Source of the DNA: Bacillaceae bacterium
GTDB taxonomy: Bacteria; Bacillota; Bacilli; JACDOE01
Direction of reading: 5' to 3'
Assembly (NCBI GenBank): GCA_017656255.1
Contig: JACDOE010000010.1
Span: 36,400 to 100,399, forward strand
Length of the DNA stretch: 64,000 nt
The translations under genes were made by a program, and so were the position numbers. Shown piece by piece: positions 1-64,000 of this stretch (within the stretch, counting starts at the first letter, position 1; each line of letters begins with the position of its first letter). A model generated the notes under the pieces. It was not told where the DNA came from, made no database searches, and was given only the letters and a program-made list of their open reading frames with translations.

Positions 1-33
1 GCAGGCAGCACCCGCCCACTCCTAGGTGAGACT

Positions 34-441
34 ATGGATAATACGTATTTAAAACAGCAACTGACCCTGGAAGAACTGAGTATTCTGGAATCGGAAATGC
101 TCAAAAAACGGAAAGGGAAAGAAGCGGCATGGGGCCTGTGGGCCGGGTTATCTTTCTTTGGTGCTCATCGGTTTTACACCGAAGATTATAAATACGCATC
201 GGTGATGCTGACTACAACCATCATTCCGATAATCGGACTGATATTAATCTTAATATACGGTTCCGATACGGATTCCACGTGGTTTCTTGTTCGCCTTTTC
301 CTGATTTTCCTCGCCGGTTCAGTGGTCTGGAGCTGGATCGATGCTTTTTTTCTGAACCGGAGACTGGAAACATTAAATAACGAGATCGAGCAGAAGATCT
401 TACAGGATATTATGCAAAAAAGAGAAAGGCATGGAGCTTAA
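34..441 (+). CDS. TM2 domain-containing membrane protein
   Basis: 135-aa ORF with the TM2-type motif 'AAWGLWAGLSFFGAHRFY', followed by further hydrophobic helices. AGGTGAG lies just upstream of the ATG. Confidence 0.65.
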   Translation: MDNTYLKQQLTLEELSILESEMLKKRKGKEAAWGLWAGLSFFGAHRFYTEDYKYASVMLTTTIIPIIGLILILIYGSDTDSTWFLVRLFLIFLAGSVVWSWIDAFFLNRRLETLNNEIEQKILQDIMQKRERHGA

Positions 442-497
442 GTGCTTCCACGCCTTTCTTTTTATTATGGCTTTTTCCTGTCGTTCTACCTTCTGTC

Positions 498-533
498 CTG
501 TTACACCCATACCCGCGAGTATGTTTGTAACAG
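498..533. repeat. REP-like palindromic intergenic element, copy 1 (same family at 26865-26898 and, inverted, at 48385-48418)
   Basis: 'ctgttacacccatacccgcgagtatgtttgtaacag'. The arms gttacaCCcatac / gtatgTTtgtaac pair 11/13. It lies between convergent genes. Confidence 0.6.
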
Positions 534-551
534 AACCCTCCCTCTCTTCCT

Positions 552-1757
552 CTACGAAGCCGATATCGCCTTCGGTCGAAACACCTTTTCCCCGACGGCA
601 ACAATTACCTTTTCCGAGAGCGGGAAGGCAAATCCTGCCGGATCCTTCTGAACGGCCGGCACGGTCTTCTGAATGGTATCCTGAGGAACGCCGCGATCGG
701 AAAAATCAGCGGGGAGTCCCACCTCTTGCTGCAAATCCCTAATCCGGTCAATTACTTCGGCCAGGACGGTCTGCGGATGCTTGCCTTCCACTTTTAATCG
801 CAACGCTTCACCGAACTCATGGATTCTTGGCAGGTACAATTCGGGCAGTTCCTCCATCACCACCGGCAACAGAACCGCATTCGCCAGTCCGTGGGGGATC
901 CTGAACATGGCCCCGTAGGCATGGGCAAAATTATGAACCGGAATCGGCCCCAGCGCAAAACTGAATGCCGTAATCCCCATCAGGCTTGCCTGCAACATCT
1001 GCAGCCGGGCCTCAATATTCTCTCCGTTCTCCACGGCCTGAGGTAGATAATGCTCAATCAGTCGAATCGTCTGTAGGGCATACGCATCCGTCAACGCCGT
1101 CGCGCTGGGAGACATCAGCGCTTCCACCGCATGAGTGAGGGCATCAAACCCGGTAAAGGCAGTGATAAAAGGAGGCAGTCCCGCCGTCAATTCCGGATCC
1201 AGGACGGCCATGTCAGCACTGATAAACGGATGAATGATGTTGGTCTTCAGTTTCAACTCCTCATGATAGATCACCGCAATCGGGGATACTTCCGACCCGG
1301 TGCCGGCTGTAGTAGGTACGGCAATATGGGGGATCGGGATAAGATTGGCTTCCGGCCAGGTCAGATTGACCAGCCCACCCTGCAACCCGTCTTTGATATC
1401 GGTCAGCTCTTCATGCAAAGAAAATTTGACACCCTTCACCGTATCCATCACACTTCCGCCGCCGACTGCCAGGAGCCCGTCTCCTTCCACGTCGCGAAAA
1501 TAGTGGACGGCCTCATTAACACACCGACTGGCTGCATCCTGTTCAATATCCAGGAACACGCCTGCCAGTTCTACATCGGCATCCTTGAACTGTTCCACGA
1601 CCTTTTCTACGACGCCAGCCTTCTCCAGGCCCCGGTCACTGAACAAAACCACCCGGCGAGACTGCAATCCTTTAAACAGATCCGGGATCAGTTCCCGACT
1701 GCCGGCACCACTGTGCACCGCGGTCCGCATCATAAATTGGGCATGATTTGAAGTCAT
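552..1757 (-). CDS. iron-containing (group III) alcohol dehydrogenase
   Basis: 401-aa ORF. Contains 'LLAVGGGSVMDTVKG' (GGGS nucleotide loop) and His-rich metal motifs ('FDALTHAVEA', 'HNFAHAYGAMFRIPHG') typical of the Fe-ADH family. Confidence 0.85.
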   Translation of the reverse strand: MTSNHAQFMMRTAVHSGAGSRELIPDLFKGLQSRRVVLFSDRGLEKAGVVEKVVEQFKDADVELAGVFLDIEQDAASRCVNEAVHYFRDVEGDGLLAVGGGSVMDTVKGVKFSLHEELTDIKDGLQGGLVNLTWPEANLIPIPHIAVPTTAGTGSEVSPIAVIYHEELKLKTNIIHPFISADMAVLDPELTAGLPPFITAFTGFDALTHAVEALMSPSATALTDAYALQTIRLIEHYLPQAVENGENIEARLQMLQASLMGITAFSFALGPIPVHNFAHAYGAMFRIPHGLANAVLLPVVMEELPELYLPRIHEFGEALRLKVEGKHPQTVLAEVIDRIRDLQQEVGLPADFSDRGVPQDTIQKTVPAVQKDPAGFAFPLSEKVIVAVGEKVFRPKAISAS

Positions 1758-1778
1758 GTCGACACCTCCATCAGGATA

Positions 1779-2675
1779 TCAGGCTTGAACACCCAGTTCA
1801 CTTTCACTGGTTTTGTATATCTCAGCCAAACTTTTTCCCCTTGCTTTAGACAGCACTTCCATCCGTGCCTTGATCTGTTTTTGTGAGAATGCCATGGTAT
1901 CTTCCAGTGCCACCCCGAAGTTACTGACCTCTTTGCCACTCAGCCCTTCCTGATTCAGCCGGAAGGAGTATGGAGCGAGCTCTTCCATTTTTTGAACGAC
2001 ACGATCATAGATGTGGGGCTTTTCACTGATCAGGCGCTGTAACAGAAATGTCCCGTATGCGATATGCCGCGATTCATCCCGCTTCAGATACCCGATCCCC
2101 TTCATCAGCCCCGGCATGATACCGGCTTTGTCCAAAGACTCGTAGAATGAAAAATAACCCGTTTCCGCGAGCACCCCTTCGACGAACATGTTATAAACCG
2201 TTGACGCTTCAGCCAGGGCTTCCGGTGATTGATCCGTCACCAGCCGTTCCATCGCTTCCGGGAGAATCTCATAGAAAATCTCTTTGTAGGTATCCGAATG
2301 AAAATGGGACAAATCGTGGTTCGCCCCGAGGGCATTCAGGACCAACCGGAAAAACTCAGTGTGTTTCGCCTCTTCAAAGAGAAACGTGGTCAAAAACATC
2401 TCTTCCTCCAGGCGTCCTTCCTTCGCAATCACCATAATCAGTGGCAGCAAATCCAGGGTCACCGCTTCTTCCCCCGCCTGAAACTGGGAAATGAGCCGCA
2501 GAATATCATGCTGCTGCTCGGATGTGAGGGTCTGCCAGTCATCTACATCTTTTGAGAAATCAATGTCTTTCGGATCCCACACCCCGAATTTTTTGGCTTT
2601 TTGATACAGCCGGAAGGGGAGCGAGTCTTCGTTGATGCCCCGTTCACTGGTGGTGATAATGTGTGTCCTGCCCAT
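1779..2675 (-). CDS. R2-like ligand-binding oxidase (ferritin-like, ribonucleotide reductase small-subunit family)
   Basis: 298-aa ORF. Shows an RNR-R2-like four-helix signature ('FQAGEEAVTLDL', 'FLFEEAKHTEFF', 'MFVEGVLAETGYF', 'RDESRHIAYG'). AGGAGG RBS upstream. Confidence 0.75.
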   Translation of the reverse strand: MGRTHIITTSERGINEDSLPFRLYQKAKKFGVWDPKDIDFSKDVDDWQTLTSEQQHDILRLISQFQAGEEAVTLDLLPLIMVIAKEGRLEEEMFLTTFLFEEAKHTEFFRLVLNALGANHDLSHFHSDTYKEIFYEILPEAMERLVTDQSPEALAEASTVYNMFVEGVLAETGYFSFYESLDKAGIMPGLMKGIGYLKRDESRHIAYGTFLLQRLISEKPHIYDRVVQKMEELAPYSFRLNQEGLSGKEVSNFGVALEDTMAFSQKQIKARMEVLSKARGKSLAEIYKTSESELGVQA

Positions 2676-2826
2676 TACGCTTACCTCCTTTTACTAAATG
2701 GAATGTATGACGCATAAAATAAACATGTATGATATAGTTATAATATTCAGAATTTTATCCACCTTCATTGTATACCGGTTAGACTCAAGAAAACCATTCC
2801 CGAAAAAAGGGGGGTGAAATGTGTCG

Positions 2827-3498
2827 ATGAACACGGATAACATGAGGCCTTACGTTTCTGAAGAACCTCTGGAAAAATTGAAGGAGATGATGCGGACCAG
2901 CCTGGAGCTTTTTCCGTTTCAGAGAGCCTCACTTTTTACATATTCTCCACTGACACAGGAGGCTCAGGGACTATTGGCGGCAACGCCCTGCGGCATTTTC
3001 TCCATGGAACATATCAAAGAAGATGTCCGCTCCATTCCCCTGGTTGAAATGGCGATTAAACAAAAAAAGGCGCAATTCGCCGTTATTTCCAGGTCCACTT
3101 TTCTTTTTCCTGAGAAATATATAGAGGCTTTTTCTCTTTCTTCCCTGCTGGTGGTCCCCCTGTGTGATCAGCATGCCGTGACCGGCTGTGTGCTGGCCGA
3201 TCGTTTTAGTCGGGACCAGGCCATCGATGATGTCCTGATCGGGAAGGTTGAACGGTACTTTAATCATGAGGTAAAAAAGATGATCGGTCGGGAGGAACCG
3301 GTCTGCAAATTGAGCCGGCGGGAGAGGGAAATCCTGTACTGGTTCTCCCGGGGACTGGGGACGAAGGAAGTGGCGGACCGCATCCGGATCAGTGAATATA
3401 CGGTGCGGGATTATACGAAGTCCTGTATGCGAAAACTGGGGGCGAAAAACCGGACGGAAGCGGTGGCGATTGCGCTACGGGAGAGGATGATTGATTAA
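2827..3498 (+). CDS. LuxR/GerE-family HTH transcriptional regulator with N-terminal sensory (GAF-like) domain
   Basis: C-terminal 'LSRREREILYWFSRGLGTKEVADRIRISEYTVRDYTKSCMRKLGAKNRTEAVAIA' is a LuxR-type HTH. I chose the ATG at 2827 over the GTG at 2821 because it sits 9 nt after GGGGGTGA. Confidence 0.8.
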   Translation: MNTDNMRPYVSEEPLEKLKEMMRTSLELFPFQRASLFTYSPLTQEAQGLLAATPCGIFSMEHIKEDVRSIPLVEMAIKQKKAQFAVISRSTFLFPEKYIEAFSLSSLLVVPLCDQHAVTGCVLADRFSRDQAIDDVLIGKVERYFNHEVKKMIGREEPVCKLSRREREILYWFSRGLGTKEVADRIRISEYTVRDYTKSCMRKLGAKNRTEAVAIALRERMID

Positions 3499-3503
3499 AT
3501 GAA

Positions 3504-3533
3504 AAAGAGGACGTATGTCGTCCCCTTCTTTGA
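3504..3533. terminator. bidirectional rho-independent terminator between the LuxR-family gene and the sigK 3' fragment
   Basis: 'aagaGGACGtatgtCGTCCccttcttt'. On the minus strand the stem is followed by a 'ctcttttt' run, 15-40 nt after the sigK-fragment stop codon. Confidence 0.6.
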
Positions 3534-3544
3534 TGTTTACTCTG

Positions 3545-3920
3545 TTATTTTCGTTCCGGATGTTTGCGGTAAAATTCATGCAGCAGCTTCATCAAGGCCC
3601 TTTTTTCAATCCGGGAGACATAGGAACGTGAAATCCCCAGCTCTCTGGCAATTTCCCGCTGCGTCTTTTCTTCTCCCGATTCAAGCCCGAACCGGCCGAT
3701 GATCACCTCCTTTTCTCTTTTATCCAGCACGTGAATGTTTTTGTAGATCTTGCTTCGTTCGATTTTGAATTCCACTTTGTCGATGACTTCGTTGGCGTCT
3801 GTTCCGAGGATATCCATCAGGCTGATTTCGTTACCTTCTTTGTCGGTGCCGATTGGATCGTGGAGGGAAACGTCTTTGCGGGTTTTTTTGAGGGAGCGCA
3901 GGTGCATGAGGATTTCATTT
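3545..3920 (-). pseudogene. sigK: sigK 3' fragment (codons 122-245 plus stop); direct repeat of 8150-8525
   Basis: 376 bp that match the 3' part of the intact sigK except for one base (3551 t versus 8156 g, a synonymous Arg codon). Homology stops abruptly at 3920|3921. There is no upstream sigK sequence. Confidence 0.9.
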
Positions 3921-3941
3921 CTAAAGTCAATATTTGAGCTA

Positions 3942-3965
3942 TAAATTTGTTATATGAATGTTTAT
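3942..3965. repeat. direct repeat flanking the methyltransferase gene (partner at 4841-4861)
   Basis: 'taaatttgttatatgaatgtttat' versus 'taaatttatatgaatgtttat'. A 15-nt exact core 'tatatgaatgtttat' lies at 3951-3965 and 4847-4861. Confidence 0.6.
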
Positions 3966-4024
3966 TCTCTTTCTTTAAAAAAATCTATAATAAAAACTAT
4001 TATAAGTTTCATATACTCACTAAC

Positions 4025-4801
4025 TTATTTCACTGCCTTCCATATTGTCCATCTATCTTTTTCGACTATATTTTTTTCTATATTAATTGACTTATCTATA
4101 TATTTTATTAGTTTATCCAATTCTTTATCATCTATTTCATATAAAATGCTTCTTCCTGTTCTATTCCTTAAATCTTTAAATAATTCCTCTTTCGTTTCAT
4201 GTACCTTTCTTATTTCCCATAACTTAACTTCTATAACATCTCTGAATCCAACATATTTAAGGGATTCAATAACAGTTTGTCCATTATGACGTCGATCAAT
4301 TTCTTTTTCAATTAGTCTGGGGAAAAGTTTAAAAAAATATCCTCTAATATGAGTTTCGTCCCCTTCTAATAAGCAATCTTCAGGGGTACGGTCTTGAACA
4401 ATATAATATCCATCTTTCTTTAATAATCTATATGCTTCTTTGAAACAAGCATATAAGTCATTAATATGATGTATTAATGCTCTTTCAAGTAATAAATCAA
4501 AACAGTCGCTTTCTAAATCAGTATCAAAAGCATTTCCATACTTAAAAGATATGTTTTTATATTCCTTACAGTTTTCTTCAGCTTCTTTAAGTATAGCTTT
4601 TGAAAAATCAACACCAGTAACGGAAGGTACACCCATATCCGAAAGTGCTTTACAATATATTCCACCACCACAACCGACATCTAAAGCTTTAGAAACATTT
4701 TCGATTGGTACAAGTTTTTTAATTGCTTCTATCCATGATTTGTCTGCCTTTCGTGTTGAATAAGTCTTGCTGTTTTTCTTATTATGAAAATCTATACCCA
4801 T
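4025..4801 (-). CDS. class I SAM-dependent methyltransferase
   Basis: Motif I is 'ALDVGCGGGIYCKAL'. I chose the ATG at 4801 (MGIDFHNKK...) because it sits 7 nt after GAGGAG; the longer ORF reaches 4816. Confidence 0.8.
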   Translation of the reverse strand: MGIDFHNKKNSKTYSTRKADKSWIEAIKKLVPIENVSKALDVGCGGGIYCKALSDMGVPSVTGVDFSKAILKEAEENCKEYKNISFKYGNAFDTDLESDCFDLLLERALIHHINDLYACFKEAYRLLKKDGYYIVQDRTPEDCLLEGDETHIRGYFFKLFPRLIEKEIDRRHNGQTVIESLKYVGFRDVIEVKLWEIRKVHETKEELFKDLRNRTGRSILYEIDDKELDKLIKYIDKSINIEKNIVEKDRWTIWKAVK

Positions 4802-4840
4802 GGTAAATCTCCTCATTCTATTGATTAAACTTTTATAGGG

Positions 4841-4861
4841 TAAATTTATATGAATGTTTAT
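4841..4861. repeat. direct repeat flanking the methyltransferase gene (partner at 3942-3965)
   Basis: See the feature at 3942-3965. Confidence 0.6.
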
Positions 4862-4926
4862 AATTTACCTCTTTAATTTTAAAACATACCACTAATGTTG
4901 CATAAATAGTTACAGAAAATCCAGAT

Positions 4927-5690
4927 TTATATGTTTGCGTGGAAATGGGCTAAAAAGCCAAATGCTAAAGTAAAATGTCCATTTAGAGTTGCAACGATAT
5001 AGATTTTCTTATGGACTACCTCGGATTTCCCATTGAATTTGGCGAACCATTTTTGAAAGGGATTTAATGTTTGTAACCAACGTTTGAAGAAGGGATTGCT
5101 TTGTTCTGTTTCCACGAGTAAACAATTTGTGATTAGGGCGGATTAAAGTCGGTTTTGAACCACCGTTTCCCATTTATACCATAAAAACCCTTTATTCAAA
5201 CATGTTGCTTAAACTATTTGAATAACTTAATTCCCCAACGAAACCAGTAGGTGTTACTAATCTGTTTAGCACTAATATCAAAGCGACTAGTAACGAATAT
5301 CTTTGCCTTGTGAGTCTACCGTTTCCACTAATTGAAATTCATTTTCGGTTCGCTTTACGTAGTTCCGATGACAAAGAGTCTAAGGAAATCGTTTTTATTT
5401 CAGATATAGCAAAGTGCTTGATTGTACAGTTCAACAACGGAATTTTTCTTGAGTCGTGAAGCAAAAGAAAATCCTTTAATAAGAAAAGCGATCAAAAAAC
5501 GTACATAGATTCTTTTTAGTCAATCAAAATCTCATGTTGCTAAAATTTGTTCACACGTTAAGAGTGATGATGACTTTCTCCGTAGATGGTACCGAAATCG
5601 ATAAATGCCAAACTTAAGTATAGTTTTACCCCTGCTTTTGTTTTTTGCGAAAGGATTCTCACTGGTAGTTTGTTAAATACATGTAGAATA
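4927..5690 (-). pseudogene. degenerate IS4-like DDE transposase remnant(s)
   Basis: Minus-strand frames are broken by many stops. They read '...ISNTYWFRWGIKLFK*FKQHV*IKGFYG...' (about 5165-5250) and 'NPFFKRWLQTLNPFQKWFAKFNGKS' (4990-5100). Both resemble the C-terminal Y-2-R-3-E-6-K / 'RWxIExxFKxLKQ' region of IS4-type transposases. Confidence 0.35.
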
Positions 5691-5932
5691 ATACTTGAAT
5701 TAATGATTTATAGATCAACTCATTTACCAAATAACTTGTCACATAGCGTTTTCCTTTCCTTTACTTTAGATTTGGATAGGGATCACCTATACTCTCCATT
5801 GTAAAGGATTTATAACACTTGCAGATCGAACATTCATTGTATTTTTAATACTCTGATTTAATTATTACAATACTAATACATAACAATCTGAATTATAAAT
5901 ATTATTCAAAGATTAACTTTGAAAGGTGCGTT

Positions 5933-7144
5933 TTATTTCATATCCAACTTACTGTTATACTTAATCGAGTCGGGAAGTGGAATATGCTCTACCTTAGGAA
6001 GAGATAAAAGACTTAGTAAACATAAACCCATAAATCCCAAGAATACATAGTGCGTATTCATAATCCCAGCCAAATACCCAGAAAGCAAGGCTGAAGAAAT
6101 CTTAGCAAATGATACCACAATTGACCGGAAACTAATCACGCGGCCCATTAACTCTTTAGGAGTGTTAATCTGAACCAGTGTCTGCATAGAAATCACATGA
6201 AATAGAATGAAGAATCCGAACCCGAACAAAGCAAAAACTGTAAACCAAACGTACCCATCAATTCCCATAAATAAGGAAAATACTACTAAACCAACTAAAG
6301 TTACCACACTAACTTTCTCTTTATATTTATATAATGCTTTTTCCACAACAAATCCACCCAATGATCCACCTAGTGTGAATGAAATGGTTATTATAGAAAA
6401 TAAAACGCTGGAACCTTTCATATCTCGTGCAACCATTGGAGCGAGTAGAGTATTTGTCATTTGATACCCTGCACTACTAATAGTAGCGAGGAAAAACAAG
6501 TATAACATTCCTCTTTTTTCATTTACAAACTTCCAACCAACTTTAATACCTTCAATAACGTCCATACTTTTACTTTGAATATTACGTCTATCTATTCGAC
6601 GAAGCAGTATAAAGAAAATTGATGATACCATAAAGGTTAATGCATTGATTGCAAAACAAATTTCTACTGATAAAATAGACATTACGATTCCTGCTATACC
6701 AGTACCAATCAATGCCATGACAAAATTAATTGAAGATGACTTAGAGATAACATAAACCATTTCTTCATCGCTGAATGATTCTCTAATTAACGTTTGAGAA
6801 GATGGCTTAAATACCAGATGACAAACTGCTAAAACAACTTGAAGAAGATAAAACATAACAATTGATATAGTATCTATAAAAATTAACAGAACAACAATAG
6901 ATACAGCTAACCCACGAATTAACTGAACAGCAACTGTTAACACTTTGGAGTCCTGATGGTCTGTAATTATTCCTACCCATGGTGCGAAAAATAAGGGAGG
7001 TAGGTAATTAATGGCGATTAATATTCCAAGGGACAGGGGACTTCCTGTAAGTTTTAAAACCAACCACATCAACGCTACCGATTGGAAACCATCTCCTAAA
7101 TTATTAATTGCTGAACCTAACAAATAAAAGAACTTATTTCGCAT
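5933..7144 (-). CDS. MFS transporter
   Basis: 403-aa ORF with about 12 hydrophobic helices and an MFS-like N-terminus ('LGDGFQSVALMWLVLKLTGSPLSLG'). GGAAGGG RBS upstream. Confidence 0.8.
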   Translation of the reverse strand: MRNKFFYLLGSAINNLGDGFQSVALMWLVLKLTGSPLSLGILIAINYLPPLFFAPWVGIITDHQDSKVLTVAVQLIRGLAVSIVVLLIFIDTISIVMFYLLQVVLAVCHLVFKPSSQTLIRESFSDEEMVYVISKSSSINFVMALIGTGIAGIVMSILSVEICFAINALTFMVSSIFFILLRRIDRRNIQSKSMDVIEGIKVGWKFVNEKRGMLYLFFLATISSAGYQMTNTLLAPMVARDMKGSSVLFSIITISFTLGGSLGGFVVEKALYKYKEKVSVVTLVGLVVFSLFMGIDGYVWFTVFALFGFGFFILFHVISMQTLVQINTPKELMGRVISFRSIVVSFAKISSALLSGYLAGIMNTHYVFLGFMGLCLLSLLSLPKVEHIPLPDSIKYNSKLDMK

Positions 7145-7308
7145 AGTTGTGCCCTTCCATTTTTTATTTTAACTGGAAAATCATTTTATTTAGAAACATT
7201 AAATCGAGGAGGAATCGAAAAATAACATTCAAAAACACACTCTCTAAAATATATCCTTAAACTGTTGCTATTCGAATTCCTCCTCTGACATTCATGAAGT
7301 GAAGTGTT

Positions 7309-8083
7309 TTATTGTCTTCGTAATGAAAGGTTAGATAACTTAACGAAGCGTTTATATTTAAGAATAGTATCTAATACATCGCAAAGAATTAACATATTAG
7401 ACTCTTCCCCTGGAAAGTCACCCCAACTATCGTCATCGTTGCGAATGCTCATTAACCATTTGAAACCTTTTTCAATAGTGTTATGCCAAGAATAATCATC
7501 AAGGAGTTCACTCGCTAATATTAATGCTCGAATACTGTCACAAGTGTGGTCAACATTCATGTTATCGTAATGTCCTTCAGGATGTTGAGTCTTAACCAAG
7601 TATTGAACTGCTTTCTTAGAAGCTTTAACACCTTTCTTATCATATCCAAGAGTCTTTTGTAATAAGTGTGCTGTAACACAAACTGGTGTTTCATACTTTT
7701 CTTTATATTCCCATTCACCATCCTTACCCTGTCTTTCTATAATAAACTCCATAGCTTTGTTGTAAGGTTCTTCTACCATGTTTCTAATACGTTGTGGTAT
7801 ATCTGGAAGCATTCTAGCGAACATCAATGTACCGGCGCTTACACTAACAGCATCATAGAGTCCCCACTTATCATCCCACAAAGTCCCATCCTCTTTTTGT
7901 TGAGTGATTAACCAGGATAACCCATTATAAATTGCATTATCAAATCGCTCATTCCTCTGAGACAATGCATTATTAGCACGTAGAAGCATTTGTGTAGAAA
8001 ACGCAGTTTTTCTTACATGGCTTTTAATTTCCTTAGTGGTATTTCCCCAGCCACCATCCTCATGTGGGATAGAGCCCCATCTG
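7309..8083 (-). pseudogene. 5'-truncated prenyltransferase / squalene-hopene-cyclase-repeat (alpha-alpha toroid) protein
   Basis: Repeated 'DG.W' motifs are present ('HEDGGWGN', 'QKEDGTLWDDKWG', 'RQGKDGEWEY', 'TQHPEGHYDN', 'RNDDDSWGDF'). The frame stays open up to 8083 with no start codon until 7989, so the N-terminus appears to be missing at the segment boundary. Confidence 0.55.
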
Positions 8084-8149
8084 AATTAACAGGGTCTGGG
8101 GTTTACACAGAAAAATTGACAGACCCTCCCCTTATTTTGACGTGTGCTT

Positions 8150-8525
8150 TTATTTGCGTTCCGGATGTTTGCGGTAAAATTCATGCAGCAGCTTCATCAA
8201 GGCCCTTTTTTCAATCCGGGAGACATAGGAACGTGAAATCCCCAGCTCTCTGGCAATTTCCCGCTGCGTCTTTTCTTCTCCCGATTCAAGCCCGAACCGG
8301 CCGATGATCACCTCCTTTTCTCTTTTATCCAGCACGTGAATGTTTTTGTAGATCTTGCTTCGTTCGATTTTGAATTCCACTTTGTCGATGACTTCGTTGG
8401 CGTCTGTTCCGAGGATATCCATCAGGCTGATTTCGTTACCTTCTTTGTCGGTGCCGATTGGATCGTGGAGGGAAACGTCTTTGCGGGTTTTTTTGAGGGA
8501 GCGCAGGTGCATGAGGATTTCATTT
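8150..8525. repeat. 376-bp direct repeat (partner at 3545-3920)
   Basis: Offset is exactly 4605 bp. I found one mismatch. Confidence 0.9.
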
Positions 8526-8887
8526 TCAATACATCTTGCTGCGTATGTGGCCAATTTGGTCCCTTTGTTTACCTTGTAACTTTCGATGGCCTTGATCAGC
8601 CCGATGGTGCCGATGGAGATCAAGTCTTCGCTGTCTTCGCCGGTGTTTTCAAATTTCTTGACGATATGCGCCACCAGGCGAAGGTTATGCTCGATCAGCA
8701 TATTCCGTGCCTCAACATCTCCCTGTTCCATCAAGCGTAAGTATTTCTCCTCGTCTTCTTCCGACAGTGGCTGGGGAAAGGCATTGTTCTTGACGTAGGA
8801 GACGAACAGAATCAGTTCTTTGTACAGAAGCGCCAGTAACCCGAGCAGTCCAGACACCCGATCCCACCTCCAGGAATAGTGCTTCAT
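8150..8887 (-). CDS. sigK: RNA polymerase sporulation sigma factor SigK (pro-sigma-K), intact copy
   Basis: 245 aa with a pro-sequence plus '[20 protein letters not shown]', '[37 protein letters not shown]' and '[24 protein letters not shown]'. Co-linear with B. subtilis SigK over its whole length. Confidence 0.93.
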
Positions 8888-8925
8888 TTATGCCTATTCC
8901 CTTCTGGGCTTGTTTGTGTCTGTAC
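8656..8925. repeat. 270-bp direct repeat (partner at 15292-15561)
   Basis: Offset is exactly 6636 bp. I found four mismatches: three are synonymous codon changes and one lies in the 5' UTR. The repeat covers codons 1-77 plus 38 bp upstream of the ATG. Confidence 0.9.
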
Positions 8926-9010
8926 TAAAAAAACTGTAATCAGTTTTATTTGCTTTTTTAAATTCTTTAAGTAAGTATCATATAACACCATAACAGACAG
9001 TAAAAGACAA

Positions 9011-9034
9011 GATCCCGGTTTGAATACCGAGATC
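9011..9034 (-). terminator. terminator after the last gene of the segment-B operon
   Basis: The minus strand reads 'GATCTCGGTattcaaACCGGGATCttgtctttt', starting 28 nt downstream of the stop at 9062. Confidence 0.55.
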
Positions 9035-9061
9035 ATCACAGTAACTTAATACATCTCTAAT

Positions 9062-9562
9062 TTAATTAACCTTCTGATCATAAAACGCAATGGCCTCATC
9101 TATTAATTTTTCAAGATGTGGTTTAAGTTCAATTGCTTTTGATTTAGCTTTGTGTGTGTCATAGCCTAAATCAATTAAAAATGCATATGTACTAACCATT
9201 TCCAAAAACTGAGAACTTTCCTTGACCATAGAATTCAAAAGATCAGTATTAATTTTTAAAGAGTATCCTCCATCAGCTTCTAAAGTTTCTTTAAATGCTT
9301 TCCCCTTCTTAGTAATAGAGTACACATAAGCTTCATCGTTTTTTGATTCAGTTAGAAATCCTTGTTGTACTAAAGTATTTATCTCTTCTTGAAGTTCTGC
9401 AGAATATGGGCCATAAAAGTGGTATTCATACTTAAATGGTAAATCTAATCCGGCTGATTCAAGCAAATGCACCATCTTTTGTACCTTTTTTCGACCGTGT
9501 ACCTTTTTAATTTCATCAAACAGACTCAATAAACTGTAGGCTCCTTCGAACAATTCAATCAC
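9062..9562 (-). CDS. YwgA / SocA(Panacea, DUF4065)-like protein
   Basis: 166 aa. 'KVQKMVHLLESAG...YHFYGPYSAELQEEINTLVQQGFL' resembles the YwgA-type partner of YwfO-type HD proteins. It overlaps the upstream HD gene by 4 nt. Confidence 0.55.
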   Translation of the reverse strand: MIELFEGAYSLLSLFDEIKKVHGRKKVQKMVHLLESAGLDLPFKYEYHFYGPYSAELQEEINTLVQQGFLTESKNDEAYVYSITKKGKAFKETLEADGGYSLKINTDLLNSMVKESSQFLEMVSTYAFLIDLGYDTHKAKSKAIELKPHLEKLIDEAIAFYDQKVN

Positions 9563-10869
9563 CCTCCAAAAATTTCATTTTTATAATCTTCGGGCATAAA
9601 GTATCTATCTATAGAGATTTTTTTATTTCTAATTCCATTAATTATATCAGAGATCACTGATAATTCTGTACCATTTCCGTTATTATCAAATAAAATTATT
9701 TGCTCTGAAGCTTCACGTTCGCCTTCTTTTTCATCCGTTTTGGGCGTATGAAAAATATAGGGATCTTTGTATGAACTACTTTTAGCTTCGTCCATTAGAA
9801 AGTAGTACTTAATTGGAATGCCTTTTTTGTTTGAATATTCGAATACCTCCTGCCAAAACTCCATAGGACTTTTGTCTGGAATGGAAACTGACTTAAAAAA
9901 CTTTCTTCTTAATAGTCGAGTACAAAGATCGCTCAATATCGAATCTTGGTGTCTACTCCATATCGAAATAAAATACCAAATCGTATTATCTGTTAAATTA
10001 ATATAATTATGTAGTGTTTCTTTAAGGTTGCCTTTTTCTGATAAAATCCGAATCAAATCTTCAGGAAATTCAATCTCCTGTTTTTCTTGAAAAATCTCAT
10101 AAGCTCTATTAAATATTTTATCTACTAGTAGTTCAGCGCTCCGAGTTGTTTTGTGAAAATACACATTCATATACATATAGTACCTTGCCATAACAAAATC
10201 TTCGGCTATACTAATACCTTTTTCAAGATCTAACCCTACCTCAATTTGACCATTATATTCACCGATTCTCAATACATTTATCATCCATTCAAGATCGAAT
10301 GAACCGTAGCCTGCACCAGTCATTTTAGAGTCTCTTAATAAATAATCAATTCTATCTGTATCTAACTGACTTGATAACAATTTCACAAGAGCTTTGGATC
10401 TATGAGTTCGTTGAATAACATCAGCAACTTCATCTGGGTCCACATTGTACTTTTTGAGAACGCTATTGATTTCTGTATCCCCACGTATTATTTCTATTGT
10501 CCACTTTTCATGTCTAACGCCAGTTGTTTTTTCTAAAGCATGGGAAAAAGGGCCATGCCCAATATCATGTAGGAGTGCTGCAGTTAATGCTAACATTCTA
10601 TTATCAGCTAGCTCTTGAGAATATTGTTTGTATTGTTCATCCTTTAAGCTACATATCTTATTAATAAATCTTTTAGTTAAATGTGTCACACCAATAGAAT
10701 GAGCAAACCGAGTATGTTCGGCTCCTGGATATGTAAATGACGATAATCCAAGTTGTTTTATATGGCGTAGTCTTTGAAATTCTTGGGTATCTATTAATTC
10801 CAAAAGCAAAGCATCTGATTCTTTATCAAAATGAATAATATTATGTACGGGATCACGAATAGTTTTCAC
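9559..10869 (-). CDS. HD-domain dNTP triphosphohydrolase-like protein (SAMHD1 / EF1143 / YwfO family)
   Basis: 436 aa with 'IRDPVHNIIHF', 'FQRLRHIKQLGLSSFTYPGAEHTRFAHSIGV', 'LLHDIGHGPFSH' and 'DTDRIDYLLRDS'. These are hallmark motifs of the family. Confidence 0.8.
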   Translation of the reverse strand: MKTIRDPVHNIIHFDKESDALLLELIDTQEFQRLRHIKQLGLSSFTYPGAEHTRFAHSIGVTHLTKRFINKICSLKDEQYKQYSQELADNRMLALTAALLHDIGHGPFSHALEKTTGVRHEKWTIEIIRGDTEINSVLKKYNVDPDEVADVIQRTHRSKALVKLLSSQLDTDRIDYLLRDSKMTGAGYGSFDLEWMINVLRIGEYNGQIEVGLDLEKGISIAEDFVMARYYMYMNVYFHKTTRSAELLVDKIFNRAYEIFQEKQEIEFPEDLIRILSEKGNLKETLHNYINLTDNTIWYFISIWSRHQDSILSDLCTRLLRRKFFKSVSIPDKSPMEFWQEVFEYSNKKGIPIKYYFLMDEAKSSSYKDPYIFHTPKTDEKEGEREASEQIILFDNNGNGTELSVISDIINGIRNKKISIDRYFMPEDYKNEIFGG

Positions 10870-10917
10870 ATTATCACCCCATTATAAAACTCTTTAATTA
10901 TTATCTAACTCGACAAA

Positions 10918-11556
10918 CTAGAATGCATTGTGTTTTCCCATTTGTCTCAGTACTTCTAATCTATCTAAACAACTTGTACATAATAAGCAATGTCGATCCC
11001 CTAAAGCATTACAAGAAAAGGTTTTTTCTATTGGTACTGACATGTTAATTGCCTCATCAATTACAATCTGTCTGTCTAAACCCACAAATGGAGTGATCAA
11101 TTCAAATTCATGAAGTGATTCTGAAAGAGTAGTAGATATGCTCTCTATAAATGACTTACTTGTATCCTTATAAGATCTTGACCCAGTCACACCTATTGCT
11201 ATTTTTCGTATATCGTTTTTATACGCATATGCTCCAGCCAAAGATATTAAAATCATATTTCTGTTCGGAAAAAACTCGGTATTAAACCATTCTTCTGCTG
11301 AATATCCTGATTGAGGACTATCCCCCACAAGTGATCCAGAGCCAAGGTGCTTCATATTAGAAATGTCTAAAAATAAGACTTTATCCGCATACTCATTTCC
11401 TATTATTGATTTAATTGCTCTAATTTCGCCAGACACTGTTACTTGCCCATAGTTAATATGAATAGGGAATATATCGTATTTTCTTTTTCGCAACCAATAA
11501 TAAAGAACAACAGAATCAATGCCCCCTGATAATAATAATACGACTTTTTTTCTCAT
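10918..11556 (-). CDS. QueC-like PP-loop ATPase (7-cyano-7-deazaguanine synthase family, divergent)
   Basis: 212 aa with the 'LLLSGGIDS' PP-loop, 'INYGQ', 'FFPNRNMILISLAG' and a C-terminal Cys cluster 'SCNALGDRHCLLCTSCLDR'. Co-linear with QueC. Its start overlaps the upstream stop (ATGA). Confidence 0.75.
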   Translation of the reverse strand: MRKKVVLLLSGGIDSVVLYYWLRKRKYDIFPIHINYGQVTVSGEIRAIKSIIGNEYADKVLFLDISNMKHLGSGSLVGDSPQSGYSAEEWFNTEFFPNRNMILISLAGAYAYKNDIRKIAIGVTGSRSYKDTSKSFIESISTTLSESLHEFELITPFVGLDRQIVIDEAINMSVPIEKTFSCNALGDRHCLLCTSCLDRLEVLRQMGKHNAF

Positions 11557-12818
11557 AATATATACAACTTCTCTATTAATTCTTCAATAGATTCAACTAT
11601 AACATTACAACCATAAACTAGCATATTATTTAATTCAAACTGTGAGGTTTTTAAAGCAATTATAGGGATACCTCTTTCATAAGCAAACCCAACTTCAAAA
11701 CATGTACCCGGATCATTATGATCTAACAATGCTACCACAACATCAGATTGTCTTATCAAGTCAAGATCTTTATCAAAAATATTTTTGCGTTCATCCATTG
11801 GTGTGTCTTTCTTTATAATTCCATTTTCTCGTAGAGGTGATAAAACTTTAAATCCACAATTTTCTATTCTATTCGTTATTAATTTAACCCAATCCTCTTC
11901 CTGTTTACTAAAAAATGGACCTGCCAAGTAAACGCTTTTGTCTGAATTACCAGATACAACAATTTCTCTTCTGTCCATATCTTCTTCTACCGCTACTCTA
12001 TTTATTATATTTTCAATTGTAAAATTCTCAATGAAGTTAGCAGCAACACAACTTGCTAACCTCGTACTATACTCAATATCCCTCGTCCTGAGAAATGTAG
12101 CAGCTAATGCACCACCAAAAACATCACCAGAGCCTAAAGTGCATTTAACATTACTTTTATACGCCGGTATATGTATAGTCTTTCCTTCGTTTACTAGAAT
12201 ACAACCTTTATATCCTCTTTTTACGATTATGTACTTAGGCCCCATATGAATTAACTTTTCAATAGCATTCTCTAAAGTATTTGCTTGAGTTAATAATAAA
12301 ACCTCTTCCTCATTTACTAAAAGTACAGATACATATTCTAAAATTTTTCTAGCATCATGAATTGATTTGCTATTTGGTTTTGGGTCAAGAAAAACAGGAA
12401 TATTTTTTTCACATGCTTGCTTACATAAATCTTCCGGAAGCGAGTGATCCACTGGAAATACTAAGATACCCTCACATTCATCACTTAGCTGTGGATTATA
12501 TTCAATACCGATTTTAACATCTATCAAAGGAGTACTTTTTTTAACTTCATAAGCTTTATAACCTTTTACTAAATATTTTGGCAGACAATAATTTTCCATA
12601 TATTTAGCACTCGAAAAACTTACACCCATTAAGTTCCATATTTTTATACTATATGAATCGATTTCGGGCCCGTATACTGTCATAAACTCAACATTGATGC
12701 CTTGTTTTGCTGCAGATATTGATGCATATAAACCGGCTCCCCCAAATCTATCGATAATCTTTGTATCATAATCTAATAATAAGTCAATACCTATCTCTCC
12801 GTATACAGCAATATTCAT
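11553..12818 (-). CDS. fusion protein: PfkB-family sugar/nucleoside kinase + nucleoside 2-deoxyribosyltransferase-like domain
   Basis: The N-terminal part has 'GGAGLYASISAAKQG' and 'TLGSGDVFGGALAA' (PfkB signatures). The C-terminal part has 'VYLAGPFFS' and 'DPGTCFEVGFAYERGIPIIAL' (NDT/DNPH1-type motifs). I chose the start at 12818 (MNIAVYG...) because it sits 5 nt after GTGAGGTGA. Confidence 0.75.
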   Translation of the reverse strand: MNIAVYGEIGIDLLLDYDTKIIDRFGGAGLYASISAAKQGINVEFMTVYGPEIDSYSIKIWNLMGVSFSSAKYMENYCLPKYLVKGYKAYEVKKSTPLIDVKIGIEYNPQLSDECEGILVFPVDHSLPEDLCKQACEKNIPVFLDPKPNSKSIHDARKILEYVSVLLVNEEEVLLLTQANTLENAIEKLIHMGPKYIIVKRGYKGCILVNEGKTIHIPAYKSNVKCTLGSGDVFGGALAATFLRTRDIEYSTRLASCVAANFIENFTIENIINRVAVEEDMDRREIVVSGNSDKSVYLAGPFFSKQEEDWVKLITNRIENCGFKVLSPLRENGIIKKDTPMDERKNIFDKDLDLIRQSDVVVALLDHNDPGTCFEVGFAYERGIPIIALKTSQFELNNMLVYGCNVIVESIEELIEKLYIL

Positions 12819-12823
12819 CGGTA

Positions 12824-13534
12824 TCACCTCACGAATTGAAAGTATCCGTTTCTCCCTAATATCCATAATAAATAGTCCATCTTACCTAAAGGCACTCCAA
12901 TCTTCAAGCAAATAATTCGTAATGCTTCTTCATATTGTAAGTAAACCTTTTCTGTTATGTTTTTAGGAATATTATATCCTAAGTAACCAAGAAATCTTAG
13001 TATATGGATATCCAGTACTGCACAATCATTATTAAATCCTGTATTCCTTAATAGCCAACTAGCTGATTTCATGCCAATACCTGGACATTCACATAGCCAT
13101 GTTCTAGCATCAAATGAATTAAGTTCATTAAGTTTATCAAATAATCTCCAGTGACAGTTCTCCCAAAGCCAATATCCAGCCTTGGATATAACCTTAGGCT
13201 TCGTTTCCACAAATCTATATTTTCTGAACTGGCCGTTACAAGTAATGGGATAAAACTGCTTTTTTGATAACTCTCTCTTTATTACATTTTCAATTATATA
13301 TAAGTTAGATATAGAGGAATAATATTTTGCTTCGATTAACCCTTTATTCTTTAATACATGTAAACCTGATTTGTTTAACTCATAACTGATTCCAAATCCT
13401 CCAAGAACTACGAAAAAAAATTCATCTATAACTTGTTCATTAGATTTTGAAACAAACGAAAACTCTCTTTCAATTGCAATACCATAAGTTTCCCAAAGTT
13501 CTTTTAACACATTGAATGCTCTAGTATTTTCCAT
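12824..13534 (-). CDS. Ogg2/AGOG-like HhH-GPD DNA glycosylase (N-glycosylase/DNA lyase type)
   Basis: 236 aa. 'CPGIGMKSASWLLRNTGFNNDCAVLDIHILRFL' shows a helix-hairpin-helix with the Lys and downstream Asp arrangement of bifunctional Ogg2-type enzymes. Confidence 0.65.
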   Translation of the reverse strand: MENTRAFNVLKELWETYGIAIEREFSFVSKSNEQVIDEFFFVVLGGFGISYELNKSGLHVLKNKGLIEAKYYSSISNLYIIENVIKRELSKKQFYPITCNGQFRKYRFVETKPKVISKAGYWLWENCHWRLFDKLNELNSFDARTWLCECPGIGMKSASWLLRNTGFNNDCAVLDIHILRFLGYLGYNIPKNITEKVYLQYEEALRIICLKIGVPLGKMDYLLWILGRNGYFQFVR

Positions 13535-13540
13535 ATCACT

Positions 13541-13891
13541 TTACGCCTCTACCTCTACTGTAACCTTCGGGTCATGTTGATTCCCTTCTTTTTTTATTAC
13601 AACCCCCTTGTATTCCCACCCTTCTTCAATACATTTTAAGAGCCAACTGTATTTTGGAGGAACGACCCCTATACTAAAATTATCTTTTTCTTTTTTTACT
13701 TCCATGACCGGCAATGTATCATCATTTCTTAAGATAATAGACACTTCATCATTCACAGAAACATTTCTCCACACTGCTTTTTGATTCTCATTAACAATTA
13801 ATAAAATTGTAACTTTTTCACCGCATCTATTTACTGTTTTTCCAGTTCCTCCTCCAAAACCACCAAATGATGAAAAGCCACCACTTCCCAT
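13541..13891 (-). CDS. small protein with Gly/Phe/Ser-rich N-terminus and beta-rich body (possibly HIRAN-like); first gene of the operon
   Basis: 116 aa beginning 'MGSGGFSSFGGFGGGTGK'. Strong AAGGAGGA RBS. Its stop lies 6 nt before the next start. No family was recognised with confidence. Confidence 0.55.
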   Translation of the reverse strand: MGSGGFSSFGGFGGGTGKTVNRCGEKVTILLIVNENQKAVWRNVSVNDEVSIILRNDDTLPVMEVKKEKDNFSIGVVPPKYSWLLKCIEEGWEYKGVVIKKEGNQHDPKVTVEVEA

Positions 13892-14024
13892 ATAAATCCT
13901 CCTTACTAGTTATTTTTTTTTTTGCAATCTTTATAATACTCCAAAACTATTTATATTTAAATTAAATGAAATCTCATTTTGATCACTTCTTTTGTAAATT
14001 GTCTAATGTGCTTAGAATATGTTA

Positions 14025-14860
14025 TTATTTCTCTAGACCAAATTCTCTTTTTAATTTATTAAAGTCATATTCTTTTATTTCGATTGGGATACTAAGGTTC
14101 TTAAGTTTTGACATCAAATCGCTTTTATTAACAACAGGTTTGTCCTCGTAAACAATTGCGAATATCAATTTAAAATTATTTATTGAAGCACTGTCTAAAT
14201 TTTTAGCTGTCTGATATAACGATTCAATAACATTACGAGTTAACTTACCTCGTTTATTATATTTTATCTCAAATCCATAAGTTGAATTATCAGTTTTACT
14301 AATACCATCAATTTCAATTAACTTATCAGAAGATTTAAATGCCATGTGTCTCTGAATAGGAATTTTAAATTCTTGTTCAAGTTTCCTAAACACCAAATCT
14401 TCAGCTAAAAAGTATTGCATTTTGGGATCAACAGTCACTTTGGAAGGCATGTCTAACGTACCCGCTTTATCCTCTTCAATATTATTATCACTAGAAGATT
14501 CTTCAAGCTCTGCTTCTGCTTTCTTTCTTTGTGAATCACTAGTTAATTTTAAGAAATTCCCTTCATCCTTAAAATCACTTGGCGCATATAATTTGGTATG
14601 ATAAAAATCACAAGTCTATAAAATGTAAATAAAACAAGTAAAGGGAAAATTACTATGAAACACACAAGGAACCATTTTTGAGAAACATTTAATTCCGAAC
14701 TAAATTGAAGTACTAATGCTGCTATTCCATAAATTAGTGATATAAATAATGCAATGATACCTAAGGGGTTCTTTGTAAAACCTGATGCACTTCTCGTGAA
14801 TTCTATTATTATCGCTCACCTTCCTTGTAAAAATTTTAAAATGATGCCAACGTTACTCAT
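14025..14860 (-). pseudogene. disrupted membrane-anchored PD-(D/E)xK-like protein
   Basis: The ATG at 14860 begins 'MSNVGIILKFLQGR'. An in-frame TGA follows at 14816-14818. Two hydrophobic helices come next, then a frame change at a T-run near 14600-14610. After that the frame runs into the 141-aa ORF 14025-14450, which has 'IEIDGIS...YGFEIKY'. Confidence 0.5.
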
Positions 14861-15283
14861 TCTTAATACCAATCCAAATCATATCCGTGGACAAAAATGG
14901 CTGGAAAATATAAAACATGTCTGAGTATCAAAAAATTAATCTTTTAATATAACATTCTTCTCTTTTTTCTCATTAACTCCTCCTAGCTTTTGTGCACACC
15001 AATATATTAAAAAACAATCTTCAAAACTATACTTACTCCTTTTAGATCAAAGATCAAAAAATCCCTAACAAAAAAATTAGTGTTTATTCTCAATTGTATT
15101 TCGGTAAAAAAACAGATAATCCCTTTTAGGACAAATAAAAAATAATTAGTAAGGATATCACTCTATACTATATACTTATCTGAATTAATAGGTTTAATTG
15201 GTTTTATAATTATCTTCTTTTAGCTATTTGAAACCCCCCCTGACCCAGCACCACACCAGCATTCTTCCGACATCGCTTCGTGT

Positions 15284-15523
15284 TCACAACCTCTTGACGA
15301 TATGCGCCACCAGGCGAAGGTTATGTTCGATCAGCATATTTCGCGCCTCAACATCTCCCTGTTCCATCAAGCGTAAGTATTTCTCCTCGTCTTCTTCCGA
15401 CAGTGGCTGGGGAAAGGCATTGTTCTTGACGTAGGAGACGAACAGAATCAGTTCTTTGTACAGAAGCGCCAGTAACCCGAGCAGTCCAGACACCCGATCC
15501 CACCTCCAGGAATAGTGCTTCAT
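15284..15523 (-). pseudogene. sigK: sigK 5' fragment (codons 1-77, then 'RL' and a stop)
   Basis: The 79-aa ORF matches intact SigK through '...[10 protein letters not shown]'. Homology ends at 15292. Confidence 0.9.
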
Positions 15524-15561
15524 TTATGCCTATTCCCTTTTGGGCTTGTTTGTGTCTGTAC
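15292..15561. repeat. 270-bp direct repeat (partner at 8656-8925)
   Basis: See the feature at 8656-8925. Confidence 0.9.
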
Positions 15562-15669
15562 CGGAGATTTGTTTTTGCTCTTTTGTTAAAAACTGTTTAA
15601 GCATTTTTAACACTAGCGTTCTCAAATAAATTTAATGTTTCTGTCCTTCACTTCTTTTTTCTACAAGTA

Positions 15670-15710
15670 AACAAACATCCCGCAATACCTTAATAGTAAT
15701 GCGGGATATT
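15670..15710 (-). terminator. terminator of the Hen1-Pnkp operon
   Basis: 'ATCCCGCA-15 nt loop-TGCGGGAT', followed on the minus strand by 'gtttgttt'. Confidence 0.5.
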
Positions 15711-15742
15711 ATGAGAACCTTTTAGACATACCCTTCTTTACC

Positions 15743-18346
15743 TTATAACCTCGGGTCAATTTCTTTCTCTTTACTTACTTCAAATAGCATGTTAGCAACC
15801 ACCTGTTTATATTTATGATCTGACTCATTTATTTTATCTAAATGAAAGGCCAACATCTCTTTCCCAAGTTTGAATTCATTGATAGAGGTTTTTAGTTTCT
15901 TTGAAATATTTTTTTGCTTTAAAAGCTTGGCATATTTGTGTGGAAAGCGATAATCATATCCATAAACAATGGTTAAATAATCTGGATTGCGAACTTTCAT
16001 ATAAGGGGCAGTATCATCTGCCAATTTTTCAGGTTTAATCACGACACCTTCCATTTTTCTTTCTGTTGTCAAAGTCTTAAAAAAGGTTAAAGCTTTTTCA
16101 TAATAATCCTGTTCGTTTAAATCGATCAACATAAATTCATCATCAGATACAAACTTAAAAATTTCCGATGTTGATTCTGCAGGGATGATCTCTTCTCCAT
16201 TTTCCTTGACCATTTTTAAAATATTAAATGGTTTATAGTTAATCTCATCATCCTTTGCATAGAGCTCGATTTGTTCATGATATTTTTGATGGGCTTCCAC
16301 ATGTTTTTCTATTGGTTCATATGACTTTAACATAGTTTGCAACGCCTTATAAGTCTGGTAAGTGGCACCGCCAAACTTTTTAATCAAATCTTTCTTAGAC
16401 ATTGTTTGCTGATCGACTTCATAGTCACTTGATTTATATTGCTCAACAAGTTTTTGAAAGTGGGCATCAAAGCCTTGCTCCTTTAAAAAATCCAACTCTG
16501 TTTGTAAAGCTCTGTCTATAGTCCTAAATTGCTTTTCAATCAATTCCTCTCCCAAAATAGACCAGGGCAGTAATTCACCATCAAACACGATTGTTTTTAT
16601 TTTATTCTCTTTCATGTAATCCGAAAATTTATTTAACAGATTATCATATACCGGAGACAAATCCACTTTCTTAATTTTAAATCCATTTCGACTCACTGCA
16701 TAACATTGATCTAGTTCCCTTGCTAAGTAAATGTTACATCTTGACCCCATGTACTTCGGTTGCAAAACCACTTTATGGACGCCTTTTCTCTTAAAATACA
16801 ACAACCCCTGTTTTAAAGATTCCAATTCATTGCTATCCAAATCTTTGTCAGCCGGCGACATGGTACCAGAAATATAATTAATCTTATTTTTCAAGACATA
16901 ATTAAGGCGCTTTTGGTCCTGTTCATGTAAATCCTCGATGTTAACATGTTTATCTCTTTGTTTAAATAAAGTAGGTAAAGGTTCGTTCCAGTATTTACTA
17001 GTGCTTGTAATTCGCTGCTGTTTAAAAAACGGTCTCCAGGAGTCAATCACAACAGAAGAAAGAACATTTCCATTGGCAGCTCCCGTATCAATGTTAATCT
17101 TATTTTTAATTTGGACTATTTCTTTTACAGCAACATGTCCAAAAATATGATACGGATGATTTCCAACACTCTCTGACTCCAGAAAGTGCAATTGCTCCTC
17201 GTAGGGTTTTTCTCGATCAAGAACAAAGCTTCTTTGCTTTTTCAGAGACGTTTTATCTAACTTCCCTATATATTTGTTTTGACACGGAGCATGTGTCACA
17301 TAAAAGGAAGGCTTTTGTAATCCAATATACCTGTAGAATTCTTTCGAAGATTCAACGAGTCGGAAAAATTTGTGTTTTAAATCCTCATCCTTTTCAAAGA
17401 TTTCTATAGAGTCAAAGTAGTTGTCTAGTAAACTTGAATCTACTGAATTCTTATCAATTTCACCTTTCAAGTATTTGTAAACAAAATTCTCATGATTTCC
17501 TTTTACAAGCACAAAATGATCCATATTTTGTTCAATAAATTCTACCGTCTCTTTGGTAGCATTTCCTTTGTCAATCCAGTCTCCGTTAAGAATAATTTTA
17601 TATTCATCCGTTTTTTCAGTGGATAAAATACGATTATTTTCAATATTAAACCCATAGCTGATAAGCAGCTTTTTTAAATCAGCCACTTTTTCATGAACAT
17701 CTCCAACAATTATATATTTGTGTTCCTGCGGCAAAATATGACTGAGATAATGATCTAAATCCTCTATCATAATTTTATAATTTGCATTCGGTTCATTGGT
17801 ATCAGGGTTATAGAAATCCCGCTCCCTAATTTTGTGTATTCGACGAAATTTTGACTTTGAAATTTGTTTCAGAACCTCTCTTTTGAGACGAGTGACATGA
17901 TTTGAAATTAATCGTCTTGAACCACCTGAAGCATAGAAATCTTCTCTATTTTTAAAATCAAAAAGTATAGCTTCCAGGTTATATTGCTTTTCTTTAGCAA
18001 TTTCCATGATTTGCTCACGGAATTCTTCTGAAAGGCCAATTGTATCAACAATGACGAACTCGGCGTTAATTGGAAATGACGTAACGGCTTTTAGTTTCTC
18101 AAATAAAATATGAAAGGCTTGTTCGCTGCTTTCCATCATAATTCTGTCATGTTTGTCATATTCATGTCCCAAAATATCCTGCCTGATTTCATCAGAGGAA
18201 ATATATTGAACATTGGTTTTAAAGCCCCGATCCTTATCCTGAATAGAAAGTTGAGGCAACAATATTTCTTTAGCAAATGTTGATTTACCGGAATTAGTAG
18301 CACCAATTAACATAAATATGGTATGCATATTTGTTTTTAATTCCAT
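15743..18346 (-). CDS. pnkp: bacterial polynucleotide kinase-phosphatase (Pnkp): kinase + metallophosphoesterase + ligase/adenylyltransferase domains
   Basis: 867 aa. Contains an N-terminal P-loop 'IGATNSGKSTFA', central 'IIVGDVHE...GDWIDKG...GNHE' phosphoesterase motifs, and a C-terminal 'QPKYMGSRCNIY' ligase-like lysine motif. Confidence 0.85.
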   Translation of the reverse strand: MELKTNMHTIFMLIGATNSGKSTFAKEILLPQLSIQDKDRGFKTNVQYISSDEIRQDILGHEYDKHDRIMMESSEQAFHILFEKLKAVTSFPINAEFVIVDTIGLSEEFREQIMEIAKEKQYNLEAILFDFKNREDFYASGGSRRLISNHVTRLKREVLKQISKSKFRRIHKIRERDFYNPDTNEPNANYKIMIEDLDHYLSHILPQEHKYIIVGDVHEKVADLKKLLISYGFNIENNRILSTEKTDEYKIILNGDWIDKGNATKETVEFIEQNMDHFVLVKGNHENFVYKYLKGEIDKNSVDSSLLDNYFDSIEIFEKDEDLKHKFFRLVESSKEFYRYIGLQKPSFYVTHAPCQNKYIGKLDKTSLKKQRSFVLDREKPYEEQLHFLESESVGNHPYHIFGHVAVKEIVQIKNKINIDTGAANGNVLSSVVIDSWRPFFKQQRITSTSKYWNEPLPTLFKQRDKHVNIEDLHEQDQKRLNYVLKNKINYISGTMSPADKDLDSNELESLKQGLLYFKRKGVHKVVLQPKYMGSRCNIYLARELDQCYAVSRNGFKIKKVDLSPVYDNLLNKFSDYMKENKIKTIVFDGELLPWSILGEELIEKQFRTIDRALQTELDFLKEQGFDAHFQKLVEQYKSSDYEVDQQTMSKKDLIKKFGGATYQTYKALQTMLKSYEPIEKHVEAHQKYHEQIELYAKDDEINYKPFNILKMVKENGEEIIPAESTSEIFKFVSDDEFMLIDLNEQDYYEKALTFFKTLTTERKMEGVVIKPEKLADDTAPYMKVRNPDYLTIVYGYDYRFPHKYAKLLKQKNISKKLKTSINEFKLGKEMLAFHLDKINESDHKYKQVVANMLFEVSKEKEIDPRL

Positions 18347-19618
18347 TTACTTTTCACCTCTTGCTTTAACCAAAACTCCCTGAGTGGTATAAACCCCGTC
18401 TACACAATCGCCAATACTTAAATGATGAATCTCAAAATCTCGTTCATCAAAAATCTCACTTATCCATTGTTTAAATTCATTTGTCCCCATTTCCCATTTA
18501 TGATCTTCATGCCGATATTCATCCAGGGAATAATACTTATTAAAATCATGATTTGGAGTCGTTATAATAATGGATTCAAAATGAATGTCATCAAGAATTG
18601 TTAAAATTAGTTTTTTAGCCTCATCCTTCTCCATGTGTTCAATGACTTCTGTAAGGATGACATCAACTAATTCCCCATTGTAATCTTCAATAAAATCCTC
18701 AATGGATCCATAAGTTAATATATTTTCAATACCCCTTTTTTTAATTCTTGCATCCAGCGAACGAATGATATCTTCATCAATGTCAATGGCATAATAGTAT
18801 TTGTCACCTATACTTTCGGAGAAAAGAAAGGCATAATAACCTTCCCCACATCCAACATCAACAATTGGTTTGTTGAAGGGTAATAACTTTTTTATCGCTT
18901 CTCTTCTTTGGTGAGCTGTATGTCCGTAAGAAAAGTTTATGTCATACCTTTGTGTTTCTTCCAGGCTTTCTTTAAATTTTGAAAATAATTTCCTGCTGGT
19001 AAGTATGTTTCGTGCAAACAGATACCTTATAAAAAACGGAGCATCCAGGACTTTAATTTGATTAACATACTTTTCAATCAAACTATCTGTAACATCAAGG
19101 TATTCGTTACCTATTAAAGATAAAAATAAAAACAATAGATTAGCTGTATTCAATAAATCATAAATACTTTTGTTCGTTTTGATTTTAATTGAATAGCTCT
19201 TGTGAGATTGATGAATCATTTCGATAGAGAAATCCTCAAAATGTTTGCTAAAAAAATCTATATATCTTGGTAGTGTGATATGAACCATATTCACAAATAA
19301 TTCATTTTCATATCCTTCAAGATCATTATCATACCGGTTTTTGATTGTGGAATTAAAGAATTCTGTCATTGCGTTTAATGGAAAAAGAGGTGTATTATAT
19401 CTTGAAACATTTAGATATTCAAAGCTTTCTTCTTTATGTTGCTTGTAAGATATCTCGTTGTCAGCGTCCTTAAAATATATATTGTAGGTTTGATCATCAG
19501 AATACCAGCCAAACGCAATTCCCTGTCTGACTGTACGCAACATCATGCCTGAAGCTGGATTTTTGCGTATTAAAAAAGAAAAGTGCGGATTCGTTGATTT
19601 TAACTGAACAATAGCCAT
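18347..19618 (-). CDS. hen1: Hen1 3'-terminal RNA ribose 2'-O-methyltransferase
   Basis: 423 aa. The N-terminal 'FSFLIRKNPASGMMLRTVRQGIAFGWY' is Hen1-type, and the C-terminal SAM motif is 'IVDVGCGEGYY'. The stop codon abuts the pnkp start codon. Confidence 0.8.
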   Translation of the reverse strand: MAIVQLKSTNPHFSFLIRKNPASGMMLRTVRQGIAFGWYSDDQTYNIYFKDADNEISYKQHKEESFEYLNVSRYNTPLFPLNAMTEFFNSTIKNRYDNDLEGYENELFVNMVHITLPRYIDFFSKHFEDFSIEMIHQSHKSYSIKIKTNKSIYDLLNTANLLFLFLSLIGNEYLDVTDSLIEKYVNQIKVLDAPFFIRYLFARNILTSRKLFSKFKESLEETQRYDINFSYGHTAHQRREAIKKLLPFNKPIVDVGCGEGYYAFLFSESIGDKYYYAIDIDEDIIRSLDARIKKRGIENILTYGSIEDFIEDYNGELVDVILTEVIEHMEKDEAKKLILTILDDIHFESIIITTPNHDFNKYYSLDEYRHEDHKWEMGTNEFKQWISEIFDERDFEIHHLSIGDCVDGVYTTQGVLVKARGEK

Positions 19619-19773
19619 CTACTTTCACTCCTGTTATTTCCCTCAATCATTTTCCAATAAACCAATAAACTTTAATTGCTATACTAACCTGATTCCCAGT
19701 TCAAAAGAATAATCAAATAAAATATGAAAAGAGGAAAAATGTAGTCCCCTTTTCCTAGTGCTTGGTAAAAATA

Positions 19774-21105
19774 TCATGCTTTTGAAGATATACAACACAA
19801 CATAAAGAGACCAATTATGAATCCATATAAGATTAAAATCCAGTAGCATAAACTTAACACATACTTTCTTTTGATTCGTCGTCTCATCTGAATCCAATAT
19901 TCAATTATAGAGGCTTTAAGTAATATTCGGACATAAAAAAATTGATATATCATAACTAGCAATATAATCCCCGCTGTCATTATTGTCGCAAGTAACAACT
20001 TGAACCAAAAAGAAACAGTTTGAATATCAATCATCATAATAAATAGTAATATGCTGCCCCCTGTTCCTAATGCAATCAGTAACAGCATAGATAAAGAAGC
20101 AATAATTCTTTTAGATAGGGAAATATGGTCAATATTTAACGTTTCCTCCAAAACTTCTTTGTTCTCCTCATGATTTTTTAGTTCGTCAAGATTTTCAATA
20201 CCTCTTAAATCAAAAAAGTCTCTAAACTTATCTAAAAACCACTTAGCTATATCATGTGCATCTTTTTCAAGTTCTTCAGAACGAAGAGATAATTGGATAT
20301 ACTTTTCATCTTTATCTGTCGTGTCTTCAATAACACCTTTAACTCCCTCTCCCCTTCTATCAATCTGGATATACATAAGTAATTGATCCTCTTTAATTTG
20401 AAAAATTATCTGAATTTCATCCATCTTATCCCATAGAATTTCCTTTATCGGTTTAAAATCGTATATAAACATAAAAGGTTTCTCATCACTATAGGTATAA
20501 AAAGAGTTGAAATTCATTCTCATATTATCAATAGACACATGGGATTCTGTTTTTAAATTCTTTTTATATCCTTGCCAATTTTTAAACTGATACAAAATGT
20601 AAGATAATGAAAAACCAAGTTCTTTCTGAAGAGCTTCAATTACTTTTTGTACCCATGGATGAGGGAAAACATTAATTTCGTTATATTCCTTCCAATTTGG
20701 CCACTTGTCAAGGGAGCATATCGTGTCAATCGATATATGAAAGAATCCTTTAGAAACCAAATCCTTATCTCCATTTTCTGATTCTTTTACATTGTGAACG
20801 GCAATAGGGGTATCATAGGGAACCTGAAAAGAAAAGGAAAATTCTAATTTTTCACCAATTTCAATTTTACGTTCTTTTGCAATCGTAGTTTTTAACAGTG
20901 GGACACGAGAATATATTAAGTCGTCACGGGTATCCATTTTTGTTGTAATCTGAATGACTAATTCCTTAATTATTCTTTCCTGTATTCCTCCCTGAACTAT
21001 TACTTTGCCCGATACTTGTTCACCGGGGCGGTAATAATTTTTATCCAGAATAGTCTTGATTGCTATATCTCCATGTCTTAGCCTCCAAAGCTTTTTTCTT
21101 AACAT
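19774..21105 (-). CDS. Spo0M-like (arrestin-fold) protein with C-terminal multi-pass membrane region
   Basis: The N-terminus 'ILDKNYYRPGEQVSGKVIVQGGIQERIIKELVIQI...FSFQVPYDTPIAV' resembles Spo0M. The last 120 aa or so contain 3-4 hydrophobic helices. Confidence 0.6.
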   Translation of the reverse strand: MLRKKLWRLRHGDIAIKTILDKNYYRPGEQVSGKVIVQGGIQERIIKELVIQITTKMDTRDDLIYSRVPLLKTTIAKERKIEIGEKLEFSFSFQVPYDTPIAVHNVKESENGDKDLVSKGFFHISIDTICSLDKWPNWKEYNEINVFPHPWVQKVIEALQKELGFSLSYILYQFKNWQGYKKNLKTESHVSIDNMRMNFNSFYTYSDEKPFMFIYDFKPIKEILWDKMDEIQIIFQIKEDQLLMYIQIDRRGEGVKGVIEDTTDKDEKYIQLSLRSEELEKDAHDIAKWFLDKFRDFFDLRGIENLDELKNHEENKEVLEETLNIDHISLSKRIIASLSMLLLIALGTGGSILLFIMMIDIQTVSFWFKLLLATIMTAGIILLVMIYQFFYVRILLKASIIEYWIQMRRRIKRKYVLSLCYWILILYGFIIGLFMLCCISSKA

Positions 21106-21294
21106 ATTTTCACCTACTCCTTAAAAGCCTTTTATCAATTTCATATTCTACAAATTTCAACAATTACCTTTAAGTAGAAAAGGCATAAAGAAAGGAGATA
21201 AATATTGCCGCTAATCCCCATGGCTAAATAATGGGCCAAAAGAGAGTAAGATTGCAGATTGTCCTTATTATTATTTTGATCTGGCCAGTACATA

Positions 21295-21643
21295 TCAGGG
21301 TGCTCTATAAGATATTCCTTTTAATCTTTGTAGTCGAATCTTTTGATACCCCCCATCTGAACTCTCGGAAGTGACAATTTCGATGTTAGCACCTAAATCT
21401 TTTAAACGGTTATATAATTATATCCCTTGATAACATTCTTAGAGCTATTTCAAATGTCCCCGATGTCGTTTATAATATGACTACCTTTTCTTATAAACTT
21501 CTTTTCTTCTGCTTTTTGTAGAATATGTTTTAGGTTAACTTCATAATATAAAAACTTGCCCCCAAACAAATTTTTCTCTAATGGTCTATTCCAGGTAATA
21601 CATAATCTGAAAAAGGCCAACCTTTTGTAGGAAAGCCAAACAT
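21295..21643 (-). pseudogene. degraded ORF of unknown family
   Basis: An ATG at 21643 preceded by AGGGAGGG begins 'MFGFPTKGWPFSDY'. The reading then continues only by switching frames at least three times ('ITWNRPLEKNLFGGKFLYYEVNLKHILQKAEEKKFIRKG...', 'YNRLKDLGANIEIVTSESSDGGYQKIRLQRLKG'). Confidence 0.3.
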
Positions 21644-21664
21644 ATAAATACCCTCCCTAAAAAA

Positions 21665-22810
21665 TCAAAAAGATAAACCTTTAAAACCATGAGAGGTGGA
21701 AATGGCCAGGATTCTGTCAGATTCATCCACCTCATGTTTAAGTTGTGTGATAGCACTCCAGATCGTGGCTGACGACGTTTCCAAATACAATCCATATCTC
21801 CCTAATTCCTGTTGACTTTGCAACGCATTTTGAAGGTTAACGACTTTGACCAGGCCCTTTGTATCAGTAATCGTCTTTTTTAACTGATACGTTACCGTTG
21901 ACCCACTGATAGAAGGAAGGCCATCAGATACACCTGCAAAATGATTTCTGTAATCTTCACCTTTTATGACACGCGTTAATCTGGGAAACGGTTCCACCGC
22001 TACAAATTTTGGGATTTCATTAATCCATCCAAGTTCTCTGGCGTCCCTGAAACCGCGATATATGCCCCAGATTAAATCGCCTCGAGAAGCTGGCGCTACA
22101 ATAATACTCGGCAGCGTCTCTTTCAGTTCTTCCATAATTTCATAGGCAATCGTTTTATATCCTTCAACCCCAAACACATGACTGCCGACGGGTGGGTTAA
22201 TGAAATTTGTTGCAGGATACCACCCTTTGTTTGAAACGGCTTTCTCCATACAGTCCCAGCGACTCAATGAAGTTTGCGTATAAATCATTTTGGCTCCGGT
22301 CATTTTAATCGCTTTAGAGTATGTCTTCTGAATGGCATCCGTAGCGATAATGACACATTTCAGACCAGAAGCAGCACTATAACTGGCTATCGACACGCCG
22401 GCATTGCCTGATGAAGCGGCCACCACTGTCGAATACCCCATGTTCTTCGCTCTTGCCATGATGAGAGGACTCATTCGATCTTTGTGAGAACCGGTCGGAT
22501 TTTGAGCTTCATTTTTGATCCAGACATGGCGAACACCGATTTGTCTGGCTAAATCCCTTAATTCCATGATAGGAGTCGATCCTTCTCCCAATGTAGGAAA
22601 AGAACGATAAGGCAATAAATCGGTGTATCTTTGTAAGCCTCTTTGTGACCGGTCAATATTAACTTTTTGATAATCATACAGAGCAGTCAAACTGGCCGGA
22701 TACCCTTCTTCCAGACAAAGAGGACATCCTTTGAAATAATCTTTGACTTCAAAGATAGAATGACATCGAATGCATTGGAAACCGATCATATTTTTGTTTA
22801 ATTGATACAT
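21665..22810 (-). CDS. threonine synthase-like PLP-dependent enzyme with N-terminal zinc ribbon
   Basis: Contains 'FQCIRCHS...CPLC', 'NPTGSHKDRMS' (PLP lysine) and 'SSGNAGVSIA'. I chose the start at 22810 (MYQLNK...) because it sits 9 nt after GAAGGGG; the longest ORF reaches 22894. Confidence 0.7.
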   Translation of the reverse strand: MYQLNKNMIGFQCIRCHSIFEVKDYFKGCPLCLEEGYPASLTALYDYQKVNIDRSQRGLQRYTDLLPYRSFPTLGEGSTPIMELRDLARQIGVRHVWIKNEAQNPTGSHKDRMSPLIMARAKNMGYSTVVAASSGNAGVSIASYSAASGLKCVIIATDAIQKTYSKAIKMTGAKMIYTQTSLSRWDCMEKAVSNKGWYPATNFINPPVGSHVFGVEGYKTIAYEIMEELKETLPSIIVAPASRGDLIWGIYRGFRDARELGWINEIPKFVAVEPFPRLTRVIKGEDYRNHFAGVSDGLPSISGSTVTYQLKKTITDTKGLVKVVNLQNALQSQQELGRYGLYLETSSATIWSAITQLKHEVDESDRILAISTSHGFKGLSF

Positions 22811-23116
22811 GTTTAAAATCCCCTTCATGGAAATATGTTTTGAATCAAAACCCCAACAAAACATATACCGGATAAAGCTAAGCCAGGCCGCCATTCACAT
22901 CCCTGTCAGACCCGGACCTTATTCCATGCCTCCCTGCACTATTTGACAACCACCCAGTAAAATCCTTCCTTATAATGATTAAATCCCCATCAACCTAAAT
23001 ACATCCAAAGACTATACCGAAGTATAATATCTTCCACCGGTGCACCGTGATACATTATTGACAAAGAGATGTTTTCAGGAGAGAAACGGAAACATCAATT
23101 AAAAGGAGAGATCATT

Positions 23117-23440
23117 TTGCTTGAAGAAAAAGTGGAAACGAAAGACGTTGAGGAAAACAAAGCGATGGGGATACTGGCTTACATTTTGTTTTTCATCCCC
23201 CTGCTTGCTGCCAGAGAATCAAAGTTTGCTATGTACCATGCCAACCAGGGGCTAAACCTGTTCTTAACCAGCGTGATCATAAACGTTGTCGGTACTATCA
23301 TTCCCCTTCTGGGCTGGCTGCTCATCCTGCCGATCGGAAACCTGTTTGTCATCATCCTGGCCGTCATGGGAATTATTCATGCGGCAAAAGGGGAAACCAA
23401 ACCGCTCCCCATTATCGGAAAATACAAACTGCTGAAATAA
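23117..23440 (+). CDS. DUF4870-like small membrane protein
   Basis: Contains 'GILAYILFFIPLLAARESKFAMYHANQGLNLFL'. I chose the TTG at 23117 because it sits 6-7 nt after AAAGGAGAG. Confidence 0.6.
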   Translation: MLEEKVETKDVEENKAMGILAYILFFIPLLAARESKFAMYHANQGLNLFLTSVIINVVGTIIPLLGWLLILPIGNLFVIILAVMGIIHAAKGETKPLPIIGKYKLLK

Positions 23441-23513
23441 CCAAACCTGCCATCGAGTATGCAGATATCGAGTTGGCCAGGATATCTGCATCTCATCCCA
23501 TTATCCCGTCATC

Positions 23514-25544
23514 TCACATAAACCGTTTCATCAATTGTAACCGGTTCTTGACCCCGGTCTTTTTAAGAATGCTGCTGACATGCTTTTTCACCGTAATCTC
23601 CGTGACATGCAGCTGTTTCGCTATCTCTTTATTGGAGAGCTCCTGCAGGATCAGTTTGACAATTTCTTTTTCCCGTTCCGTCAATTGAAACTGTTCAGCC
23701 AGCTCATGCAGATTCTGATCCTCAGCAAACAGGTGGGACGTGATCTTCTTAAGATAGTGAGCCAGTTTCGGCCCGCGCAAATCCAGCACATAAGTGGGAG
23801 AGGGCTGATCAGGACCGTAGTCATAGTGAGTGGCACCATCCACCTGTTGATATCCCATTCGTTTGTTAAGTTCCTGATAAAAAGGGATCGGCGTAGATAC
23901 AATAATGCGTCCACCGGTGAGAAGAAGAGGAAAGAGGTTATACAGGAGAAACGAGCGGATATCCGCATTGGTCGGATCAAGAACATCCAGCATCCGGATA
24001 AACCACCCGGCACACCGATCTTCTCGGACCGCATATTCCTTTTCTTCATCCGGGCTTAGACGGCTAAAATACGCTCTCGAGACAGGCTCCGTTTTCAGGT
24101 GAGGCAGAGTGCGTTCATTGATGGGGACAATGATGGACAGACCCAGCGTCTCACCCTGCCTGTTTTTAACCAGTTTTGCCGAATCATACCCCATTTTTTT
24201 CACATAATCGGCACCGATTAATTCCGATTCCTTTTTGTTATGCTGGGCTGTAACATAATAATGATACATTTCATCGGTTTCCCGGTTATAAAAATGGGCA
24301 CTTGTTTCGATCGCCTGTTTTTTTCGCCTGTCAAAGTACTCTTCTATCTCGTGAAAATTGTGGGGCCCTACGTGTTCAATATACTTGTCATCATCCAGCG
24401 CCCCCTGGAAAAAGGTGGATTGAATAACCCTGTCCCCCATATGGTAAAAGAACTGGGCCACATCCCAGTAGGATACAGATTGTTCGTTAATTTTGTTGTA
24501 ATAATAAGTCATGGCTCGCTGGCGCAAAGCCTGGCACCGATCCGGATTTCGCTGTTGCAATTCAACTTTAATGGCATCACCGATCAATTCATGCAACATC
24601 CAGCCACGGCTGTTCTTTTTAATAAAGGAGAGTGAGACGAATGCTTTAAATTGAGAGGCGGAAATTTCCTGCTCCAGCAGAAATGAAAGAGAGGATTGAT
24701 CGAAGTGTCCCATGACGGCCGCCGCTTCCAGCATATCATGCCACTCCGGTTCCGATACTTCTTCCAGCCATTTGTGGGTAAGCTCCGTTAAGATATCTAT
24801 TTTTTCATCTGCTTCCGGGAGAGATGACAGATTTTCCTCCCCGGCCATCACGGCCAGCGACAGCGTGAGCGGGTGTCCCTGGCTGAACAGCCACAGATTA
24901 CGAATCGTCCTGTCTTCTTTAATGTCATAGCGATTTAAATACTGGCGGGTTTGCGAACGGGTAAACTCCTTAATCTCAAGCTTTTGGACCATCCTTCGCC
25001 ACGCCGGCGATTGCGACCAGGTTCCGGACAACGGAAACCGGCCGGCAAGGATGATCTTCACCTGCCCGGGGAGTTGTTCCAGAAAGAACTCTCGAATCCA
25101 GCGATCCATATCACCCATTTTTTCATAGGTGTCAATGGCGATAACCACCCGGTTATCCCGGACCAGCTTTTCCAGCATATTGACCACGTAGGTCAGACTA
25201 CTGGAATGGTTTGAAAGTGGCATGTTCAACTGGCTCTCCAGCGCAGCCAGCAGATTGTGGGCCAGTGTAAATGGTGAGTGCAGAAAGTCCTGGCTGTCCA
25301 GCATCAGGAAAATCACATCTTTTTCACGTTCAGCCACCCTCTGAAAGGCGTGAAGCAGATACGTCTTGCCGGTTCCACCGGTTCCGTACAGATTGAGAAC
25401 ACGTGGGGTTTCTTCACGTTGTTGAAGAAAACGGCGAAATACATCCAATTCTTTTTCCCGTCCGACAAAGAAATGCTCTTCCATCCTGCTTACAGCCGAA
25501 CCCATTTTTCCCACTTGCTTGTTCGGCTCTTTAGAAACTTCCAT
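23514..25544 (-). CDS. LuxR-family transcriptional regulator with N-terminal STAND/AAA ATPase (MalT-like)
   Basis: 676 aa with Walker A 'LYGTGGTGKTYLL' and a C-terminal LuxR HTH 'LTEREKEIVKLILQELSNKEIAKQLHVTEITVKKHVSSILKK'. Confidence 0.8.
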   Translation of the reverse strand: MEVSKEPNKQVGKMGSAVSRMEEHFFVGREKELDVFRRFLQQREETPRVLNLYGTGGTGKTYLLHAFQRVAEREKDVIFLMLDSQDFLHSPFTLAHNLLAALESQLNMPLSNHSSSLTYVVNMLEKLVRDNRVVIAIDTYEKMGDMDRWIREFFLEQLPGQVKIILAGRFPLSGTWSQSPAWRRMVQKLEIKEFTRSQTRQYLNRYDIKEDRTIRNLWLFSQGHPLTLSLAVMAGEENLSSLPEADEKIDILTELTHKWLEEVSEPEWHDMLEAAAVMGHFDQSSLSFLLEQEISASQFKAFVSLSFIKKNSRGWMLHELIGDAIKVELQQRNPDRCQALRQRAMTYYYNKINEQSVSYWDVAQFFYHMGDRVIQSTFFQGALDDDKYIEHVGPHNFHEIEEYFDRRKKQAIETSAHFYNRETDEMYHYYVTAQHNKKESELIGADYVKKMGYDSAKLVKNRQGETLGLSIIVPINERTLPHLKTEPVSRAYFSRLSPDEEKEYAVREDRCAGWFIRMLDVLDPTNADIRSFLLYNLFPLLLTGGRIIVSTPIPFYQELNKRMGYQQVDGATHYDYGPDQPSPTYVLDLRGPKLAHYLKKITSHLFAEDQNLHELAEQFQLTEREKEIVKLILQELSNKEIAKQLHVTEITVKKHVSSILKKTGVKNRLQLMKRFM

Positions 25545-25659
25545 TTCGCCTCAACTCAGCCCCCTTAACATAATGGTTAAATTAAATTTTACCAGCTATA
25601 CGATAAAAAGAAAGAGAAATATACATAAAATATCATTAAATAGACGGTAATCAGATGAC

Positions 25660-26781
25660 TTAATCGGTTATACGGCTGTGACGTTTTTGAAAATCCACAC
25701 CCGGATAATATACATTTTTAACCAGAAGATTGGGGCCCAGACACTTGACTTCCGGGCAATGACAACTGAGACTCCCTGCTGTTTCAGATGCGACCCATTT
25801 TTGATAGGCCTCATGTAACGTATCCTGTTGAATGTGTCCCAGCGGGGGTTCATCACCGAAGTCCGTCACGATGATCTCACCGGTGAAAATATTGACATTT
25901 AGCCGAGAACGTCCGTCGGGATCATTGCGAACGGTGACGTTTTTTTCCTGGTGGAGTCGTTTTAACAGGTGCAGGTCTTGTTCACGGTCACTGCACGCAA
26001 AAAAGGGCAATGTTCCGAACAGTAGCCAGATGTCCGGGTGACGGTGATCCAGCAGTGTATGGATCGCCTGCCTGATTTCATCGAGAGAAAGAGTGTCCAG
26101 GTTACCGGCAAAATCGCTGGGATACATCGGATGGACCTCATGCCTCCTGCAACCCATTTCGGCGATCTGGTGATGGATCTCTTTTAAATAGGGAACCGTT
26201 CGCTTATTTAACATGGTCTCCGCCGAAATGAACACACCTGCATCCGCCAATACCTTCGCATTCTTGATCATGCGCTCAAAATAGGCGACGCGCTGCTGAT
26301 AGGACGGCTTTCGTTCCATCATGGCGAACCCGAATTCAGCAAACTCTGCTTCGGTTCCCCAGTTGTGTGAAATATGCAGCACATCCAGATACGGGATAAT
26401 CTTCTCGTAACGTTTCAGGTCCAGCGTCAGATTGGAATTGATCTGGGTACGGACACCCCGCTCGCGAGCATATTTTAACAGCGGCACCACGTATTCTTCC
26501 ACGGATTTCATGGATAGCATGGGTTCACCGCCGGTGATGCTTAAAGCCCTTAACTTCGGTACTTCTTCCAGGCGTTGAATCAAGAGATCAAGTGGAAGAG
26601 CCTCCGGATCTCTGCTCTGCAGGGTTTCACCCACGGCGCAGTGCCCGCACCGCATATTGCACAGGGTCGTCGTAGTAAATTCGACATTGGTTAATTGAAG
26701 TTGACCGTATTGTTCGACATCCAGATACGCTTCCCACGGATCAAAAGAAGGGGAAATGTGCTGTTGTTTTATTGTATTCAT
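25660..26781 (-). CDS. radical SAM / CxCxxxxC-motif protein (YfkAB-like)
   Basis: Contains the 'CNMRCGHCAVG' CxxxCxxC cluster and a C-terminal 'SCHCPEVKC' (CxCxxxxC) motif. Confidence 0.7.
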   Translation of the reverse strand: MNTIKQQHISPSFDPWEAYLDVEQYGQLQLTNVEFTTTTLCNMRCGHCAVGETLQSRDPEALPLDLLIQRLEEVPKLRALSITGGEPMLSMKSVEEYVVPLLKYARERGVRTQINSNLTLDLKRYEKIIPYLDVLHISHNWGTEAEFAEFGFAMMERKPSYQQRVAYFERMIKNAKVLADAGVFISAETMLNKRTVPYLKEIHHQIAEMGCRRHEVHPMYPSDFAGNLDTLSLDEIRQAIHTLLDHRHPDIWLLFGTLPFFACSDREQDLHLLKRLHQEKNVTVRNDPDGRSRLNVNIFTGEIIVTDFGDEPPLGHIQQDTLHEAYQKWVASETAGSLSCHCPEVKCLGPNLLVKNVYYPGVDFQKRHSRITD

Positions 26782-26864
26782 GCGTCATCACCTTTTTTAC
26801 ATGGAAATCAGGGTCAAGTCTATGATAGCGTAAAATCGTATTTTATCAATGAGTGAATTCGCTT

Positions 26865-26898
26865 TGTTACACCCATACTCGCGGGTATGTTTGTAACA
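26865..26898. repeat. REP-like palindromic intergenic element, copy 2
   Basis: 'tgttacacccatactcgcgggtatgtttgtaaca'. Confidence 0.6.
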
Positions 26899-26967
26899 GA
26901 ACTTAAGGTAAATGCAATAAAATTCCTCACCTCCATCATTGAGGTGAGGGTATTGGTGAAATCGGAT

Positions 26968-27630
26968 TTATTCCTTTCTCCGTGACAACCCGTGCATCAA
27001 AAACTGAATCGTATGCTCAATCTCCACATCATCATCCCAGTCCCTTTCAGGGAGAACCAGAAACCGGGTAATCAAATAACCGACAATCGTGGTAATCGTC
27101 ATACGTATCACAGTCTCTGGCGGCAGCTCGATGATTTCCCCTTTTTGCTGAAAATGAGAGACAATCTTTCTAAATTTGTCATAGACATGTTCCACAAAGA
27201 TGTGACGATATTGTTCCTTGATTTCAGGGTGAAAAGCCAACTCCTGCAAAAATATCTTGATCATCGGCAGGTGCTTTTTCACAAAATCAAAGCGGTTGCG
27301 AATCAGGGCCCGAATGAAATTCTCATAACTCTGGTAATCATCTTCAAACACTTTCTGGGCAAAATCCCGGGCCAAAAAAGGAGCCACCACCCGGGTCAGC
27401 ACGGGTGTGACAATGGCCATCAACAGATCCTTTTTCGTTTTGTAGTGACGAAAAATGGTTCCTTCCGCCACCCCTGCTTTTCTGGCGATCTCACTGGTGG
27501 ACGTTGCCGCATACCCTTTTTCCGAGAACATCTCGATCGCCGCTTCCAGGATCTTTACTTTTTTTTCACTCATTTTTTCCTGCTCGTCACCGGCCTGCAA
27601 CAGTTCCCGCAGCAGCTCCTGTTCGGTCAT
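26968..27630 (-). CDS. TetR/AcrR-family transcriptional regulator
   Basis: N-terminal HTH 'ILEAAIEMFSEKGYAATSTSEIARKAGVAEGTIFRHYKTKKDL'. Confidence 0.85.
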   Translation of the reverse strand: MTEQELLRELLQAGDEQEKMSEKKVKILEAAIEMFSEKGYAATSTSEIARKAGVAEGTIFRHYKTKKDLLMAIVTPVLTRVVAPFLARDFAQKVFEDDYQSYENFIRALIRNRFDFVKKHLPMIKIFLQELAFHPEIKEQYRHIFVEHVYDKFRKIVSHFQQKGEIIELPPETVIRMTITTIVGYLITRFLVLPERDWDDDVEIEHTIQFLMHGLSRRKE

Positions 27631-27650
27631 GATCCATCATCCTCTAACAT

Positions 27651-28676
27651 TTATAATCGACGGTGTTTTTTAAGAGCATAGACATTTAATATCATAAAAA
27701 ACAGAGAGAAGGCAAGCAAGATGTAGATATCGTGATCAATGAACGACCAGCCTTTTCCTCGAATCATCACTTCCCGCAGGGCATCTGCGCCATAAGTAAG
27801 CGGCATGATCACGCTTATAGACCTTAACCATTCCGCCATCGTGTCCAGATTGAACAATCCGGAAAAGAAAATCTGCGGAATCACCACCAGTGGAATAAAC
27901 TGCATCATCTGCAGTTCGTTATTGGCGAAGGCAGACAAAAGCGTCCCCAGCGTCAGCGCGGTCATCGCCAGCAAAAACGTGATTAACAGGACATATCCAA
28001 AAGAACCTGCCATCATGATGCCGAGTACCTTAATCGCAAACCAGGAAATAATACTGGCTTGAAACGTGGTGAATATACCAAACCCGAGTACGTATCCGGT
28101 GACAATCTCCCATCTTCTCAAAGGTGTGGCCAGCAGCCGTTCCAGTGTTCCGCCGGTCCGTTCACGCAGGAAAGAAACCCCGGAAATGATGAAAACAAAG
28201 AAAAAGATGAAAAAACCGATAAGCACCGGACCAAAATTGTCGAACAGGGACAAATCTTCCGCACCATACAGATACGTGACATCAGGACGAACACTTCGTT
28301 CCGATGGTTTCATGTTCTCAAACGCCTGCTGGAGAGCCTGCATCACTGCCCGATTGGCGGTCGGATCACTCCCTTCCAGTATAACAGAAGGTGTCATACC
28401 GTTCATCGTAATGAACGCATCGATTTCCTGATGGTCCATCGCCGTGTAAGCTTCCGGTTCCGTCATCCGATCCGTTTTTGCCCCTGTATCCGCCAGTTGG
28501 TCTTCAATCTGCTCCGGTACGTCCCCCACACCGATTACCGGGATATAATCCTCCCCGTTGAAGACCAGGTGCAGAAGCAAGAGAATAAACATCGGAGCTA
28601 CGATCATCAGAGCCAGTGTTCTTTTGTCCCGGAAAAACTGGCGGATAATACGGATCACAATCGCTCTCACTCTCAT
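27651..28676 (-). CDS. ABC-2 type transporter permease
   Basis: The start MRVRAIVIRIIRQFFRDKRTL at 28676 overlaps the ATPase stop by 4 nt. Six hydrophobic helices are present. Confidence 0.8.
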   Translation of the reverse strand: MRVRAIVIRIIRQFFRDKRTLALMIVAPMFILLLLHLVFNGEDYIPVIGVGDVPEQIEDQLADTGAKTDRMTEPEAYTAMDHQEIDAFITMNGMTPSVILEGSDPTANRAVMQALQQAFENMKPSERSVRPDVTYLYGAEDLSLFDNFGPVLIGFFIFFFVFIISGVSFLRERTGGTLERLLATPLRRWEIVTGYVLGFGIFTTFQASIISWFAIKVLGIMMAGSFGYVLLITFLLAMTALTLGTLLSAFANNELQMMQFIPLVVIPQIFFSGLFNLDTMAEWLRSISVIMPLTYGADALREVMIRGKGWSFIDHDIYILLAFSLFFMILNVYALKKHRRL

Positions 28677-29395
28677 TGTCTTGCACCCCCGTAATACAGA
28701 AACGCTTCTTCGAGCGTGGCGGAAGAAGAGGCTTCCTTCAGTTGATCCGGTGCTCCCATAGCAATCAGCCGTCCATCCCTTAACATACCGAGGGAATCGC
28801 ATTTTTCGGCTTCATCCATCACATGCGTGGTGACGACGATGGTGGTCCCTCTCTGACTCCACTGGTGAAGTTCTTCCCACACGGCCTGACGAAGGACGGG
28901 ATCGATTCCCACTGTCGGTTCGTCGAGAATCAGGATATCCGGTTCGTGGAGCAGGACGGCTGCCAGGGAAAGCCGTCGTTTCATACCGCCGGAAAACTGG
29001 TTGACGATTTTCTTCCGGTCCTCCGTCAAATTGACCAGTTCCAGCACTTTTTCGATCCGTTCTTGACGCTTTTTTTTGGGAAGGCCATAGACCGATGCAA
29101 AAAAGTCCAGATTCTCATAGGCGCTTAACTCGCCGTACAGGGCATCAGATTGCGCCATGAAGCCGATCCTGCCCATGGTGTTCAGATCAGGCATCACCGT
29201 ACCCAGAACGGTAATCCTTCCGGTTGAGGGCGATTCGATGCCGGCCATCATCTTGACCAGTGTTGTCTTGCCGGCACCGGAAGGGCCCAGCAGGCCGAAA
29301 ATTTCAGATCCCTTGACTGTTAGAGAGACGTCTTTTAAAACTTCTTTTTTTCCAAAGGACTTACTCACGTGATCGACCTTTATGTGAGGTTGCAA
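28673..29395 (-). CDS. ABC transporter ATP-binding protein
   Basis: Contains Walker A 'GPSGAGKTT', signature 'FSGGMKRRLS' and Walker B 'ILILDEP'. The start is uncertain: a TTG at 29395 follows GGAGAGGAG, while the longest ORF reaches 29440. Confidence 0.8.
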   Translation of the reverse strand: MQPHIKVDHVSKSFGKKEVLKDVSLTVKGSEIFGLLGPSGAGKTTLVKMMAGIESPSTGRITVLGTVMPDLNTMGRIGFMAQSDALYGELSAYENLDFFASVYGLPKKKRQERIEKVLELVNLTEDRKKIVNQFSGGMKRRLSLAAVLLHEPDILILDEPTVGIDPVLRQAVWEELHQWSQRGTTIVVTTHVMDEAEKCDSLGMLRDGRLIAMGAPDQLKEASSSATLEEAFLYYGGARQ

Positions 29396-29428
29396 GTGTA
29401 TCCGACTCCTCTCCCTGATTAAAATAGT

Positions 29429-29491
29429 GTGAGTAATCACTCATTTTTATTTTAAGGGGTAAAAGATTGTTTGTAAAGTGAGTAATCACTC
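29429..29491. promoter_or_regulatory. two copies of a 14-bp imperfect palindrome; candidate TetR operator pair
   Basis: 'gtgagtaatcactc' occurs at 29429-29442 and 29478-29491. The core GAGTaATcACTC is 10/12 self-complementary. The sites lie directly upstream of the ABC-ABC-TetR operon. Confidence 0.4.
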
Positions 29492-29531
29492 GCTTTTTTC
29501 AAAAAATGGGAGCTTTCCGATCTCCGGCAAA

Positions 29532-30035
29532 CTAATTTTCCAACAACTCAACCAGCGAAAACGATTGTTCAATTTTTTCCCCGTTTTCAACCCAGCTTAC
29601 ATCAATGTATTCATCTTTAAAAATATGTTTTAAATCCGCCACATCAAGCCCCTGATAGTCAAAAACCAGATCCCGACTCGCAACCAGATTTGTCCCTTCG
29701 CTGCCGATATCTCTGGAATAGGAGGATATAGACCGCATCCGGTCATAACCGTCGATGCTCGGTACCAGTTCCGGAATTAAAACCTCAACATCCCGAACAT
29801 CACCGGGATGTTCGATCGTGACCGTCACCCTTAACAGTCTGACATCTTCACGTTGCAAATCATCTCTCGGTCGAAACGCATTGTTAATTGCATTAAATTC
29901 CGCTTTCGTTACGGTGGTTAATTGAACGTCCGGAACCACACTGAATCCGGAATGGCAGGATGTGAGACTCAGCAATAGCATGAGCATGATCAATCCGGTG
30001 ACCCATGTATCAACCCATTTACTAAACCACTTCAT
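29532..30035 (-). CDS. lipoprotein of unknown function
   Basis: Signal peptide with lipobox 'LLLSLTSC'. The ATG at 30035 follows GGGAGGG. Confidence 0.6.
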   Translation of the reverse strand: MKWFSKWVDTWVTGLIMLMLLLSLTSCHSGFSVVPDVQLTTVTKAEFNAINNAFRPRDDLQREDVRLLRVTVTIEHPGDVRDVEVLIPELVPSIDGYDRMRSISSYSRDIGSEGTNLVASRDLVFDYQGLDVADLKHIFKDEYIDVSWVENGEKIEQSFSLVELLEN

Positions 30036-30297
30036 CGTATTCTTTCCCTCCCGAAAATGACTCACTTACCAAAATCACGAAACCCTTCCCGTCCATTTTG
30101 TCAAACCATTACCGTTCAATTATTTCCCTGTATTTTTCATTATATATTCAGATTTACTCAATAGCCATAAAAAGTGAAAACACGGCTGTTATAAAAACTT
30201 AAAACCTGCCAATCAATCTGATTGCGATTAAGAGGATTTTGCGACAAAAAATAGAAAGTAGTAAAAAAGAACGATTTTGGTCGAAAGGATTGGAACA

Positions 30298-32463
30298 ATG
30301 TCGGAAAACACGAACGAAGCTATCTTTTCTCTCGATATCGGAACCAGAAGTGTTGTCGGATTGATTCTGGAACCGGAGGACAACGGAAAAATGAAAGTGG
30401 CCGGATGTGAAGTGGTCGAACATGAGGACCGCTCCATGCTGGATGGACAGATTCACGACGTCGTCGCCGTATCTAAAGTCATTCGGCAGGTCAAGGAAAA
30501 ACTGGAGAAAAACCACGGCCCTCTTCACAAAGTAGCGGTGGCGGCAGCCGGGCGCTCCCTGAAAACCATCCGGGCCTCGGTGGAAAAAGAAATTAACGGC
30601 ATGCCGATACTAACCCGGGATGACATCCTTGCCCTGGAACTATCGGCGGTCCAGGATGCTCAGAAACAGCTGGCTGCAGAACAGGATACCCACGACCAGC
30701 ACGAATACTACTGCGTCGGCTACAGTGTGGTTCATTACTATCTGGATCATGAGGTTATCGGGAACTTAATCGATCAACGCGGCGAAACGGCAAGCGTCGA
30801 AGTCATCGCTACCTTTTTGCCCCGGGTGGTGGTCGATTCTTTGCTCGCTGCCCTGAAACGGGCCGATCTGGAAATGAACGCTCTGACTCTGGAACCGATC
30901 GCGGCCATCAATGTCCTCATCCCCTCCACCATGCGTAAATTAAATATTGCGCTGGTGGACATCGGGGCCGGCACCTCCGACATTGCCATCGCGGAACACG
31001 GCACGATTACCGCCTATGGCATGGTTCCCAGTGCCGGCGATGAAATTACAGAGGCACTCAGTGAAGCGCTGCTGCTCGACTTCACGATGGCGGAACAGCT
31101 GAAGCGGAACCTGAATGATCCGAAGCAGGAAGAATATAAAGTCACCGACATCCTCGGCTTCGAACAAACGATGAGCAAGACGGACATTCTGGATCAAATC
31201 GACGAACCGATCGACCGTCTGGCCCAATTAATCAGTGATAAAATCCTGGAATTGAACGGCAGGGCGCCCCAGGCCGTCATGTTGATCGGAGGCGGAAGCC
31301 AGATTCCCCGGCTGACAGATAAAATCGCGAAAAAAACGGGACTCTCACCGAACCGGGTGGCGGTGCGCGGTGCCGATGCCCTGCAGAATACCATTCACAA
31401 ACACCGGAAAATCAAAGGGCCTGAATTTGTCACACCGGTTGGTATCGCCGTGGCAGCGACGCTTCATCCGGTCAAATATTTGACAGTCACGGTCAATGAC
31501 AATATTCTGCGTATTTTTGACCTGAAAGAACTGACCATCGGCGATGCCCTGCTGCATGAAGGCATTGATATCAAAAAACTGCACGGACGTCCGGGATTGG
31601 CTGTAACAATCCAGGTCAACGGCAAACTTAAATTTATTCCCGGCGGGCACGGTACGCCCCCGTCCATTCTTTTGAACGGTGAACCTGCCCATCTGGATAC
31701 GCCCATTTCCGAAGGGGACAGTATCACGGTCATCAAGGGCGAAGATGGTGCGGACGCCAGCGCCAGCGTCAAGGATGTGATCGATGAATTGACGACACTC
31801 GATATCACCATCGACGGCCGTCCCTATTCCCTGGCACCTCTCATTCGGGTCAACGGGGAACCGGCCACACTGGAAACTTCACTGACAGACCGGGACGAAC
31901 TGGATATCCACCTCCCTTCCACGCTGGAAGAAGTAGTGGATGAATCGGAGCTTCTGAGCTGGGATGATATTATTGCCAGCTACACGTACCGTTTAAACGG
32001 ATCAGAAAAACAGTTGAAATGGCAAAAGGCCACGATCTATGTGAACGGAAGAAAAGCCGGACGCAAAACACCGGTCAAAACCGGTGACCGGATTACGATT
32101 GAACCGCAACCATCTGGTCAGCCGTTATTGAAAGATGTGATCCCGGCGGACCAACTTTCCGGGATGATGACACCGGTCACTTTTAACGGTGAAAAGGTGA
32201 ACATCCACGACCTGCAGTACAGCATCATCATGAACGGTGAGAAGGTCTCTCCTGATGAGCCGCTGGTTGACGGGGCGACGATCCGGATTGAACGTCATGA
32301 AGACCAGGGGCTCATTTTCAGCGATGTTTTCCGTTACGTTGAAGTGGATACCGGGCAACCGCCCGGCAAAAAAAAGCTGGTGATTCTCGTCAACGGGGAA
32401 CCCGCTGATTTAAACACCCCGATCAAGGCCGGCGATCATCTGGAAATGAGATGGGAAGCCTGA
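30298..32463 (+). CDS. FtsA/PilM-like actin-fold ATPase fused to tandem ThiS-like repeats
   Basis: The N-terminus has 'IFSLDIGTRSVVGLI', 'ALVDIGAGTSDIAI' and 'MLIGGGSQIP' (actin/HSP70-fold phosphate motifs). The C-terminal 330 aa or so hold five or more repeats of 'VNGEPxxLxTPIxxGDxIxI'. Confidence 0.65.
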   Translation: MSENTNEAIFSLDIGTRSVVGLILEPEDNGKMKVAGCEVVEHEDRSMLDGQIHDVVAVSKVIRQVKEKLEKNHGPLHKVAVAAAGRSLKTIRASVEKEINGMPILTRDDILALELSAVQDAQKQLAAEQDTHDQHEYYCVGYSVVHYYLDHEVIGNLIDQRGETASVEVIATFLPRVVVDSLLAALKRADLEMNALTLEPIAAINVLIPSTMRKLNIALVDIGAGTSDIAIAEHGTITAYGMVPSAGDEITEALSEALLLDFTMAEQLKRNLNDPKQEEYKVTDILGFEQTMSKTDILDQIDEPIDRLAQLISDKILELNGRAPQAVMLIGGGSQIPRLTDKIAKKTGLSPNRVAVRGADALQNTIHKHRKIKGPEFVTPVGIAVAATLHPVKYLTVTVNDNILRIFDLKELTIGDALLHEGIDIKKLHGRPGLAVTIQVNGKLKFIPGGHGTPPSILLNGEPAHLDTPISEGDSITVIKGEDGADASASVKDVIDELTTLDITIDGRPYSLAPLIRVNGEPATLETSLTDRDELDIHLPSTLEEVVDESELLSWDDIIASYTYRLNGSEKQLKWQKATIYVNGRKAGRKTPVKTGDRITIEPQPSGQPLLKDVIPADQLSGMMTPVTFNGEKVNIHDLQYSIIMNGEKVSPDEPLVDGATIRIERHEDQGLIFSDVFRYVEVDTGQPPGKKKLVILVNGEPADLNTPIKAGDHLEMRWEA

Positions 32464-32556
32464 ACCGGATAATATGATGACCCCAAATCGCATACAAATG
32501 AAAAAACATCCCGATCCACCTGTATGGAACGGGGTGTTTTGTTTGTCGGCTACTAT

Positions 32557-32748
32557 TTAATAACACTCAGGATAATAACGGTACAACCACCCAAGTCCCA
32601 AAAACAAGATCGAGACGACACCCAGCGTCAACATACGTTCTGATAGTGAACCGTCAGCCATCAGAACCGGCCCCAGCCCGAAGAAGGCAACCAGTAACAG
32701 GCAAAATATAAAAATGAGGTGTACGAATAACCTTTTCACTTGTATCAC
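32557..32748 (-). CDS. small two-helix membrane protein (hypothetical)
   Basis: 63-aa ORF consisting of two hydrophobic helices. No family recognised. Confidence 0.35.
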   Translation of the reverse strand: MIQVKRLFVHLIFIFCLLLVAFFGLGPVLMADGSLSERMLTLGVVSILFLGLGWLYRYYPECY

Positions 32749-32813
32749 GCTCCTGTTCTCTCATTTTATCGCAGATACAGAAGAACAGGTACAGGAAACA
32801 GATGGACCGTATG

Positions 32814-33209
32814 TCAGATTTCGATATCTTCCGGTGGCCGGTCAGACAGATACAACAAATGGCTTACACACCGGCAATCTGAAGAGCCAAATCCCCTTGC
32901 CGGCATACTCGCCCTATTTTCGTTCTTCACATGTTCACACAGGCTGCATTCTGTCCACACGTCTCCGGAAAACGTCTCCACCCGGACAATGTCCGCATGC
33001 GGTCGCAGATAATCCATGTGCCATCGCTTCTTTTTCTCTCTCTTTAGATGGCGTTCAATTCTCGCTTTAATATGCTTACGGGCACTTCCGATATAAGCAT
33101 AGAATCCGGGCGGAAAATGAAAGCTTCCCAGTTTGCCGATTTGTAGCGTTTGATCCTGTGCCACATAAAGATGCAGGACATACAACTGATGTTCCGTGTT
33201 AATATCCAT
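32814..33209 (-). CDS. GIY-YIG superfamily DUF123-like endonuclease
   Basis: Contains 'YVLHLYV...LGSFHFPPGFYAYIGSARKHIKARIERHL...KRWHMDYL', typical of the DUF123/Uri-like family. The start is uncertain (33209 or 33242). Confidence 0.6.
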   Translation of the reverse strand: MDINTEHQLYVLHLYVAQDQTLQIGKLGSFHFPPGFYAYIGSARKHIKARIERHLKREKKKRWHMDYLRPHADIVRVETFSGDVWTECSLCEHVKNENRASMPARGFGSSDCRCVSHLLYLSDRPPEDIEI

Positions 33210-33428
33210 TCCAGAACGTACTCCTTTATACCTTCCGTTCATATTATATTAACATTGAGATCTTGAGTTGAACACCATCGCTATTATGGCATCCTTTTAA
33301 TAGGTATGAATCAAAATAAAAAAATCGTATTAAAAGACAATGTTTCAGGTGTCATCCTTTTTTTATTATAAAGAAGTTTCCCTGGTTGCGACCTGATCAT
33401 CCATATTAAAATGAACCCGAGCGAAAAC

Positions 33429-33470
33429 AAAAAAAGACCCTGTTATTTTCCGGGAAATAATAAGGGTCTT
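33429..33470 (-). terminator. terminator of the FtsZ-like gene
   Basis: The minus strand reads 'GACCCTTATTATTTCCcggAAAATAACAGGGTCttttttt'. Confidence 0.6.
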
Positions 33471-33504
33471 CGATTCAATCTCGCCGTAACTTCAACGTAT
33501 GTAC

Positions 33505-34398
33505 TTATCCTCTCGGCCCCGCCTGTTCTTCCCTGTTTTTCACCATGTTCATCCAGCGGTTATTGACACATTTTTTCTTGAATAGATTCCATTTATGGCG
33601 AATTTGATATCGCTGATTGATGCGTGTTGCAACACCCTGTTCCGGAAGTGGATACGGATCTTCAATCCCGGTCACAAATAGACTCACTTTAAAGCGTTGG
33701 CCGGGTTCATCCATCGAATAGGTGCCCATCTTCAGAATGTCCGCTTTGTGAAACAGGTCATTAAGACGGAGCGTCATGTGGCGAAAGGTATTCATGTCCA
33801 CCTCACGCGCATACCCGATATTGACGATCATATTGCGCCCTTCCGCATAATCCGGGGCCAGGTAAGGTGCCGATATGGCATACTTTAAAGGTTCATTGAA
33901 AGAGTCGCCTTCGATCGTCCGGATAAAAACCGGACCGTCATCTCCTTTCAACAGCGTTTTGATATCATGGACATCGATATTGATTTCACCGGATAAACGA
34001 ACCATCTCCTCTACAATTCGCACCGGGGCTTCTTCAAGGGATTCAATGGTCTCCTGGGCCTGCTTGTACGGCACCTCCGGGTCCATCAATTCCATCATCC
34101 CGTCACTGTCAAAATAAGTGACCGCGTCGCAGATTCCCTTCATCTGGTGGTACTGCATCACAGCCGTTTCAAGTCGCTTTTTTCCTTCAAACTTGAACGG
34201 AAACCGAAAGATGCCGATCAAAAAACCCTGCGTCTCTTTCAAACGGTACAAACTTTCCACCATCTCCTCCGTTTCACCCGGATTGCCGCCACGAAACCGG
34301 AAAAAACAGATGTCATCCGGTTCTATCTGAGAGACCTGCGACATATCCTTGTTACCCACAGACTGTTTAAAAATAAAGATGCTGACCTCTTGACCCAT
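33505..34398 (-). CDS. FtsZ-derived protein lacking the N-terminal GTP-binding loops
   Basis: 'IGIFRFPFKFEGKKRLETAVMQYHQMKGICDAV' and 'INIDVHDIKTLLKGDDGPVFI...NMIVNIGYAREVDM...KVSLFVTGI' are co-linear with the FtsZ core. No GGGTGTG/T4-type loop is present. The ATG at 34398 follows AAGGGGGA. Confidence 0.6.
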   Translation of the reverse strand: MGQEVSIFIFKQSVGNKDMSQVSQIEPDDICFFRFRGGNPGETEEMVESLYRLKETQGFLIGIFRFPFKFEGKKRLETAVMQYHQMKGICDAVTYFDSDGMMELMDPEVPYKQAQETIESLEEAPVRIVEEMVRLSGEINIDVHDIKTLLKGDDGPVFIRTIEGDSFNEPLKYAISAPYLAPDYAEGRNMIVNIGYAREVDMNTFRHMTLRLNDLFHKADILKMGTYSMDEPGQRFKVSLFVTGIEDPYPLPEQGVATRINQRYQIRHKWNLFKKKCVNNRWMNMVKNREEQAGPRG

Positions 34399-34565
34399 AG
34401 CCTGTCCCCCTTGCTTTTTATTCATTATATACGGAACAGGACGTAAAGAATGTCATCCCGGGTCGATGGCGGGGTTCTAGTTTTGCAGAATTTTGATGAA
34501 ACTGATTGTAATTCCTGATATACTCTAGTAACGAATAGATAATGACATAAATTGGAGGCATTGAC

Positions 34566-35798
34566 ATGGATCAATTTGCTGAAAAACTTGAAAAATACGC
34601 TGAACTGGCTGTCAAAAAAGGGGTAAACATCCAGAAGGATCAAACCCTGGTGATCCACGCCCCGATTACAGCCGCCGATTTTGTGCGAAGAACCGCCAGA
34701 ATTGCCTATCAAAGCGGAGCACGGCATGTTCATGTCGACTGGCAGGATGAACAATTGTCACTCACCCGCTTTATGTATGCTCCGGACGAATCATTTGATG
34801 AATATCCGATGTGGAAAGCCAGAGGTCTGGAAGAAATGGCGGAAAACGGCGCCGCTTTCCTGGCAATTTATGCGCCAAATCCCGATCTGTTGAAAGATGC
34901 AGATCCGGATCGCGTGGCCCGCGCCAATCGCGCCAGTGCGCAGGCCCTTGAAAAATATGCCGACTACCGGAAAAAAGATGAGGTGAGTTGGTCGATTATT
35001 TCAGTTCCCACGCCGGAATGGGCCACCCGGGTTTTCCCCGATGCCACGGAGGAAGAAGCGATGAATCGGTTGTGGGAGCGCATTTTTAAAGCGACCCGCA
35101 TCGAGGAGGCGGATCCGGTGCAGGCGTGGGATGAACACAGCCGCACGCTGCATGAAAAAGTGAATTATCTCAACCAGAAAAAATATAAAAAGCTTCACTA
35201 CCGGGCACCCGGCACTGACCTGACTGTGGAACTTCCGGATGGGCACATCTGGGTAGGCGGCGGCTCGACCAATAAAAACGGCGTTCCCTTTATCGCCAAC
35301 ATTCCGACAGAAGAAGTGTTCACCCTTCCCAAAAAGGACGGGGTAAACGGAACCGTATCCAGCACCAAACCGCTCAACTACAGCGGAAACCTCATCGACA
35401 ACTTCACCCTGACGTTTAAAGACGGAAAAATTGTTGATTTTAAGGCTGAAAAAGGGGAAGAAACGCTGAAACGCCTGATTGAGACGGACGAAGGATCTCA
35501 TTACCTTGGAGAACTGGCGCTTGTTCCGGATGACTCACCCATATCCAACCAGAACACCATTTTCTACAACACCCTGTTCGATGAGAACGCTTCCTGCCAT
35601 CTGGCAATCGGCGCGGCCTATCCCCTGTGTCTGGAGGGAGGCACCAAAATGAACAAAGAAGAGCTTGAAAAGAACGGAGCCAATACCAGCCTGACTCACG
35701 TCGATTTTATGATCGGTTCCAGCAAGCTGGACATCGACGGCATAACCGAAGACGGAAAAACAGAACCGGTGTTTCGCGGAGGTAACTGGGCATTTTAA
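34566..35798 (+). CDS. aminopeptidase, M29 family (AmpS/PepS-like)
   Basis: 410 aa. 'LEKYAELAVKKGVNIQKDQTLVI', 'GTDLTVEL' and 'HLAIGAAYP' are typical of thermophilic aminopeptidase II family members. Confidence 0.8.
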   Translation: MDQFAEKLEKYAELAVKKGVNIQKDQTLVIHAPITAADFVRRTARIAYQSGARHVHVDWQDEQLSLTRFMYAPDESFDEYPMWKARGLEEMAENGAAFLAIYAPNPDLLKDADPDRVARANRASAQALEKYADYRKKDEVSWSIISVPTPEWATRVFPDATEEEAMNRLWERIFKATRIEEADPVQAWDEHSRTLHEKVNYLNQKKYKKLHYRAPGTDLTVELPDGHIWVGGGSTNKNGVPFIANIPTEEVFTLPKKDGVNGTVSSTKPLNYSGNLIDNFTLTFKDGKIVDFKAEKGEETLKRLIETDEGSHYLGELALVPDDSPISNQNTIFYNTLFDENASCHLAIGAAYPLCLEGGTKMNKEELEKNGANTSLTHVDFMIGSSKLDIDGITEDGKTEPVFRGGNWAF

Positions 35799-35825
35799 AC
35801 TCTCTTTACGGTCCTCCCTGTCAAT

Positions 35826-35853
35826 AAGCCGCCTTGATCAGGCGGCTTTTTCT
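35826..35853 (+). terminator. rho-independent terminator
   Basis: 'AAGCCGCCttgatcaGGCGGCTTttt'. Confidence 0.75.
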
Positions 35854-35871
35854 ATCAGAGCGAATCTTACA

Positions 35872-35907
35872 TTAAAATACCCGGCATCACTGAAACGTGC
35901 CGGGTAT
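35872..35907 (-). terminator. rho-independent terminator of dapA
   Basis: 'ATACCCGGCA-11 nt-TGCCGGGTAT', followed by 'tttta' on the minus strand. Confidence 0.65.
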
Positions 35908-35924
35908 GTATCGATTCCACATGA

Positions 35925-36815
35925 TCAGCTGACCGCATCGGTAATCATCTTGTGGTGAAACACCTGCTTCAATGCCGCCATCTCTTCGTCCGTCAGAGGG
36001 ACCAGGGGCAGACGAACCGATCCAACCTGAACCCCTGTCAACTCCAGCGCCGCCTTGACCGGAGTCGGACTCGGCGCGGCAAACAGAGCTTTCATCATGG
36101 GGAGCAGTTCCCGATGCAGACGGGCTGCCTCCTGTACCTCACCGTTAAAATAGGCTGATACCATTTGTTTCATTTCGTTACCAATCACGTGAGACGCCAC
36201 GGATACCACACCCCGACCCCCGATGGACAGGACGGGAAGTGTCATGGAATCGTCTCCGCTGTACAGGCTGAAATCAGCATCGGTTTGTTGAATGATCTCT
36301 GCCATCGCGTCCAAATTGCCACTCGCTTCTTTAACCGCAACGATATTTTCAATCCGGGACAGCCGCACGATGGTCTCGACAGAGATGTTGACGACACTTC
36401 TGCCCGGGATATTGTAGAGCATCACCGGAAGTGTTGTTGATTCTGCAATCGCCTTGAAGTGCTGATACAACCCTTCCTGTGACGGTTTGTTGTAATAGGG
36501 AGCCACCAGCATAATCCCATCAACGCCGCAACGCTCCGCTTCTCTTGTCAATGCAATCGATTCCGCCGTATTGTAAGAACCGGTTCCGGCAATAACCGGG
36601 ACCCGTCCGTCAACAACTTCCACCACATGCCTGAATAACTGGATTTTCTCATCCTTCGAGAGTGTCGGAGATTCCCCCGTTGTACCGGCTACGACAAGTC
36701 CGTCGGACCCATTGCTGATCAAATGGCGGATCAGCTTACTGGTTGCCTCGAAATCCACTTCATTGTTCTGATCAAACGGTGTTACCATTGCCGTCAATAC
36801 CTGACCAAAGTTCAT
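35925..36815 (-). CDS. dapA: 4-hydroxy-tetrahydrodipicolinate synthase
   Basis: 296 aa with 'ALVTPF', 'GLVVAGTTGESPTLS', 'VIAGTGSYNT' and 'YNIPGRS'. These are classic DapA motifs. Confidence 0.92.
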   Translation of the reverse strand: MNFGQVLTAMVTPFDQNNEVDFEATSKLIRHLISNGSDGLVVAGTTGESPTLSKDEKIQLFRHVVEVVDGRVPVIAGTGSYNTAESIALTREAERCGVDGIMLVAPYYNKPSQEGLYQHFKAIAESTTLPVMLYNIPGRSVVNISVETIVRLSRIENIVAVKEASGNLDAMAEIIQQTDADFSLYSGDDSMTLPVLSIGGRGVVSVASHVIGNEMKQMVSAYFNGEVQEAARLHRELLPMMKALFAAPSPTPVKAALELTGVQVGSVRLPLVPLTDEEMAALKQVFHHKMITDAVS

Positions 36816-36900
36816 GCATTTTCACCCTCTACTTAGAATTTTAGATTGCCGGGTATCTCCGCCTGACCTGAGACGTTCACACCAAACGCCCTTTAAACGC

Positions 36901-37140
36901 AAAAAAGCAACAGCGGAGGGTTTCCGTTGTTGCTTTAGAAACAATACCGGATCGTTTCCTTAGCGTGAGATAGCCCTCCATATAGCAACAAGACTATATG
37001 ACAGTTCTGCACTTATTCAGTGCAAAACCAGCTGCAGGAATCATGAGCTTCCCGAAGCTTCGGCAAATCCCCCTTTCCACAACCTTCACCGGAGCTCATT
37101 CTCCTCTGATTGTGTACTGATGGTCTTTGCGCCTCTATCC
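36901..37140 (-). ncRNA. lysine riboswitch (L-box) with terminator, leader of dapA
   Basis: The minus strand reads 'GATAGAGGCGC...GAGCTCCGGTGAAGG...GCCGAAGC...CTGG...GAACTGTCA...TGGAGGGCTATC'. The terminator 'AGCAACAACGGaaaccctCCGCTGTTGCTTTTTT' follows at 36901-36936. Confidence 0.85.
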
Positions 37141-37186
37141 TCACTCCATATATATTACTGAAGCAGGAAATATTGAATTTTCCTGT

Positions 37187-37215
37187 ACTATATCAAATAA
37201 ATTTTTTTCTTGCAA
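37187..37215 (-). promoter_or_regulatory. sigma-A-type promoter for the L-box/dapA transcript
   Basis: Minus strand: TTGCAA, 17 nt, TATAGT. Confidence 0.5.
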
Positions 37216-37240
37216 GGTGTTTGTCACATTTTTTTGTATT

Positions 37241-37280
37241 TTTATAAAATCAGGCCGTTACTCCGCAAGGAGTAACAGCC
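37241..37280 (-). terminator. terminator of MCP gene 1
   Basis: 'GGCTGTTACTCCttgcGGAGTAACGGCC' on the minus strand, followed by a T-rich tract. Confidence 0.6.
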
Positions 37281-37296
37281 TTAAATGTAAGATCTG

Positions 37297-39033
37297 TTAC
37301 ATTTTGAATCGGGACAGGGACTGATTCAATTCTTCCGCCATCTGGGCCAGGTTCTCGGCCATGCTGTTGATCTCCTGCATGGACGCGTTCTGCTGTTCCA
37401 TCGAGGCAGACAGTTCTTCCGTTCCCGCGGATGATTCTTCCGTCACGGCAGCGATGTCTTCCACCGCTTTCACACCCTGTTCCACTCTTCCCGTAATCTG
37501 TTCCGTTGCCATCGACACCTGCTGGATCTTGCCGCCCATCTCCTGGATGATTGCCGCAATCTCTTCGAAGGTCTTGCCGTTGGTTTCGATTACTTCCGAA
37601 CCTTCTTTGACCTGATCCACCGCTTCCTGCATCACCGTACCGGCTTCTTCTGCTTCCTTCAGCACCGAATGAACGATATCGGCGATCTCATTGGTAGATT
37701 TACCCGCCTGTTCTGCCAGTTTCCGTACTTCATCAGCCACCACGGCAAACCCTCTTCCCTGTTCACCGGCACGGGCTGCTTCAATCGCTGCATTCAGTGC
37801 CAGCAGGTTGGTCTGCTCGGCTATTTCATTGATCACTTTCAAGATTTCACTGATCTCTTTCGACTTTTCACTCAGCGTAAACACCACATTGGCCGATTGT
37901 GACACTTTCTGTTCGATGATTTGCATCTGTTCGATGGACTGATGGGCACTTTCCGCTCCCTGCCTGGATGCTTCATCTCCCCGGCGGGAACTTTCTTCCA
38001 TCTCCGTGGCACTGGCATTAATCTGTTTGATCTCTTCGTCGATCTGCTGCATGATCTCCAGCGCACTGCCTGCCTGCTCCGCCTGTGTGGTAGCACCTGC
38101 CGCCAGTTCTTCGGTGGTGGCAGATACCTGTTCGATTCCCTGGGTGATCTGGTTGGACGAAGCCGTCAGTTCCTCACTGGAGCCCGTCACCTTCTCAGAA
38201 ATGGTGCTGGCATCCTTGATCAGGGATCTCAGGTTATCCACCATGGCGTTCATGGCCTCGGACAGCTGACCGATCTCATCTTTCGAACGCACTTTCATCT
38301 GCGAAATCGCCAGGTTACCGTCCGCCAGCTGTTTCATTTTCTCCGTAATCTGTACGATCGGCGTACCCATGCGTCCGGCAAACATATAAATCACCACGAT
38401 ACCCACCACCAGTGCAATACCGAGGGTCAGCATCAACACCTGCAGAATACGGGTCGCTCCGCTGTTATAGTCCTCCATGTAAGAACCGGCACTGATCACC
38501 CATCCCCAGTGAGGGTCCAGTTCGCTGTAAGAAATTTTCGGCGCCAGTTTATCGGGGTTATCGGGAAGCGGCCACTCGTAATAGGTGAAACCTCCGCCTT
38601 CCTGAGCCTTTTTAATAAAATCACGAATAAAATAAAAACCGTTTTGTGTCTGGAAATCCCACATGTTTTTCCCTTCTACTGCGGGATGAGCCAGGGTATT
38701 CCCTTTTTGATCCACAACGGTAAAGTACCCGCGGGCCCCCAGATCGATCGTCTTATCGACCGGGCGCTTGCCCTCACTGTTTTTTTCACCGAGAATCTGT
38801 ACTTTGACCCGCTCCTGAGCTTCTTCGAGGGTCAGGGTTCCTTTCTGTACTTCCTCATCCAGCGTGGCAATCATTTTTTTAACCATCCGTACATTATTCT
38901 GGAGTCCCGTCGCTCCGGCATCATTCAGCTCATTCTCGGCGATCTGATAGGCTATCACGCCGATGATGAGACCGGGTATCACCAGTAAAGCAAGGCTGAT
39001 CAAAATAAGTTTCGCTTTAATGTTAAGTTTCAT
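37297..39033 (-). CDS. methyl-accepting chemotaxis protein (dCache-type sensor, HAMP, MA domain), paralog 1
   Basis: 578 aa with an N-terminal TM helix, a periplasmic Cache-like region, a second TM helix, a HAMP domain and the highly conserved signalling hairpin '[40 protein letters not shown]'. Confidence 0.9.
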
Positions 39034-39074
39034 TGTCCTACTCCCATCCTTTTAATCTGTCTTTGTATATGAAT

Positions 39075-39235
39075 ATAAAAAGACTATTTCAACCATATGA
39101 AATAGCCTCCGTTACCTGTAGATGCACGTTCCCTGAAGCTGGTTCTCTCTTCGGTAACCCGGCATCTGTTCGATCTGATTTCAGACACCTGGGCTTTGCG
39201 CCCCCATCTCTCAATGAGTTTGCCGTTTCGGAGTT
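39075..39235 (-). ncRNA. c-di-GMP-I (GEMM-I) riboswitch with terminator, leader of MCP gene 1
   Basis: The minus strand reads 'GGCAAACTCATTGAGAGATGGGGGCGCAAAGCC...CCGGGTTACCGAAG', with a GNRA-capped P1a and the GCGCAAAGCC core. A hairpin 'CTATTTCAtatggTTGAAATAG' plus a T-run follows at 39083-39105. Confidence 0.8.
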
Positions 39236-39287
39236 CATTATGTATTTGTGACAAAAACATGAAAGTTTTTCCTGTAAAACAATTAAT

Positions 39288-39316
39288 AATATACGACAAT
39301 TTTTTATATTTTTCAA
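39288..39316 (-). promoter_or_regulatory. sigma-A-type promoter of the riboswitch/MCP-1 transcript
   Basis: Minus strand: TTGAAA, 17 nt, TATATT. The block is conserved at 41460-41488. Confidence 0.55.
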
Positions 39317-39431
39317 CATCTGCAGTGTAAAATTGCAGTTAAAAAGTACTATTTCCTTTGTACCAGTAGGTGATCAGGGAATTCGCAAAAAATTATTTTG
39401 CACGTCGTTAAATAGTCTGTCTGAAACAAAA

Positions 39432-39464
39432 TAAAAATGCCGCCACTCCCGAAGGAGTAACGGC
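39432..39464 (-). terminator. terminator of MCP gene 2
   Basis: 'GCCGTTACTCCttcgGGAGTGGCGGC' followed by 'atttttatttt' on the minus strand. Confidence 0.6.
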
Positions 39465-39479
39465 ATGATCTGACCGCTG

Positions 39480-41219
39480 TTACATTTTGAATCGGGACAG
39501 GGATTGATTCAATTCTTCCGCCATCTGGGCCAGGTTCTCGGCCATGCTGTTGATCTCCTGCATGGACGCGTTCTGCTGTTCCATCGAGGCAGACAGTTCT
39601 TCCGTTCCCGCGGATGATTCTTCCGTCACGGCAGCGATGTCTTCCACCGCTTTCACACCCTGTTCCACTCTTCCCGTAATCTGTTCCGTTGCCATCGACA
39701 CCTGCTGGATCTTGCCGCCCATCTCCTGGATGATTGCCGCAATCTCTTCGAAGGTCTTGCCGTTGGTTTCGATTACTTCCGAACCTTCTTTGACCTGATC
39801 CACCGCTTCCTGCATCACCGTACCGGCTTCTTCTGCTTCCTTCAGCACCGAATGAACGATATCGGCGATCTCATTGGTAGATTTACCCGCCTGTTCTGCC
39901 AGTTTCCGTACTTCATCAGCCACCACGGCAAACCCTCTTCCCTGTTCACCGGCACGGGCTGCTTCAATCGCTGCATTCAGTGCCAGCAGGTTGGTCTGCT
40001 CGGCTATTTCATTGATCACTTTCAAGATTTCACTGATCTCTTTCGACTTTTCACTCAGCGTAAACACCACATTGGCCGATTGTGACACTTTCTGTTCGAT
40101 GATTTGCATCTGTTCGATGGACTGATGGGCACTTTCCGCTCCCTGCCTGGATGCTTCATCTCCCCGGCGGGAACTTTCTTCCATCTCCGTGGCACTGGCA
40201 TTAATCTGTTTGATCTCTTCGTCGATCTGCTGCATGATCTCCAGCGCACTGCCTGCCTGCTCCGCCTGTGTGGTAGCACCTGCCGCCAGTTCTTCGGTGG
40301 TGGCAGATACCTGTTCGATTCCCTGGGTGATCTGGTTGGACGAAGCCGTCAGTTCCTCACTGGAGCCCGTCACCTTCTCAGAAATGGTGCTGGCATCCTT
40401 GATCAGGGATCTCAGGTTATCCACCATGGCGTTCATGGCCTCGGACAGCTGACCGATCTCATCTTTCGAACGCACCTTCATCTGCGAAATCGCCAGGTTA
40501 CCGTCCGCCAGCTGTTTCATTCTCTCCGTAATCTGTACGATCGGCGTACCCATGCGTCCGGCAAACAGGTAAATGGCCACGATACCTACCACCAGCGCAA
40601 TGCCGAGGGTCAGCATCAATACCTGCAGAATACGGGTTGCTCCGCTGTTATAATCTTTCATATAGGAACCGGCAGCCACTATCCAACCCCAGTGGGGATC
40701 CAGTTCCGTGTATGCAATCTTGGGCGCAAGAGAGTCCGGGTCATCCGGAAGCGGCCAGTCATAATAAGTGAATCCTCCGCCCTCCTCCGCCTTCTTTACC
40801 ATATCACGGGCAAAGTAGTATCCGTCTTCTGTTTTTGTATCCCACAAACTCTCTCCCTCAAGCAGTGGATGTGCAATAAGGACTGCTTTTCGCGACATAA
40901 CAAAATAGTAACCGTTTTCACCAATGTCAATCGTTTTATCGATCGGGCGCTTGCCCTCACTGTTCATTTCTCCCAGAATCTGTACCTTCACCCGCTCCTG
41001 GGCTTCTTCGAGGGTCAGGGTTCCTTTCTGTACTTCCTCATCCAGGGCGGCAATCATCTTTTTTACCAGGCGGACATCATTTTTCAATCCCGTAGCCCCG
41101 GCGTTGTTCAATTCGTCCTTGGCAATCTGAAAGGCCGTCATCCCGATGATCAGGCCGGGGACCGCCAGCAAAGCAAGGCTGATTAAGATAAGCTTGGCTT
41201 TAATGTTGATGAGTTTCAT
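39480..41219 (-). CDS. methyl-accepting chemotaxis protein, paralog 2
   Basis: 579 aa. The C-terminal 330 aa or so match paralog 1 exactly, while the sensor domain has diverged. Confidence 0.9.
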
Positions 41220-41254
41220 ATGTAGCTTCCCATCCTTCTTTTCTTTTTGATGAT

Positions 41255-41410
41255 TATAAAAAGGCTATTTCAACCCGTTGAAATAGCCTTCGTTACCTGC
41301 TGTTGATGACTCTTGATGAGGATTTCTCACGGTAACCCGGCATCTTTCATCTACTTCACAGACACCAGGGCTTTGCGCCCCCATCTTTCGATGAGTTTGC
41401 CTTTTCTAAA
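41255..41410 (-). ncRNA. c-di-GMP-I (GEMM-I) riboswitch with terminator, leader of MCP gene 2
   Basis: The minus strand reads 'GGCAAACTCATCGAAAGATGGGGGCGCAAAGCC...CCGGGTTACCGTGAG'. The hairpin 'GGCTATTTCAacgggTTGAAATAGCC' plus a T-run follows. A compensatory change occurs in P1a relative to copy 1. Confidence 0.8.
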
Positions 41411-41459
41411 TCCTGTTGAAACGACATATCGTAAGATATTCCCGATTCATTTATACTAA

Positions 41460-41488
41460 AATATACGACAATTTTTGTTATTTTTCAA
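41460..41488 (-). promoter_or_regulatory. sigma-A-type promoter of the riboswitch/MCP-2 transcript
   Basis: Minus strand: TTGAAA, 17 nt, TATATT. Confidence 0.55.
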
Positions 41489-41577
41489 CAATTATTGTGT
41501 CGAGTGGGATAATAAAGGTTTATATCCTATGATAAATTATTATAGCCCCGATCACCACGGTTGGGCCGGCCGGGACT

Positions 41578-42075
41578 TTAATTTTTTACCTCATAGAAAC
41601 GATGCTCAAATGTCAGCTTGTCCCCAACAGTCAAGACACCATATGAATAGCGGGGTTGTCTGCGTTTATCCGTTGGAGAGCCCGGATTAAACAAAATGAT
41701 TCCGTCACGTTCTTCAAGCAGCGGAATATGCGAATGACCGAAAATAATGGCATCCACCTGTTCCCCCTTAAAGGCATCCACCGCCCGCTGTAAGGTAGTC
41801 TTCCCCCGACCGTCCCCGTGAACGAGACCGACTCTGAACCCTTCCAGAGAGAGAATCTTCTTTTTGCCAAACCGCCGGATGATCTCTTCGCCGTCTACAT
41901 TACCTGCTACCCCTTCAACCGGGGCGTAGGTTCTAAGTAACTCATAGATCTCCATGGTCTGCCAGTCTCCGGCATGGATGATGAGATCCGCCTGTTCCAG
42001 CTCCTCCACCAGTTGATGGGGGAATTCCTTAGCGCGACGCGGCATATGGGTATCGGAAACAACACAGACTCTCAT
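41578..42075 (-). CDS. YfcE/MJ0936-family metallophosphoesterase
   Basis: Contains 'VVSDTHMP', 'IIHAGD', 'GNVD', 'LVHGD' and 'FGHSHIP'. Confidence 0.8.
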   Translation of the reverse strand: MRVCVVSDTHMPRRAKEFPHQLVEELEQADLIIHAGDWQTMEIYELLRTYAPVEGVAGNVDGEEIIRRFGKKKILSLEGFRVGLVHGDGRGKTTLQRAVDAFKGEQVDAIIFGHSHIPLLEERDGIILFNPGSPTDKRRQPRYSYGVLTVGDKLTFEHRFYEVKN

Positions 42076-42704
42076 GCCTGACGACCTCCTGAAGGTAACA
42101 TTTTTAAATAGGTCAACACCTGATCGGGATGATCAATCAGGTTCCATCCCCTGGCCTGCAATTGTTCTTGATGGACACGATTAAATGACTCCGCCTCTTC
42201 GATAATACTTCTTTGCCACGTTTTCAATTGCTGCCGGGTTTCTTCCGCAGCCTGATCTTCAATGGTATGACAGACAAACGAGCGGCAGATACTGGTCTTG
42301 TAACGGGGTGGCAGGCCGCACCCCTTTCCTGAAACAAAAAAAGAACAGATCGAATATGTCATCTTGAAATCCACCGCGCGATAACGGGTGGAAGCATTGG
42401 CCAGCCATTTCCTGTATTTCTCCTGTTCCTCTGAACGGTAAAACCGGTCATCCACCTGTGCTTCAACCAGGATCTCGTAAGGGAAGATACGTCGTTTCGG
42501 ATGATGATAGATATGATTCATAAAAAAATCGTCATCTCCATCCCGCACCATTTTATAGATTTCAAACAGAGTAAACACCGGCTCATACCGGCAGCACCCC
42601 ACATTTTCCATATCGTCAAAAACAGGCGTGAAATCCGGATCACCGCAGTGCATACACAGCGAGGAAAGGATCTGTTTGTTGTCACCGTCCCAGCGGCAGG
42701 ACAT
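42072..42704 (-). CDS. Cys-rich hypothetical protein (possible YkgJ/UPF0153-like cysteine cluster)
   Basis: 210 aa with 'CMHCGDPD...VGCCRYEP' and 'CSFFVSGKGCG...SICRSFVCH'. It overlaps the downstream gene by 4 nt. Confidence 0.4.
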   Translation of the reverse strand: MSCRWDGDNKQILSSLCMHCGDPDFTPVFDDMENVGCCRYEPVFTLFEIYKMVRDGDDDFFMNHIYHHPKRRIFPYEILVEAQVDDRFYRSEEQEKYRKWLANASTRYRAVDFKMTYSICSFFVSGKGCGLPPRYKTSICRSFVCHTIEDQAAEETRQQLKTWQRSIIEEAESFNRVHQEQLQARGWNLIDHPDQVLTYLKMLPSGGRQA

Positions 42705-42896
42705 ACCACATTCTCCTTTGTTTCTGAGCTAATATTATGTTCATTATCTTAACACATCCCCCGGTATCACGGGAAACGAAATACTTTCCCCCGGCAGATC
42801 ACCCCTGTTGACGCAAGGATAAAATATTTGAAAATTCGTGAAATAACATCTACAATGAAAGAAGTTAGGAAAAGTCAGTGTTCAGGAGGAAAATCA

Positions 42897-44843
42897 ATGA
42901 CATGTAATCATCTGTTTCAACCGATTCAAATTGGGGGAACAACTCTGCCCAACCGGGTGATGATGGGTTCGATGCATGTTGGACTTGAAGGTATTGATGA
43001 AGACGGTGAAGCCCTGATCGCATTTTACAGGGAAAGAGCTGGCACGGACGGCCCGTCCCTGATCGTCACCGGGGGTATCGCCGTGTCTCCGGAGGGCGAA
43101 GGAGGCGGCCATTTTCATGGATTTTACCGGGAAAAAGACTGCCGATTTATGCAGCGGATGAACGATGAAATCCACAGGGCCGGCGGACGCATGGCCGCTC
43201 AATTGTTTCATGCCGGCCGCTATGCCCATGCTTTTGCAGGAAAAGGGACCGTTGCCCCGTCAGCCATCCAGTCACCGATTACCCGCTTTCCACCCCGTGC
43301 CCTTACGTCCGGAGAAATTGAAGCCCTGATCGAAAAATACGCCGCCAGTGCAGCAAAAGCAAAGGAAGTCGGATTTGATGCGATTGAAATTATGGGCTCA
43401 GAAGGATATCTGATCAATCAATTTCTGTCTCCGGTCACCAACCAGCGGGACGATGAATGGGGCGGCGATTTTGAGCGAAGAACCCGCTTTCCCCTGGCGA
43501 TCATCAAAGCGATCCGCCGCGAGGTGGGCAAAGATTGTCCCGTCATTTTCAGGCTTTCCGGTGCTGATCTGGTCCCGGACAGCACGACGGAAGACGAAAC
43601 GCTCCGGTTTGCCCGAATGGTACAGGAAGCCGGTGTGGACCTGATCAATGTCGGCATCGGCTGGCATGAGTCCCGGGTTCCGACCATTTCCATGATGGTG
43701 CCCCGTGCCGGATTTGCTCCTATCGCCCGGAAAATCAAAGAAGCCGTTGAGATTCCAGTGGTGGGCAGCAATCGTATCAACGACCCGCTGCTGGCAGACA
43801 GACTGATTGAACAGGGTGATTGTGACATGGTTTCCATGGCCCGCCCCTTCCTGGCTGATCCAGATCTACTGCGGAAGGCACGCAGGGAGGAATATGACCG
43901 AATCAACACCTGCATCGCCTGTAACCAGGCTTGTCTCGATCATATCTTCGAAGGAAAACCGGCTTCATGCCTGGTCAATCCGCGGGCGGGACGGGAGTGG
44001 AAGTGGCCTCTATCTGCAACGGATAACCGGAAGACTGTCGTGGTGATCGGCGGAGGCGCCGCCGGTATGGAAGCCGCTCGTTCCCAGGCCGAAATCGGCA
44101 ACCGGGTGATCCTTTATGAAAAAAGTGACCGGCTCGGTGGACAGCTCAATCTGGCCACCCGAATTCCAGGGAAAGAAGAATTTAACGAAACACTCCGTTT
44201 CTACAGGCATGAGCTGGATCGATTAGAGGTGGACATCCGGTTCAACCACACCCCTTCCGCTGCAGAAATTATGGAAGACAAACCGGATCTGGTGGTCATC
44301 TCGACCGGTGTCCGTCCCCGCGTTCCATCTATTCCGGGTGTTGATCTTCCTCATGTGATGTCGTATCCCGAAGCTCTTCGGGAGCCTGAGCGGATCGGCA
44401 AACAGGTAGCGATTATCGGAGCCGGCGGCATCGGATGTGATCTCGCTCATTTTTTGACGGAACAGGGAGATCATCAGGTGGTGCTGATGAGAAGGAAAGG
44501 AAAAATGGGTGAAAATCTGGGGAAAACAACCCGCTGGGCGTTAATATCCCACCTGTATCAGCAGGGAGTTCGTTTTTTAAATAACCTGCGGTATGAAAAG
44601 ATTGAAAAAGACGGCGTTCTCATTACCCTTTTTGGAGAAGAAGGTGCCGAACAGAAAAAGATCCCGGCCGATACCGTCATTCTGGCGGCCGGACAGGAAT
44701 CAGTTCTATTCGATCAAGAACGTCTGAAACAGGCAGGGATCCCTGTCGTCACGGTGGGTGGTGCCCGGGAAGCGGGCGAACTGGATGCCAAACGGGCCAT
44801 TTATGACGGCGCCCGACTTGCCTATTCCACGACGACCGTTTAA
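42897..44843 (+). CDS. NADPH-dependent 2,4-dienoyl-CoA reductase-like flavoenzyme (OYE-type FMN domain + FAD/NAD(P) domain)
   Basis: The N-terminus has 'LPNRVMMGSMH...QLFHAGRY' (OYE family). The C-terminus has the 'VVVIGGGAAGMEAA' and 'VAIIGAGGIGCD' dinucleotide folds. The ATG at 42897 follows AGGAGGA. Confidence 0.8.
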   Translation: MTCNHLFQPIQIGGTTLPNRVMMGSMHVGLEGIDEDGEALIAFYRERAGTDGPSLIVTGGIAVSPEGEGGGHFHGFYREKDCRFMQRMNDEIHRAGGRMAAQLFHAGRYAHAFAGKGTVAPSAIQSPITRFPPRALTSGEIEALIEKYAASAAKAKEVGFDAIEIMGSEGYLINQFLSPVTNQRDDEWGGDFERRTRFPLAIIKAIRREVGKDCPVIFRLSGADLVPDSTTEDETLRFARMVQEAGVDLINVGIGWHESRVPTISMMVPRAGFAPIARKIKEAVEIPVVGSNRINDPLLADRLIEQGDCDMVSMARPFLADPDLLRKARREEYDRINTCIACNQACLDHIFEGKPASCLVNPRAGREWKWPLSATDNRKTVVVIGGGAAGMEAARSQAEIGNRVILYEKSDRLGGQLNLATRIPGKEEFNETLRFYRHELDRLEVDIRFNHTPSAAEIMEDKPDLVVISTGVRPRVPSIPGVDLPHVMSYPEALREPERIGKQVAIIGAGGIGCDLAHFLTEQGDHQVVLMRRKGKMGENLGKTTRWALISHLYQQGVRFLNNLRYEKIEKDGVLITLFGEEGAEQKKIPADTVILAAGQESVLFDQERLKQAGIPVVTVGGAREAGELDAKRAIYDGARLAYSTTTV

Positions 44844-44873
44844 CGAATCTTTCATAATATCGATTCAAAAGAA

Positions 44874-44910
44874 ATGATCCCGTCCGGAAATGGGGACGGG
44901 ATCATTTTTA
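44874..44910. terminator. bidirectional terminator between the reductase gene and motB
   Basis: 'ATGATCCCGTCCggaaatgGGGACGGGATCATtttt'. Confidence 0.7.
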
Positions 44911-45699
44911 CTATTTCTGAAGGGGGCGCAGGACCGGTTGTTCCTTATCGGCATTACTCACAAATTTGTAGATTGAGATTTCAACACGGCGATTCAGCGC
45001 TCTTCCCTCTTTCGTTTCATTGGTTGCAATCGGACGGAATTCCCCGTAGCCTTCTGCATGAAACCGGCCGGGATTTAACTGATCATTTTGCAACAGGATT
45101 TTCATAAAATTGAGTGCCCGTTCGGTGCTGAGATCCCAGTTGGATTCAAACTGAGCAGTACGAATGGGACGATTGTCCGTATGACCGGCCACCACCACTT
45201 CATAGCCCGGATATTCAACCAGCATTTCCGAAAGGGCGACGCCGAGTTGTCTGGCTCCGGGATTGACCTCGGCACTTCCCGAGTCAAACAGGGCATGGTC
45301 GCGAATGGTGATCATCAGCAGGTTTTTGTTCAGGCTCGTTTCAATTTCCGATTCCAGATGATTCTCTTGAATGTAGCGATCAACCCTTTTTTTCAATTCT
45401 TCCAGATTTTTTAATTCCGCCCCGATGTTTTTATCCGTATCGGAACCCCGGTGTTCCGTCGACTCCGTCGGTTGATCCACTTCAAGCGGAAAGGCACTGG
45501 TATACTCCAAAATGCCTGAACCACTATGGAAGGCAGAATTCATGGCCAGTATCAACCGGTCATATTTCTTCTGATCAATGTTACTGACAGCAAAGAGAAC
45601 AATGAACAGAGCCAGCAGCAGGGTCAGCAGATCGGCATATGGAATAAGCCAGGTTTCATCAATATGCTCTTCCTCATGCTGTTTGCGCTTCTTCGGCAT
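44911..45699 (-). CDS. motB: flagellar motor stator protein MotB (OmpA-like C-terminal domain)
   Basis: Contains the N-terminal 'WLIPYADLLTLLLALFIVLFA' with the conserved Asp, and the C-terminal 'VVAGHTDNRPI...FESNWDLSTERA...NRRVEI'. Confidence 0.88.
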   Translation of the reverse strand: MPKKRKQHEEEHIDETWLIPYADLLTLLLALFIVLFAVSNIDQKKYDRLILAMNSAFHSGSGILEYTSAFPLEVDQPTESTEHRGSDTDKNIGAELKNLEELKKRVDRYIQENHLESEIETSLNKNLLMITIRDHALFDSGSAEVNPGARQLGVALSEMLVEYPGYEVVVAGHTDNRPIRTAQFESNWDLSTERALNFMKILLQNDQLNPGRFHAEGYGEFRPIATNETKEGRALNRRVEISIYKFVSNADKEQPVLRPLQK

Positions 45700-46498
45700 T
45701 TGCCGGATCCTCCTGTTGAGTGCCTGTATCCTCCTGCACCTGTTTCAATTCGGAGCTAGAAACAAATACAGACAATTTTTGTTCAATATTCGTTGGCGAC
45801 ATCCCCAGTTGGATGGACAACAATCCTTCCACCATCAACAGTTTGGTTTCAACTTCCTGTCTGGACAAACGTTTAAGTTTGTTGGCAATGGGATGCCACA
45901 GGACATATCCGGTAAAAATACCGAGGAGCGTTGCGACAAACGCGGCAGCAATCGAATGCCCGAGGACTTCAATGTCATCCAGATTTCCCAGGGCAGCAAT
46001 CAGGCCGACAACAGCCCCAAGTACCCCCAGTGTCGGTGCATATGTACCAGCCTGTGTAAAAATCAGGGCTCCAGCTTTATGTCTCTCTTCGATGGCTTCG
46101 ATCTTTTCCAGCAACACATCGCGGACAAAGTCGTTTTCACTTCCGTCAATAATCATCATCAGCCCGTCTTTTAAAAAGGGATCGTCCAGATCTTCCACTT
46201 TGTTTTCCAGGGATAAAAGGCCTTCGCGTCTGGCATGTCCGGCCAGGTCGACAAATAATTTGATCAATTCCGGTTTGGAGGGAATATCCGGTTTCTTAAA
46301 CACAATTTTGATCAATTTGGGGAATTTTTTTAATTCTTCCAGCGGAAAACCGATAAACAGAGAAGCAGCTGTTCCGACGATAATAATTAAAAATGCAGCC
46401 GGGTTAATCAGTGCGGCGAGGGAGGCGCCTTTTAACACCATTCCCAGTCCCACTGCAATAAGTCCCAGTGTAATCCCGATCCATGTTGATCTTTCCAT
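45674..46498 (-). CDS. motA: flagellar motor stator protein MotA (MotA/TolQ/ExbB channel family)
   Basis: Four TM helices with 'GTYAPTLGVLGAVVGLI' and 'AAAFVATLLGIFTGYVLWHPIANKL'. The ATG at 46498 follows AAGGGAG. It overlaps motB. Confidence 0.88.
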   Translation of the reverse strand: MERSTWIGITLGLIAVGLGMVLKGASLAALINPAAFLIIIVGTAASLFIGFPLEELKKFPKLIKIVFKKPDIPSKPELIKLFVDLAGHARREGLLSLENKVEDLDDPFLKDGLMMIIDGSENDFVRDVLLEKIEAIEERHKAGALIFTQAGTYAPTLGVLGAVVGLIAALGNLDDIEVLGHSIAAAFVATLLGIFTGYVLWHPIANKLKRLSRQEVETKLLMVEGLLSIQLGMSPTNIEQKLSVFVSSSELKQVQEDTGTQQEDPANAEEAQTA

Positions 46499-46880
46499 GA
46501 TTGCCACTCCCTTTCGGTCCATGGTCCTTGTTGCGTTCTACATGTTTCGATTTATTTTTTAAGATTATATCATTAATTGGTCAAAACTACCAAGTTTTTT
46601 TACATATCATGACACTGCATTTAATTTTATGTAATAAATTGTCGTATAGATAAATGTTATCCATTTATAGAAAAAGGTCACCGGGGTTCAATGGTTGTCG
46701 TGGAAGGCAGAGTTCGACCGAAGGAGTGTCTCCGAATTAAAAGGGGGACCCGTCCTGGAGAATTTCTCTGTTATACGCCGATTTAGACTCGAATATGAGG
46801 CGACGGGTTGAGAGCTGATCTTCCGTTTTCCGGAACACCTGACGACTGTTTCTGTCACATCTTCACCCATCCCCTGTAAA

Positions 46881-46918
46881 AAAAAGCTGTTTCACACAGG
46901 AATGTGAAACAGCTTTTC
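46881..46918 (-). terminator. terminator of the small zinc-ribbon gene
   Basis: The minus strand reads 'AAGCTGTTTCACAttcctgTGTGAAACAGCTTTTTTTT'. Confidence 0.75.
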
Positions 46919-46984
46919 ACATGGATTCGACAGGGTCTATCTTACGGGGTTTCGGACCACTCATCAGACAGGAACGGCCGCCAT

Positions 46985-47116
46985 TTACTCCTGATGTGTA
47001 TTCATACACCGGCAGCATTCATACATCACACCATCACGCTGATCCAACAGTTCGACTCCGCACTCGACACAGGTTCCTTTCGTCCTCCGGTTCTGCTCAC
47101 GATTGTTTTTCATCAT
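46985..47116 (-). CDS. 43-aa zinc-ribbon protein (YhfH-like size class), absent from the supplied ORF track
   Basis: 'TAAGGAGGAaaaacATG' precedes 'MMKNNREQNRRTKGTCVECGVELLDQRDGVMYECCRCMNTHQE'. Two CxxC pairs are present and a strong terminator follows. Confidence 0.6.
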   Translation of the reverse strand: MMKNNREQNRRTKGTCVECGVELLDQRDGVMYECCRCMNTHQE

Positions 47117-47312
47117 GTTTTTCCTCCTTAATCGTTTTTTAATCCGTTTATCTTTGTTAATGGTATTGTACTATAACAGTTTTTATAAGTCAACAACTGT
47201 TTTAAAACAATTCACCCATTTTATGATTACCACTATTTGGTTGATGAATCGAGGCCCTATCAATTTTAAAATGGAATCGGTAGGATATGAATAAATACTG
47301 GGAGGGAAACAA

Positions 47313-48353
47313 ATGCGCGTCTGGCATAAAATCAAATGGAAAAAATGGATGTTGACCGGTTTCACCGCCACGATGATAGCAGGAACGGGGCTTCTAACCG
47401 GTGAGGCCAGTGTCCATGCAGCAGCCGACACCGCCATACACACGGTACAACCGGGAGACAGCCTGTATAAAATTGCACAGAAGTACAACATTACCGTTGA
47501 ACAAATCATGACATGGAATCAATTGCAAACTACCTGGATCTATCCTCAGGATCAACTAATTGTATCACCTGTTCGTACATATCAGGTCAAAGCGGGAGAT
47601 TTCCTCTGGAAAATCGCTAAGGAACAGGGAACAACGGTAGAAACCATTCAAAACCTCAATCATTTGACCTCCAGTTTGATCTATCCGGGGCAAACGCTTC
47701 GTATCCCGGAATCATCAGCAAAATCCAGTGTCTCCGATTCCCCGCAACCGGAACAATCACGGGTCGAATACAAAACCCATACCGTCCAACAGGGGGAAAC
47801 CGGCTGGACCATTGCACTGAAATACGGAATCCCGTTCCAGGAATTTCTCGACCTGAACAATCTGAAGGAATCTTCCATTTTGATGCCGGGAGATCAGGTA
47901 ACGGTCGCCATCCATCACATTGCCGTCAAACCGACACTGGGCCCCCGTTTCGGAGAATATCTGGACTGGTGGAGTGAAGCTCAGTATGTATGGCCGATCG
48001 GAACTGTGGCAAAGGTGACAGATTTTGAGACAGGAGCAAGCTGGAAAATGAAACGAACCATCGGCGCTTTTCATGCGGATGTTGAGCCGCTTACAGCACA
48101 GGATACAGCGACCATGAAGAAAGTGTGGGGGGGAACATGGAGTTGGGAGAGACGCCCTGTACTGGTAGAAGTAAACGGACACCGCATTGCGGCGTCAGCC
48201 AGTGCCATGCCGCACAGCGTCCAGTACATTCAGGATAACCAGTTCCCGGGGCATACGGATATTCATTTTGCCGGAAGCCGGCGTCATAAAGATAACCGGA
48301 TCGACCCCGAACATCAGAAAAATGTGCGGATTGCCGCCGGTCAGGATCAATAA
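47313..48353 (+). CDS. secreted LysM-repeat peptidoglycan-binding protein
   Basis: Signal peptide plus three LysM repeats ('HTVQPGDSLYKIAQKYNITVEQIMTWN', 'YQVKAGDFLWKIAKEQGTTVETIQNLN', 'HTVQQGETGWTIALKYGIPFQEFLDLN'). The C-terminal domain was not identified. Confidence 0.8.
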   Translation: MRVWHKIKWKKWMLTGFTATMIAGTGLLTGEASVHAAADTAIHTVQPGDSLYKIAQKYNITVEQIMTWNQLQTTWIYPQDQLIVSPVRTYQVKAGDFLWKIAKEQGTTVETIQNLNHLTSSLIYPGQTLRIPESSAKSSVSDSPQPEQSRVEYKTHTVQQGETGWTIALKYGIPFQEFLDLNNLKESSILMPGDQVTVAIHHIAVKPTLGPRFGEYLDWWSEAQYVWPIGTVAKVTDFETGASWKMKRTIGAFHADVEPLTAQDTATMKKVWGGTWSWERRPVLVEVNGHRIAASASAMPHSVQYIQDNQFPGHTDIHFAGSRRHKDNRIDPEHQKNVRIAAGQDQ

Positions 48354-48384
48354 TTGAATGTTTAATGGTTCATAATACAAAAAA

Positions 48385-48418
48385 TGTTACAAACATACCG
48401 ACGGGTATGGGTGTAACA
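48385..48418. repeat. REP-like palindromic intergenic element, copy 3 (inverted orientation); probable bidirectional terminator
   Basis: 'tgttacaaacataccgacgggtatgggtgtaaca', flanked by an A-run and a T-run between convergent genes. Confidence 0.6.
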
Positions 48419-48423
48419 TTTTT

Positions 48424-49548
48424 TTATAGATTTACTGTTTTGGCATCGCTGTAAATGATTCGGTTGCGACCGGCCTTTTTGGCTGCATACATGGCCTGGT
48501 CCGTCCGGTTGATCATTTGATCCGCACTTTCAGCAGTTCCGGGTACCACCGTGGTAACGCCGATACTGACGGTCACCCGTGAAGACGTATCTGAATGCGG
48601 GTGTTTAATGTCCAGAGACTCAATGTCACGACGGATATTTTCCGCTATGTGGAGCGCATTGTCCTTGTCTGTATCAGGGAGGATCATCATAAATTCTTCT
48701 CCACCGTAGCGCGCCGCCAGGTCTCCCGGTCGCGTCGCCGCATCAACCAGTACCCGTGCCACCTCTTTCAAACAGGCATCCCCGGCCTGGTGACCGTAAA
48801 CATCATTGTAGTTCTTAAACCGATCGATATCGAGCATCAGTAAAGAGAGTGGATTTTTCTCACGAATCGCCCTGTTCCATTGCTTTCTCAGGGTCTTTTC
48901 AAACTGTCTCCGGTTTGGGATACCGGTGAGGCCGTCCACCATGGAAAGACGCCGCAGCGAATCTTCTCTTTTTTTACTCTCTGTGATATCGCGGGACACT
49001 CCCAAAAGGTGCGTACAGTTCCCTGTTTCATCAAGCATGGGAATCAGGGATGTTTCTACAATCAGCGTTCCCACCGGAAGCTGAACGTCCTCTTCATATT
49101 TTAAGGTATCCCGTTGTTGAACCGCTTCTTTATATTTACCGATGACAAAATCGGCTTCACGTGGTGGAAGGATGTGTTCAATACGATTTCCCACGACGTC
49201 CTCCCTTTTCATTCCCGTTGCCTGCAGATAAGCGTCGTTCACCTCGACACATCGAAAGACTTGTCCCGGTTCCACCCTCATTAAAAACATCAAATCGGAT
49301 ACCCCGTTAAAAATGAGGGAAAGCCTTCTTTTTTCATGCATTTCCCGGGCAAGAAAACGAACACCAAACAGATAGACAAAAGGTAAGCTGATCAGTGATA
49401 AAAGCACAGCATCAACCAAGTGCTCCCAGCGATTCGGAAGGGTTAGCCTTTCCAGAAATATCATGATGAAATATTCAATGATTCCGATGATGACCAGATT
49501 CAGCAGAAACAGATAAACCAGGGTTCCGGTCTTTTTATTAGGCAACAT
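48424..49548 (-). CDS. membrane-anchored PAS-GGDEF diguanylate cyclase
   Basis: Two N-terminal TM helices, a PAS-like region, and a GGDEF domain ('DRFKNYNDVYGHQAGD', 'ARYGGEEFMMIL'). Confidence 0.85.
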   Translation of the reverse strand: MLPNKKTGTLVYLFLLNLVIIGIIEYFIMIFLERLTLPNRWEHLVDAVLLSLISLPFVYLFGVRFLAREMHEKRRLSLIFNGVSDLMFLMRVEPGQVFRCVEVNDAYLQATGMKREDVVGNRIEHILPPREADFVIGKYKEAVQQRDTLKYEEDVQLPVGTLIVETSLIPMLDETGNCTHLLGVSRDITESKKREDSLRRLSMVDGLTGIPNRRQFEKTLRKQWNRAIREKNPLSLLMLDIDRFKNYNDVYGHQAGDACLKEVARVLVDAATRPGDLAARYGGEEFMMILPDTDKDNALHIAENIRRDIESLDIKHPHSDTSSRVTVSIGVTTVVPGTAESADQMINRTDQAMYAAKKAGRNRIIYSDAKTVNL

Positions 49549-49690
49549 CCTCACGCCTTTCACTGTAAACGATAGCTTATCTTAAGTATACACGGGTTCA
49601 GACTGGAAAGAAATATAAAAATGGCAAGTTTCGACTTTTTTCTTGAAACTGTTTCCAGCTTAACAGAGGTCGGAGGTTAGAGGCCGGAAG

Positions 49691-50428
49691 TCAGATTATG
49701 GGGGCATTCAGCAGGATTTTACTGAACAAATCCATTTTGTTCCCTTTTATTCCGAAGGGATACCCATTTCCATCCTCTCTTTCATGGTGTTGAAGGGCAA
49801 CCAGCGCCAGGCGGCGTGAAGCACCTACCGTATTTTGAATTAATTCATAGCCGTAAATGGTATGTTTTTGTATAATTTCATACTCTTGATCTGTGAGTTT
49901 ACCCGGTTTGTTCAGAATCTCGACAGGGATTCTGGTTTTGCCGATATCGTGGAGTGTAGCAGCGAGGGATAGAAGTGAAAGCTGAGAAGATTCAAGGTTC
50001 ATCCAGTTACCGATCATTGTCGCGATGATTCCCACTCCGATATTATGCCGGAATGTATAATCATCTTTGGACTGCAGTTCAGCAAACAATTGAAAAATGT
50101 CCGGATCTTCCGTGGCCTGATGAATGGCAGGAATGATTTTTTCTCTGATTTCAAAAAGAGGGATTTTTTTGCTGAACCTGACCGATTCGAATATGTGCGT
50201 GATCTCCTCAGTCGCCTGTTCGATCAGCACCTGACTTGCCTTTTTCTCCGGTGATTCCTCCGTCAACACAACATCGTCTTCCGTCAACCGAACGTTGTTT
50301 TCTACCATAATCATCCGGAGATAATGTTCATTGAGAACCGTGTCTTTTGGTAACAACAGAATTCCGGAAGCGTTAAAGATATCTCGCCTCAACCGTAAAC
50401 CGATCCATTTTTTAAAAGATGATGCCAT
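49691..50428 (-). CDS. HD-GYP domain protein (c-di-GMP phosphodiesterase family), C-terminally short
   Basis: Contains 'ATLHDIGKTRIP' and 'HHEREDGNGYP'. The ORF ends only about 25 aa after the GYP motif. Confidence 0.7.
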   Translation of the reverse strand: MASSFKKWIGLRLRRDIFNASGILLLPKDTVLNEHYLRMIMVENNVRLTEDDVVLTEESPEKKASQVLIEQATEEITHIFESVRFSKKIPLFEIREKIIPAIHQATEDPDIFQLFAELQSKDDYTFRHNIGVGIIATMIGNWMNLESSQLSLLSLAATLHDIGKTRIPVEILNKPGKLTDQEYEIIQKHTIYGYELIQNTVGASRRLALVALQHHEREDGNGYPFGIKGNKMDLFSKILLNAPII

Positions 50429-50624
50429 GCATTCCCCTTCCTTTGACAAATGGATTCATTTTTTGAATGCGCCGTATACCAGATGATGCTAGTTAATGTT
50501 AGATTATGTATGATATTCTTCATAAAAGTAAAATCTCCTTTTTTACAAATGGTTTATTTCTTCCTAAAGCCATAAAAAAAAGGCGGAATAAACGCCGCCT
50601 TTCATGTTATCCATTAAGTTATAC

Positions 50625-51797
50625 TCAGGATTTAACCGTTTTTTTCTGCGGGGTATCCGGTAATTCATCCACGGACACCACTTGATCGGTTTTCTTCTTC
50701 GGTTTATTCCAGTACTTTTCGTTTCCGGGCAGATCATCAAACCAGGCCGCATCTTTCGGGCAATCCAGTACCATGAACTTGCCGTAATGGCCATCGCGGG
50801 ACTGGTGATACTTGAGGTAGGCCTTTCCGTTTTCGATAGCCAGAATTTCGATCTTACCAGACGTATGACTCATGGACAGGCGTACCCGCTTACCAAGACC
50901 GGATGTTTTCGCTTTCGCCTGTTCCACAATGTTGTACACTTCTTCAAGAGTCAACACGAAGTCGCGGTTTCCGGCCACCGGACGGTTGACGAAGAAGTAA
51001 TACGGGGTGACGCCGGCCCAGGACAGTTTATCCAGCAGTTCACCCAGAACTTCCGGGTCATCATTAATCCCTTTGAGAACCGGTGTCTGGTTGACGACAA
51101 TTGCACCGGCATCATGCAGGGCGTCGATTGCTTTCTTGGCCTGTTCCGTAATTTCACGCGGATGGTTGATGTGAGCCATGACGTAAATCCGTTTGTCCGG
51201 GGAGGAATGCTCACGGATCAATTCAAGCAACTCCTGGTCTTCATAAATACGCATCGGATTAAAGACCGGCAGTTTGGATCCGAAACGGATAATCTTCACG
51301 TGATCGATGGCACGCAATCTTTCCACGATCATCCGCAGTTTCTTCGTAGCCAGAATAAGTGAATCTCCACCAGTCAGGAGAACGTTGTTAATCTCGGGAT
51401 GTTCACTGATATATTTCAAACCGGGTTCAACGTCGGACATCGCTTCTTTAACGTCATTTCTGAACAAACGCTTGCGGAAACAATAACGGCAGTAAGCACC
51501 GCATACTTCTGAAACGATTAATAGAGCCGTGGTTTCATATTTGTGCTGGCAGCCCGGCACCACATAATTGGTGGCTTCATCGGAAGCATCCCAGCGTCCG
51601 TATTCCATTAACTCTCCTTCATTGGGGATGACCAGCTTTCGAATCGGGTCATTGGGGTCATTCCAGTCAATCAGGCTGAGATAATAGTCATTTACGCGAA
51701 ACACATATTTTTCAGTGATTTGCTTCAGCTTCTTCCGCTCTTCCTCCGGAATCTGCTCAATCTTGTCAATGTCCGTAATATACTTCGGCATTGCCAT
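50625..51797 (-). CDS. KamA-family radical SAM aminomutase (lysine 2,3-aminomutase-like)
   Basis: Contains 'CGAYCRYCFRK', 'LLTGGDSL' and a KamA-type N-terminus 'EERKKLKQITEKYVFRVNDYYLSLIDWNDPNDPIRK'. Confidence 0.8.
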   Translation of the reverse strand: MAMPKYITDIDKIEQIPEEERKKLKQITEKYVFRVNDYYLSLIDWNDPNDPIRKLVIPNEGELMEYGRWDASDEATNYVVPGCQHKYETTALLIVSEVCGAYCRYCFRKRLFRNDVKEAMSDVEPGLKYISEHPEINNVLLTGGDSLILATKKLRMIVERLRAIDHVKIIRFGSKLPVFNPMRIYEDQELLELIREHSSPDKRIYVMAHINHPREITEQAKKAIDALHDAGAIVVNQTPVLKGINDDPEVLGELLDKLSWAGVTPYYFFVNRPVAGNRDFVLTLEEVYNIVEQAKAKTSGLGKRVRLSMSHTSGKIEILAIENGKAYLKYHQSRDGHYGKFMVLDCPKDAAWFDDLPGNEKYWNKPKKKTDQVVSVDELPDTPQKKTVKS

Positions 51798-52126
51798 CGC
51801 GTATCACCCTCCCATTAAGATTATTGAAAACACGCCTGAAAAAACTTGTCTTATAACAAGCAAGCCTCCGGCGCATTTGTACGGCTCAGCTGCCTCTTAA
51901 GCTTAACAGGATTAAAGAATTCATTCCTGTCCGCCAAAAAAAAGAGAGCAACTATATTATAACAGGAGGGGTGTCAAACGGTCAAAAATGAAATAAAATT
52001 TCAATTATAATTCTATTGACGAAAAAAATCAATCATTTTTGAAGGAAAAGATTCATTTTTTAAGAATGAAAGAATTCTTTTATCATTTTGTCCCAATATG
52101 ACAGGCCTGTTTCATGGGAGACCCAC

Positions 52127-52267
52127 TCAGGTTGATGGACGATTGGGACCATCCAGTTTTTTATTGCCGTAACCCGGTGCTTTTTCCTTCGTCACTTCCG
52201 GTTGTTCCGTATGTTCTTCCACTCTTTTCTCGACATTGCTGCTCGTCCGCTTCGGGTCCTGTTTCAT
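52127..52267 (-). CDS. small charged protein (46 aa), hypothetical
   Basis: 'MKQDPKRTSSNVEKRVEEHTEQPEVTKEKAPGYGNKKLDGPNRPST'. GGAAAGGAGG lies upstream. No family recognised. Confidence 0.4.
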   Translation of the reverse strand: MKQDPKRTSSNVEKRVEEHTEQPEVTKEKAPGYGNKKLDGPNRPST

Positions 52268-52343
52268 TTTGACAGAAACCTCCTTTCCGTTGTAGTATGT
52301 GCAAAAATAACGAAAATCAGAAGGACGTTTTGAGAGGGTGATC

Positions 52344-52988
52344 ATGATTAAAGGAATTCTGTTCGACCTGGACAACACACTGCTTCAATCCCGGATTGAT
52401 TTTTTCGCCATGAAAAAAGAGCTTTATGAAAAGCTCCTTGACAAAAGTATATTTGAGCCCTTTGACTGGAAACACAACACCCCGTCCCAGATCATTGAGC
52501 TGGCCCGGAACAAGGGGATTGACCCCGAAACAGAGGCGATGATCTGGGAAACGGTGACCCGATTTGAAGAAGAAGGGATGCGCGATGCCGCTCTGTCACC
52601 AGGCGTTCCGGAAATGCTGCAGTTCCTTTCACAGCAGGGGATCGTCCTGACCGTTGTCACCAATAATGCTCATTCCGCCGCCGTGAAAGCCCTGAAGGAA
52701 ACCGGTATCGTGTCCTTTTTCGACCGGATTGCCGGCCGGGAGCAGATGAAGGCGCTCAAACCTTCCCCTTCCGGCATTGAATACATACTGGCCGGGTATC
52801 CGGACATCCGGCGCAGCGAATGGCTGTATGTGGGAGATTCATGGATCGATGGCCGTGCCTCAGAGCTGGCAGGGATTTCATTCGTTGCCTTCTGCGCCTG
52901 TGAAAAAACACTGAAGCAAAAAGGGGTTGAGCCGGTGGCCCGGATCACTCAATTCTCCGATCTGCCGGATATCCTTGCGGCTCTTTGA
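52344..52988 (+). CDS. HAD-superfamily hydrolase (phosphatase)
   Basis: Contains motif I 'ILFDLDNTL', 'VVTNN' and 'YVGDSWIDG'. Confidence 0.8.
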   Translation: MIKGILFDLDNTLLQSRIDFFAMKKELYEKLLDKSIFEPFDWKHNTPSQIIELARNKGIDPETEAMIWETVTRFEEEGMRDAALSPGVPEMLQFLSQQGIVLTVVTNNAHSAAVKALKETGIVSFFDRIAGREQMKALKPSPSGIEYILAGYPDIRRSEWLYVGDSWIDGRASELAGISFVAFCACEKTLKQKGVEPVARITQFSDLPDILAAL

Positions 52989-53692
52989 CCTTTCTTCCTG
53001 CGGCACGCCTCGATGAACGCCTGAAACAGGCGGTGTGCCAGGGCATCGGTGGCAGTCATGTTTTCCGGATGCCACTGTACCCCCAGCACAAACGGGTGGC
53101 TTCGGCTTTCAATCGCTTCAATTACCCCGTCTGCCGTCCTTGCCGAAACCACAAAACCGGGGGCGGGTTCTTTCACCGCCTGGTGATGAAAACTGTTCAC
53201 CTTAAAACTTTCTTCCCCTGTGATTTGATACAGTAGAGACGGTTTCACGACCCGGATTTTGTGGGAAGCATGATACCTCGGAGCCTGCTGGGTGTGCTGT
53301 AACAGGCCGTCGAGCTGACTGTCCAGATCCTGGTACATGTCTCCTCCGGCAGCGACATTGAGAATCTGGCATCCCCGGCATATCGCGAAAATCGGGCTGC
53401 CGCGATTCAGCATGAGCCGAATCATCCTGATTTCCAAGTGGTCCCTTTCCGGTGTAATGGGCCCCAGCCCCGGCAATGGATCTTCACCAAACAGGGACGG
53501 ATCGATATCGCCTCCCCCGGTGAGAAGCAGTCCGTCCACCTGATCCGCCATCTGATTGAAATCCTCGTCATCCGTGGAATAGGGCAAAATGAACGGGAGT
53601 CCTCCCGCCCTTCGGACACTGTCCGTATAATCACGATGAACCCTCACCGACTCATTTTCCAGAGATGGGATGATGCCGATAATCGGTTTCAT
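52949..53692 (-). CDS. class I glutamine amidotransferase-like peptidase C26 (gamma-glutamyl-GABA hydrolase family)
   Basis: Contains 'IIGIIP', 'LLLTGGGDIDP', 'IFAICRGCQILNVAAGG', 'HHQAV' and 'GVQWHPE'. Confidence 0.85.
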   Translation of the reverse strand: MKPIIGIIPSLENESVRVHRDYTDSVRRAGGLPFILPYSTDDEDFNQMADQVDGLLLTGGGDIDPSLFGEDPLPGLGPITPERDHLEIRMIRLMLNRGSPIFAICRGCQILNVAAGGDMYQDLDSQLDGLLQHTQQAPRYHASHKIRVVKPSLLYQITGEESFKVNSFHHQAVKEPAPGFVVSARTADGVIEAIESRSHPFVLGVQWHPENMTATDALAHRLFQAFIEACRRKKGQRAARISGRSEN

Positions 53693-53783
53693 GGCCGGCT
53701 CCTTTCAGGGGCTGACAGATTTGTGCGTATGACGCTACATTAATTATAAAATGCAACGGGATGCCATGAGGTTCGCCCGAATC

Positions 53784-55607
53784 CTAGACAACAGTCCTGC
53801 CGGAATCGGCTGAAAACCTCCCGTCATGGATTAAGGTTTCCACCGGAATGTGGCCATACTCCATTAATTTTTCAAAATAGTCCAGTTCCACCGGACGTGC
53901 GTCTTTTAAACCCCTGTCCTGGAAACACTCAAAATGTTTCTTTTTGTAAAGGCGTGCCACCACAAATTTACGTGCGTTCCCGTCACGGGTGACCTGATCC
54001 TCCGCTTCTTTTAAAATCTGAATCAGTTGGAATACGTCGATCATGTAATCGGCAAAACGCTTCATGTGCCAGGTGATCACGTCTTCTTTTTGCTGAAACA
54101 GGAATTGGATTGTTTCCCTGATCTCCGCCACGGCATTGTTTAGCACCGGTATGAAGGCCTGAGAAAGCGGATGGTTCAGTTCATTTATCTCCTGTTCCAT
54201 GACACGAATAAAGACATCATGCCCCTTTTCCTTACGAAATACCCTAATCACATCAAGGGCCAGGATGTTGGACGTTCCCTCCCAGACAGTCAGCACCTGG
54301 GCGTCCCGCAAAAGGCGGGGCGTGACATATTCCTCGATATATCCGTTGCCGCCGTGGGTTTCAATCGATTTGTGCGCGGCGGCTACCGCCTCTTCCCCGG
54401 TCCGGTATTTCAGCAATGGAACCAACAGCCGGGCCATCACCTTTTCATCCCGGGTGGCATCGCCGGTGGTTACCACACGGTCAAAATAGCGAATCATCTC
54501 AAAACAGGCGCCTGTGTTGACCTCCAGTTCCATCAGCATATCCAAAAGCGTTTCACGTACCATGGGATAACGGCTGATCGCCTGGCCGAAGGCCTTTCGC
54601 TGCGACGCATAGTGCCAGGCCTCATAAAAAGCCCGCCGCATAATCCCTACTGAAGCTATTGCGTTACAGATCCGCGAGATATTGAGGGCATCCGCCATAT
54701 ACTTGAATCCTTTATCCGGATCTCCGATCAGATAACCTTCCGCCTCCTCCAGGATCACTTCAGCCGATGGGACGGCATTGACACCCAGCTTATCCTTCAG
54801 GCGGCGGACATAAACGGTATTACGGGTCCCATCCGGTTTCACCCACGGGACCAGAAACAGGCCAAGCCCTTTTGTCCCCGGCTTATCCGGGTTGACCCGA
54901 GCCAGAACAGTAGCGACCATCGCCCCGGCATTGCTGGCGAAAAACTTTTCACCGGTCAGGCGATACACACCCCGTCGCTTTGGATCCGGTTCCGCCACCG
55001 TCAGATTCGCTCCCACATCAGACCCTCCCTGCCGCTCCGTCAGCCACGTGGCACCTTCGTAGAGGGTCTTATAGTCAAGGGAAGCCAGGCCTTTCAGGTA
55101 GGTTTCTTTTTGTTCTTCCGAACCGTAACGGTCAATCAGGTAAGCCGCCGACATGGTGAGGGTCACCGGGCAGTAGAATCCGGGTTCACTCTGGCTGAGC
55201 AAGTAGCCCTGCAGATAGGAATAGGCATAGGGTGCCTTATGTTTCAATTCGGGAATCTCGTGGTACAGATACCCGACGATGCCGGATTCATAAACGTCTT
55301 TCACCGTCTGTTTATAGCCGTCATTGGTGATAATCTCCGAAATCTCTTCTCCGCGTCGGTTGTATCGCTTTAATCGGGGACGCCCTTCGTCATCGGTGTA
55401 AGATGCCCGCTCATCCACCGGACCGGCCACCAGTTCCCCGAATCGAGACAGTTCACGGTCCGCCCATTCCTGCATGGATGCCGGCAGATAACGCATCATC
55501 AGATAGCGGATGTTGGGATCATCCTCATAGAAATTGGAGTTTTCGGCGGGGCGCGGAATATTGTTCGAATAGGCGCCGCTGTCAATTTCCCGCTGGATGT
55601 GCCTCAT
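53784..55607 (-). CDS. acyl-CoA dehydrogenase family protein (AidB-like long form)
   Basis: 607 aa. Contains 'TERQGGSDVGAN', 'KFFASNAGA' and 'HGGNGYIEEY', which resemble ACAD-family motifs. The ATG at 55607 follows GAGGAGAGGA. Confidence 0.75.
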   Translation of the reverse strand: MRHIQREIDSGAYSNNIPRPAENSNFYEDDPNIRYLMMRYLPASMQEWADRELSRFGELVAGPVDERASYTDDEGRPRLKRYNRRGEEISEIITNDGYKQTVKDVYESGIVGYLYHEIPELKHKAPYAYSYLQGYLLSQSEPGFYCPVTLTMSAAYLIDRYGSEEQKETYLKGLASLDYKTLYEGATWLTERQGGSDVGANLTVAEPDPKRRGVYRLTGEKFFASNAGAMVATVLARVNPDKPGTKGLGLFLVPWVKPDGTRNTVYVRRLKDKLGVNAVPSAEVILEEAEGYLIGDPDKGFKYMADALNISRICNAIASVGIMRRAFYEAWHYASQRKAFGQAISRYPMVRETLLDMLMELEVNTGACFEMIRYFDRVVTTGDATRDEKVMARLLVPLLKYRTGEEAVAAAHKSIETHGGNGYIEEYVTPRLLRDAQVLTVWEGTSNILALDVIRVFRKEKGHDVFIRVMEQEINELNHPLSQAFIPVLNNAVAEIRETIQFLFQQKEDVITWHMKRFADYMIDVFQLIQILKEAEDQVTRDGNARKFVVARLYKKKHFECFQDRGLKDARPVELDYFEKLMEYGHIPVETLIHDGRFSADSGRTVV

Positions 55608-55647
55608 AATATATCCTCTCCTCTGGTTCGGGCAACGCCCGTGACTT

Positions 55648-56046
55648 TTATTCTTGCAACGCGGCCAGTTTCGCTTCAAACTTCTTCTTGTATGCCATCA
55701 TCTCGTCCCGCAGCCGGGTCAACTCGTCAATCTGCTCATTGATTTCCGTGATTTTCCGTTCACCGTATTCAATCGTTTTCTCCAGTTGTTTTTTTCCGCT
55801 GCGGTCCTCATCAAACAGCGTAATCAGTTCCTTGATTTCCCTCAGGGAAAACCCGAATCGTTTCCCGCGCAAAATCAGTTTCAATCTAGCCCGGTCCTTT
55901 CGGGTATAATACCGGGTACCCCGCCCGCTTCGCGCCGGTTGCAACAGATCCAGTTCTTCATAATACCGAATCGTCCGTGTACTGATGTCAAGTTCCCGGG
56001 CCAGTTCGGAAATTGTAAAATAGGTTTCTGACGGATTGAGTGGGAT
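55648..56046 (-). CDS. MerR-family transcriptional regulator (start codon unresolved)
   Basis: The HTH 'YFTISELARELDISTRTIRYYEELDLLQPARSGRGTRYY' lies upstream of the first canonical start (TTG at 55944). The frame is open to 56052, and the only candidate start after GGAGGTG is ATC at 56046. Confidence 0.65.
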   Translation of the reverse strand: MPLNPSETYFTISELARELDISTRTIRYYEELDLLQPARSGRGTRYYTRKDRARLKLILRGKRFGFSLREIKELITLFDEDRSGKKQLEKTIEYGERKITEINEQIDELTRLRDEMMAYKKKFEAKLAALQE

Positions 56047-56224
56047 GGCCGTTCACCTCCTGTACGCTGCCATGTTACCTGGTTTCATCATAATGGCTGG
56101 ATCTCATTAACGTCAACGTTAATTTAGTTAATTGATAAAATTATCAGATTATTATGCACGCCTGTTATTCATGTTATCCGGCCATCCGGTAATCCTATAA
56201 CTATCACATCATGCAGCAGGAGGA

Positions 56225-56692
56225 ATGAATTTGTACAAAATGCTGACAGCAATCACGTTGTGCCTGGTTGTGTTGACGTTTCTGTTTCCTGCGCAGGCGG
56301 AACCTGCAAAACCGCCTCCGGAATCAACGGAGGAACTTTATCACGATCTGTTCATCACCCTGCTTCATCCACATATCAAGCAGGCGGTAGCCGCTTATTA
56401 TACAAAGGCCGGAAAAAGGGTCCCCATGGTCTATCCATACATGGTCGAGCTCATCGAGGCCGAACGGATTCTCGGCTATCGCTCCTTTTTATTCAGAGTC
56501 ACGCTTGACGTCACATCCGTTGTAGGGCCGCACCACCCTGTGGGCCGGGACCGGTTAACCTTTAAAATCGGAACGGGACGCATACAACTGGAACAGTTTA
56601 AACACCTTGAGAGTTATGATCCTCCACCACGGGGACCGGCTGAACCCATCATTTCCATCCGTCAGGAACCATACGTATTCCGTAAAATCTGA
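56225..56692 (+). CDS. secreted hypothetical protein (DUF3888-like)
   Basis: Signal peptide 'MLTAITLCLVVLTFLFPAQA'. Contains 'YHDLFITLLHPHIKQAVAAYY'. Confidence 0.5.
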   Translation: MNLYKMLTAITLCLVVLTFLFPAQAEPAKPPPESTEELYHDLFITLLHPHIKQAVAAYYTKAGKRVPMVYPYMVELIEAERILGYRSFLFRVTLDVTSVVGPHHPVGRDRLTFKIGTGRIQLEQFKHLESYDPPPRGPAEPIISIRQEPYVFRKI

Positions 56693-58458
56693 ATCACCTG
56701 CCGGAACATCTCGACTGCCTGATTGTTCCCATAAGACGGCTGATTTTCAGCCACAACCGCAATCGCATAACGGGGACGATCAGCGGGAGCATAACCGACA
56801 AACCACTGGTTGACCCTGCTGGTCGGTGAATCCGTGACTTCCGCCGTCCCACTTTTGCCCGCCACCTGCCACCCGGCATCCTGCAGGTCGGAACCGGTAC
56901 CTTCGGTTACGACCATCCGCATCATCCGCTGCAGTTGATAGGCGGTGTAACGTTCAATCGAATCAGTTGAGAGGCTGCGGCTTTCAAAGGTGTAAAAAGG
57001 AACGCCGGTTTTATACCGGATTTCGTTGACAATCCGCACCTGTTCACTCCTCCCCTCTTCGGCGATGGTTGCCGCCATGTTCGCCGCCTGAAGGGGTGTC
57101 ATGCGGACGTCCCGCTGGCCGATGGCCGTCTGGATCAGAACCCCCTCATCATCGGACGGGGTGGAAGGGGCAAATACCTGCCCGACATCTTCGGCATCAA
57201 ACTGGGCAAACGCCTCCATCTTAAAAAAGGGGGCTTTTTGCCAGCCATTGGGGAGCGTGACCCCTATTTTTCCAGCATATTCCCTGATTTTTTCATCCCC
57301 CAGTTCCAGGGCAACCCGGGCAAAGGTAATGTTACAGGATTGGGCATACGCTTCGGCAAAGGTCAGTTCACCGTGACCCCCTTTTTTCCAGCAGGAGAAC
57401 CCGTATTTTCCCCATTCCCCGTCGCAATAAAAACGATCCAGGGGCTTCGCTACGCCTTCTTCAAGGGCCGCTGCGGCAATCACGGTTTTGAATACAGAAC
57501 CCGGCGCAATCTGTTCCAGGGCACGATTTCGCCAGCCGCCCTGCTCCAGGTCCACCTGATTGGGATCAAACCCGGGCCGGCTGACCATCGCCAGCACCTC
57601 CCGGCTTTCCACATCCAGCACCACAACCGACCCTTTATGAAGGCCCTGCCGGTCCGCAAGCTGCTCCAGTTCCCGCTGCAACTCCAGATCGAGGGTGGTG
57701 ACCAGTGAGAGGGGATAAAACTGATTTTCAGGCTGATACAAACGAACATCCAGCCCCTTTAATGGATTGCCGTAGGCATCGACAAAATAGGAAACGGTCG
57801 TCGGCCCCACTCCATGCAAAAAAGATTGGAAACTGCGCTCCAGGCCGGATCCGCCGATCAGGCTGTCCAGATGAAGAATCCCGTCTTCCCATTCTTCCCG
57901 GTAACGGGTTCTGATGGCCTCCGGGTTCTGGCTGATGTAGCCGATCACCTGTGCCGCCATCATATCCGAAGGGTAACGTTCTTTGACGGGAAACGTAAGG
58001 ATACCGGGTATGTTCATTTCCTGAACCGCTTCAGCCTCCATCGGGGTTAAACGCACGATTTCACCACGTCGATTCCGATACACCGCCGGCTGTTTCAAAT
58101 GCTTGACAAACCGGATCAGTTCATCGACGGGGATCTGCAATTGACGGGCTACTTTTTGCAATTCATCCGTCCGGTCTTCATGCCGGACCACGGGAAAAAT
58201 GATCAGGGCCTGTGTCTTTTTACCGGTGAGGGGACGGCCTTCCCGATCCAGGATATCTCCCCGTCCGGTGTCCAGCACTAGACTCTGCTGACGCTGCTTG
58301 ACGGCCTGGCGGACCAGATCAATCCCCTGATCGGAAAAGTGGCGGGTATCGACCAGTTGAATCCAGGCCAGTCGCGACCACAGGAGAGCGATCATGAAGC
58401 TGATCACCAGAAGTGTCGCAAACATGCGACGTTTGGTGGACTTCGGAGCGGTTTCCAC
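56662..58458 (-). CDS. class B penicillin-binding protein (transpeptidase)
   Basis: N-terminal TM anchor. The SxxK motif is 'GSVFKTV' and the KTG-type motif is 'KSGTAE'. Its position matches yrrR/pbpI in the B. subtilis yrr cluster. Confidence 0.85.
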   Translation of the reverse strand: METAPKSTKRRMFATLLVISFMIALLWSRLAWIQLVDTRHFSDQGIDLVRQAVKQRQQSLVLDTGRGDILDREGRPLTGKKTQALIIFPVVRHEDRTDELQKVARQLQIPVDELIRFVKHLKQPAVYRNRRGEIVRLTPMEAEAVQEMNIPGILTFPVKERYPSDMMAAQVIGYISQNPEAIRTRYREEWEDGILHLDSLIGGSGLERSFQSFLHGVGPTTVSYFVDAYGNPLKGLDVRLYQPENQFYPLSLVTTLDLELQRELEQLADRQGLHKGSVVVLDVESREVLAMVSRPGFDPNQVDLEQGGWRNRALEQIAPGSVFKTVIAAAALEEGVAKPLDRFYCDGEWGKYGFSCWKKGGHGELTFAEAYAQSCNITFARVALELGDEKIREYAGKIGVTLPNGWQKAPFFKMEAFAQFDAEDVGQVFAPSTPSDDEGVLIQTAIGQRDVRMTPLQAANMAATIAEEGRSEQVRIVNEIRYKTGVPFYTFESRSLSTDSIERYTAYQLQRMMRMVVTEGTGSDLQDAGWQVAGKSGTAEVTDSPTSRVNQWFVGYAPADRPRYAIAVVAENQPSYGNNQAVEMFRQVIQILRNTYGS

Positions 58459-58536
58459 AATAAAAATCCCCTTTCACACCGATTTACTTCCATTTTTGCC
58501 GGTGTAAAAGAGGATTTATACCTTCTTAATGGCAGA

Positions 58537-59829
58537 TTAGACACTCTCTTTTCGCATCATATCCCGCGGCCGAACGGGCCGGTCTACTTTCATCCGGACC
58601 AGTTGCAGCGGATGGCGGGCGGCATCCAGTTCGTTCCCGTCCTCATCCCAGATGGTATCGATGGTCTGGACGAAGGTATAGTCGGGTCCGAAAAATTCCA
58701 CTTCCTGTCCCGGTTTGAAGTGATTGCGCTGCTGAACCGTGGCGATACCCGTCTGCTCGTCATAATCGACAACCAGGCCGGCAAATTCATACTGCGCATG
58801 TTCTTCCGCTTCATGGAACAGCTGATCTTCATGTCCCGGTTTTCCATAAAAGAACCCGCTGGTCGCCGAACGATGTCCCGATTTTTTCAATTCTTCGATC
58901 CATTCGGGTTTCAGTTCATAGTTGTCGGGATCTTCACAATAGGCGTCGATCGCCTGACGATAGACTTTGACGACGGTAGCCACGTAGTGAATACTCTTCA
59001 TCCGCCCTTCAATCTTGAAGCTTTCCACGCCAAGATCGACGATGTCCGGAATGTGGCGGATCATCGATAAATCCTTGGAGCTCATCGTGAACGGATCATC
59101 CTGTTCGTTAAACAGCGGAATTTCCCGTTTACCCACGTTTGCCTGAAGGGCATCCTCATCCGGTCCTTCTTCGAATAGATCATATTTCCAGCGACAGGAC
59201 TGGCAACAACCGCCCCGATTGGAATCCCGCGCCGTAAAATGGTTGGAGAGGACGCAGCGTCCCGAGTAGGAAATGCACATGGCACCATGAATAAAGACTT
59301 CCAGCTCCACGTCCACATGTTCCTTGATCTGGCGAATCTCCTCCAGGGAAACTTCCCGGGCCAGCACGATCCGGGAGACCCCTTCCTCTTTCCAGAACTT
59401 GACCGCCTGCCAGTTGGCCGTCGAAGTCTGGGTACTGAGATGAACTTCCAGATCGGGAGCAGCCTCCCTGCAGGCCTGGATCAGGGCCGGGTCGGCCACG
59501 ATGACGGCGTCAATGCCGATATCCTGTAGCGTTCGGTAATAATCATGCACGCCGGGTAAATCTTCATTATGGGCGATAATATTGGTGGCGACAAATACTT
59601 TGGCGCCCCGTTCATGGGCAAAACGGACGCCTTCTTCCATCTCTTCAAAGGAAAAGTTGTCAGCGTTGGCACGGAGCCCGTACTGCTGTCCGCCGATATA
59701 GACAGCATCCGCTCCGTAATGAACGGCACACTTCAATTTTTCCAGATTGCCGGCCGGCGCCAGCAATTCCGGCTTCTCGAGTCTGGGCCGGACGATTTTT
59801 TTATCTGGTACCGTAATGGTTGACGACAT
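58537..59829 (-). CDS. peptidase U32 family protein (YrrO-like)
   Basis: Contains 'ELLAPAGNLEKLK.AV.YGADAVYIGG' and the Cys-rich 'GGCCQSCRW'. By synteny it is the YrrO counterpart. Published work links YrrN/YrrO to tRNA U34 hydroxylation. Confidence 0.8.
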   Translation of the reverse strand: MSSTITVPDKKIVRPRLEKPELLAPAGNLEKLKCAVHYGADAVYIGGQQYGLRANADNFSFEEMEEGVRFAHERGAKVFVATNIIAHNEDLPGVHDYYRTLQDIGIDAVIVADPALIQACREAAPDLEVHLSTQTSTANWQAVKFWKEEGVSRIVLAREVSLEEIRQIKEHVDVELEVFIHGAMCISYSGRCVLSNHFTARDSNRGGCCQSCRWKYDLFEEGPDEDALQANVGKREIPLFNEQDDPFTMSSKDLSMIRHIPDIVDLGVESFKIEGRMKSIHYVATVVKVYRQAIDAYCEDPDNYELKPEWIEELKKSGHRSATSGFFYGKPGHEDQLFHEAEEHAQYEFAGLVVDYDEQTGIATVQQRNHFKPGQEVEFFGPDYTFVQTIDTIWDEDGNELDAARHPLQLVRMKVDRPVRPRDMMRKESV

Positions 59830-59864
59830 GTGAGTTCCCCCCTTTTTACACACTTTTATCCTAA

Positions 59865-60794
59865 CTAAAAGATCTGTTCCTTGAAAAAGAATCCGGTGGT
59901 CAGCGGACGTCCGTCAGGTTGCATCGCTTCTAACTGTTGTCTCAGTTCAGACGCCTGTTGCTCATAGTCAACAGGGTTCTCCAGATACAGATCGATAGCT
60001 TCCCGGTACGCTTTCACCACGTTAATCTGGTAATCCGCCGATTTCATCAACCCATCCACTTTCAGGCTGTCGATGCCGGCGTCAAGGAGTTCCGACAGGT
60101 GGTCAATCATGCAGACATCCTCGGCACTCATGATATGGGTACCGTGATCATCTTCGTAAATGGGGTATTTATAATCTTCCCTTTTTTCTTCCCTGATAAA
60201 TAAACGGCGCTCAAGTGACGTATCCCGGTCCCGGTCTTCTCCGCGATGGGTCAGGTAGTTGGTAACCAGATCCCGCTTCGAGTGAAACATACACATTATG
60301 CCGTGCACCTGAACCTGGATCTCCAGATTGGCCTGCTCCTTGGTTTCAATAATCTCTTCCATATTCAGCTCCCGGGCGAGATCGGCACGACTTGCTCCCC
60401 GGGATGCCCAGTAATTGATGGTCGCCACATTGGTGGTCGTGATTTCCGTACTGAAATGAAGCGGTATCTCGGGAATCTCCGCCCGCGCCGTCATCAAGAC
60501 TGCCGGATCGCTGAATACAATCGCATCCACACCGGCTTCTCCCAGTTCAGACAGATAGGCGGGCAGGCCGTCCAGGTCTTCATTATGCATCAGACTGTTG
60601 ACGGCAACATAGAGCTTCGCTCCTTTTTCCCGGGTGTATGCGGCGGCCGTGCGGATCTCTTCCATGCTAAACCTGCCGGGGGTGCGCAGGGCGTACTTTT
60701 CGCCTCCTATATGAACAGCATCGGCACCCGCTTCGATGACGCCTTTCAGTTCATCAAAATCAGCTGCCGTTGCCAGCAGTTCCGGTTTCTTCAT
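59865..60794 (-). CDS. peptidase U32 family protein (YrrN-like)
   Basis: Contains 'ELLATAADFDELKGVIEAGADAVHIGG'. The ATG at 60794 follows AAGAGGTGA. Confidence 0.8.
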   Translation of the reverse strand: MKKPELLATAADFDELKGVIEAGADAVHIGGEKYALRTPGRFSMEEIRTAAAYTREKGAKLYVAVNSLMHNEDLDGLPAYLSELGEAGVDAIVFSDPAVLMTARAEIPEIPLHFSTEITTTNVATINYWASRGASRADLARELNMEEIIETKEQANLEIQVQVHGIMCMFHSKRDLVTNYLTHRGEDRDRDTSLERRLFIREEKREDYKYPIYEDDHGTHIMSAEDVCMIDHLSELLDAGIDSLKVDGLMKSADYQINVVKAYREAIDLYLENPVDYEQQASELRQQLEAMQPDGRPLTTGFFFKEQIF

Positions 60795-61437
60795 CGGTTT
60801 CACCTCTTTTTACGCCAACCGCCAGTCCGTCCCCGACCGGAATAAAAGACACGTCCAGTTGCGGATGGCGGCTCAAATACGCATTAAATGCCTTCAGTTT
60901 CTCAACAAGCTGTCTGTAACGGCCGGAGGGGGGCTCATCTTCCGCCACCATGCCGCGAAACAGCACGTTGTCACAGACGAGAATCCCCTGTTCTTTTAAC
61001 CGGGGAAAATATAAGTCAAAATAAGTGCGATATTGCCCCTTGGCCGCATCCAGAAAAATAAGATCAAAGGTATAGTGATCAGGCAAACCATCCCGGGCAT
61101 CTCCTTCGATCACTTCCACCCGGTCCCGTACTCCGGCCTGTTCCAGGTTGTTCAGGGCGCGCGTGACCCGGTCCGGATCCAGTTCCATGGTGGTTATCCG
61201 GGCGCGGGGAGCGGCCAGGGCCAGCCAGATGGTGGAGTATCCGATGGCTGTTCCTACTTCCAAAATCCGGGTCGGCTGCCGGGCGGCAACCAGGGTGGCG
61301 AGAAACTGTATCGCCGGCAGCTGCATAACCGGAATATTTTCTTGCGCGGCCTCCCGTTCCAGCCGTTCAAGCAGCGGCGTTCTGGGGGGAACGAGTTGCT
61401 GGAGATAGGCCTCTGTTTTCGGGTCCGTGATCGTCAT
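60760..61437 (-). CDS. class I SAM-dependent O-methyltransferase (YrrM/TrmR-like)
   Basis: Contains 'ILEVGTAIGYSTIWLA', 'FDLIFLDAAK' and caffeoyl-CoA-OMT-like architecture. Synteny with yrrM. Confidence 0.8.
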   Translation of the reverse strand: MTITDPKTEAYLQQLVPPRTPLLERLEREAAQENIPVMQLPAIQFLATLVAARQPTRILEVGTAIGYSTIWLALAAPRARITTMELDPDRVTRALNNLEQAGVRDRVEVIEGDARDGLPDHYTFDLIFLDAAKGQYRTYFDLYFPRLKEQGILVCDNVLFRGMVAEDEPPSGRYRQLVEKLKAFNAYLSRHPQLDVSFIPVGDGLAVGVKRGETDEETGTAGNGS

Positions 61438-61443
61438 CAATGG

Positions 61444-62538
61444 TCACTCCGTTCCCAGCTCGCGCTGGTTCTGTTTGCTTTTGGCGATGTTTCGCTGATG
61501 CTCGGGAAATGTCTCGGCAAAATAATGCTCGCCGGATCCGTCTTTTTTGGTCACGTAATAGAAATACGGGTGTTCTTCAGGATAAACCACCGCTTCCAGG
61601 GATTTGCGTCCCGGGCTTCCGATCGGTCCGGGAGGAAGTCCTTTTTGAATGTAGGTATTGTAAGGATCTTTGATCTCCAGATCCTCATAGGTCACGATTT
61701 CCTTCTGTTCTCCCAGAATGTACTGAATGGTGGCATCCGCCTGAAGCAGCATATCGATGGCCATTCGATTGTAGTAAACGCCTGCCACTTTGGCCCGTTC
61801 TTTATCGGAGCGGACTTCCCGTTCCACGATGGAAGCGAGGGTGACAGCGTCATGTATCGTCAGCCTTTTCTGTTCCATGACCTGTTGCCATTCTGCTTTA
61901 AATTCGGTGTCAAATTGTTTTAGCATGCGGTTGATAATATCATGCTCAGTGGCCCCGACTTCCATTTCATAGGTCTCGGGAAACAGGTAGCCTTCCAGGC
62001 GGTATTTGATGTCTGGATTGTCCGGAATCTGTTTGACAAAGTCGTAATCAAACTGACCCTCATTAACCTCTTTTAAAAAAGTTTCCCGGTCCACCAGTTC
62101 CTGTGCAGCCAGCCGGTCCGCAATCTGCTCGACGGTGAACCCTTCCGGAATGGTAAAGGTGAAGGTTTCCATATAGGTATCGCCTTTGACCAGTTTTTCC
62201 AGAATCTCTTCCTTGGATACGCCGGGTGTGAATTGATAGTCCCCGGCCTTTAACTGGCTCCCTTTTTCCGTGTATTTAATATAGTAATTAAAGATAGTAG
62301 CATTTTTAATCAGTCCGTTATCCTCCAGAATCTGAGCAATCTTCAAGCTGGTCGCTCCGGACGGAATAGTGACGATAACCGGTTCCACATCCCCGGACGC
62401 TTCGACTGGCTCAAGATTACTGAAAATGTAGGCAGCCAAGCCTCCCAGACCGGCAATTCCCAGGATAACGACTGTCATGACTGAAATGATGAGTATTTTC
62501 CAGATATTCGTGCCAGATTGATTTTCTTTGAATCCCAC
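61444..62538 (-). CDS. mltG: endolytic murein transglycosylase MltG (YceG-like)
   Basis: TM anchor plus the YceG domain ('LASIVEREV', 'VYYNR', 'LQADATIQY', 'YNTYIQKGLPPGPI'). I chose the GTG at 62538 because it sits 7 nt after GAGAGGAGGGG; the longest ORF reaches 62568. Confidence 0.88.
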   Translation of the reverse strand: MGFKENQSGTNIWKILIISVMTVVILGIAGLGGLAAYIFSNLEPVEASGDVEPVIVTIPSGATSLKIAQILEDNGLIKNATIFNYYIKYTEKGSQLKAGDYQFTPGVSKEEILEKLVKGDTYMETFTFTIPEGFTVEQIADRLAAQELVDRETFLKEVNEGQFDYDFVKQIPDNPDIKYRLEGYLFPETYEMEVGATEHDIINRMLKQFDTEFKAEWQQVMEQKRLTIHDAVTLASIVEREVRSDKERAKVAGVYYNRMAIDMLLQADATIQYILGEQKEIVTYEDLEIKDPYNTYIQKGLPPGPIGSPGRKSLEAVVYPEEHPYFYYVTKKDGSGEHYFAETFPEHQRNIAKSKQNQRELGTE

Positions 62539-62616
62539 GAGGATTCCCCTCCTCTCACCAGATTCCATTATACAATAACGGGGAAAATAAAAAAAACGGC
62601 TGAACCTGCTTGAAGA

Positions 62617-62931
62617 TCAGCCGTTCTCCTTATGTTTGAAATACAACCATTCATCATAGGCGTCTGCTACCTGTTCCCATTCCTGGTCATCCTCAATCGG
62701 TTCCACCCGGTGATGATCGCCATCCAGCTGATACCGGTAGATATAGAGATCATCCCGTCTGGCGTCCTGCGGAAGCAGACAGGCATAAAATTCTCCGCTG
62801 ATTTCCAGTTCCGCAACGATGTGGCAGGGAACTTCCTGTGCATCTTCCTGCAGTGACAGCCGGGATCCGATTTTCTCACGCAACAGTTGTATTTCTCTGG
62901 CCAGCGGCCGGTTCGAGGACAAGGTCATCAC
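62617..62931 (-). CDS. DUF1292 domain protein, paralog 1
   Basis: 'HIVAELEISGEFYACLLPQD...DLYIYRYQLDGDHHRVEPIEDDQEWEQVADAYDEW'. Confidence 0.7.
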   Translation of the reverse strand: MMTLSSNRPLAREIQLLREKIGSRLSLQEDAQEVPCHIVAELEISGEFYACLLPQDARRDDLYIYRYQLDGDHHRVEPIEDDQEWEQVADAYDEWLYFKHKENG

Positions 62932-63272
62932 CCTTGCTGGTCATCAGTTTCTGCTTCATGAACCAGTGTTTCAAAAGTCTGCTGGACATTTTCCCATTCC
63001 TGTTCATCTTCAATGGGTTCCAGTGTATCCGTTCCGTTGTAGCGCAGGAAATAGACATCATATTCTTCCTCGGTCTGCTGTTCGACCGGAACCAGGCACA
63101 GATAGGTCTGGTCCTCAATATCGAATGCATACATAATGGTAAAGTCTTTTTCAAACTCCTCATTGCCTTCTTCGGTCAGGGTGATTGTTTCACCGACTTC
63201 AATCCCATCCAACATAGGAAAATTATCATCCCTTCTTTCAAAATTTACAGGCCGGTGGATGACCTGTTTCAC
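62928..63272 (-). CDS. DUF1292 domain protein (YrzB-like), paralog 2
   Basis: '[21 protein letters not shown]...[32 protein letters not shown]'. The start is uncertain (GTG at 63272 overlaps the ruvX stop). Confidence 0.7.
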
Positions 63273-63694
63273 TCCTTCAACTGGTTTCCCCTGTAATCCA
63301 GATAACTCTGAAGGATCATCACCGCAGCCATCTTGTCGATGACGCGTTTGCGTTTCTTACGGCTGACATCGGCTGAGAGAAGGGCACGTTCAGCGGCCAT
63401 GGTGGTCAGTCGCTCATCCCACATGGTAACGGGGAGGTCCAGCGACGCTTCCAGCTGTCCGGCAAAACGCTGACATTCCTCCCCTCTGAAACCGATGGAT
63501 CCATTCATATTTTTGGGAAGACCTACGACGATGTGACGGACCTGATATTCATTGACAAGTTCCTGTAAACGTCTGATGTCCGTTTGAAGATCACGGCGAC
63601 GGATCGTTTCGATGCCCTGGGCAGTCCAGCCCATTTCATCACTGACCGCAACACCGATTGTCTTCTCCCCGACATCAAGTGCCATGATTCTCAT
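63269..63694 (-). CDS. ruvX: Holliday junction resolvase-like RNase RuvX (YqgF family)
   Basis: Contains '[17 protein letters not shown]', '[12 protein letters not shown]' and 'DERLTT'. Confidence 0.9.
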
Positions 63695-63752
63695 TGTTTA
63701 CTGACTCCTGTTTTTTAGTGTGGCAACGGAAAGCGGCAAATATTCATCGCTT

Positions 63753-63995
63753 TTACCTGCTGTGCTGGTTCAGATAAGATCTGACCAGTTCTTCGATGAG
63801 TTCGTCTCTTTCCAGTTTGCGAATAATGGTGCGGGCATTGTTGTGCCTCGGGATATAAGCCGGGTCTCCGGACAGAAGGTAGCCGACGATCTGGTTGATG
63901 GGATTGTATCCTTTCTCCTCCAGAGCCTGATAGACTGTGAGAAGTGCTTCCTGGGCACTGATCTCCACTTCTTCCGTCTTCATATTGAATTTCAT
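63753..63995 (-). CDS. ireB: IreB-family regulatory phosphoprotein (UPF0297, YrzL-like)
   Basis: Contains '[51 protein letters not shown]'. The start lies near the window edge. Confidence 0.8.
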
Positions 63996-64000
63996 AGTCC

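Follow-up and report, generated by a model that had tools for sequence, protein, structure and literature searches.

Organization of the sigK locus

The window, i.e. the whole 64-kb stretch of DNA analysed here, carries on its minus strand a 5' fragment of sigK, cargo B, an intact sigK, cargo A and a 3' fragment of sigK, in this order (Table 1). The 245-codon ORF 8150-8887 encodes a full-length SigK with the Sigma70_r2 and r4 domains (Pfam). It is 80-85% identical to the SigK of Ammoniphilus, Aneurinibacillus and Brevibacillus, the closest match being 85% identical. The annotated CDS begins with ATG (8150-8887, 245 aa); the GTG at 8857, which has the ribosome-binding site GGAGGTG ahead of it, is likely the start of sigK and gives a protein of 235 aa (8150-8857).

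Table 1. Features of the sigK locus and its surroundings, in window coordinates.
Feature	Position	Strand	Remarks
Native intrinsic terminator after displaced 3' fragment	3504-3533	-	12-bp stem followed by U run
Displaced sigK 3' fragment	3542-3920	-	ORF codons 122-245, stop and 3 bp; pair 1, copy 1
P arm of attR at skin site (codon 121/122)	3921-3942	-
Cargo A	3921-8146	-	4.2 kb, ~32% GC, no recombinase
Class I SAM methyltransferase	4025-4816		cargo A
MFS transporter	5933-7144		cargo A
Squalene-cyclase-repeat protein	7309-7989		cargo A
Degenerate sigK terminator copy 3' of intact gene	8097-8146	-	aligned with 3495-3544
Intact sigK unit	8147-8925	-	promoter -35 box to stop+3; 8147-8525 is pair 1, copy 2; 8656-8925 is pair 2, copy 1
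Cargo B	8926-15291	-	6.4 kb, ~32% GC, no recombinase
Terminator of cargo B	9011-9034		cargo B's own
DarG-C-like protein	9062-9562		cargo B
HD/dGTPase-like protein	9559-10869		cargo B
QueC-like protein	10918-11556		cargo B
Ribokinase + nucleoside 2-deoxyribosyltransferase fusion	11553-12866		cargo B
Ogg-type glycosylase	12824-13534		cargo B
Two ORFs without assigned function	13541-13891, 14025-14450		cargo B
P' arm of attL at sigK codon 77	15267-15291	+
Displaced sigK 5' fragment	15292-15561	-	core promoter, 5' UTR, RBS, codons to K77; pair 2, copy 2
AT-rich flank upstream of 5' fragment	15562-21500	-
Pnkp	15743-18346		AT-rich flank
Hen1	18347-19618		AT-rich flank
Spo0M-like gene	19774-21105		AT-rich flank

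The sigK sequences form two pairs of direct repeats. Pair 1 (3542-3920 versus 8147-8525) is 379 bp long, extends 3 bp beyond the stop codon and has one mismatch (3551/8156). Pair 2 (8656-8925 versus 15292-15561) is 270 bp long with 4 mismatches, at 8690, 8705, 8708 and 8904, and only 8526-8655 is a single-copy part of sigK. Identity is lost abruptly at all four repeat ends, with the exception of a gapped, degenerate similarity (33/41) across the terminator 3' of the stop codon. All five differences between repeat copies lie no more than 53 bp from a repeat end, for which the joint probability is about 3e-4 if they were placed uniformly, and the identical repeat cores measure 195 bp and 369 bp. 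The four coding mismatches are all synonymous. This points to two functional sigK alleles, and the clustering of mismatches at the edges to repeats of two alleles that would later have been homogenised by gene conversion. The initial annotation had already described the co-linear order, which the repeats and independent contigs at three of the four cargo junctions bear out, as well as the size and synonymous coding differences of pair 2, attributed to two functional alleles, the extent of the single-copy part and the synonymous mismatch of pair 1; its length of 376 bp for pair 1 is corrected here.

The 38-bp stretch upstream of the gene inside pair 2 corresponds to the conserved sigK core promoter when compared with relatives, and pair 2 starts exactly at its -35 box, GTACAGACAC. 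At the other end of the locus, the rho-independent terminator noted initially at 3504-3533 is confirmed (-15.3 kcal/mol, z = -2.5). A terminator scan found this hairpin on the plus strand as well, and it also serves the convergent GerE-family gene 2821-3498. Next to intact sigK, a 6-nt gap and substitutions abolish the stem of the copy, and neither a predicted terminator nor a significant hairpin was found at 8097-8146. Intact sigK would be left without a terminator, and read-through into cargo A may occur. The displaced 5' fragment, whose reading frame continues after K77 as 'RL*', keeps promoter and RBS and could give rise to a 69-aa truncated pro-sigma-K.

The GC content of the cargo segments contrasts with that of the host (~48-52%), and the displaced 3' fragment is continuous with DNA of host GC. 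The closest homologues of the cargo A methyltransferase are 75% identical and come from Peribacillus, Bacillus and Solibacillus. The AT-rich flank is probably another acquired island. As first reported, the cargo lacks a recombinase: Pfam revealed none among all large ORFs of the 64-kb window, and neither an LSR gene nor a pseudogene turned up when ten large serine recombinases (LSRs) of related elements were used as tblastn queries against the window.

Att half-sites at the two break points

Junction 15291/15292, which reads GTCAA joined to GAGGTTGTGAACACGAAGCGATGTC in the sigK sense, is recognized by sequence as bearing the P' half-site of an LSR family that splits sigK at codon 77. The P' arm, GACATCGCTTCGTGTTCACAACCTC on the plus strand, matches, in inverted orientation and at 24 of 25 positions, the P arm GACATCGGTTCGTGTTCACAACCTC. 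This P arm borders the sigK 3' part beside an LSR gene in two related loci (L122 and L125), and the arms of others, including L114, L120 and L121, are related to it. The core TCAAGA, with the crossover AA in codon 77, is the same in the window and in split-sigK relatives. The P' label rests on this inverted-repeat relation to P, and an independent example of attL was not recovered for the codon-77 family.

Junction 3920/3921 (aaTATTGACTTTAG joined to AAATGAAATCC in the sigK sense) bears the P half-site of a second, different LSR family, one that uses the B. subtilis skin site. Positions 3921-3934 are identical to the P arm TATTGACTTTAGAA that Brevibacillus laterosporus B9 and LSR-bearing proviruses have at this site. 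The arm, TATTGACTTTAGAA or TATTGACTTTAAA, abuts the sigK 3' part in B9 and in the LSR-bearing L163, L164, L166 and L184, and in L208 and L223 it is present in inverted orientation, forming attL. Cargo A is inserted between ..CIEN and EILMH.., as is B. subtilis skin. The IMG/VR provirus L169, which we take to encode the C-terminal half of B. subtilis SigK, begins this half at the same residue as the 3' fragment of the window. The codon-77 and skin-site arms each occur once in the window.

LSR att arms are present only at these two junctions. The other two, 8925/8926 and 8146/8147, are functional gene limits: the promoter -35 box and the stop codon with its eroded terminator, respectively. The initial annotation had envisaged short att cores at all four junctions as another possibility. 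It had also considered the break points unlike known cases and proposed their alignment with published sigK junctions. This comparison matches codon 121/122 to the B. subtilis skin site, while codon 77 is a second split site, widely used, at which an LSR family cuts in many relatives. Since both fragment break points bear authentic LSR att half-sites, the origin from skin-like elements that had been suggested is directly evidenced.

Assembly support, related loci and proposed origin

The source is a metagenome-assembled genome (MAG; 'MAG: Bacillaceae bacterium'), and phasing through the identical repeat cores rests on the assembler. Independent support was provided by k=31 Logan contigs of run SRR13776092, the same sequencing run. 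At 100% identity, L221 corresponds to window 15321-8874 and reproduces junctions 15291/2 and 8925/6, L220 corresponds to 8096-3891 and reproduces 3920/1, and L222 links host DNA to the 5' fragment across 15561/2. These contigs break inside the repeats, as expected. They cover three of the four cargo junctions; no contig was found for 8146/7, 50 bp short of which L220 ends. That the triple arrangement is an artefact of MAG assembly, in which a single chromosomal sigK and cargo present as circles or strain variants were threaded together, seems very unlikely. The nature of the source, the phasing from one assembly and the halt of L220 would fit such an artefact. However, junctions 15291/2, 8925/6, 3920/1 and 15561/2 are all found in the second assembly; 8925/6 and 8146/7 could not result from a mix of integrated and excised canonical elements; SNPs distinguish the copies within 21-52 bp of their junctions; circles of 4.6 and 6.6 kb without a replication gene would not reach chromosomal coverage; and genomes of isolates from other species show this layout too.

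An intact sigK accompanied by a displaced fragment at an att site is, contrary to what the initial annotation had implied, not unique to the window. At least six genomes of the Paenibacillus type (L010, L054, L058, L064, L095 and L100) have an intact sigK followed by cargo, the P77 arm and a displaced 3' fragment, with no LSR. Differences between copies are almost all synonymous (33:0 in L058, 25:1 in L064), the cargo is small and diverse (1.3-7 kb), and the P arms are conserved between species that share no more than 80-85% identity in sigK DNA. Where these P arms occur in canonical elements, they are abutted or overlapped by the LSR gene, whereas in cargo A and the six Paenibacillus-type cases alike the arm is retained with ordinary genes beside it. 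Among the other loci fetched, about 160 when the scan was made, none has a 5' fragment lying upstream of intact sigK. Doubly interrupted sigK genes exist in nature, in B. laterosporus B9 (NZ_CP011075.1) and in IMG/VR loci, so that the starting point of one initial model, a doubly interrupted sigK repaired by an intact allele, is a real state.

Taken together, we consider it probable that the locus represents a sigK gene, intact in the germ line, that lies between the immobilised relics of two different skin-type, LSR-driven elements. Cargo B keeps its attL junction (sigK codon 77, core, P' arm) and cargo A its attR junction (P arm, core, codon 122). Each relic lacks the partner att site and a recombinase, and on the side of the missing site adjoins a complete sigK end, the -35 box or the stop codon with the eroded terminator. 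On each side, an element-linked copy of one sigK end would have combined with a second functional allele through homologous exchange, through Campbell-type integration of an element that had been excised aberrantly or carried a fragment, or, equally, through duplication followed by LSR excision. The outcome would be an intact sigK plus one displaced end. Gene conversion may then have homogenised the repeat centres, older divergence remaining at the edges. Several observations weigh against this reading. The exact fall of the joints at the -35 box and stop codon is unexpected for random illegitimate joining, and a P arm beside ordinary genes is not predicted by simple decay. With the nearest SigK 85% identical, there is no close relative in which an ancestral or cargo-free state could be compared, and phasing across the 195-bp and 369-bp cores as well as junction 8146/7 come from the MAG assembly only.

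In a rival reading, the cargo segments would be recombinase-less, sigK-restoring cassettes mobilised in trans by the LSR of a canonical sigK element, in a CIME- or satellite-like manner. Such a cassette would consist of one att arm, cargo and a sigK end, and its integration at the att core would leave sigK intact and displace the host's own end. Although we regard this as unlikely, it would explain the exact P or P' arm without an adjacent LSR in the window and the six Paenibacillus-type loci, the small and diverse cargo, the homology stopping at gene limits, the almost exclusively synonymous differences, as between two functional alleles, and the conservation of P arms across species. However, the site on the circle would be a hybrid, P-core-B' (attR-type) or B-core-P' (attL-type), and an LSR integrase alone recombines only attP x attB, attL and attR being auto-inhibited. 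In addition, the short contigs contained no circular or free form of the cargo, such a sigK fragment was found in no record of a phage or plasmid, and this genome has no known LSR; gene conversion or very recent capture would still be needed to explain how nearly identical the window repeats are.

Alternatively, each element might have carried its own complete sigK and split the host gene canonically, after which one att site and the recombinase would have been lost through RecA-mediated deletion, with the element-borne gene and one of the host fragments as the recombining repeats. Gene-limit boundaries and synonymous-only differences follow from this scheme, which needs just canonical LSR integration and deletion between direct repeats and has a precedent in the IGE-borne replacement of an inactivated target gene (PMC7192596). 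We nevertheless judge it very unlikely: no precursor is seen, the 29 matching IMG/VR contigs containing no full-length sigK of more than 60% identity; the lack of a 5' fragment upstream of intact sigK in the other loci speaks against it; and two elements of different families would be required in succession.

If the locus does consist of an intact sigK between two immobilised relics, sigK would be independent of developmental excision and the cargo islands immobile by site-specific recombination. Cargo would be lost only via RecA between the 379-bp or the 270-bp repeats, a pop-out that the initial annotation had reasonably anticipated, and either event would leave sigK intact. The locus would show how a gene famous for being cut and rejoined during sporulation can escape that dependence.

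Comparison with known systems

The SpoIVCA-dependent skin of B. subtilis shares its target gene with the window and its insertion point with cargo A, and its att sites likewise consist of inverted P and P' arms on either side of a short core (PMC13141910). Skin splits sigK, with no intact germ-line gene, and is excised in the mother cell; it carries spoIVCA and a directionality factor and has both attL and attR (PMC4191935, PMC6957869). In contrast, the window has an intact sigK, one att junction per cargo and no recombinase. The two elements of B. laterosporus B9 share the P arm (TATTGACTTTA[A/G]A) and site of the cargo A end; they are small, are not prophages and interrupt the gene doubly. 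Unlike the window, they keep LSR genes and both att sites, with sigK in three pieces. Another non-prophage intervening element is 'gin' in gerE (PMC5595907).

CIMEs are cis-mobilisable, att-flanked, integrase-less islands mobilised by a related ICE. They resemble the window in having integrase-less cargo beside a recognisable att sequence of a known recombinase family, but they keep both att sites and depend on tyrosine recombinases, whereas each window cargo has one arm and its mobilisation is putative. Target-restoring elements include tRNA-gene islands as well as e14 and phage 21 in icd. As in the window, the target is intact, a displaced gene end lies at the far side and homology stops at the gene limit. 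In contrast, they encode an integrase of their own, in most cases a tyrosine recombinase, whose crossover core marks the start of the displaced fragment, while the window lacks an integrase and bears att arms of LSR families that normally disrupt sigK. As a general principle, target-restoring integrative elements carry a target-gene fragment in attP (PMC7192596). Finally, the products of Campbell-type insertion-duplication, like those of lambda-dgal type, also have foreign DNA bracketed by direct repeats of a gene segment and are RecA-reversible; in the window, unlike in these products, each insert ends in a site-specific att junction on one side and, on the other, at a functional limit of the gene instead of at an arbitrary position.

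Organization of the sigK copies and support for the assembly

A repeat search and direct comparison of the sigK copies confirmed the layout given in the initial annotation, in which a 5' fragment, an intact gene and a 3' fragment are connected by two pairs of direct repeats. On the minus strand, the 5' fragment is followed by the 6.4-kb cargo B, the full-length gene, the 4.2-kb cargo A, the 3' fragment and an intrinsic terminator. Repeat pair 1 extends over 379 bp with 1 mismatch (99.7% identity) and pair 2 over 270 bp with 4 mismatches (98.5% identity). The identity breaks off abruptly at the ends of the pairs: no significant similarity was detected past the promoter end of pair 2, nor past the inner ends of either pair, and a tblastn alignment that seemed to carry the 5' fragment on to residue 107 proved spurious. 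The cargo has a GC content of about 32%, compared with about 48-52% in the surrounding chromosome, and the AT-rich block reaches beyond the 5' fragment, on its upstream side, as far as about 21.5 kb.

Features of the sigK locus and its surroundings (positions in the window)
Feature	Position	Remark
Native terminator region	3495-3544	strong terminator
Displaced sigK 3' fragment	3542-3920
P arm (skin site)	3921-3942
Cargo A	3921-8146
Degenerate copy of terminator region	8097-8146	about 45 bp, gapped, stem destroyed
Intact sigK unit	8147-8925
Full-length sigK	8150-8857/8887	minus strand
Promoter to start codon, intact gene	8857-8925	complete
Cargo B	8926-15291
Co-directional cluster in cargo B	9062-13534
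P' arm (codon 77)	15267-15291
Displaced sigK 5' fragment	15292-15561
Promoter to start codon, displaced 5' fragment	15493-15561	complete
Repeat pair 1	3542-3920; 8147-8525
Repeat pair 2	8656-8925; 15292-15561
AT-rich segment upstream of 5' fragment	15743-21105
ORF of 728 aa	30277-32463	plus strand
Tandem MCP paralogues	37297-39033; 39480-41219
ireB to PBP block	56683-63998

The sequence comes from a metagenome-assembled genome of a 'Bacillaceae bacterium', and we considered whether this triple arrangement could be an artefact of assembly. Logan contigs (k=31, run SRR13776092) match the cargo and four junctions at 100% identity: contig L221 covers junctions 15291/2 and 8925/6, L220 covers junction 3920/1 and L222 covers junction 15561/2. 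The contigs end inside the repeats because a de Bruijn assembly must break there; the support that they provide applies to these four junctions, but extends neither to junction 8146/7 nor to the phasing across the identical cores of the repeats. Since independent contigs cross the junctions and an analogous layout is found in isolate genomes, an artefact is unlikely. We also observed that L220 ends at 8096, 50 bp short of the repeat, whereas the other contigs enter the repeats; this stop may reflect a heterogeneous population or low coverage of the segment with the degenerate terminator.

The nearest SigK relatives (85% identity or less) belong to Ammoniphilus, Aneurinibacillus and Brevibacillus. 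Scans of the genome collection and of metagenomes gave no SigK closer than 83-85% identity, so that they offered no cargo-free or ancestral state of this locus for comparison. No record was returned for exact matches to four proteins: intact SigK, the 79-aa fragment ORF, the neighbour of the GerE family, and P0001.

Both outer limits of the duplicated sequence coincide with limits of the gene. Alignment of the upstream regions of relatives revealed a conserved sigK promoter composed of GGTACAGGCAC, about 17 nt, (C)ATAAGGATAG, GGAGGTG, 6 nt and GTG, and repeat pair 2 starts exactly at GTACAGACAC. The annotated ATG at 8887 adjoins or lies in the -10 region; by comparison with the relatives, sigK likely starts at the GTG at 8857 behind the ribosome-binding site GGAGGTG, which gives a protein of 235 aa. 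The core promoter is complete in the intact gene as well as in the displaced 5' fragment. As the latter retains promoter, ribosome-binding site and start codon, a truncated pro-sigma-K of 69 aa could be made from it during sporulation. At the other end, the near-identity of repeat pair 1 stops 3 bp past the stop codon. The displaced 3' fragment keeps the native terminator and a flank of host GC content, and the end of the intact gene runs into cargo. Comparison of 8040-8152 with 3470-3547 showed no recognisable terminator after intact sigK, so that transcription from the sigK promoter may pass through the three co-directional genes of cargo A.

All four coding differences between the copies are synonymous. 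The differences of pair 2 are at 8690/15326, 8705/15341, 8708/15344 and 8904/15540. All five differences are located within 53 bp of a repeat end, leaving identical centres of 195 bp and 369 bp, and the joint probability of such edge clustering is about 3e-4 under uniform placement. Divergence rises to about 20% or more directly past the stop codon. A pseudogene decaying in place does not fit this pattern. The pattern fits two functional alleles, as had been suggested earlier, whose shared part would have been homogenised by gene conversion.

Attachment half-sites at codons 121/122 and 77

The break points were compared with the junctions of sigK-intervening elements such as skin, the B. subtilis element excised by the recombinase SpoIVCA. 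An IMG/VR scan with the 3' fragment retrieved proviruses ending in a sigK 3' part that begins at codon 122 of the window's ORF. The end of cargo A, aaTATTGACTTTAG|AAATGAAATCC, agrees with the junction arms of these loci, for example L163 (ctcTATTGACTTTAGAAtc), L164, L166 and L184. Genes for large serine recombinases (LSRs) end about 25 bp ahead of this arm in L163, L165 and L168, and in L208 an inverted copy of the arm makes up attL. Brevibacillus laterosporus B9, where sigK is split at this position, has this P arm (TATTGACTTTAAA) beside an annotated recombinase. Loci L169-L173 encode what we take to be the C-terminal half of B. subtilis SigK, which begins at the same residue as codon 122 of the window; codon 121/122 is therefore the classical skin site.

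A metagenome scan with SigK revealed many loci containing only a sigK 3' part, beginning at residue 72-78. The sigK part in these codon-77 loci is preceded by the conserved arm GACATCGGTTCGTGTTCACAACC-TCAAGA and, in L114, L116, L119, L120 and L122, also by an LSR of 550-600 aa with Resolvase, Recombinase and Zn_ribbon_recom domains, whose ORF extends up to or across the arm. In the canonical codon-77 elements L119, L116, L120 and L122 the LSR ORF crosses the attR arm into the sigK 3' part; the C-terminus of the LSR would therefore differ between the integrated and excised states. The two LSR families are represented by the recombinases of L122 and L125 and by those of L163 and B9; the arms concerned are GTGTTCACAACC and TTGACTTTAGAA.

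The P' arm adjoining the 5' fragment in the window is an inverted copy of the codon-77 arm (24/25) with the same core. This junction looks like the attL (B-core-P') of a palindromic attP, and the crossover dinucleotide deduced from it would be AA in codon 77. An independent attL of the codon-77 family was not found in IMG/VR, where the 5'-fragment query matched ordinary sigK 5' ends only; two degenerate attL patterns for this family gave either nothing or a chance match to IscU.

Each junction between a cargo and a sigK fragment sits at the core of its family, with the arm sequence of that family. The codon-77 arm occurs once in the 64 kb, as does the skin-site arm. The attL and attR of one same site are not both present: cargo B has only an attL, at codon 77, and cargo A only an attR, at codon 121. 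The origin from skin-like elements put forward in the initial annotation is hence backed by att-site evidence at both fragment break points. Its description of these break points as unusual finds no support, 121/122 being the classical skin site and codon 77 a second, common one.

Cargo, recombinase search and neighbouring genes

Searches with Pfam on all large ORFs of the window, and with Pfam, NCBIfam and PADLOC on the cargo, detected ordinary genes only and no recombinase. Likewise, tblastn with ten LSRs from the two families found no LSR gene or remnant in the 64 kb, which bears out for the whole window the earlier statement that no integrase or resolvase is seen. No tRNA genes are present in the window.

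Cargo A encodes a methyltransferase, an MFS transporter and a cyclase-repeat protein, and the nearest homologues of the methyltransferase (75% identity) are found in low-GC Bacillaceae. The co-directional cluster of cargo B is nucleoside- or DNA-modification-like; its members were assigned, all with scores below the curated cut-offs, as DarG-C-terminal-like, HD/dGTPase-like and QueC-like proteins, a fusion of ribokinase and nucleoside 2-deoxyribosyltransferase, and an Ogg-type N-glycosylase. It resembles no named PADLOC defence system and is a candidate nucleoside/DNA-modification or anti-phage island. The cargo DNA gave no near match among plasmid or phage records, and the cargo proteins have no homologues in any fetched sigK locus.

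The AT-rich segment upstream of the 5' fragment encodes the RNA-repair pair Pnkp (kinase-phosphatase-ligase, 867 aa) and Hen1 (423 aa) and a Spo0M-like protein; this segment was probably acquired separately, as an island beside the sigK promoter. Further away, an ORF of 728 aa has an ATPase region resembling FtsA/PilM/MreB joined to C-terminal segments of the ThiS/ubiquitin-like and TGS/S4-like types, an unusual fusion whose start codon (TTG) is uncertain. The block ireB-ruvX-DUF1292-mltG-OMT-U32-U32-PBP, conserved in the window, L081 and L223 (the B9 locus), lies upstream of sigK in Ammoniphilus and B. laterosporus, either directly adjacent or no more than a few kb away. In the window, ordinary genes occupying about 41 kb, two tandem MCP paralogues among them, stand between this block and sigK. 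We ruled out that the 41 kb between the alaS to PBP block and sigK constitute a large element, as they consist of ordinary chromosomal genes at host GC content.

Related loci, origin and comparison with known elements

In the set of loci compared by tblastn, an intact sigK together with a displaced 3' fragment, which lies 1.3-10 kb downstream and begins at the codon-77 core with its P arm, was found in Paenibacillus-type genomes: L010 (P. allorhizosphaerae), L054 (P. zeirhizosphaerae), L058 (P. castaneae), L064, L095 and L100. Between the copies are ordinary genes for an ABC permease, an alcohol dehydrogenase with a MalT-like regulator, an LRR protein and a GerA-like protein, and none of these loci has an LSR there. 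The two copies differ by 3-15%, almost wholly at synonymous positions (33:0 in L058, 25:1 in L064 and 8:2 in L010), and their homology stops a few bp to about 20 bp past the stop codon. GC profiles and synteny did not tell the native copy apart. In L010, L113, L158 and L100 the P arm resembles sigK over its inner half (CATATCGTC), as would be seen if gene conversion had spread into the arm.

Doubly interrupted sigK genes were found at sites 121 and 155 in B. laterosporus B9 and, in IMG/VR, at sites 77 and 155 (L211, L214) and at sites 121 and 155 (L219). B9 (L223, NZ_CP011075.1, 69.6-79.8 kb) has sigK in three pieces, separated at the skin site by a 3.2-kb mini-element with YjdM and an LSR, and at about codon 155 by a 6.1-kb element with an oppositely oriented LSR. 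The record NZ_CP011075.1 is labelled a plasmid yet carries the core chromosomal genes alaS, ruvX and mltG; the B. licheniformis 'plasmid' pBL141-1 with an intact sigK was discarded as a mislabelled chromosomal piece. About codon 155 of the window's ORF is a third LSR docking site in IMG/VR (L211, L214, L219, L176-L195). In L120, sigK is split at codon 77 by a canonical element with its LSR, and an additional displaced fragment starts from about residue 143; the starts of the L080 and L120 fragments at about residue 139-143 hint at a fourth site. No other sampled locus has a displaced 5' fragment, and none shows an intact sigK bordered on its two sides by relics of two families; a literature search found no description of an intact sigK flanked by displaced fragments.

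The locus most likely consists of relics of sigK-intervening elements around a healed sigK, with one authentic att junction per cargo. On each side, an element-linked sigK end would have been combined with a functional allele, either through exchange, Campbell-type or homologous, with an element that had been excised aberrantly or carried a fragment, or through duplication followed by LSR excision, routes that are topologically equivalent. The cargo would now be lost only through RecA-dependent recombination between the repeats, and sigK would stay intact. Alternatively, the elements could each have carried a whole sigK, a scenario for which the examined loci include no precursor.

Simple decay does not account for the precise retention of an arm without an adjoining LSR in every such case, nor for non-att junctions that coincide with gene limits. 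These features keep alive a reading in which skin-type LSR elements spawned recombinase-less cassettes, consisting of one att arm and a sigK-restoring end, that were inserted or exchanged at sigK att cores. The LSR would then be supplied in trans, or the reaction would be an unconventional one between an attR-type site and attB. However, the site needed is a hybrid P-core-B' or B-core-P' (attR/attL type), and the canonical LSR mechanism does not recombine such sites with attB. Moreover, no free form was found, and the short metagenome contigs with a P arm and sigK 3' part are not circular. We consider that such cassettes are improbable, and favour healed relics.

SigK is encoded by a textbook gene rebuilt by programmed DNA excision. 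The window locus would represent the opposite outcome, in which the germ line has regained a whole sigK but still bears the scars left by two different elements, along with their cargo and the displaced gene ends. Considered with the related loci, it shows that LSRs dock at several places in sigK (codons 77 and 121, about codon 155 and possibly about codon 140), that sigK is doubly interrupted in some natural genomes and that an intact sigK with an att arm and a displaced fragment is a recurrent layout, not a one-off. Such loci, which are prone to RecA-mediated instability and will confuse prophage and island callers as well as pseudogene annotation, can be used to study how hosts become independent of a domesticated recombinase, and to test whether LSR att arms are able to mobilise recombinase-less cargo. 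If cassettes did exist, sigK would be a non-disruptive docking site for accessory or defence genes in Paenibacillaceae and relatives, and the window would contain two of them, one 5'-restoring and one 3'-restoring, at different att sites; the interest of the locus, otherwise moderate, would then be higher.

The locus shares with skin-type elements the family core and arm at the sigK junction, at both fragment break points. It differs from them in that sigK, which these elements interrupt before excision, is intact at full length; in that the SpoIVCA-like LSR that they carry, normally beside the att site, is absent from the 64 kb; and in that each cargo has one att type instead of the attL and attR of the same site. 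When compared with CIMEs, each cargo shows one canonical arm, its opposite end being sigK sequence with B-type half-sites and core, and no helper LSR is known. As in target-restoring integrative elements, an element-side gene end rebuilds the gene and the host end is displaced to the far side, but the integrase gene found inside such elements is missing from the cargo. Finally, as in Campbell-type insertion-duplications, each insert is bracketed by direct repeats of one contiguous target segment.

Follow-up and report, generated by a model that had tools for sequence, protein, structure and literature searches.

An uninterrupted sigK that appears to keep its promoter, set between two islands that look like fossil intervening elements

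Our analysis suggests that the intact sigK gene in the window (the whole 64-kb stretch of DNA that was analysed) has not been orphaned from its regulation. Judged by conservation, on which the promoter call rests, the intact gene and a truncated 5' copy of it each carry the whole conserved promoter module, and the intact gene would be a self-contained transcription unit that has lost only its terminator. The extra sigK pieces in the window would be the scars of two decayed elements. As neither of the two islands beside the gene, here called cargo A and cargo B, encodes a recombinase, both resemble fossil intervening elements, with a gene joined up again between them. We give this explanation as a whole, including the fossil origin, a probability of roughly 0.7. 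The original prediction held that the intact gene had been severed from a control region now sitting in front of the truncated copy, and offered a cargo-derived promoter, read-through across 6.4 kb of cargo or recombination between repeats as ways to express it. Since both copies carry the promoter module, no rearrangement, cargo promoter or long read-through should be needed for sigK expression in the mother cell; there would be no regulatory paradox, and none of the three rescue routes has to be invoked.

The sigK frame is uninterrupted: a complete gene of 235 aa is present, and the fragments at 15292-15561 and 3545-3920 are extra copies (Table 1). Repeat A links the orphan 3' fragment (3545-3920) to the 3' part of the intact gene (8150-8525). 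It measures 376 nt and not the 300 nt first estimated, its copies are identical at 375/376 nt (1 mismatch), and it ends 0-3 nt past the sigK stop codon; the orphan fragment matches aa 112-235 of SigK at 100% (tblastn). Repeat B (8656-8925 and 15292-15561) is identical at 266/270 nt, its four mismatches being three synonymous differences out of three in the coding part (8690, 8705 and 8708) and one in the promoter spacer (8904). When both repeats are pooled, all four coding differences are synonymous (4/4, P 0.003-0.04), and each of the five differences lies no more than 53 nt from a repeat edge (P about 0.02, an estimate). The truncated copy would encode pro-sigma-K residues 1-67 followed by Arg-Leu-stop, with the stop codon at 15284-15286. 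Repeat B identity stops abruptly at 8925/8926, and 5' of -68 the sequences of the two copies are unlike; diverged homology past the repeat edges is not significant, as 8% of shuffles score equally well. No additional sigK fragments, promoter boxes or att half-sites were found elsewhere in the 64-kb window.

Table 1. Features of the sigK locus, by position in the window
Feature	Position	Strand	Description
Intrinsic terminator 3' of the 3' fragment, strong	3502-3530	minus	12-bp stem and U-tract, -15.3 kcal/mol
Orphan sigK 3' fragment (repeat A, copy 2)	3545-3920	minus	codon 111/112 to stop codon
Site-Y attR, element-side half-site	3920-3930	minus	TTGACTTTAGA; TTGAC[AT]TTAG motif
Cargo A	3921-8149	minus	low-GC island, no recombinase gene (Pfam); GC3 0.18-0.29
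Cargo A, methyltransferase	4025-4816		
Cargo A, MFS transporter	5933-7144		
Cargo A, prenyltransferase/squalene-cyclase-like protein	7309-7989		226 aa
Weak hairpin 3' of intact sigK	8091-8127	minus	8-bp stem, 21-nt loop, no U-tract
sigK, intact CDS	8150-8857	minus	mosaic of three parts; 235 aa, GTG start, stop 8150-8152
Intact sigK, repeat-A part	8150-8525		
Intact sigK, single-copy middle	8526-8655		
Intact sigK, repeat-B part	8656-8857		
Repeat B, copy 1	8656-8925	minus	intact gene, positions -68 to codon 67
Ribosome-binding site	8865-8871	minus	GGAGGTG, 7 nt 5' of GTG 8857; conserved in aligned homologues
sigK promoter core, intact copy (predicted)	8890-8925	minus	box GTACAGACAC 8925-8916, 17-nt spacer, AATAGGCAT at -10 position 8898-8890
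Cargo B	8926-15291	minus	low-GC island, no recombinase gene; seven-gene operon ending at terminator 9011-9034
Cargo B, products			141 aa, 116 aa, Ogg-type glycosylase, PfkB kinase-nucleoside 2-deoxyribosyltransferase fusion, QueC-like, HD/dGTPase-like, 166 aa
Terminator-like hairpin closing the cargo-B operon	9011-9034	minus	fold z -3.95
Site-X attL	15271-15298	minus	core GTCAAGAG 15298-15291, element-side arm GTTGTGAACACGAAGCGATG 15290-15271
Truncated sigK (repeat B, copy 2, 15292-15561)	15284-15561	minus	complete promoter, ribosome-binding site, GTG at 15493
DNA 5' of the truncated copy	15562-21600	minus	PNKP terminator hairpin 15674-15710, PNKP-Hen1 RNA-repair pair 15743-19618, Spo0M-like gene 19774-21105

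In all aligned homologues the start codon lies 6-9 nt after a GGAGGTG/GGGGGTG ribosome-binding site, and SigK homologues are 232-238 aa long, against 245 aa under the ATG reading of the gene studied here. Because of the conserved ribosome-binding site and these lengths, sigK very probably does not start at the ATG at 8887, and its start would be the GTG at 8857. The upstream stretch common to both copies would therefore be 68 nt long and not 38; the original prediction had placed the end of homology correctly at 8925/8926, and its shorter figure came from counting from the ATG inside the promoter, 2 nt 3' of the -10 element. The 245-aa SigK of the public annotation, which starts at the ATG, probably opens within the promoter as well.

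The 68-nt shared stretch opens exactly at the box GTACAGACAC, whose copies (8925-8916 and 15561-15552) lie at the repeat edge. We take this box to be the -35 region together with a putative SpoIIID site, from its presumed resemblance to the SpoIIID consensus. Upstream of sigK, 25 of 31 Bacilli carry a G[GT]ACAG[AG]CAC box, mostly with a CATA-type -10 element and a 17-nt spacer, and nothing 5' of the box is conserved in the sigK upstream regions of any of the 31 relatives. The same order of box, 17-nt spacer and -10 position, 5' of the ribosome-binding site and start, is found here; at the -10 position (AATAGGCAT), A replaces the C at the first position of the CATA seen in most relatives. The combined box and -10 pattern has two matches in the 64-kb window, at these two boxes, where 0.00 were expected. 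A promoter within the stretch shared by both copies was the observation that the original prediction itself had named as decisive against it, and such a conserved module is what the 68 nt contain computationally. In B. subtilis, spoIVCB is regulated by SpoIIID (PMC517825).

It is very unlikely, in our judgement, that the intact gene is cut off from its control region and needs a sigma-A promoter in the cargo, read-through from cargo B or recombination between the 270-nt repeats. This reading starts from real observations, as the sequences 5' of 8925 do differ between the two copies, a sigma-A-like TTTACT-16-TATGAT is indeed present at 9004-8977, and no terminator is predicted on the minus strand between 15284 and 9034, so that read-through is physically possible as far as 9011-9034. 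However, the whole conserved promoter module falls within the shared 68 nt, with no conservation 5' of the box in any relative. Moreover, sigma-A-like hexamer pairs occur at chance frequency (55 in 12.7 kb vs 54.3 in shuffles), which leaves the pair at 9004-8977 no statistical weight, and a good terminator separates cargo B from the intact gene, namely the hairpin at 9011-9034 that the original prediction had rightly recognised (fold z -3.95). The DNA from 15562 onwards, previously read as native upstream sequence, is itself foreign-looking: it belongs to a low-GC tract shared with the cargo (GC3 0.28-0.31, vs 0.54-0.66 for host genes and sigK), and by sequence 15562-21600 bears no sign of a conserved sigK control region.

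What the intact gene has lost is its terminator. The hairpin 3' of it (8091-8127) is no credible terminator, with a fold z of -0.46 and 55 of 200 shuffles folding equally well. This agrees with the weak stem and 21-nt loop described earlier; the gene beyond it that had been called truncated is ORF 7309-7989, which is uncut by the junction, with ~160 nt of non-coding DNA in between. The good terminator does accompany the 3' fragment, as had been claimed: for the hairpin at 3502-3530, with its 12-bp stem and U-tract, the fold z is -5.9 and none of 200 shuffles folds equally well. It is probably bidirectional, because a GerE/LuxR-family gene (2821-3498) converges on it. Since the intact copy has no terminator, sigK transcripts probably continue into cargo A, and they may extend to the old terminator at 3502-3530. 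Similarly, in the mother cell the duplicated promoter probably drives expression of a 69-aa pro-sigma-K stub and, through transcripts that run on past it, of cargo B.

Each island has one canonical junction, an X-type attL in cargo B and a Y-type attR in cargo A. From comparison with other loci, junction 15291/15292 is the attL of a widespread serine-recombinase element that targets sigK (site X). Its arm GTTGTGAACACGAAGCGATG is the reverse complement of the ACATCGNTTYGTGTYCACAAC arm that adjoins sigK 3' parts in 10 other loci and has a single match in the 64-kb window, at its junction; the same attL architecture, with an arm differing by 2-3 nt, also occurs in four metagenome contigs (L117/L127, L119 and L122). 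By the same kind of comparison, junction 3920/3921 is a skin-type (site Y) attR: TTGAC[AT]TTAG adjoins sigK 3' parts (from aa 112/113) in IMG/VR proviruses L092, L093, L095, L100 and L115, and the half-site matches once in 64 kb (0.05 expected), exactly at the junction. The partner junctions, 8925/8926 and 8149/8150, have no convincing element arm, and sites X and Y of the intact gene both read as normal attB. No free attP of the X-type element was found in IMG/VR. As a side observation, both non-att junctions were considered as secondary recombinase sites: the stop-codon junction reads GCAAATAA-N8-GTCAA, to be compared with GAAAATGA-N9-GTCAA in a canonical attL (L104), and at the promoter-box junction nothing comparable was seen.

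In canonical elements of both types, a Resolvase-Recombinase-Zn_ribbon gene lies beside attR, and none is present in the window; cargo A keeps ~13 nt of the canonical attR arm, and the recombinase that adjoins it in canonical elements is absent. Large serine recombinase domains (Resolvase, Recombinase and Zn_ribbon_recom) were found by Pfam in none of the cargo ORFs, and tblastx with six-frame inspection of the cargo gave no trace of a recombinase. The best E value of tblastn with five canonical recombinases over the 64 kb was about 1, and the non-coding stretches 4817-5932 and 14451-15291 hold no recombinase pseudogenes. Neither island encodes replication or recombination functions. Islands that have one att site each and no recombinase would not be expected to excise in the mother cell. 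PADLOC made no call of a defence system in cargo B, and no relatives of the cargo genes were found among ~110 collected loci.

The composition of the cargo (GC3 0.18-0.31) also differs from that of the intact gene (0.60-0.66 in all three of its parts). The idea that intact sigK is a foreign copy homogenised by gene conversion was rejected, as its single-copy middle is equally host-like in GC3. The co-orientation of cargo and sigK is uninformative, as the minus strand carries almost every gene from 0.5 to 29 kb.

We propose that two distinct large-serine-recombinase elements hit sigK, one at site X (codon about 66/67) and one at site Y (codon 111/112, skin-type), and that each was reduced to a recombinase-less island with one att site, attL for cargo B and attR for cargo A. 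At the far end of each island, a copy of a sigK segment would make the gene whole again. Probably, a derivative that had excised aberrantly, without the recombinase but with the adjacent sigK segment, integrated by homology (Campbell-type) to give the healed arrangement, and gene conversion then probably held the interiors of the repeats identical. The synonymous differences, their clustering at the edges and the dN/dS of a Paenibacillus locus with three sigK fragments (L033, below) would all point to an origin of the copies from separate functional alleles. Against this account, the non-att junctions coincide exactly with functional edges, one falling where the promoter box begins and the other 0-3 nt past the stop codon, and random illegitimate joining explains this poorly. 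The short attR arm of cargo A and the missing recombinase beside it also weigh against the account.

Campbell-type integration by homology is known from defective transducing derivatives of the lambda dgal/dbio type and from single-crossover integration of plasmids. As in such products, direct repeats of a gene segment flank the insert in the window, with one complete and one truncated copy, and homologous recombination across the repeats could revert the structure. The flanking repeats are B for cargo B and A for cargo A, and in each case the complete copy is the one closest to the remainder of the gene. The likeness is one of architecture, in a window that has two independent insertions in one gene, and the k-mer graph is compatible with circular donor forms and shows none directly.

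An origin in place, by tandem duplication of a sigK segment with part of the element and then precise excision of one element copy by the recombinase, is less likely than Campbell-type integration, and we consider it unlikely even though it would yield the observed order exactly for both islands and would account for the loss of the recombinase and of one att site as well as for the 98.5-99.7% identity between copies. A pseudogene free since its duplication would not be expected to have 4/4 coding differences synonymous, nor to have its differences clustered at the repeat edges, and for cargo A the recombinase should lie beside the retained attR, where it is absent. This origin also leaves unexplained the arrays of Paenibacillus, where strong purifying selection acted on the copies as they diverged (dS about 0.5, dN/dS 0.02-0.03). 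In cultured Paenibacillus isolates, locus L006 runs from intact sigK through cargo and attR to a 3' fragment with terminator, while L011 has two sigK fragments and L033 three; the L033 copies differ by dS 0.46-0.51 and dN 0.011-0.015 (dN/dS 0.02-0.03). Between-copy similarity in L006 and L033 collapses right at the stop codon.

That collapse could also be read as design. Some integrative elements restore the 3' end of their target, with tRNA genes or rlmH/orfX as typical targets, and as in the window the gene is functional after insertion, a displaced fragment remains and fragment arrays are possible (three copies in L033). If the sigK segments were regular parts of an attachment region, site-specific integration would rebuild sigK by design, the boundaries of the repeats would fall on functional edges (promoter box, stop codon) as they do here, and the architecture would recur, as it does in several genomes. 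However, this seems highly improbable. Target-restoring elements have a short att core, whereas the repeats here span 270-376 nt, and the restoring segment lies in no recognisable attP: the junctions beside it are without an element-type arm, attB in the intact gene is plain and normal at X and Y, and neither an integrase nor the recombinase is present. A site that combines a host arm with an element arm is an attL or attR, and neither is an integration substrate for a large serine recombinase. Moreover, the cargo-B attL arm runs into a stop (Arg-Leu-stop), and the gene is not restored there.

The source is a metagenome-assembled contig, and the segment order hinges on the path that the assembler took through the 270-nt and 376-nt repeats. 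We regard it as distinctly unlikely that the locus is an assembly path artefact or a population mixture, in which the chromosomal sigK would be plain, with upstream DNA and a terminator of its own, and cargo B with repeat B, and cargo A with repeat A, would be circles apart from it or come from another strain assembled together with it. Such a reading draws on the source being a MAG and on the k=31 Logan contigs, which end in every repeat. Repeat A has no internal phasing variant, its sole variant lying 7 nt from an edge, and its paths are indistinguishable from sequence; in repeat B, phasing must cross 196 identical nt. Logan contig L116 stops at 8096, short of the 8149/8150 junction and of the repeat starting at 8150, which would fit a branch or a gap in coverage, and the MAG contig is the one source for that junction. 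However, L116 and L082 belong to an independent assembly of the same run, made from k-mers: L116 spans 3891-8096 and confirms the cargo-A attR junction, and L082 (window 15321-8874, 100% identity) confirms both cargo-B junctions. The joining of cargo B to the promoter box and both att junctions are thus borne out independently. L081 ties the DNA 5' of the truncated copy to host DNA out to 29618. In addition, circles of 4.6 kb or 6.6 kb could not persist with no replication or recombination function in the islands, and matching integrated architecture is found in the cultured Paenibacillus isolates. Even as separate elements they would still carry sigK segments, and the biology would be little altered.

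The nearest SigK proteins are 83-86% identical, and their genes lie in a PBP-sigK-Fur neighbourhood that has no synteny with the window; a scan of a genome collection for SigK gave nothing closer than 80% among the matches listed. Because the nearest relatives have a different neighbourhood, the ancestral flanks cannot be reconstructed.

Developmentally programmed DNA rearrangement has its textbook case in elements that insert into sigK. The present locus and those of Paenibacillus point to a different outcome, with healing of the gene, loss of the recombinase, and cargo locked beside orphan att sites and displaced fragments. In B. subtilis, the skin element (SpoIVCA/Skr) splits sigK into spoIVCB and spoIIIC (PMC6957869, PMC517825). 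Cargo A resembles skin in its target, the gene of the mother-cell sigma factor at codon about 111-113, and its arm at 3920-3930 matches skin-type proviruses. In contrast to skin, sigK is unsplit here, there is neither recombinase nor directionality factor, attR alone survives, and developmental excision would be neither needed nor possible. Island IV of 'B. cereus var. anthracis' CI is a 22-kb, non-prophage element that intervenes in sigK with type I R-M cargo (PMC2901330). Cargo B is similar to it in carrying accessory or defence-like and not phage cargo, at a sigK site other than that of B. subtilis (PMC2901330); however, island IV has a SpoIVCA-like recombinase beside the 5' fragment and interrupts sigK, whereas in cargo B the recombinase is lost and sigK is whole. 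The site-X elements of Paenibacillus and uncultured Bacillota (L032-L034, L039, L107, L110, L117, L119 and L122) share with the window the crossover region GTCAARA (codons 66-67) and the palindromic arm ACATCGNTTYGTGTYCACAAC / GTTGTGRACACRAANCGATGT. In the canonical L107 and L110 the serine recombinase gene ends at attR, whereas the window keeps the attL end alone.

Healing of this kind would offer a testable route for the domestication of sigK-inserted elements, and an att half-site adjoining a sigK fragment could serve as a signature of past insertions where sigK looks uninterrupted. It is also tempting to speculate, though we hold this to be quite doubtful, that recombinase-less islands spread and persist through a captured sigK segment that serves as their homology arm, inserting by homologous recombination and leaving sigK whole. 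The duplicated sigK promoter of the cargo-B form would then turn on a defence-like or nucleoside-modifying operon in the mother cell late in sporulation, and the 3' arrays of Paenibacillus would be footprints of repeated rounds. If so, sigK would be a general landing pad where displaced ends accumulate, as at tRNA genes. As a minor observation on the two 3' ends in the window, AAATAAGGGGA and AAAGAAGGGGA lie at the same offset after the two sigK stop codons.

Every part of sigK in the window lies on the minus strand. Read in the direction of sigK, the locus starts with low-GC PNKP/Hen1 DNA, followed by a promoter with codons 1-67, cargo B (6.4 kb), a promoter with the complete gene, cargo A (4.2 kb), codons 112 to stop and, after this 3' fragment, a terminator and a convergent GerE-family gene. 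A tblastn search of the 64-kb window returned no further sigK-like sequence. The locus appears to be a healed sigK flanked by two fossil intervening elements. The gene is a known target of several large serine recombinase families, which insert at differing positions (PMC6957869, PMC5025042, PMC2901330, PMC13141910).

Features of the sigK locus (window coordinates)
Feature	Coordinates	Size	Remarks
Intact sigK ORF	3' end at 8150		minus strand
Repeat B (sigK 5' segment)	8656-8925 = 15292-15561	270 nt, 4 mismatches	5' end of the intact gene and truncated copy 6.6 kb upstream
Repeat A (sigK 3' segment)	8150-8525 = 3545-3920	376 nt, 1 mismatch	3' end of the intact gene and fragment 4.6 kb downstream
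sigK middle	8526-8655	130 nt	single-copy

In sigK orientation, the junction at 15291|15292 is ...ATCGTCAAGA|GGTTGTGAACACGAAGCGATGT. In ten other loci, ACATCGNTTYGTGTYCACAAC|GTCAAAAA precedes sigK 3' parts (from codons 60-66), and this arm, the element-side att sequence, equals the window's arm in reverse complement; combined, the two rebuild a palindromic attP with GTCAARA as its core. Scanning metagenome contigs for the window's junction motif returned four contigs, in all of which sigK codons 1-67/69 run into this core and then a 2- to 3-nt arm variant. The other junction, 3920|3921, reads ...ATATTGACTTTAG|AAATGAAATCC; a TTGAC[AT]TTAG half-site precedes sigK 3' parts (from codon 112/113) in five IMG/VR proviruses, and its inverted form follows a sigK 5' fragment in comparison locus L104. 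Both motifs, that of site X (codon ~66/67) and that of site Y (codon 111/112), occur once in the window, each at its own junction. Canonical elements at either site carry a Resolvase-Recombinase-Zn_ribbon gene ending ~20 nt before attR; five of these proteins gave no match to the window, and both cargo islands lack genes for recombinases, replication proteins and phage proteins. The att-junction matches and the missing recombinase lead us to read cargo B as the attL-side remnant of a site-X element, and cargo A as keeping just the last few attR-end bases of a site-Y (skin-type) element.

Cargo B itself is a compact seven-gene operon (9062-14450, minus) for two small unknown proteins, an Ogg-type DNA glycosylase, a PfkB kinase-nucleoside 2-deoxyribosyltransferase fusion, a QueC-like protein, an HD/dGTPase-like protein and a protein similar to the C-terminal region of DarG. 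No match in cargo B reached a curated cut-off and PADLOC called no system there; it is possible that the operon is a so far undescribed system for nucleoside or DNA modification, or for defence.

The original prediction held that the intact gene had been cut off from its control region, leaving this only in front of the truncated copy. We aligned the DNA preceding sigK in 29 Bacilli (among the genome-collection matches listed) and two nearer relatives, anchored at the start codon, which lies 6-9 nt past GGAGGTG/GGGGGTG in all of them; the window equivalent is the GTG at 8857, with GGAGGTG at 8865-8871. SigK homologues are 232-238 aa long, and 245 aa is found only in the public annotation of the window's own protein (P0001), which derives from the MAG. 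The single conserved upstream block, G[GT]ACAG[AG]CAC, is present in 25/31 regions, mostly followed, 17 nt further on, by a CATA-type -10 element. Across the 31 regions there is no conservation 5' of this box, and the two nearest relatives diverge completely immediately upstream of it. In the window, the box (GTACAGACAC, 8925-8916) starts at the very first base of repeat B, and AATAGGCAT occupies the -10 position (8898-8890); only the two sigK copies match the combined pattern in 64 kb (expected 0.00). The annotated ATG at 8887 (codon 8885-8887) follows the -10 element by 2 nt and so probably precedes the transcription start. As a lead only, the box would fit the SpoIIID consensus (WWRRACAR-Y) and is a putative SpoIIID site. 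In B. subtilis, SpoIIID activation of spoIVCB at footprinted sites is established (PMC517825).

With the conserved block inside the repeat, the control region, as far as conservation makes it recognisable, lies within the shared 68 nt ahead of both copies. The coordinates first proposed are accurate and the homology boundary at 8925|8926 is sharp when the repeats are compared, but the promoter part of the interpretation was wrong. The DNA upstream of the truncated copy, regarded as native, is not obviously so, having low GC3 like the cargo. The proposed TTTACT-16-TATGAT promoter does exist as a pair of motifs, but it is one of 55 such matches, against 54.3 in shuffled sequence. The terminator part was right: the hairpin ending the cargo operon (9011-9034) is real as a structure (fold z -3.95), no credible terminator follows the intact gene (z -0.46, U-tract missing) and a strong one follows the 3' fragment (12-bp stem and U-tract, z -5.9).

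We would thus expect sigK to be expressed from its own promoter and, as it lacks a terminator, its transcripts may extend across cargo A as far as 3502-3530, no other minus-strand terminator being predicted in between. From the second promoter copy we would expect expression of a 69-aa stub (15284-15493) and, possibly, read-through into cargo B up to 9011-9034. The truncated copy (15284-15561, minus) still has its promoter, ribosome-binding site and GTG start, and would encode the pro-sequence and pro-sigma-K residues to 67, then Arg-Leu-stop. Homologous recombination between the repeats could remove one or the other island, leaving behind a clean sigK, although it would not be required.

How did the duplicated segments arise? 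Large serine recombinases are not known to generate duplications as long as 270-376 nt, and the junctions beside the restoring segments lack the element arm; therefore, a secondary homology-based or illegitimate-joining event is required. We favour a route in which a recombinase-less, aberrantly excised derivative had captured the neighbouring sigK segment and entered an intact sigK through one homologous crossover, with gene conversion afterwards. All four coding differences between the window repeats are synonymous (P 0.003-0.007 with both copies free, 0.02-0.04 with one free), and the distance to a repeat edge is 7-53 nt for all five differences (estimated P ~0.02, sum of normalised edge distances), a pattern that gene conversion between resident repeats would be expected to leave. 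Tandem duplication followed by precise excision would also yield the segment order, but it fits less well with the synonymous-only differences and with the Paenibacillus arrays described below. Each non-att junction coincides exactly with a functional boundary: one is at the box's first base, the other 0-3 nt past the stop codon. The latter faintly resembles a Y-type secondary site in sequence (GCAAATAA-N8-GTCAA versus GAAAATGA-N9-GTCAA); similarity beyond the repeat edges is not significant.

Comparable architectures were found among 80 genome loci (among the matches listed). In Paenibacillus zeirhizosphaerae (L006), the order is intact sigK, 1.7-kb cargo, X-type arm, sigK 3' fragment (88% nucleotide identity) and good terminator; P. 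puldeungensis (L011) has two sigK fragments, and P. phyllosphaerae (L033) three 3' copies, two with the arm. The L033 copies have open frames, dS of 0.46-0.51 and dN of 0.011-0.015, which argues that they diverged as parts of working genes before coming to lie together; the window repeats carry a weaker version of this signal. In L033 (10001-18600), the tandemly spaced copies cover aa 62-230, 80-230 and 62-230 and are 89-91% identical (dN/dS 0.02-0.03), with the X-type arm before two and a terminator-like hairpin after 2/3. No sigK 5' part lies within 10 kb upstream of them, and the locus resembles an array of gene ends that were displaced. Two IMG/VR loci (L107, 2523-2765; L110, 3105-3344) hold sigK middle fragments (aa 64-144) directly downstream of a serine recombinase gene. 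Their matches end near aa 143-145, where sigK junctions occur in other IMG/VR proviruses, which suggests simultaneous interruption at site X and at a third site near codon 145.

Apart from the sigK pieces, GC is 0.30-0.35 from ~3900 to ~21600, against ~0.47-0.53 in the host; GC3 is 0.18-0.31 in all cargo genes and in PNKP, Hen1 and the Spo0M-like gene, and 0.54-0.66 in host genes and all three sigK parts. This tract (3921-21600) runs continuously through cargo A, cargo B and the PNKP-Hen1-Spo0M-like genes, with host-like composition only in the sigK pieces, and its host boundary near 21600 has no recognisable junction feature. The PNKP-Hen1 RNA-repair pair (15743-19618) sits within it, directly upstream of the truncated sigK. 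Many Bacillota loci share the deeply conserved order YceG-(methyltransferase)-peptidase U32-U32-PBP-sigK. The window keeps it (56225-62568) up to the PBP gene (56662-58458), with a convergent DUF3888 gene and a MerR-like gene in place of sigK. Lying 47 kb from the PBP gene, inside the low-GC tract, sigK has thus apparently moved in this lineage.

Run SRR13776092, assembled independently with k=31, gave contigs 100% identical to the window. They confirm that host DNA connects through PNKP to the 5' fragment (29618-15510), and they bear out the two ends of cargo B (15321-8874) and cargo A's attR end (8096-3891). As all of these contigs break within the repeats, the segment order depends on the MAG assembler, and repeat A cannot be phased from its sequence. 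An alternative assembly path may give a plain sigK plus cargo circles, but such circles would have no means of replication. The cargo-A contig (L116) ends at 8096, 53 nt before the stop-codon junction, which suggests a branch or a coverage gap in the sample at 8096-8097; the other contig ends checked at repeats lie 30 or 52 nt within the repeat. A second GTCAAT motif (8115-8120) lies beside the L116 end. Finally, a palindromic 38-46-nt sequence (TGTTACACCCATACCCGCGAGTATGTTTGTAACA...) occurs twice, at 487-536 and 26865-26910, 26.3 kb apart and with 85-95% identity.

Follow-up and report, generated by a model that had tools for sequence, protein, structure and literature searches.

What function could be served by a compact operon of six genes in a 64,000-nucleotide stretch of DNA from a Bacillaceae bacterium (here called the window), and do its genes constitute one system? 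The original prediction took all six genes as a single candidate defense or nucleoside modification module acting on nucleotide pools or DNA. We favor, with moderate confidence, a different reading, in which the core is a four-gene protein-nucleobase conjugation cassette, most likely devoted to antiphage defense, that is joined here to an independent deoxynucleoside triphosphohydrolase (dNTPase) module.

Operon layout and enzyme families

The ORF list of the window contained six minus-strand ORFs, running from 13891-13541 through 9562-9062. A gap of 6 nt separates the small first gene from the OGG-like gene and one of 5 nt separates the latter from the kinase fusion gene (with the fusion start at ATG 12818); the fusion and QueC-like genes overlap by 4 nt, and the HD gene begins 48 nt beyond the QueC-like gene and itself overlaps the YwgA-like gene by 4 nt. 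A Shine-Dalgarno sequence, AAGGAGGA (13897..13904, minus strand), was read directly from the sequence 5 nt 5' of the small-gene ATG, and a terminator-like hairpin followed by a T-run (9011..9034, minus strand) ends the operon. No other terminator-like site was present on this strand from 8850 to 14150, the interval between the QueC-like gene and the HD gene included. The predicted genes, spacings, ribosome-binding site, and terminator were all confirmed from the ORF list and the sequence, and since all six genes have homologs in conserved synteny elsewhere, they are real genes and not chance ORFs. The operon sits in a 6.4-kb AT-rich island (8926-15291) with a GC content of 0.30 to 0.33, versus about 0.46 in sigK. 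The upstream edge of the island is a duplicated sigK 5' fragment (15292..15561; direct repeat D2) that is 99% identical to 8656-8925, and this fragment and a partial copy of the sigK 3' end (3542-3841), also 99% identical, flank two AT-rich islands. Because sigK itself (8887-8150) is intact, the proposed insertion of the operon into a sporulation gene does not hold; a neighboring Pnkp/Hen1 operon was confirmed.

The domain and enzyme family assignments of the original prediction all held in Pfam and PDB profile searches. The QueC-like gene (10918..11556, minus strand) encodes a 212-aa, Cap9-like member of the QueC family of PP-loop ATP-dependent ligases (PF06508 at 2e-37) that scored 112.9, below the NCBIfam QueC equivalog cutoff of 150.3. 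Its top PDB sequence match and top Foldseek match were both 9nto_B, which is Cap9 complexed with NDG-modified CdnD, narrowly ahead of Bacillus subtilis QueC; the two similarities were nearly equal (1.7e-11 against 2.8e-10; Foldseek, 1.1e-12 against 1.3e-12), so that the enzyme alone cannot distinguish a ligase from a nitrile synthase. Conserved residues include SGGxDS, R99/N100, Y129/D131, and C182/C190/C193/C196. The NDG contacts of Cap9 (Y115, D117, and R86) correspond to Y129, D131, and R99, and among 24 aligned family members D131 and R99 were invariant and Y129 was Tyr in more than 90%. The OGG-like gene (12824..13534, minus strand) encodes a 236-aa Ogg2-type HhH-GPD N-glycosylase/lyase (Ogg-HhH PF22175 at 4e-21), the counterpart of Cap11. 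It matched Ogg2 in the PDB (9o00) at 9e-15 and conserves the catalytic Asp D175 and the catalytic Lys K156, the residue mutated in PDB entries 9o01/9o02. The third enzyme (11553..12818, minus strand) is a PfkB (ribokinase family) kinase fused to a nucleoside 2'-deoxyribosyltransferase (NDT; PF00294 at 7e-24 and PF05014 at 2e-21). It has 421 aa from ATG 12818 (MNIAVYGEIG), a start backed by homologs, or 437 aa from an alternative in-frame upstream ATG at 12866, and among solved structures it is closest to ribokinases and true NDTs (1vm7, 7m5h, and 6evs). The GxGD motif (G245, G247, and D248) and the NDT motif D382..G387..F390-E391-G393 were invariant in five orthologs with 24 to 61% identity to the window protein. 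Catalytic residues were conserved in the kinase, NDT, and OGG domains alike.

Conserved core and the HD/YwgA-like pair

The gene neighborhood survey covered 19 nonredundant loci with enough flanking DNA. The small protein, the PfkB::NDT fusion, and the QueC-like enzyme occurred together in all 19, and an OGG gene was found within a few kilobases in 15 and was missing in 4. These loci belong to Bacillota, Alpha- and Gammaproteobacteria, Planctomycetota, and the haloarchaeon Halorubrum, and the identity of their QueC-like proteins to the window protein fell from about 77% in the closest to about a quarter in the most distant. The small gene was usually translationally coupled to the cassette enzymes, and on a Bacillus cereus plasmid PfkB, NDT, and QueC form a single 658-aa polypeptide encoded after the small-protein gene. 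In a distant branch, a nitroreductase-like gene replaces or joins OGG, the base-contact Tyr of the QueC-like enzyme is changed to His, and the Cys motif is altered; the missing OGG and the nitroreductase-like gene suggest that the chemistry may differ between branches.

The last two genes behaved differently. The HD gene (9559..10869, minus strand) encodes a predicted accessory EF1143/SAMHD1-type HD dNTP triphosphohydrolase of 436 aa (HD plus HD_assoc_2) whose top PDB match was EF1143 (2o6i), at 1e-77 over the full length, with SAMHD1 matching in the HD core at about 1e-22; it scored far under the NCBIfam antiphage dGTPase cutoffs. It differs from EF1143/SAMHD1-type and antiphage dNTPases in that it is always paired with a YwgA-like partner of 160 to 166 aa (166 aa here; 9062..9562, minus strand). 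The partner matched DarG models in its C-terminal region only (PADLOC, 8e-11) and, weakly, DUF4364 and the PADLOC models PDC-M19A and LmuC; the DUF4065/SocA profile did not match it, and a search of the PDB found no solved relative.

We considered the possibility that the six genes are obligate parts of a single system; the HD dNTPase, restrained by the YwgA-like protein, would then be an effector controlled by the conjugation cassette. The 48-nt gap without a terminator would fit this, as would the gene order, which was kept in L022/L032 and L033 (48 to 84% protein identity) and partly in L023. Moreover, the cassette has other HD-type dNTPases in its vicinity in Methylocystis and Citrobacter, and an HD dNTPase would release the deoxynucleosides that NDT needs as donor substrates, which might explain why dNTPases recur beside the cassette. 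However, the HD/YwgA-like pair was absent from 16 of the 19 cassette loci, including the close relatives L001 and L024, and it occurred at loci lacking the cassette in Thermobacillus composti and Desulfitobacterium hafniense (L034 and L036), the latter species carrying cassette and pair at different loci. The family of the pair also outnumbers the cassette by at least 100-fold, with at least 8,000 homologs of the HD protein against 71 of the QueC-like protein, the latter in a search of 5.8 billion clusters. A single six-gene system is thus doubtful; these results indicated that the HD/YwgA-like pair is an autonomous accessory module that lies outside the conserved core.

Predicted acceptor protein and related conjugation systems

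The 116-aa Gly-rich protein (13541..13891, minus strand), previously treated as a bystander, matched no Pfam family, even at an E value of ≤10. It comprises a disordered tail at residues 1 to 20, MGSGGFSSFGGFGGGTGK, and a domain at residues 21 to 116 that a predicted structural model assigns to the HIRAN fold; in the AF2 model, the pLDDT was below 50 at residues 7 to 19 and above 90 in the domain. In HLTF and Rad5, the HIRAN domain binds DNA 3' ends. Sequence similarity of the small protein to these domains or to that of bacterial lp_0118 (PDB 3k2y) was undetectable, and it differs from all three in that its domain stands alone, carries a Gly-rich tail as the predicted acceptor, and has two conserved cysteines; its DNA-end binding is putative. 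The small-protein family has 27 representatives. An M[GS][GSA] start was present in 23 of 26 aligned family sequences (the window protein and 25 representatives at 50% clustering) and in all 19 small proteins of cassette loci. The window protein begins with MGSGGFSSFGGFGGG, and the motif agrees with the N terminus of type IV CBASS CD-NTases, where the acceptor published for Cap9 reads M(G/S)G(G/S)GG, in the peptide GGSGGSFGSGFDPR (Wassarman et al. 2025, bioRxiv 10.1101/2025.04.06.647259). In the QatABCD system, QatB likewise begins with MGTS, and a G2D mutation inactivates it (Gao, Wassarman & Kranzusch 2026, PMC13279940). Judging from its sequence, the small protein is accordingly predicted to be modified by the QueC-like ligase, with Gly2 as the acceptor residue. 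Given this motif on a modeled HIRAN-fold body, the QueC-like enzyme most likely acts on a protein N terminus rather than on the nucleotide pool or DNA originally proposed.

The cassette is best read as a third type of system in which a QueC family enzyme conjugates an N-terminal glycine; here, the NDT-kinase fusion takes the place of the TGT family enzyme Cap10 and the HIRAN protein that of the CD-NTase or QatB, a reading drawn from gene content and from comparisons of sequences and models. Exposure of Gly2 by methionine aminopeptidase is established N-terminal processing and would be the first step on the 116-aa protein. The acceptor motif, the synteny, and the conserved base-contact residues suggest that the QueC-like enzyme would then activate host-made 7-carboxy-7-deazaguanine by ATP-dependent adenylation of its carboxylate and join it to the amine of Gly2 through an amide bond, as Cap9 does with CD-NTases. 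N9 of the tethered base would stay free, and the NDT domain, a base exchange enzyme with a covalent glycosyl-enzyme intermediate, may add 2'-deoxyribose there in place of Cap10; the fused ribokinase-type domain would phosphorylate the 5'-OH, and either reaction could come first. The product would be a protein with an N-terminal 7-deaza-dGMP-like nucleotide. More speculatively, the Ogg2-type enzyme might recleave the N-glycosidic bond, on the free conjugate or once in DNA, as a reset or regulator of the kind proposed for Cap11, and the HIRAN-fold body might carry the conjugate to DNA 3'-OH ends, for example, those of replicating or packaged phage DNA. The core cassette contained no recognizable toxic effector; this and the branch differences described above weigh against the conjugation reading.

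The cassette thereby looks like an uncharacterized relative of two recently solved antiphage systems. In type IV CBASS, Cap9 (QueC-like), Cap10 (TGT-like), and Cap11 (OGG-like) deazaguanylate the CD-NTase N terminus (Wassarman et al. 2025). Shared with that module are a QueC family ligase of minimal size that has a PP-loop, a Zn-Cys cluster, and the Tyr/Asp/Arg residues contacting the base; a partner whose N-terminal tail, M(G/S)G(G/S)G..., is disordered; and an OGG family gene and a base exchange enzyme in the operon. In contrast, the predicted target is a HIRAN-fold protein of about 115 aa and not a CD-NTase, there is no cyclic nucleotide effector, the base exchanger is not a TGT but an NDT (Glu nucleophile and deoxynucleoside substrates) fused to a ribokinase-type kinase, and the OGG is only distantly related to Cap11 (30% identity over 76 aa with Cap11 from a type IV CBASS locus). 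The QatB-QatC core of QatABCD (PMC13279940) is similar in having a QueC family enzyme, a partner with a flexible N-terminal MG.. tail that is essential in QatB, and a small core without an obvious effector. However, QatC has about 400 aa with extensions and Thr for the base-contact Tyr/Asp, compared to 212 aa with Y129/D131 here; QatB is helical, whereas the cassette partner is modeled as a beta-rich HIRAN fold; and QatA (KAP NTPase) and QatD (TatD) are absent. As originally noted, the operon lacks a CD-NTase, a TGT, and QatA/B/D, and PADLOC and NCBIfam searches returned no described defense system covering the six genes. Likewise, no QueD or QueE adjoined the cassette at loci searched with QueD/QueE queries or with listed Pfam or record annotation.

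Neighborhoods and alternative substrates

Relatives of the cassette were found mostly in the company of defense genes, as had been predicted, a context that is suggestive of a defense role. These neighbors included Wadjet and a TerB/BrxC-like set; PemK, SAVED, and NB-ARC; type III-like restriction-modification, HEPN_AbiV, and Bub; an SLFN helicase with MazG; a Gabija-like OLD ATPase with a helicase and an antiphage dGTPase on a Citrobacter plasmid; TIR proteins in Halorubrum; and Pnkp/Hen1 in the window. At one locus at least, L032, the neighbors were unremarkable.

The combination of the kinase-NDT fusion with QueC had been thought to be without precedent, but it is listed as QueC sequence similarity network "Cluster 4," the sole prior mention of the cassette found in the literature, in which a QueC paralog lies beside a PF00294-PF05014 (PfkB-NDT) fusion in 89% of neighborhoods (Libby et al. 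2026, PMC13329287 / PMC13082051). As described there, Cluster 4 is mainly proteobacterial and has the motif CH(x)5CxxCxGCxK, and about 20% of its operons include a nitroreductase, a feature also seen in L004, L016, L038, and L040; the window enzyme, by contrast, belongs to a Bacillota branch and has CN(x)6CxxCxxCxD, the Cap9 pattern. The published analysis prefers purine salvage, which speaks against conjugation. Under such a scheme, the QueC-like enzyme would make or amidate a free 7-deazapurine, NDT would convert it to a deoxynucleoside, and PfkB would convert that to a nucleotide, with the OGG and the small protein peripheral. Indeed, counterparts that work on free nucleobases or nucleosides exist for every enzyme, the nearest solved relatives being ribokinases, true NDTs, and QueC, and the route from base to nucleoside to nucleotide is chemically economical. 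Nevertheless, we regard salvage or biosynthesis of small molecules as improbable. It leaves unexplained a Pfam-less protein with a Cap9-type acceptor N terminus at 19 of 19 loci, and FolE, QueD, and QueE are absent alongside the cassette, unlike at the canonical QueC loci L003, L005, and L017. Moreover, the rarity of the cassette, its patchy distribution across phyla, its location on plasmids and islands, and its mostly defensive neighbors do not fit a housekeeping salvage pathway. Libby et al. left the MG-tailed small protein and the OGG out of consideration, as neither gave a usable Pfam signal in their table.

Least probable is a system acting at the level of DNA, in which NDT and QueC would supply a modified deoxynucleotide for host DNA, or the OGG would excise deazaguanine or oxidized bases from invading DNA, with the HIRAN protein as a DNA-end sensor: the modeled HIRAN fold, the retention by the OGG of the Lys/Asp pair typical of DNA glycosylases/AP lyases, the dNTPases nearby in three lineages, and two TGT family (DpdA-like) genes 2 kb downstream in L001 would accord with it, but DpdA/TGT is absent from the window and most loci, the conserved Gly N terminus is left without a role, and the QueC-like enzyme lacks partners for de novo preQ0. 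This possibility overlaps with conjugation and does not exclude it, since a protein conjugate could end up in DNA.

Conservation of a four-gene cassette

All six minus-strand open reading frames (ORFs) of the original prediction were recovered in place by ORF listing, in the order 116-aa small protein, OGG-like glycosylase, PfkB::NDT fusion, QueC-like enzyme, HD protein and YwgA-like protein, with successive spacings of a 6-nt gap, a 5-nt gap, a 4-nt overlap, a 48-nt gap and a 4-nt overlap; the 5-nt gap holds if the kinase fusion begins at ATG 12818, a start that is backed by homologues. On this strand, a Shine-Dalgarno sequence (AAGGAGGA) was situated 5 nt upstream of the first ATG of the small gene, and the sole terminator-like hairpin was found at 9034-9011, with none between the QueC-like and HD genes. 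Profile searches bore out the assigned families (Ogg-HhH; PfkB and Nuc_deoxyrib_tr; QueC; HD and HD_assoc_2). The view of the six genes as one operon was in keeping with their adjacency, but the survey of loci divided them into units of four and two genes, with the first four genes forming a cassette and the HD and YwgA-like genes forming a pair.

The small protein, the PfkB::NDT fusion and the QueC-like enzyme were encoded together in all 19 of the nonredundant loci that had enough flank, and an OGG-like gene was present within a few kilobases in 15 of these, and hence is not universal. The loci were drawn from several sequence sources. Since a scan of metagenomes with a trimmed alignment gave 10 loci, the survey is based on 19 loci and not hundreds. 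When the full QueC alignment was used against genome contigs, 1 close locus was obtained, the generic PP-loop pattern having dominated the matches; the QueC-like protein had 71 homologues among 5.8 billion clusters. In Bacillota, the gene order was small-OGG-fusion-QueC, and the order OGG-small-fusion-QueC was seen in Rubripirellula, Acetobacteraceae, Methylocystis, Citrobacter and an unclassified metagenome contig (L016). Loci of the latter order often had a nitroreductase-like gene after QueC. A nitroreductase/SagB-like gene, labeled a dehydrogenase, directly followed the QueC-like gene in L016 (8606-9472), in L004, a locus of distant relatives (10578-11255), and on the Citrobacter plasmid L038 (7255-7929) and the Methylocystis plasmid L040 (6219-6953). 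These loci belong to the Gram-negative and distant branch, and the arrangement agrees with the in-operon figure of Libby et al. (20%).

On a Bacillus cereus plasmid (L037, NZ_CP042875), PfkB, NDT and QueC were fused into a single 658-aa protein, which followed a 118-aa HIRAN-like protein beginning MGSTGTG (4974-7296); a NUDIX gene lay upstream of this cassette, and OGG was not found nearby. The Halorubrum lacusprofundi megaplasmid pHLAC01 (L039) encoded a 362-aa tandem-HIRAN-like protein followed by PfkB::NDT and QueC (3379-6264), and TIR-domain genes adjoined that cassette. Phage genomes yielded no cassette and only one isolated NDT-domain match.

Alignment indicated that catalytic residues were intact in the QueC-like, NDT, kinase and OGG-like enzymes. 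The OGG-like protein matched PF22175 (4e-21), kept catalytic residues K156 and D175, and was distantly similar to Cap11, the OGG-like protein of type IV CBASS, from the metagenomic CBASS locus L029. The NDT domain had been labeled NDT/DNPH1-like. Its sole matches at E<=1e-3 were three short chains, of which two are named (deoxy)ribosyltransferases and one is unnamed; assignment as a DNPH1/Rcl-type nucleotide hydrolase was therefore rejected.

The small protein and the QueC-like enzyme

A word-indexed search with the small protein returned the small protein alone, and exhaustive phmmer yielded 27 real representatives; two further proteins with large phmmer matches (P0074 and P0101) were discarded as tandem-repeat junk. 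A start of the form M[GS][GSA] was found in 23 of 26 aligned sequences (the window protein and 25 representatives) and in all 19 locus copies, and was followed by a Gly/Ser-rich stretch; where the longest ORF had an upstream start, an internal MG(G/S) start was present. The window protein begins MGSGGFSSFGG (MGSGGFSSFGGFGGG). In its AF2 model, residues 1 to 20 were disordered (tail pLDDT below 50) and residues 21 to 116 formed a confident domain, a beta-rich body predicted to adopt the HIRAN beta-barrel fold. At E<=10, none of the 26 aligned sequences matched Pfam, HIRAN included. In the Halorubrum protein, which likewise opens with MGGGSGG, the domain is present twice in tandem, together with an acidic linker of about 190 aa. 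The small protein was regarded as the key component of the cassette.

Residues S10-G-G-x-D14-S15, R99, Y129, D131 and C182/190/193/196 were conserved in the QueC-like family, and the window enzyme retained the PP-loop and the zinc cysteines, as well as residues equivalent to Y115, D117 and R86, which contact the base in Cap9; the distant cassette branch differed at a base-contact residue. The best solved match, both in sequence (1.7e-11) and by fold, was Cap9, the QueC-like enzyme of type IV CBASS, bound to CdnD modified with the deazaguanine adduct NDG (9nto_B). The margin of Cap9 over Bacillus subtilis QueC was narrow by both measures, and Foldseek with structure prediction did not separate Cap9 from canonical QueC, such that the QueC-like enzyme, considered by itself, is not distinguishable from a nitrile synthase. 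Its TIGR00364 score (112.9 bits) fell below the equivalog cutoff for QueC (150.3), and in the loci tested the cassette had no adjacent QueD or QueE gene, in contrast to the canonical loci L003, L005 and L017. The cassette family had the motifs Y-x-D-T and C-N-(x)6-C-xx-C-xx-C-x-D and not the canonical YPDC and C(x)8CxxCxxC. In a neighbor-joining tree, the cassette enzymes grouped with Cap9 and apart from canonical QueC; little weight was given to this tree, since it was unbootstrapped and midpoint rooted.

Comparison with known systems and a proposed mechanism

The discovery of protein deazaguanylation is recent, dating from 2025. In type IV CBASS, 7-carboxy-7-deazaguanine is attached to Gly2 of the CD-NTase by Cap9 in an ATP-dependent reaction (Wassarman et al. 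2025, bioRxiv 10.1101/2025.04.06.647259); all such CD-NTases start M(G/S)G(G/S)GG, with GGSGGSFGSGFDPR as the peptide that carries the modification (bioRxiv 10.1101/2025.04.06.647259). The window operon resembles that system in having a putative QueC-family ligase with SGGxDS, a zinc-binding cysteine cluster and Tyr/Asp/Arg deazaguanine contacts, a partner with a disordered N-terminal motif of the M(G/S)G(G/S)GG type, and an OGG-family counterpart of Cap11. It differs in that the six proteins had no CD-NTase or effector domain in Pfam or PADLOC, and in that PfkB::NDT takes the place of the TGT-family Cap10. Three soil metagenome contigs recovered by chance (L029-L031) carried type IV CBASS loci and were used as comparators; these encoded a Cap9-like QueC, a TGT-like Cap10, a CD-NTase and a TM effector, with a Cap11 OGG encoded on the other strand. 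For their CD-NTase, the longest ORF did not start with MG, and an internal MCGTSGGG start was present.

In QatABCD, an analogous MGTS tail of QatB is inserted into QatC, and the G2D mutant is inactive (Gao, Wassarman and Kranzusch 2026, PMC13279940). QatC is about 400 aa long, is extended at both termini and has Thr in place of the base-contact Tyr/Asp, whereas the window enzyme has 212 aa, lacks extensions and keeps Y129 and D131; QatB is helical, whereas the window partner is modeled as a beta-rich HIRAN fold. QatA (KAP NTPase) and QatD (TatD nuclease) were without a match in Pfam or PADLOC, and the expectation that the operon would contain no CD-NTase, TGT, QatA or QatD thus proved correct.

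The closest published description is that of Cluster 4, a QueC sequence-similarity group of about 266 sequences in which 89% of neighborhoods contain a PF00294-PF05014 fusion and about 20% of operons contain a nitroreductase (Libby et al. 2026, PMC13329287 / PMC13082051). Those authors read Cluster 4 as purine salvage and mention neither the small protein nor OGG (PMC13329287 / PMC13082051). The same fusion adjoins the window QueC-like gene; however, the window enzyme has the Cap9-type CN(x)6CxxCxxCxD and not the Cluster 4 signature CH(x)5CxxCxGCxK, which was present in distant cassette relatives (P0070/L016, L004 and L006). In a literature search that mostly did not cover subscription journals, Libby et al. 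2026 was the only report found on QueC with PfkB::NDT, and adding HIRAN, kinase and glycosylase gave nothing relevant. The original prediction that the set matches no known system therefore stands for defense systems, none of those described in PADLOC covering it, but not for the QueC and PfkB::NDT pairing, which Libby et al. had already reported.

Given the synteny conserved across loci, the fusion, the acceptor-type motif, the tail modeled as disordered and the intact catalytic residues, the cassette is best read as a system of the QueC family that conjugates a base to an N-terminal glycine and in which both the target and the transglycosylase-kinase partner are new. The QueC-like enzyme would amide-link 7-deazaguanine to Gly2 of the small protein; the NDT domain, whose base-exchange mechanism parallels that of TGT, would add 2'-deoxyribose at the free N9; the ribokinase-type domain fused to it would phosphorylate the 5'-OH; and the OGG-like glycosylase would undo the glycosidic bond, a reversal that has been suggested for Cap11 (bioRxiv 10.1101/2025.04.06.647259). 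The HIRAN body may steer the conjugate to DNA 3' ends. As a full account we consider it possible, though unlikely, that the product is a protein-tethered nucleotide, with the N-terminal Gly of a HIRAN-fold protein amide linked to 7-deazaguanine and this base deoxyribosylated at N9 by NDT and 5'-phosphorylated by the kinase, in a reaction that OGG can reverse. Such a conjugate would be brought to DNA 3' ends, or built in there, and block phage replication, with neighboring dNTPases supplying the deoxynucleoside donors. The pathway predicts stepwise mass increases of +176 Da (base), +116 Da (deoxyribose) and +80 Da (phosphate), in that order.

For both type IV CBASS (bioRxiv 10.1101/2025.04.06.647259) and QatABCD (PMC13279940), the fate of the free N9 on the tethered base and the final target are stated to be unsolved. 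If correct, the proposed pathway would define, for the first time, chemistry acting downstream of N-terminal deazaguanylation and would represent a new type of protein-nucleic-acid linkage; the cluster published as purine salvage would then probably be an immune system, the deazaguanylation targets would come to include a HIRAN-fold protein, and the module would be seen to extend to Archaea. The cassette offers a simpler test system, with a target of 116 aa and with NDT in place of a TGT-like enzyme of unclear substrate. NDT exchanges bases on 2'-deoxyribose by well-understood chemistry, and here the domain is fused to a 5'-kinase and, on one plasmid, also to the QueC-like ligase.

The HD/YwgA-like pair and the surrounding island

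The HD protein matched PF01966 and PF19276 and was similar to EF1143 over residues 2 to 429 (2o6i, 1e-77) and to SAMHD1 (about 1e-22); this full-length similarity to EF1143 agrees with the proposed identity as a putative EF1143/SAMHD1-type dNTPase. The last protein, taken earlier for a YwgA/SocA-like protein, had weak matches to the DarG C-terminal region and DUF4364; DUF4065 gave no Pfam match, and a SocA/DUF4065 identity was rejected. The pair followed the cassette only in the window and at loci L022/L032, L023 and L033. Since the same pair occurred by itself in Thermobacillus composti and at a Desulfitobacterium hafniense locus distinct from that of the cassette, and since the HD family has at least 8000 members, we regard it as an autonomous module that adjoins the cassette and is probably cotranscribed with it in the window lineage. 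In two distant lineages, HD-type (d)NTPases of other subfamilies were encoded within about 1 to 2 kb of the cassette, on the Citrobacter plasmid (L038, 9809-11173) and the Methylocystis plasmid (L040, 1557-2870); one is annotated as an anti-phage dGTPase, and the other is a 437-aa HD protein (E of 1.5e-20 versus the window HD protein). Three different kinds of HD-type dNTPase thus occur near the cassette, in the window lineage, Methylocystis and Citrobacter. Deoxynucleosides, the products of dNTP triphosphohydrolases, are NDT donors, which could explain this recurrence; plain clustering in defense islands is an equally simple explanation.

PADLOC assigned the six-gene set to no system, as had been anticipated, and the core four genes had no obvious effector. 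Cassette neighbors at individual loci comprised Wadjet with a TerB/BrxC-like set; PemK, SAVED and NB-ARC; a restriction-modification system with HEPN_AbiV and Bub; a Gabija-like OLD ATPase with helicase and an anti-phage dGTPase (Citrobacter plasmid); TIR proteins (Halorubrum); an SLFN helicase and MazG (L001, Bacillus sp. V59.32b); and Pnkp/Hen1 (window). L032 had ordinary neighbors. At L001, the SLFN-group-3 helicase and MazG-like gene lay upstream of the cassette, and two TGT-family (DpdA-like) genes, one fused to DUF6884, lay 2 kb downstream (12691-16696); these may belong to a deazaguanine-DNA system of their own or may partner the cassette functionally.

The AT-rich island carrying the operon measured 6.4 kb, with a GC content of about 0.32, and had at its edge a second, 270-nt copy of the 5' end of sigK. 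Contrary to the idea of an insertion disrupting a sporulation gene, sigK is intact (8887-8150). Partial copies with 99% identity flank the intact gene, one of the 3' end (300 nt; 3542-3841 and 8147-8446) and one of the 5' end (270 nt; 8656-8925 and 15292-15561), with AT-rich island between each copy and sigK itself. No integrase or recombinase ORF of at least 100 aa was found in 8926-15291. The arrangement might reflect two gene-restoring integrations or the remnants of a skin-like element. Upstream of the operon, a 141-aa minus-strand ORF (14025-14450) had no match in Pfam, PADLOC or NCBIfam, and the approximately 800 nt between it and the sigK fragment (14450-15290) appeared noncoding or decayed. 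The Pnkp/Hen1 RNA-repair pair proposed near the operon was recognized by Pfam in the same AT-rich stretch, where minus-strand genes for Pnkp (kinase-phosphatase-ligase) and Hen1 and then a Spo0M-like protein occupy 15743-19618 and 19774-21105. No tRNA genes were present in the whole window; one lysine riboswitch (36963-37145) and two c-di-GMP-I riboswitches (39150-39234 and 41328-41411), all on the minus strand, scored above Rfam gathering thresholds.
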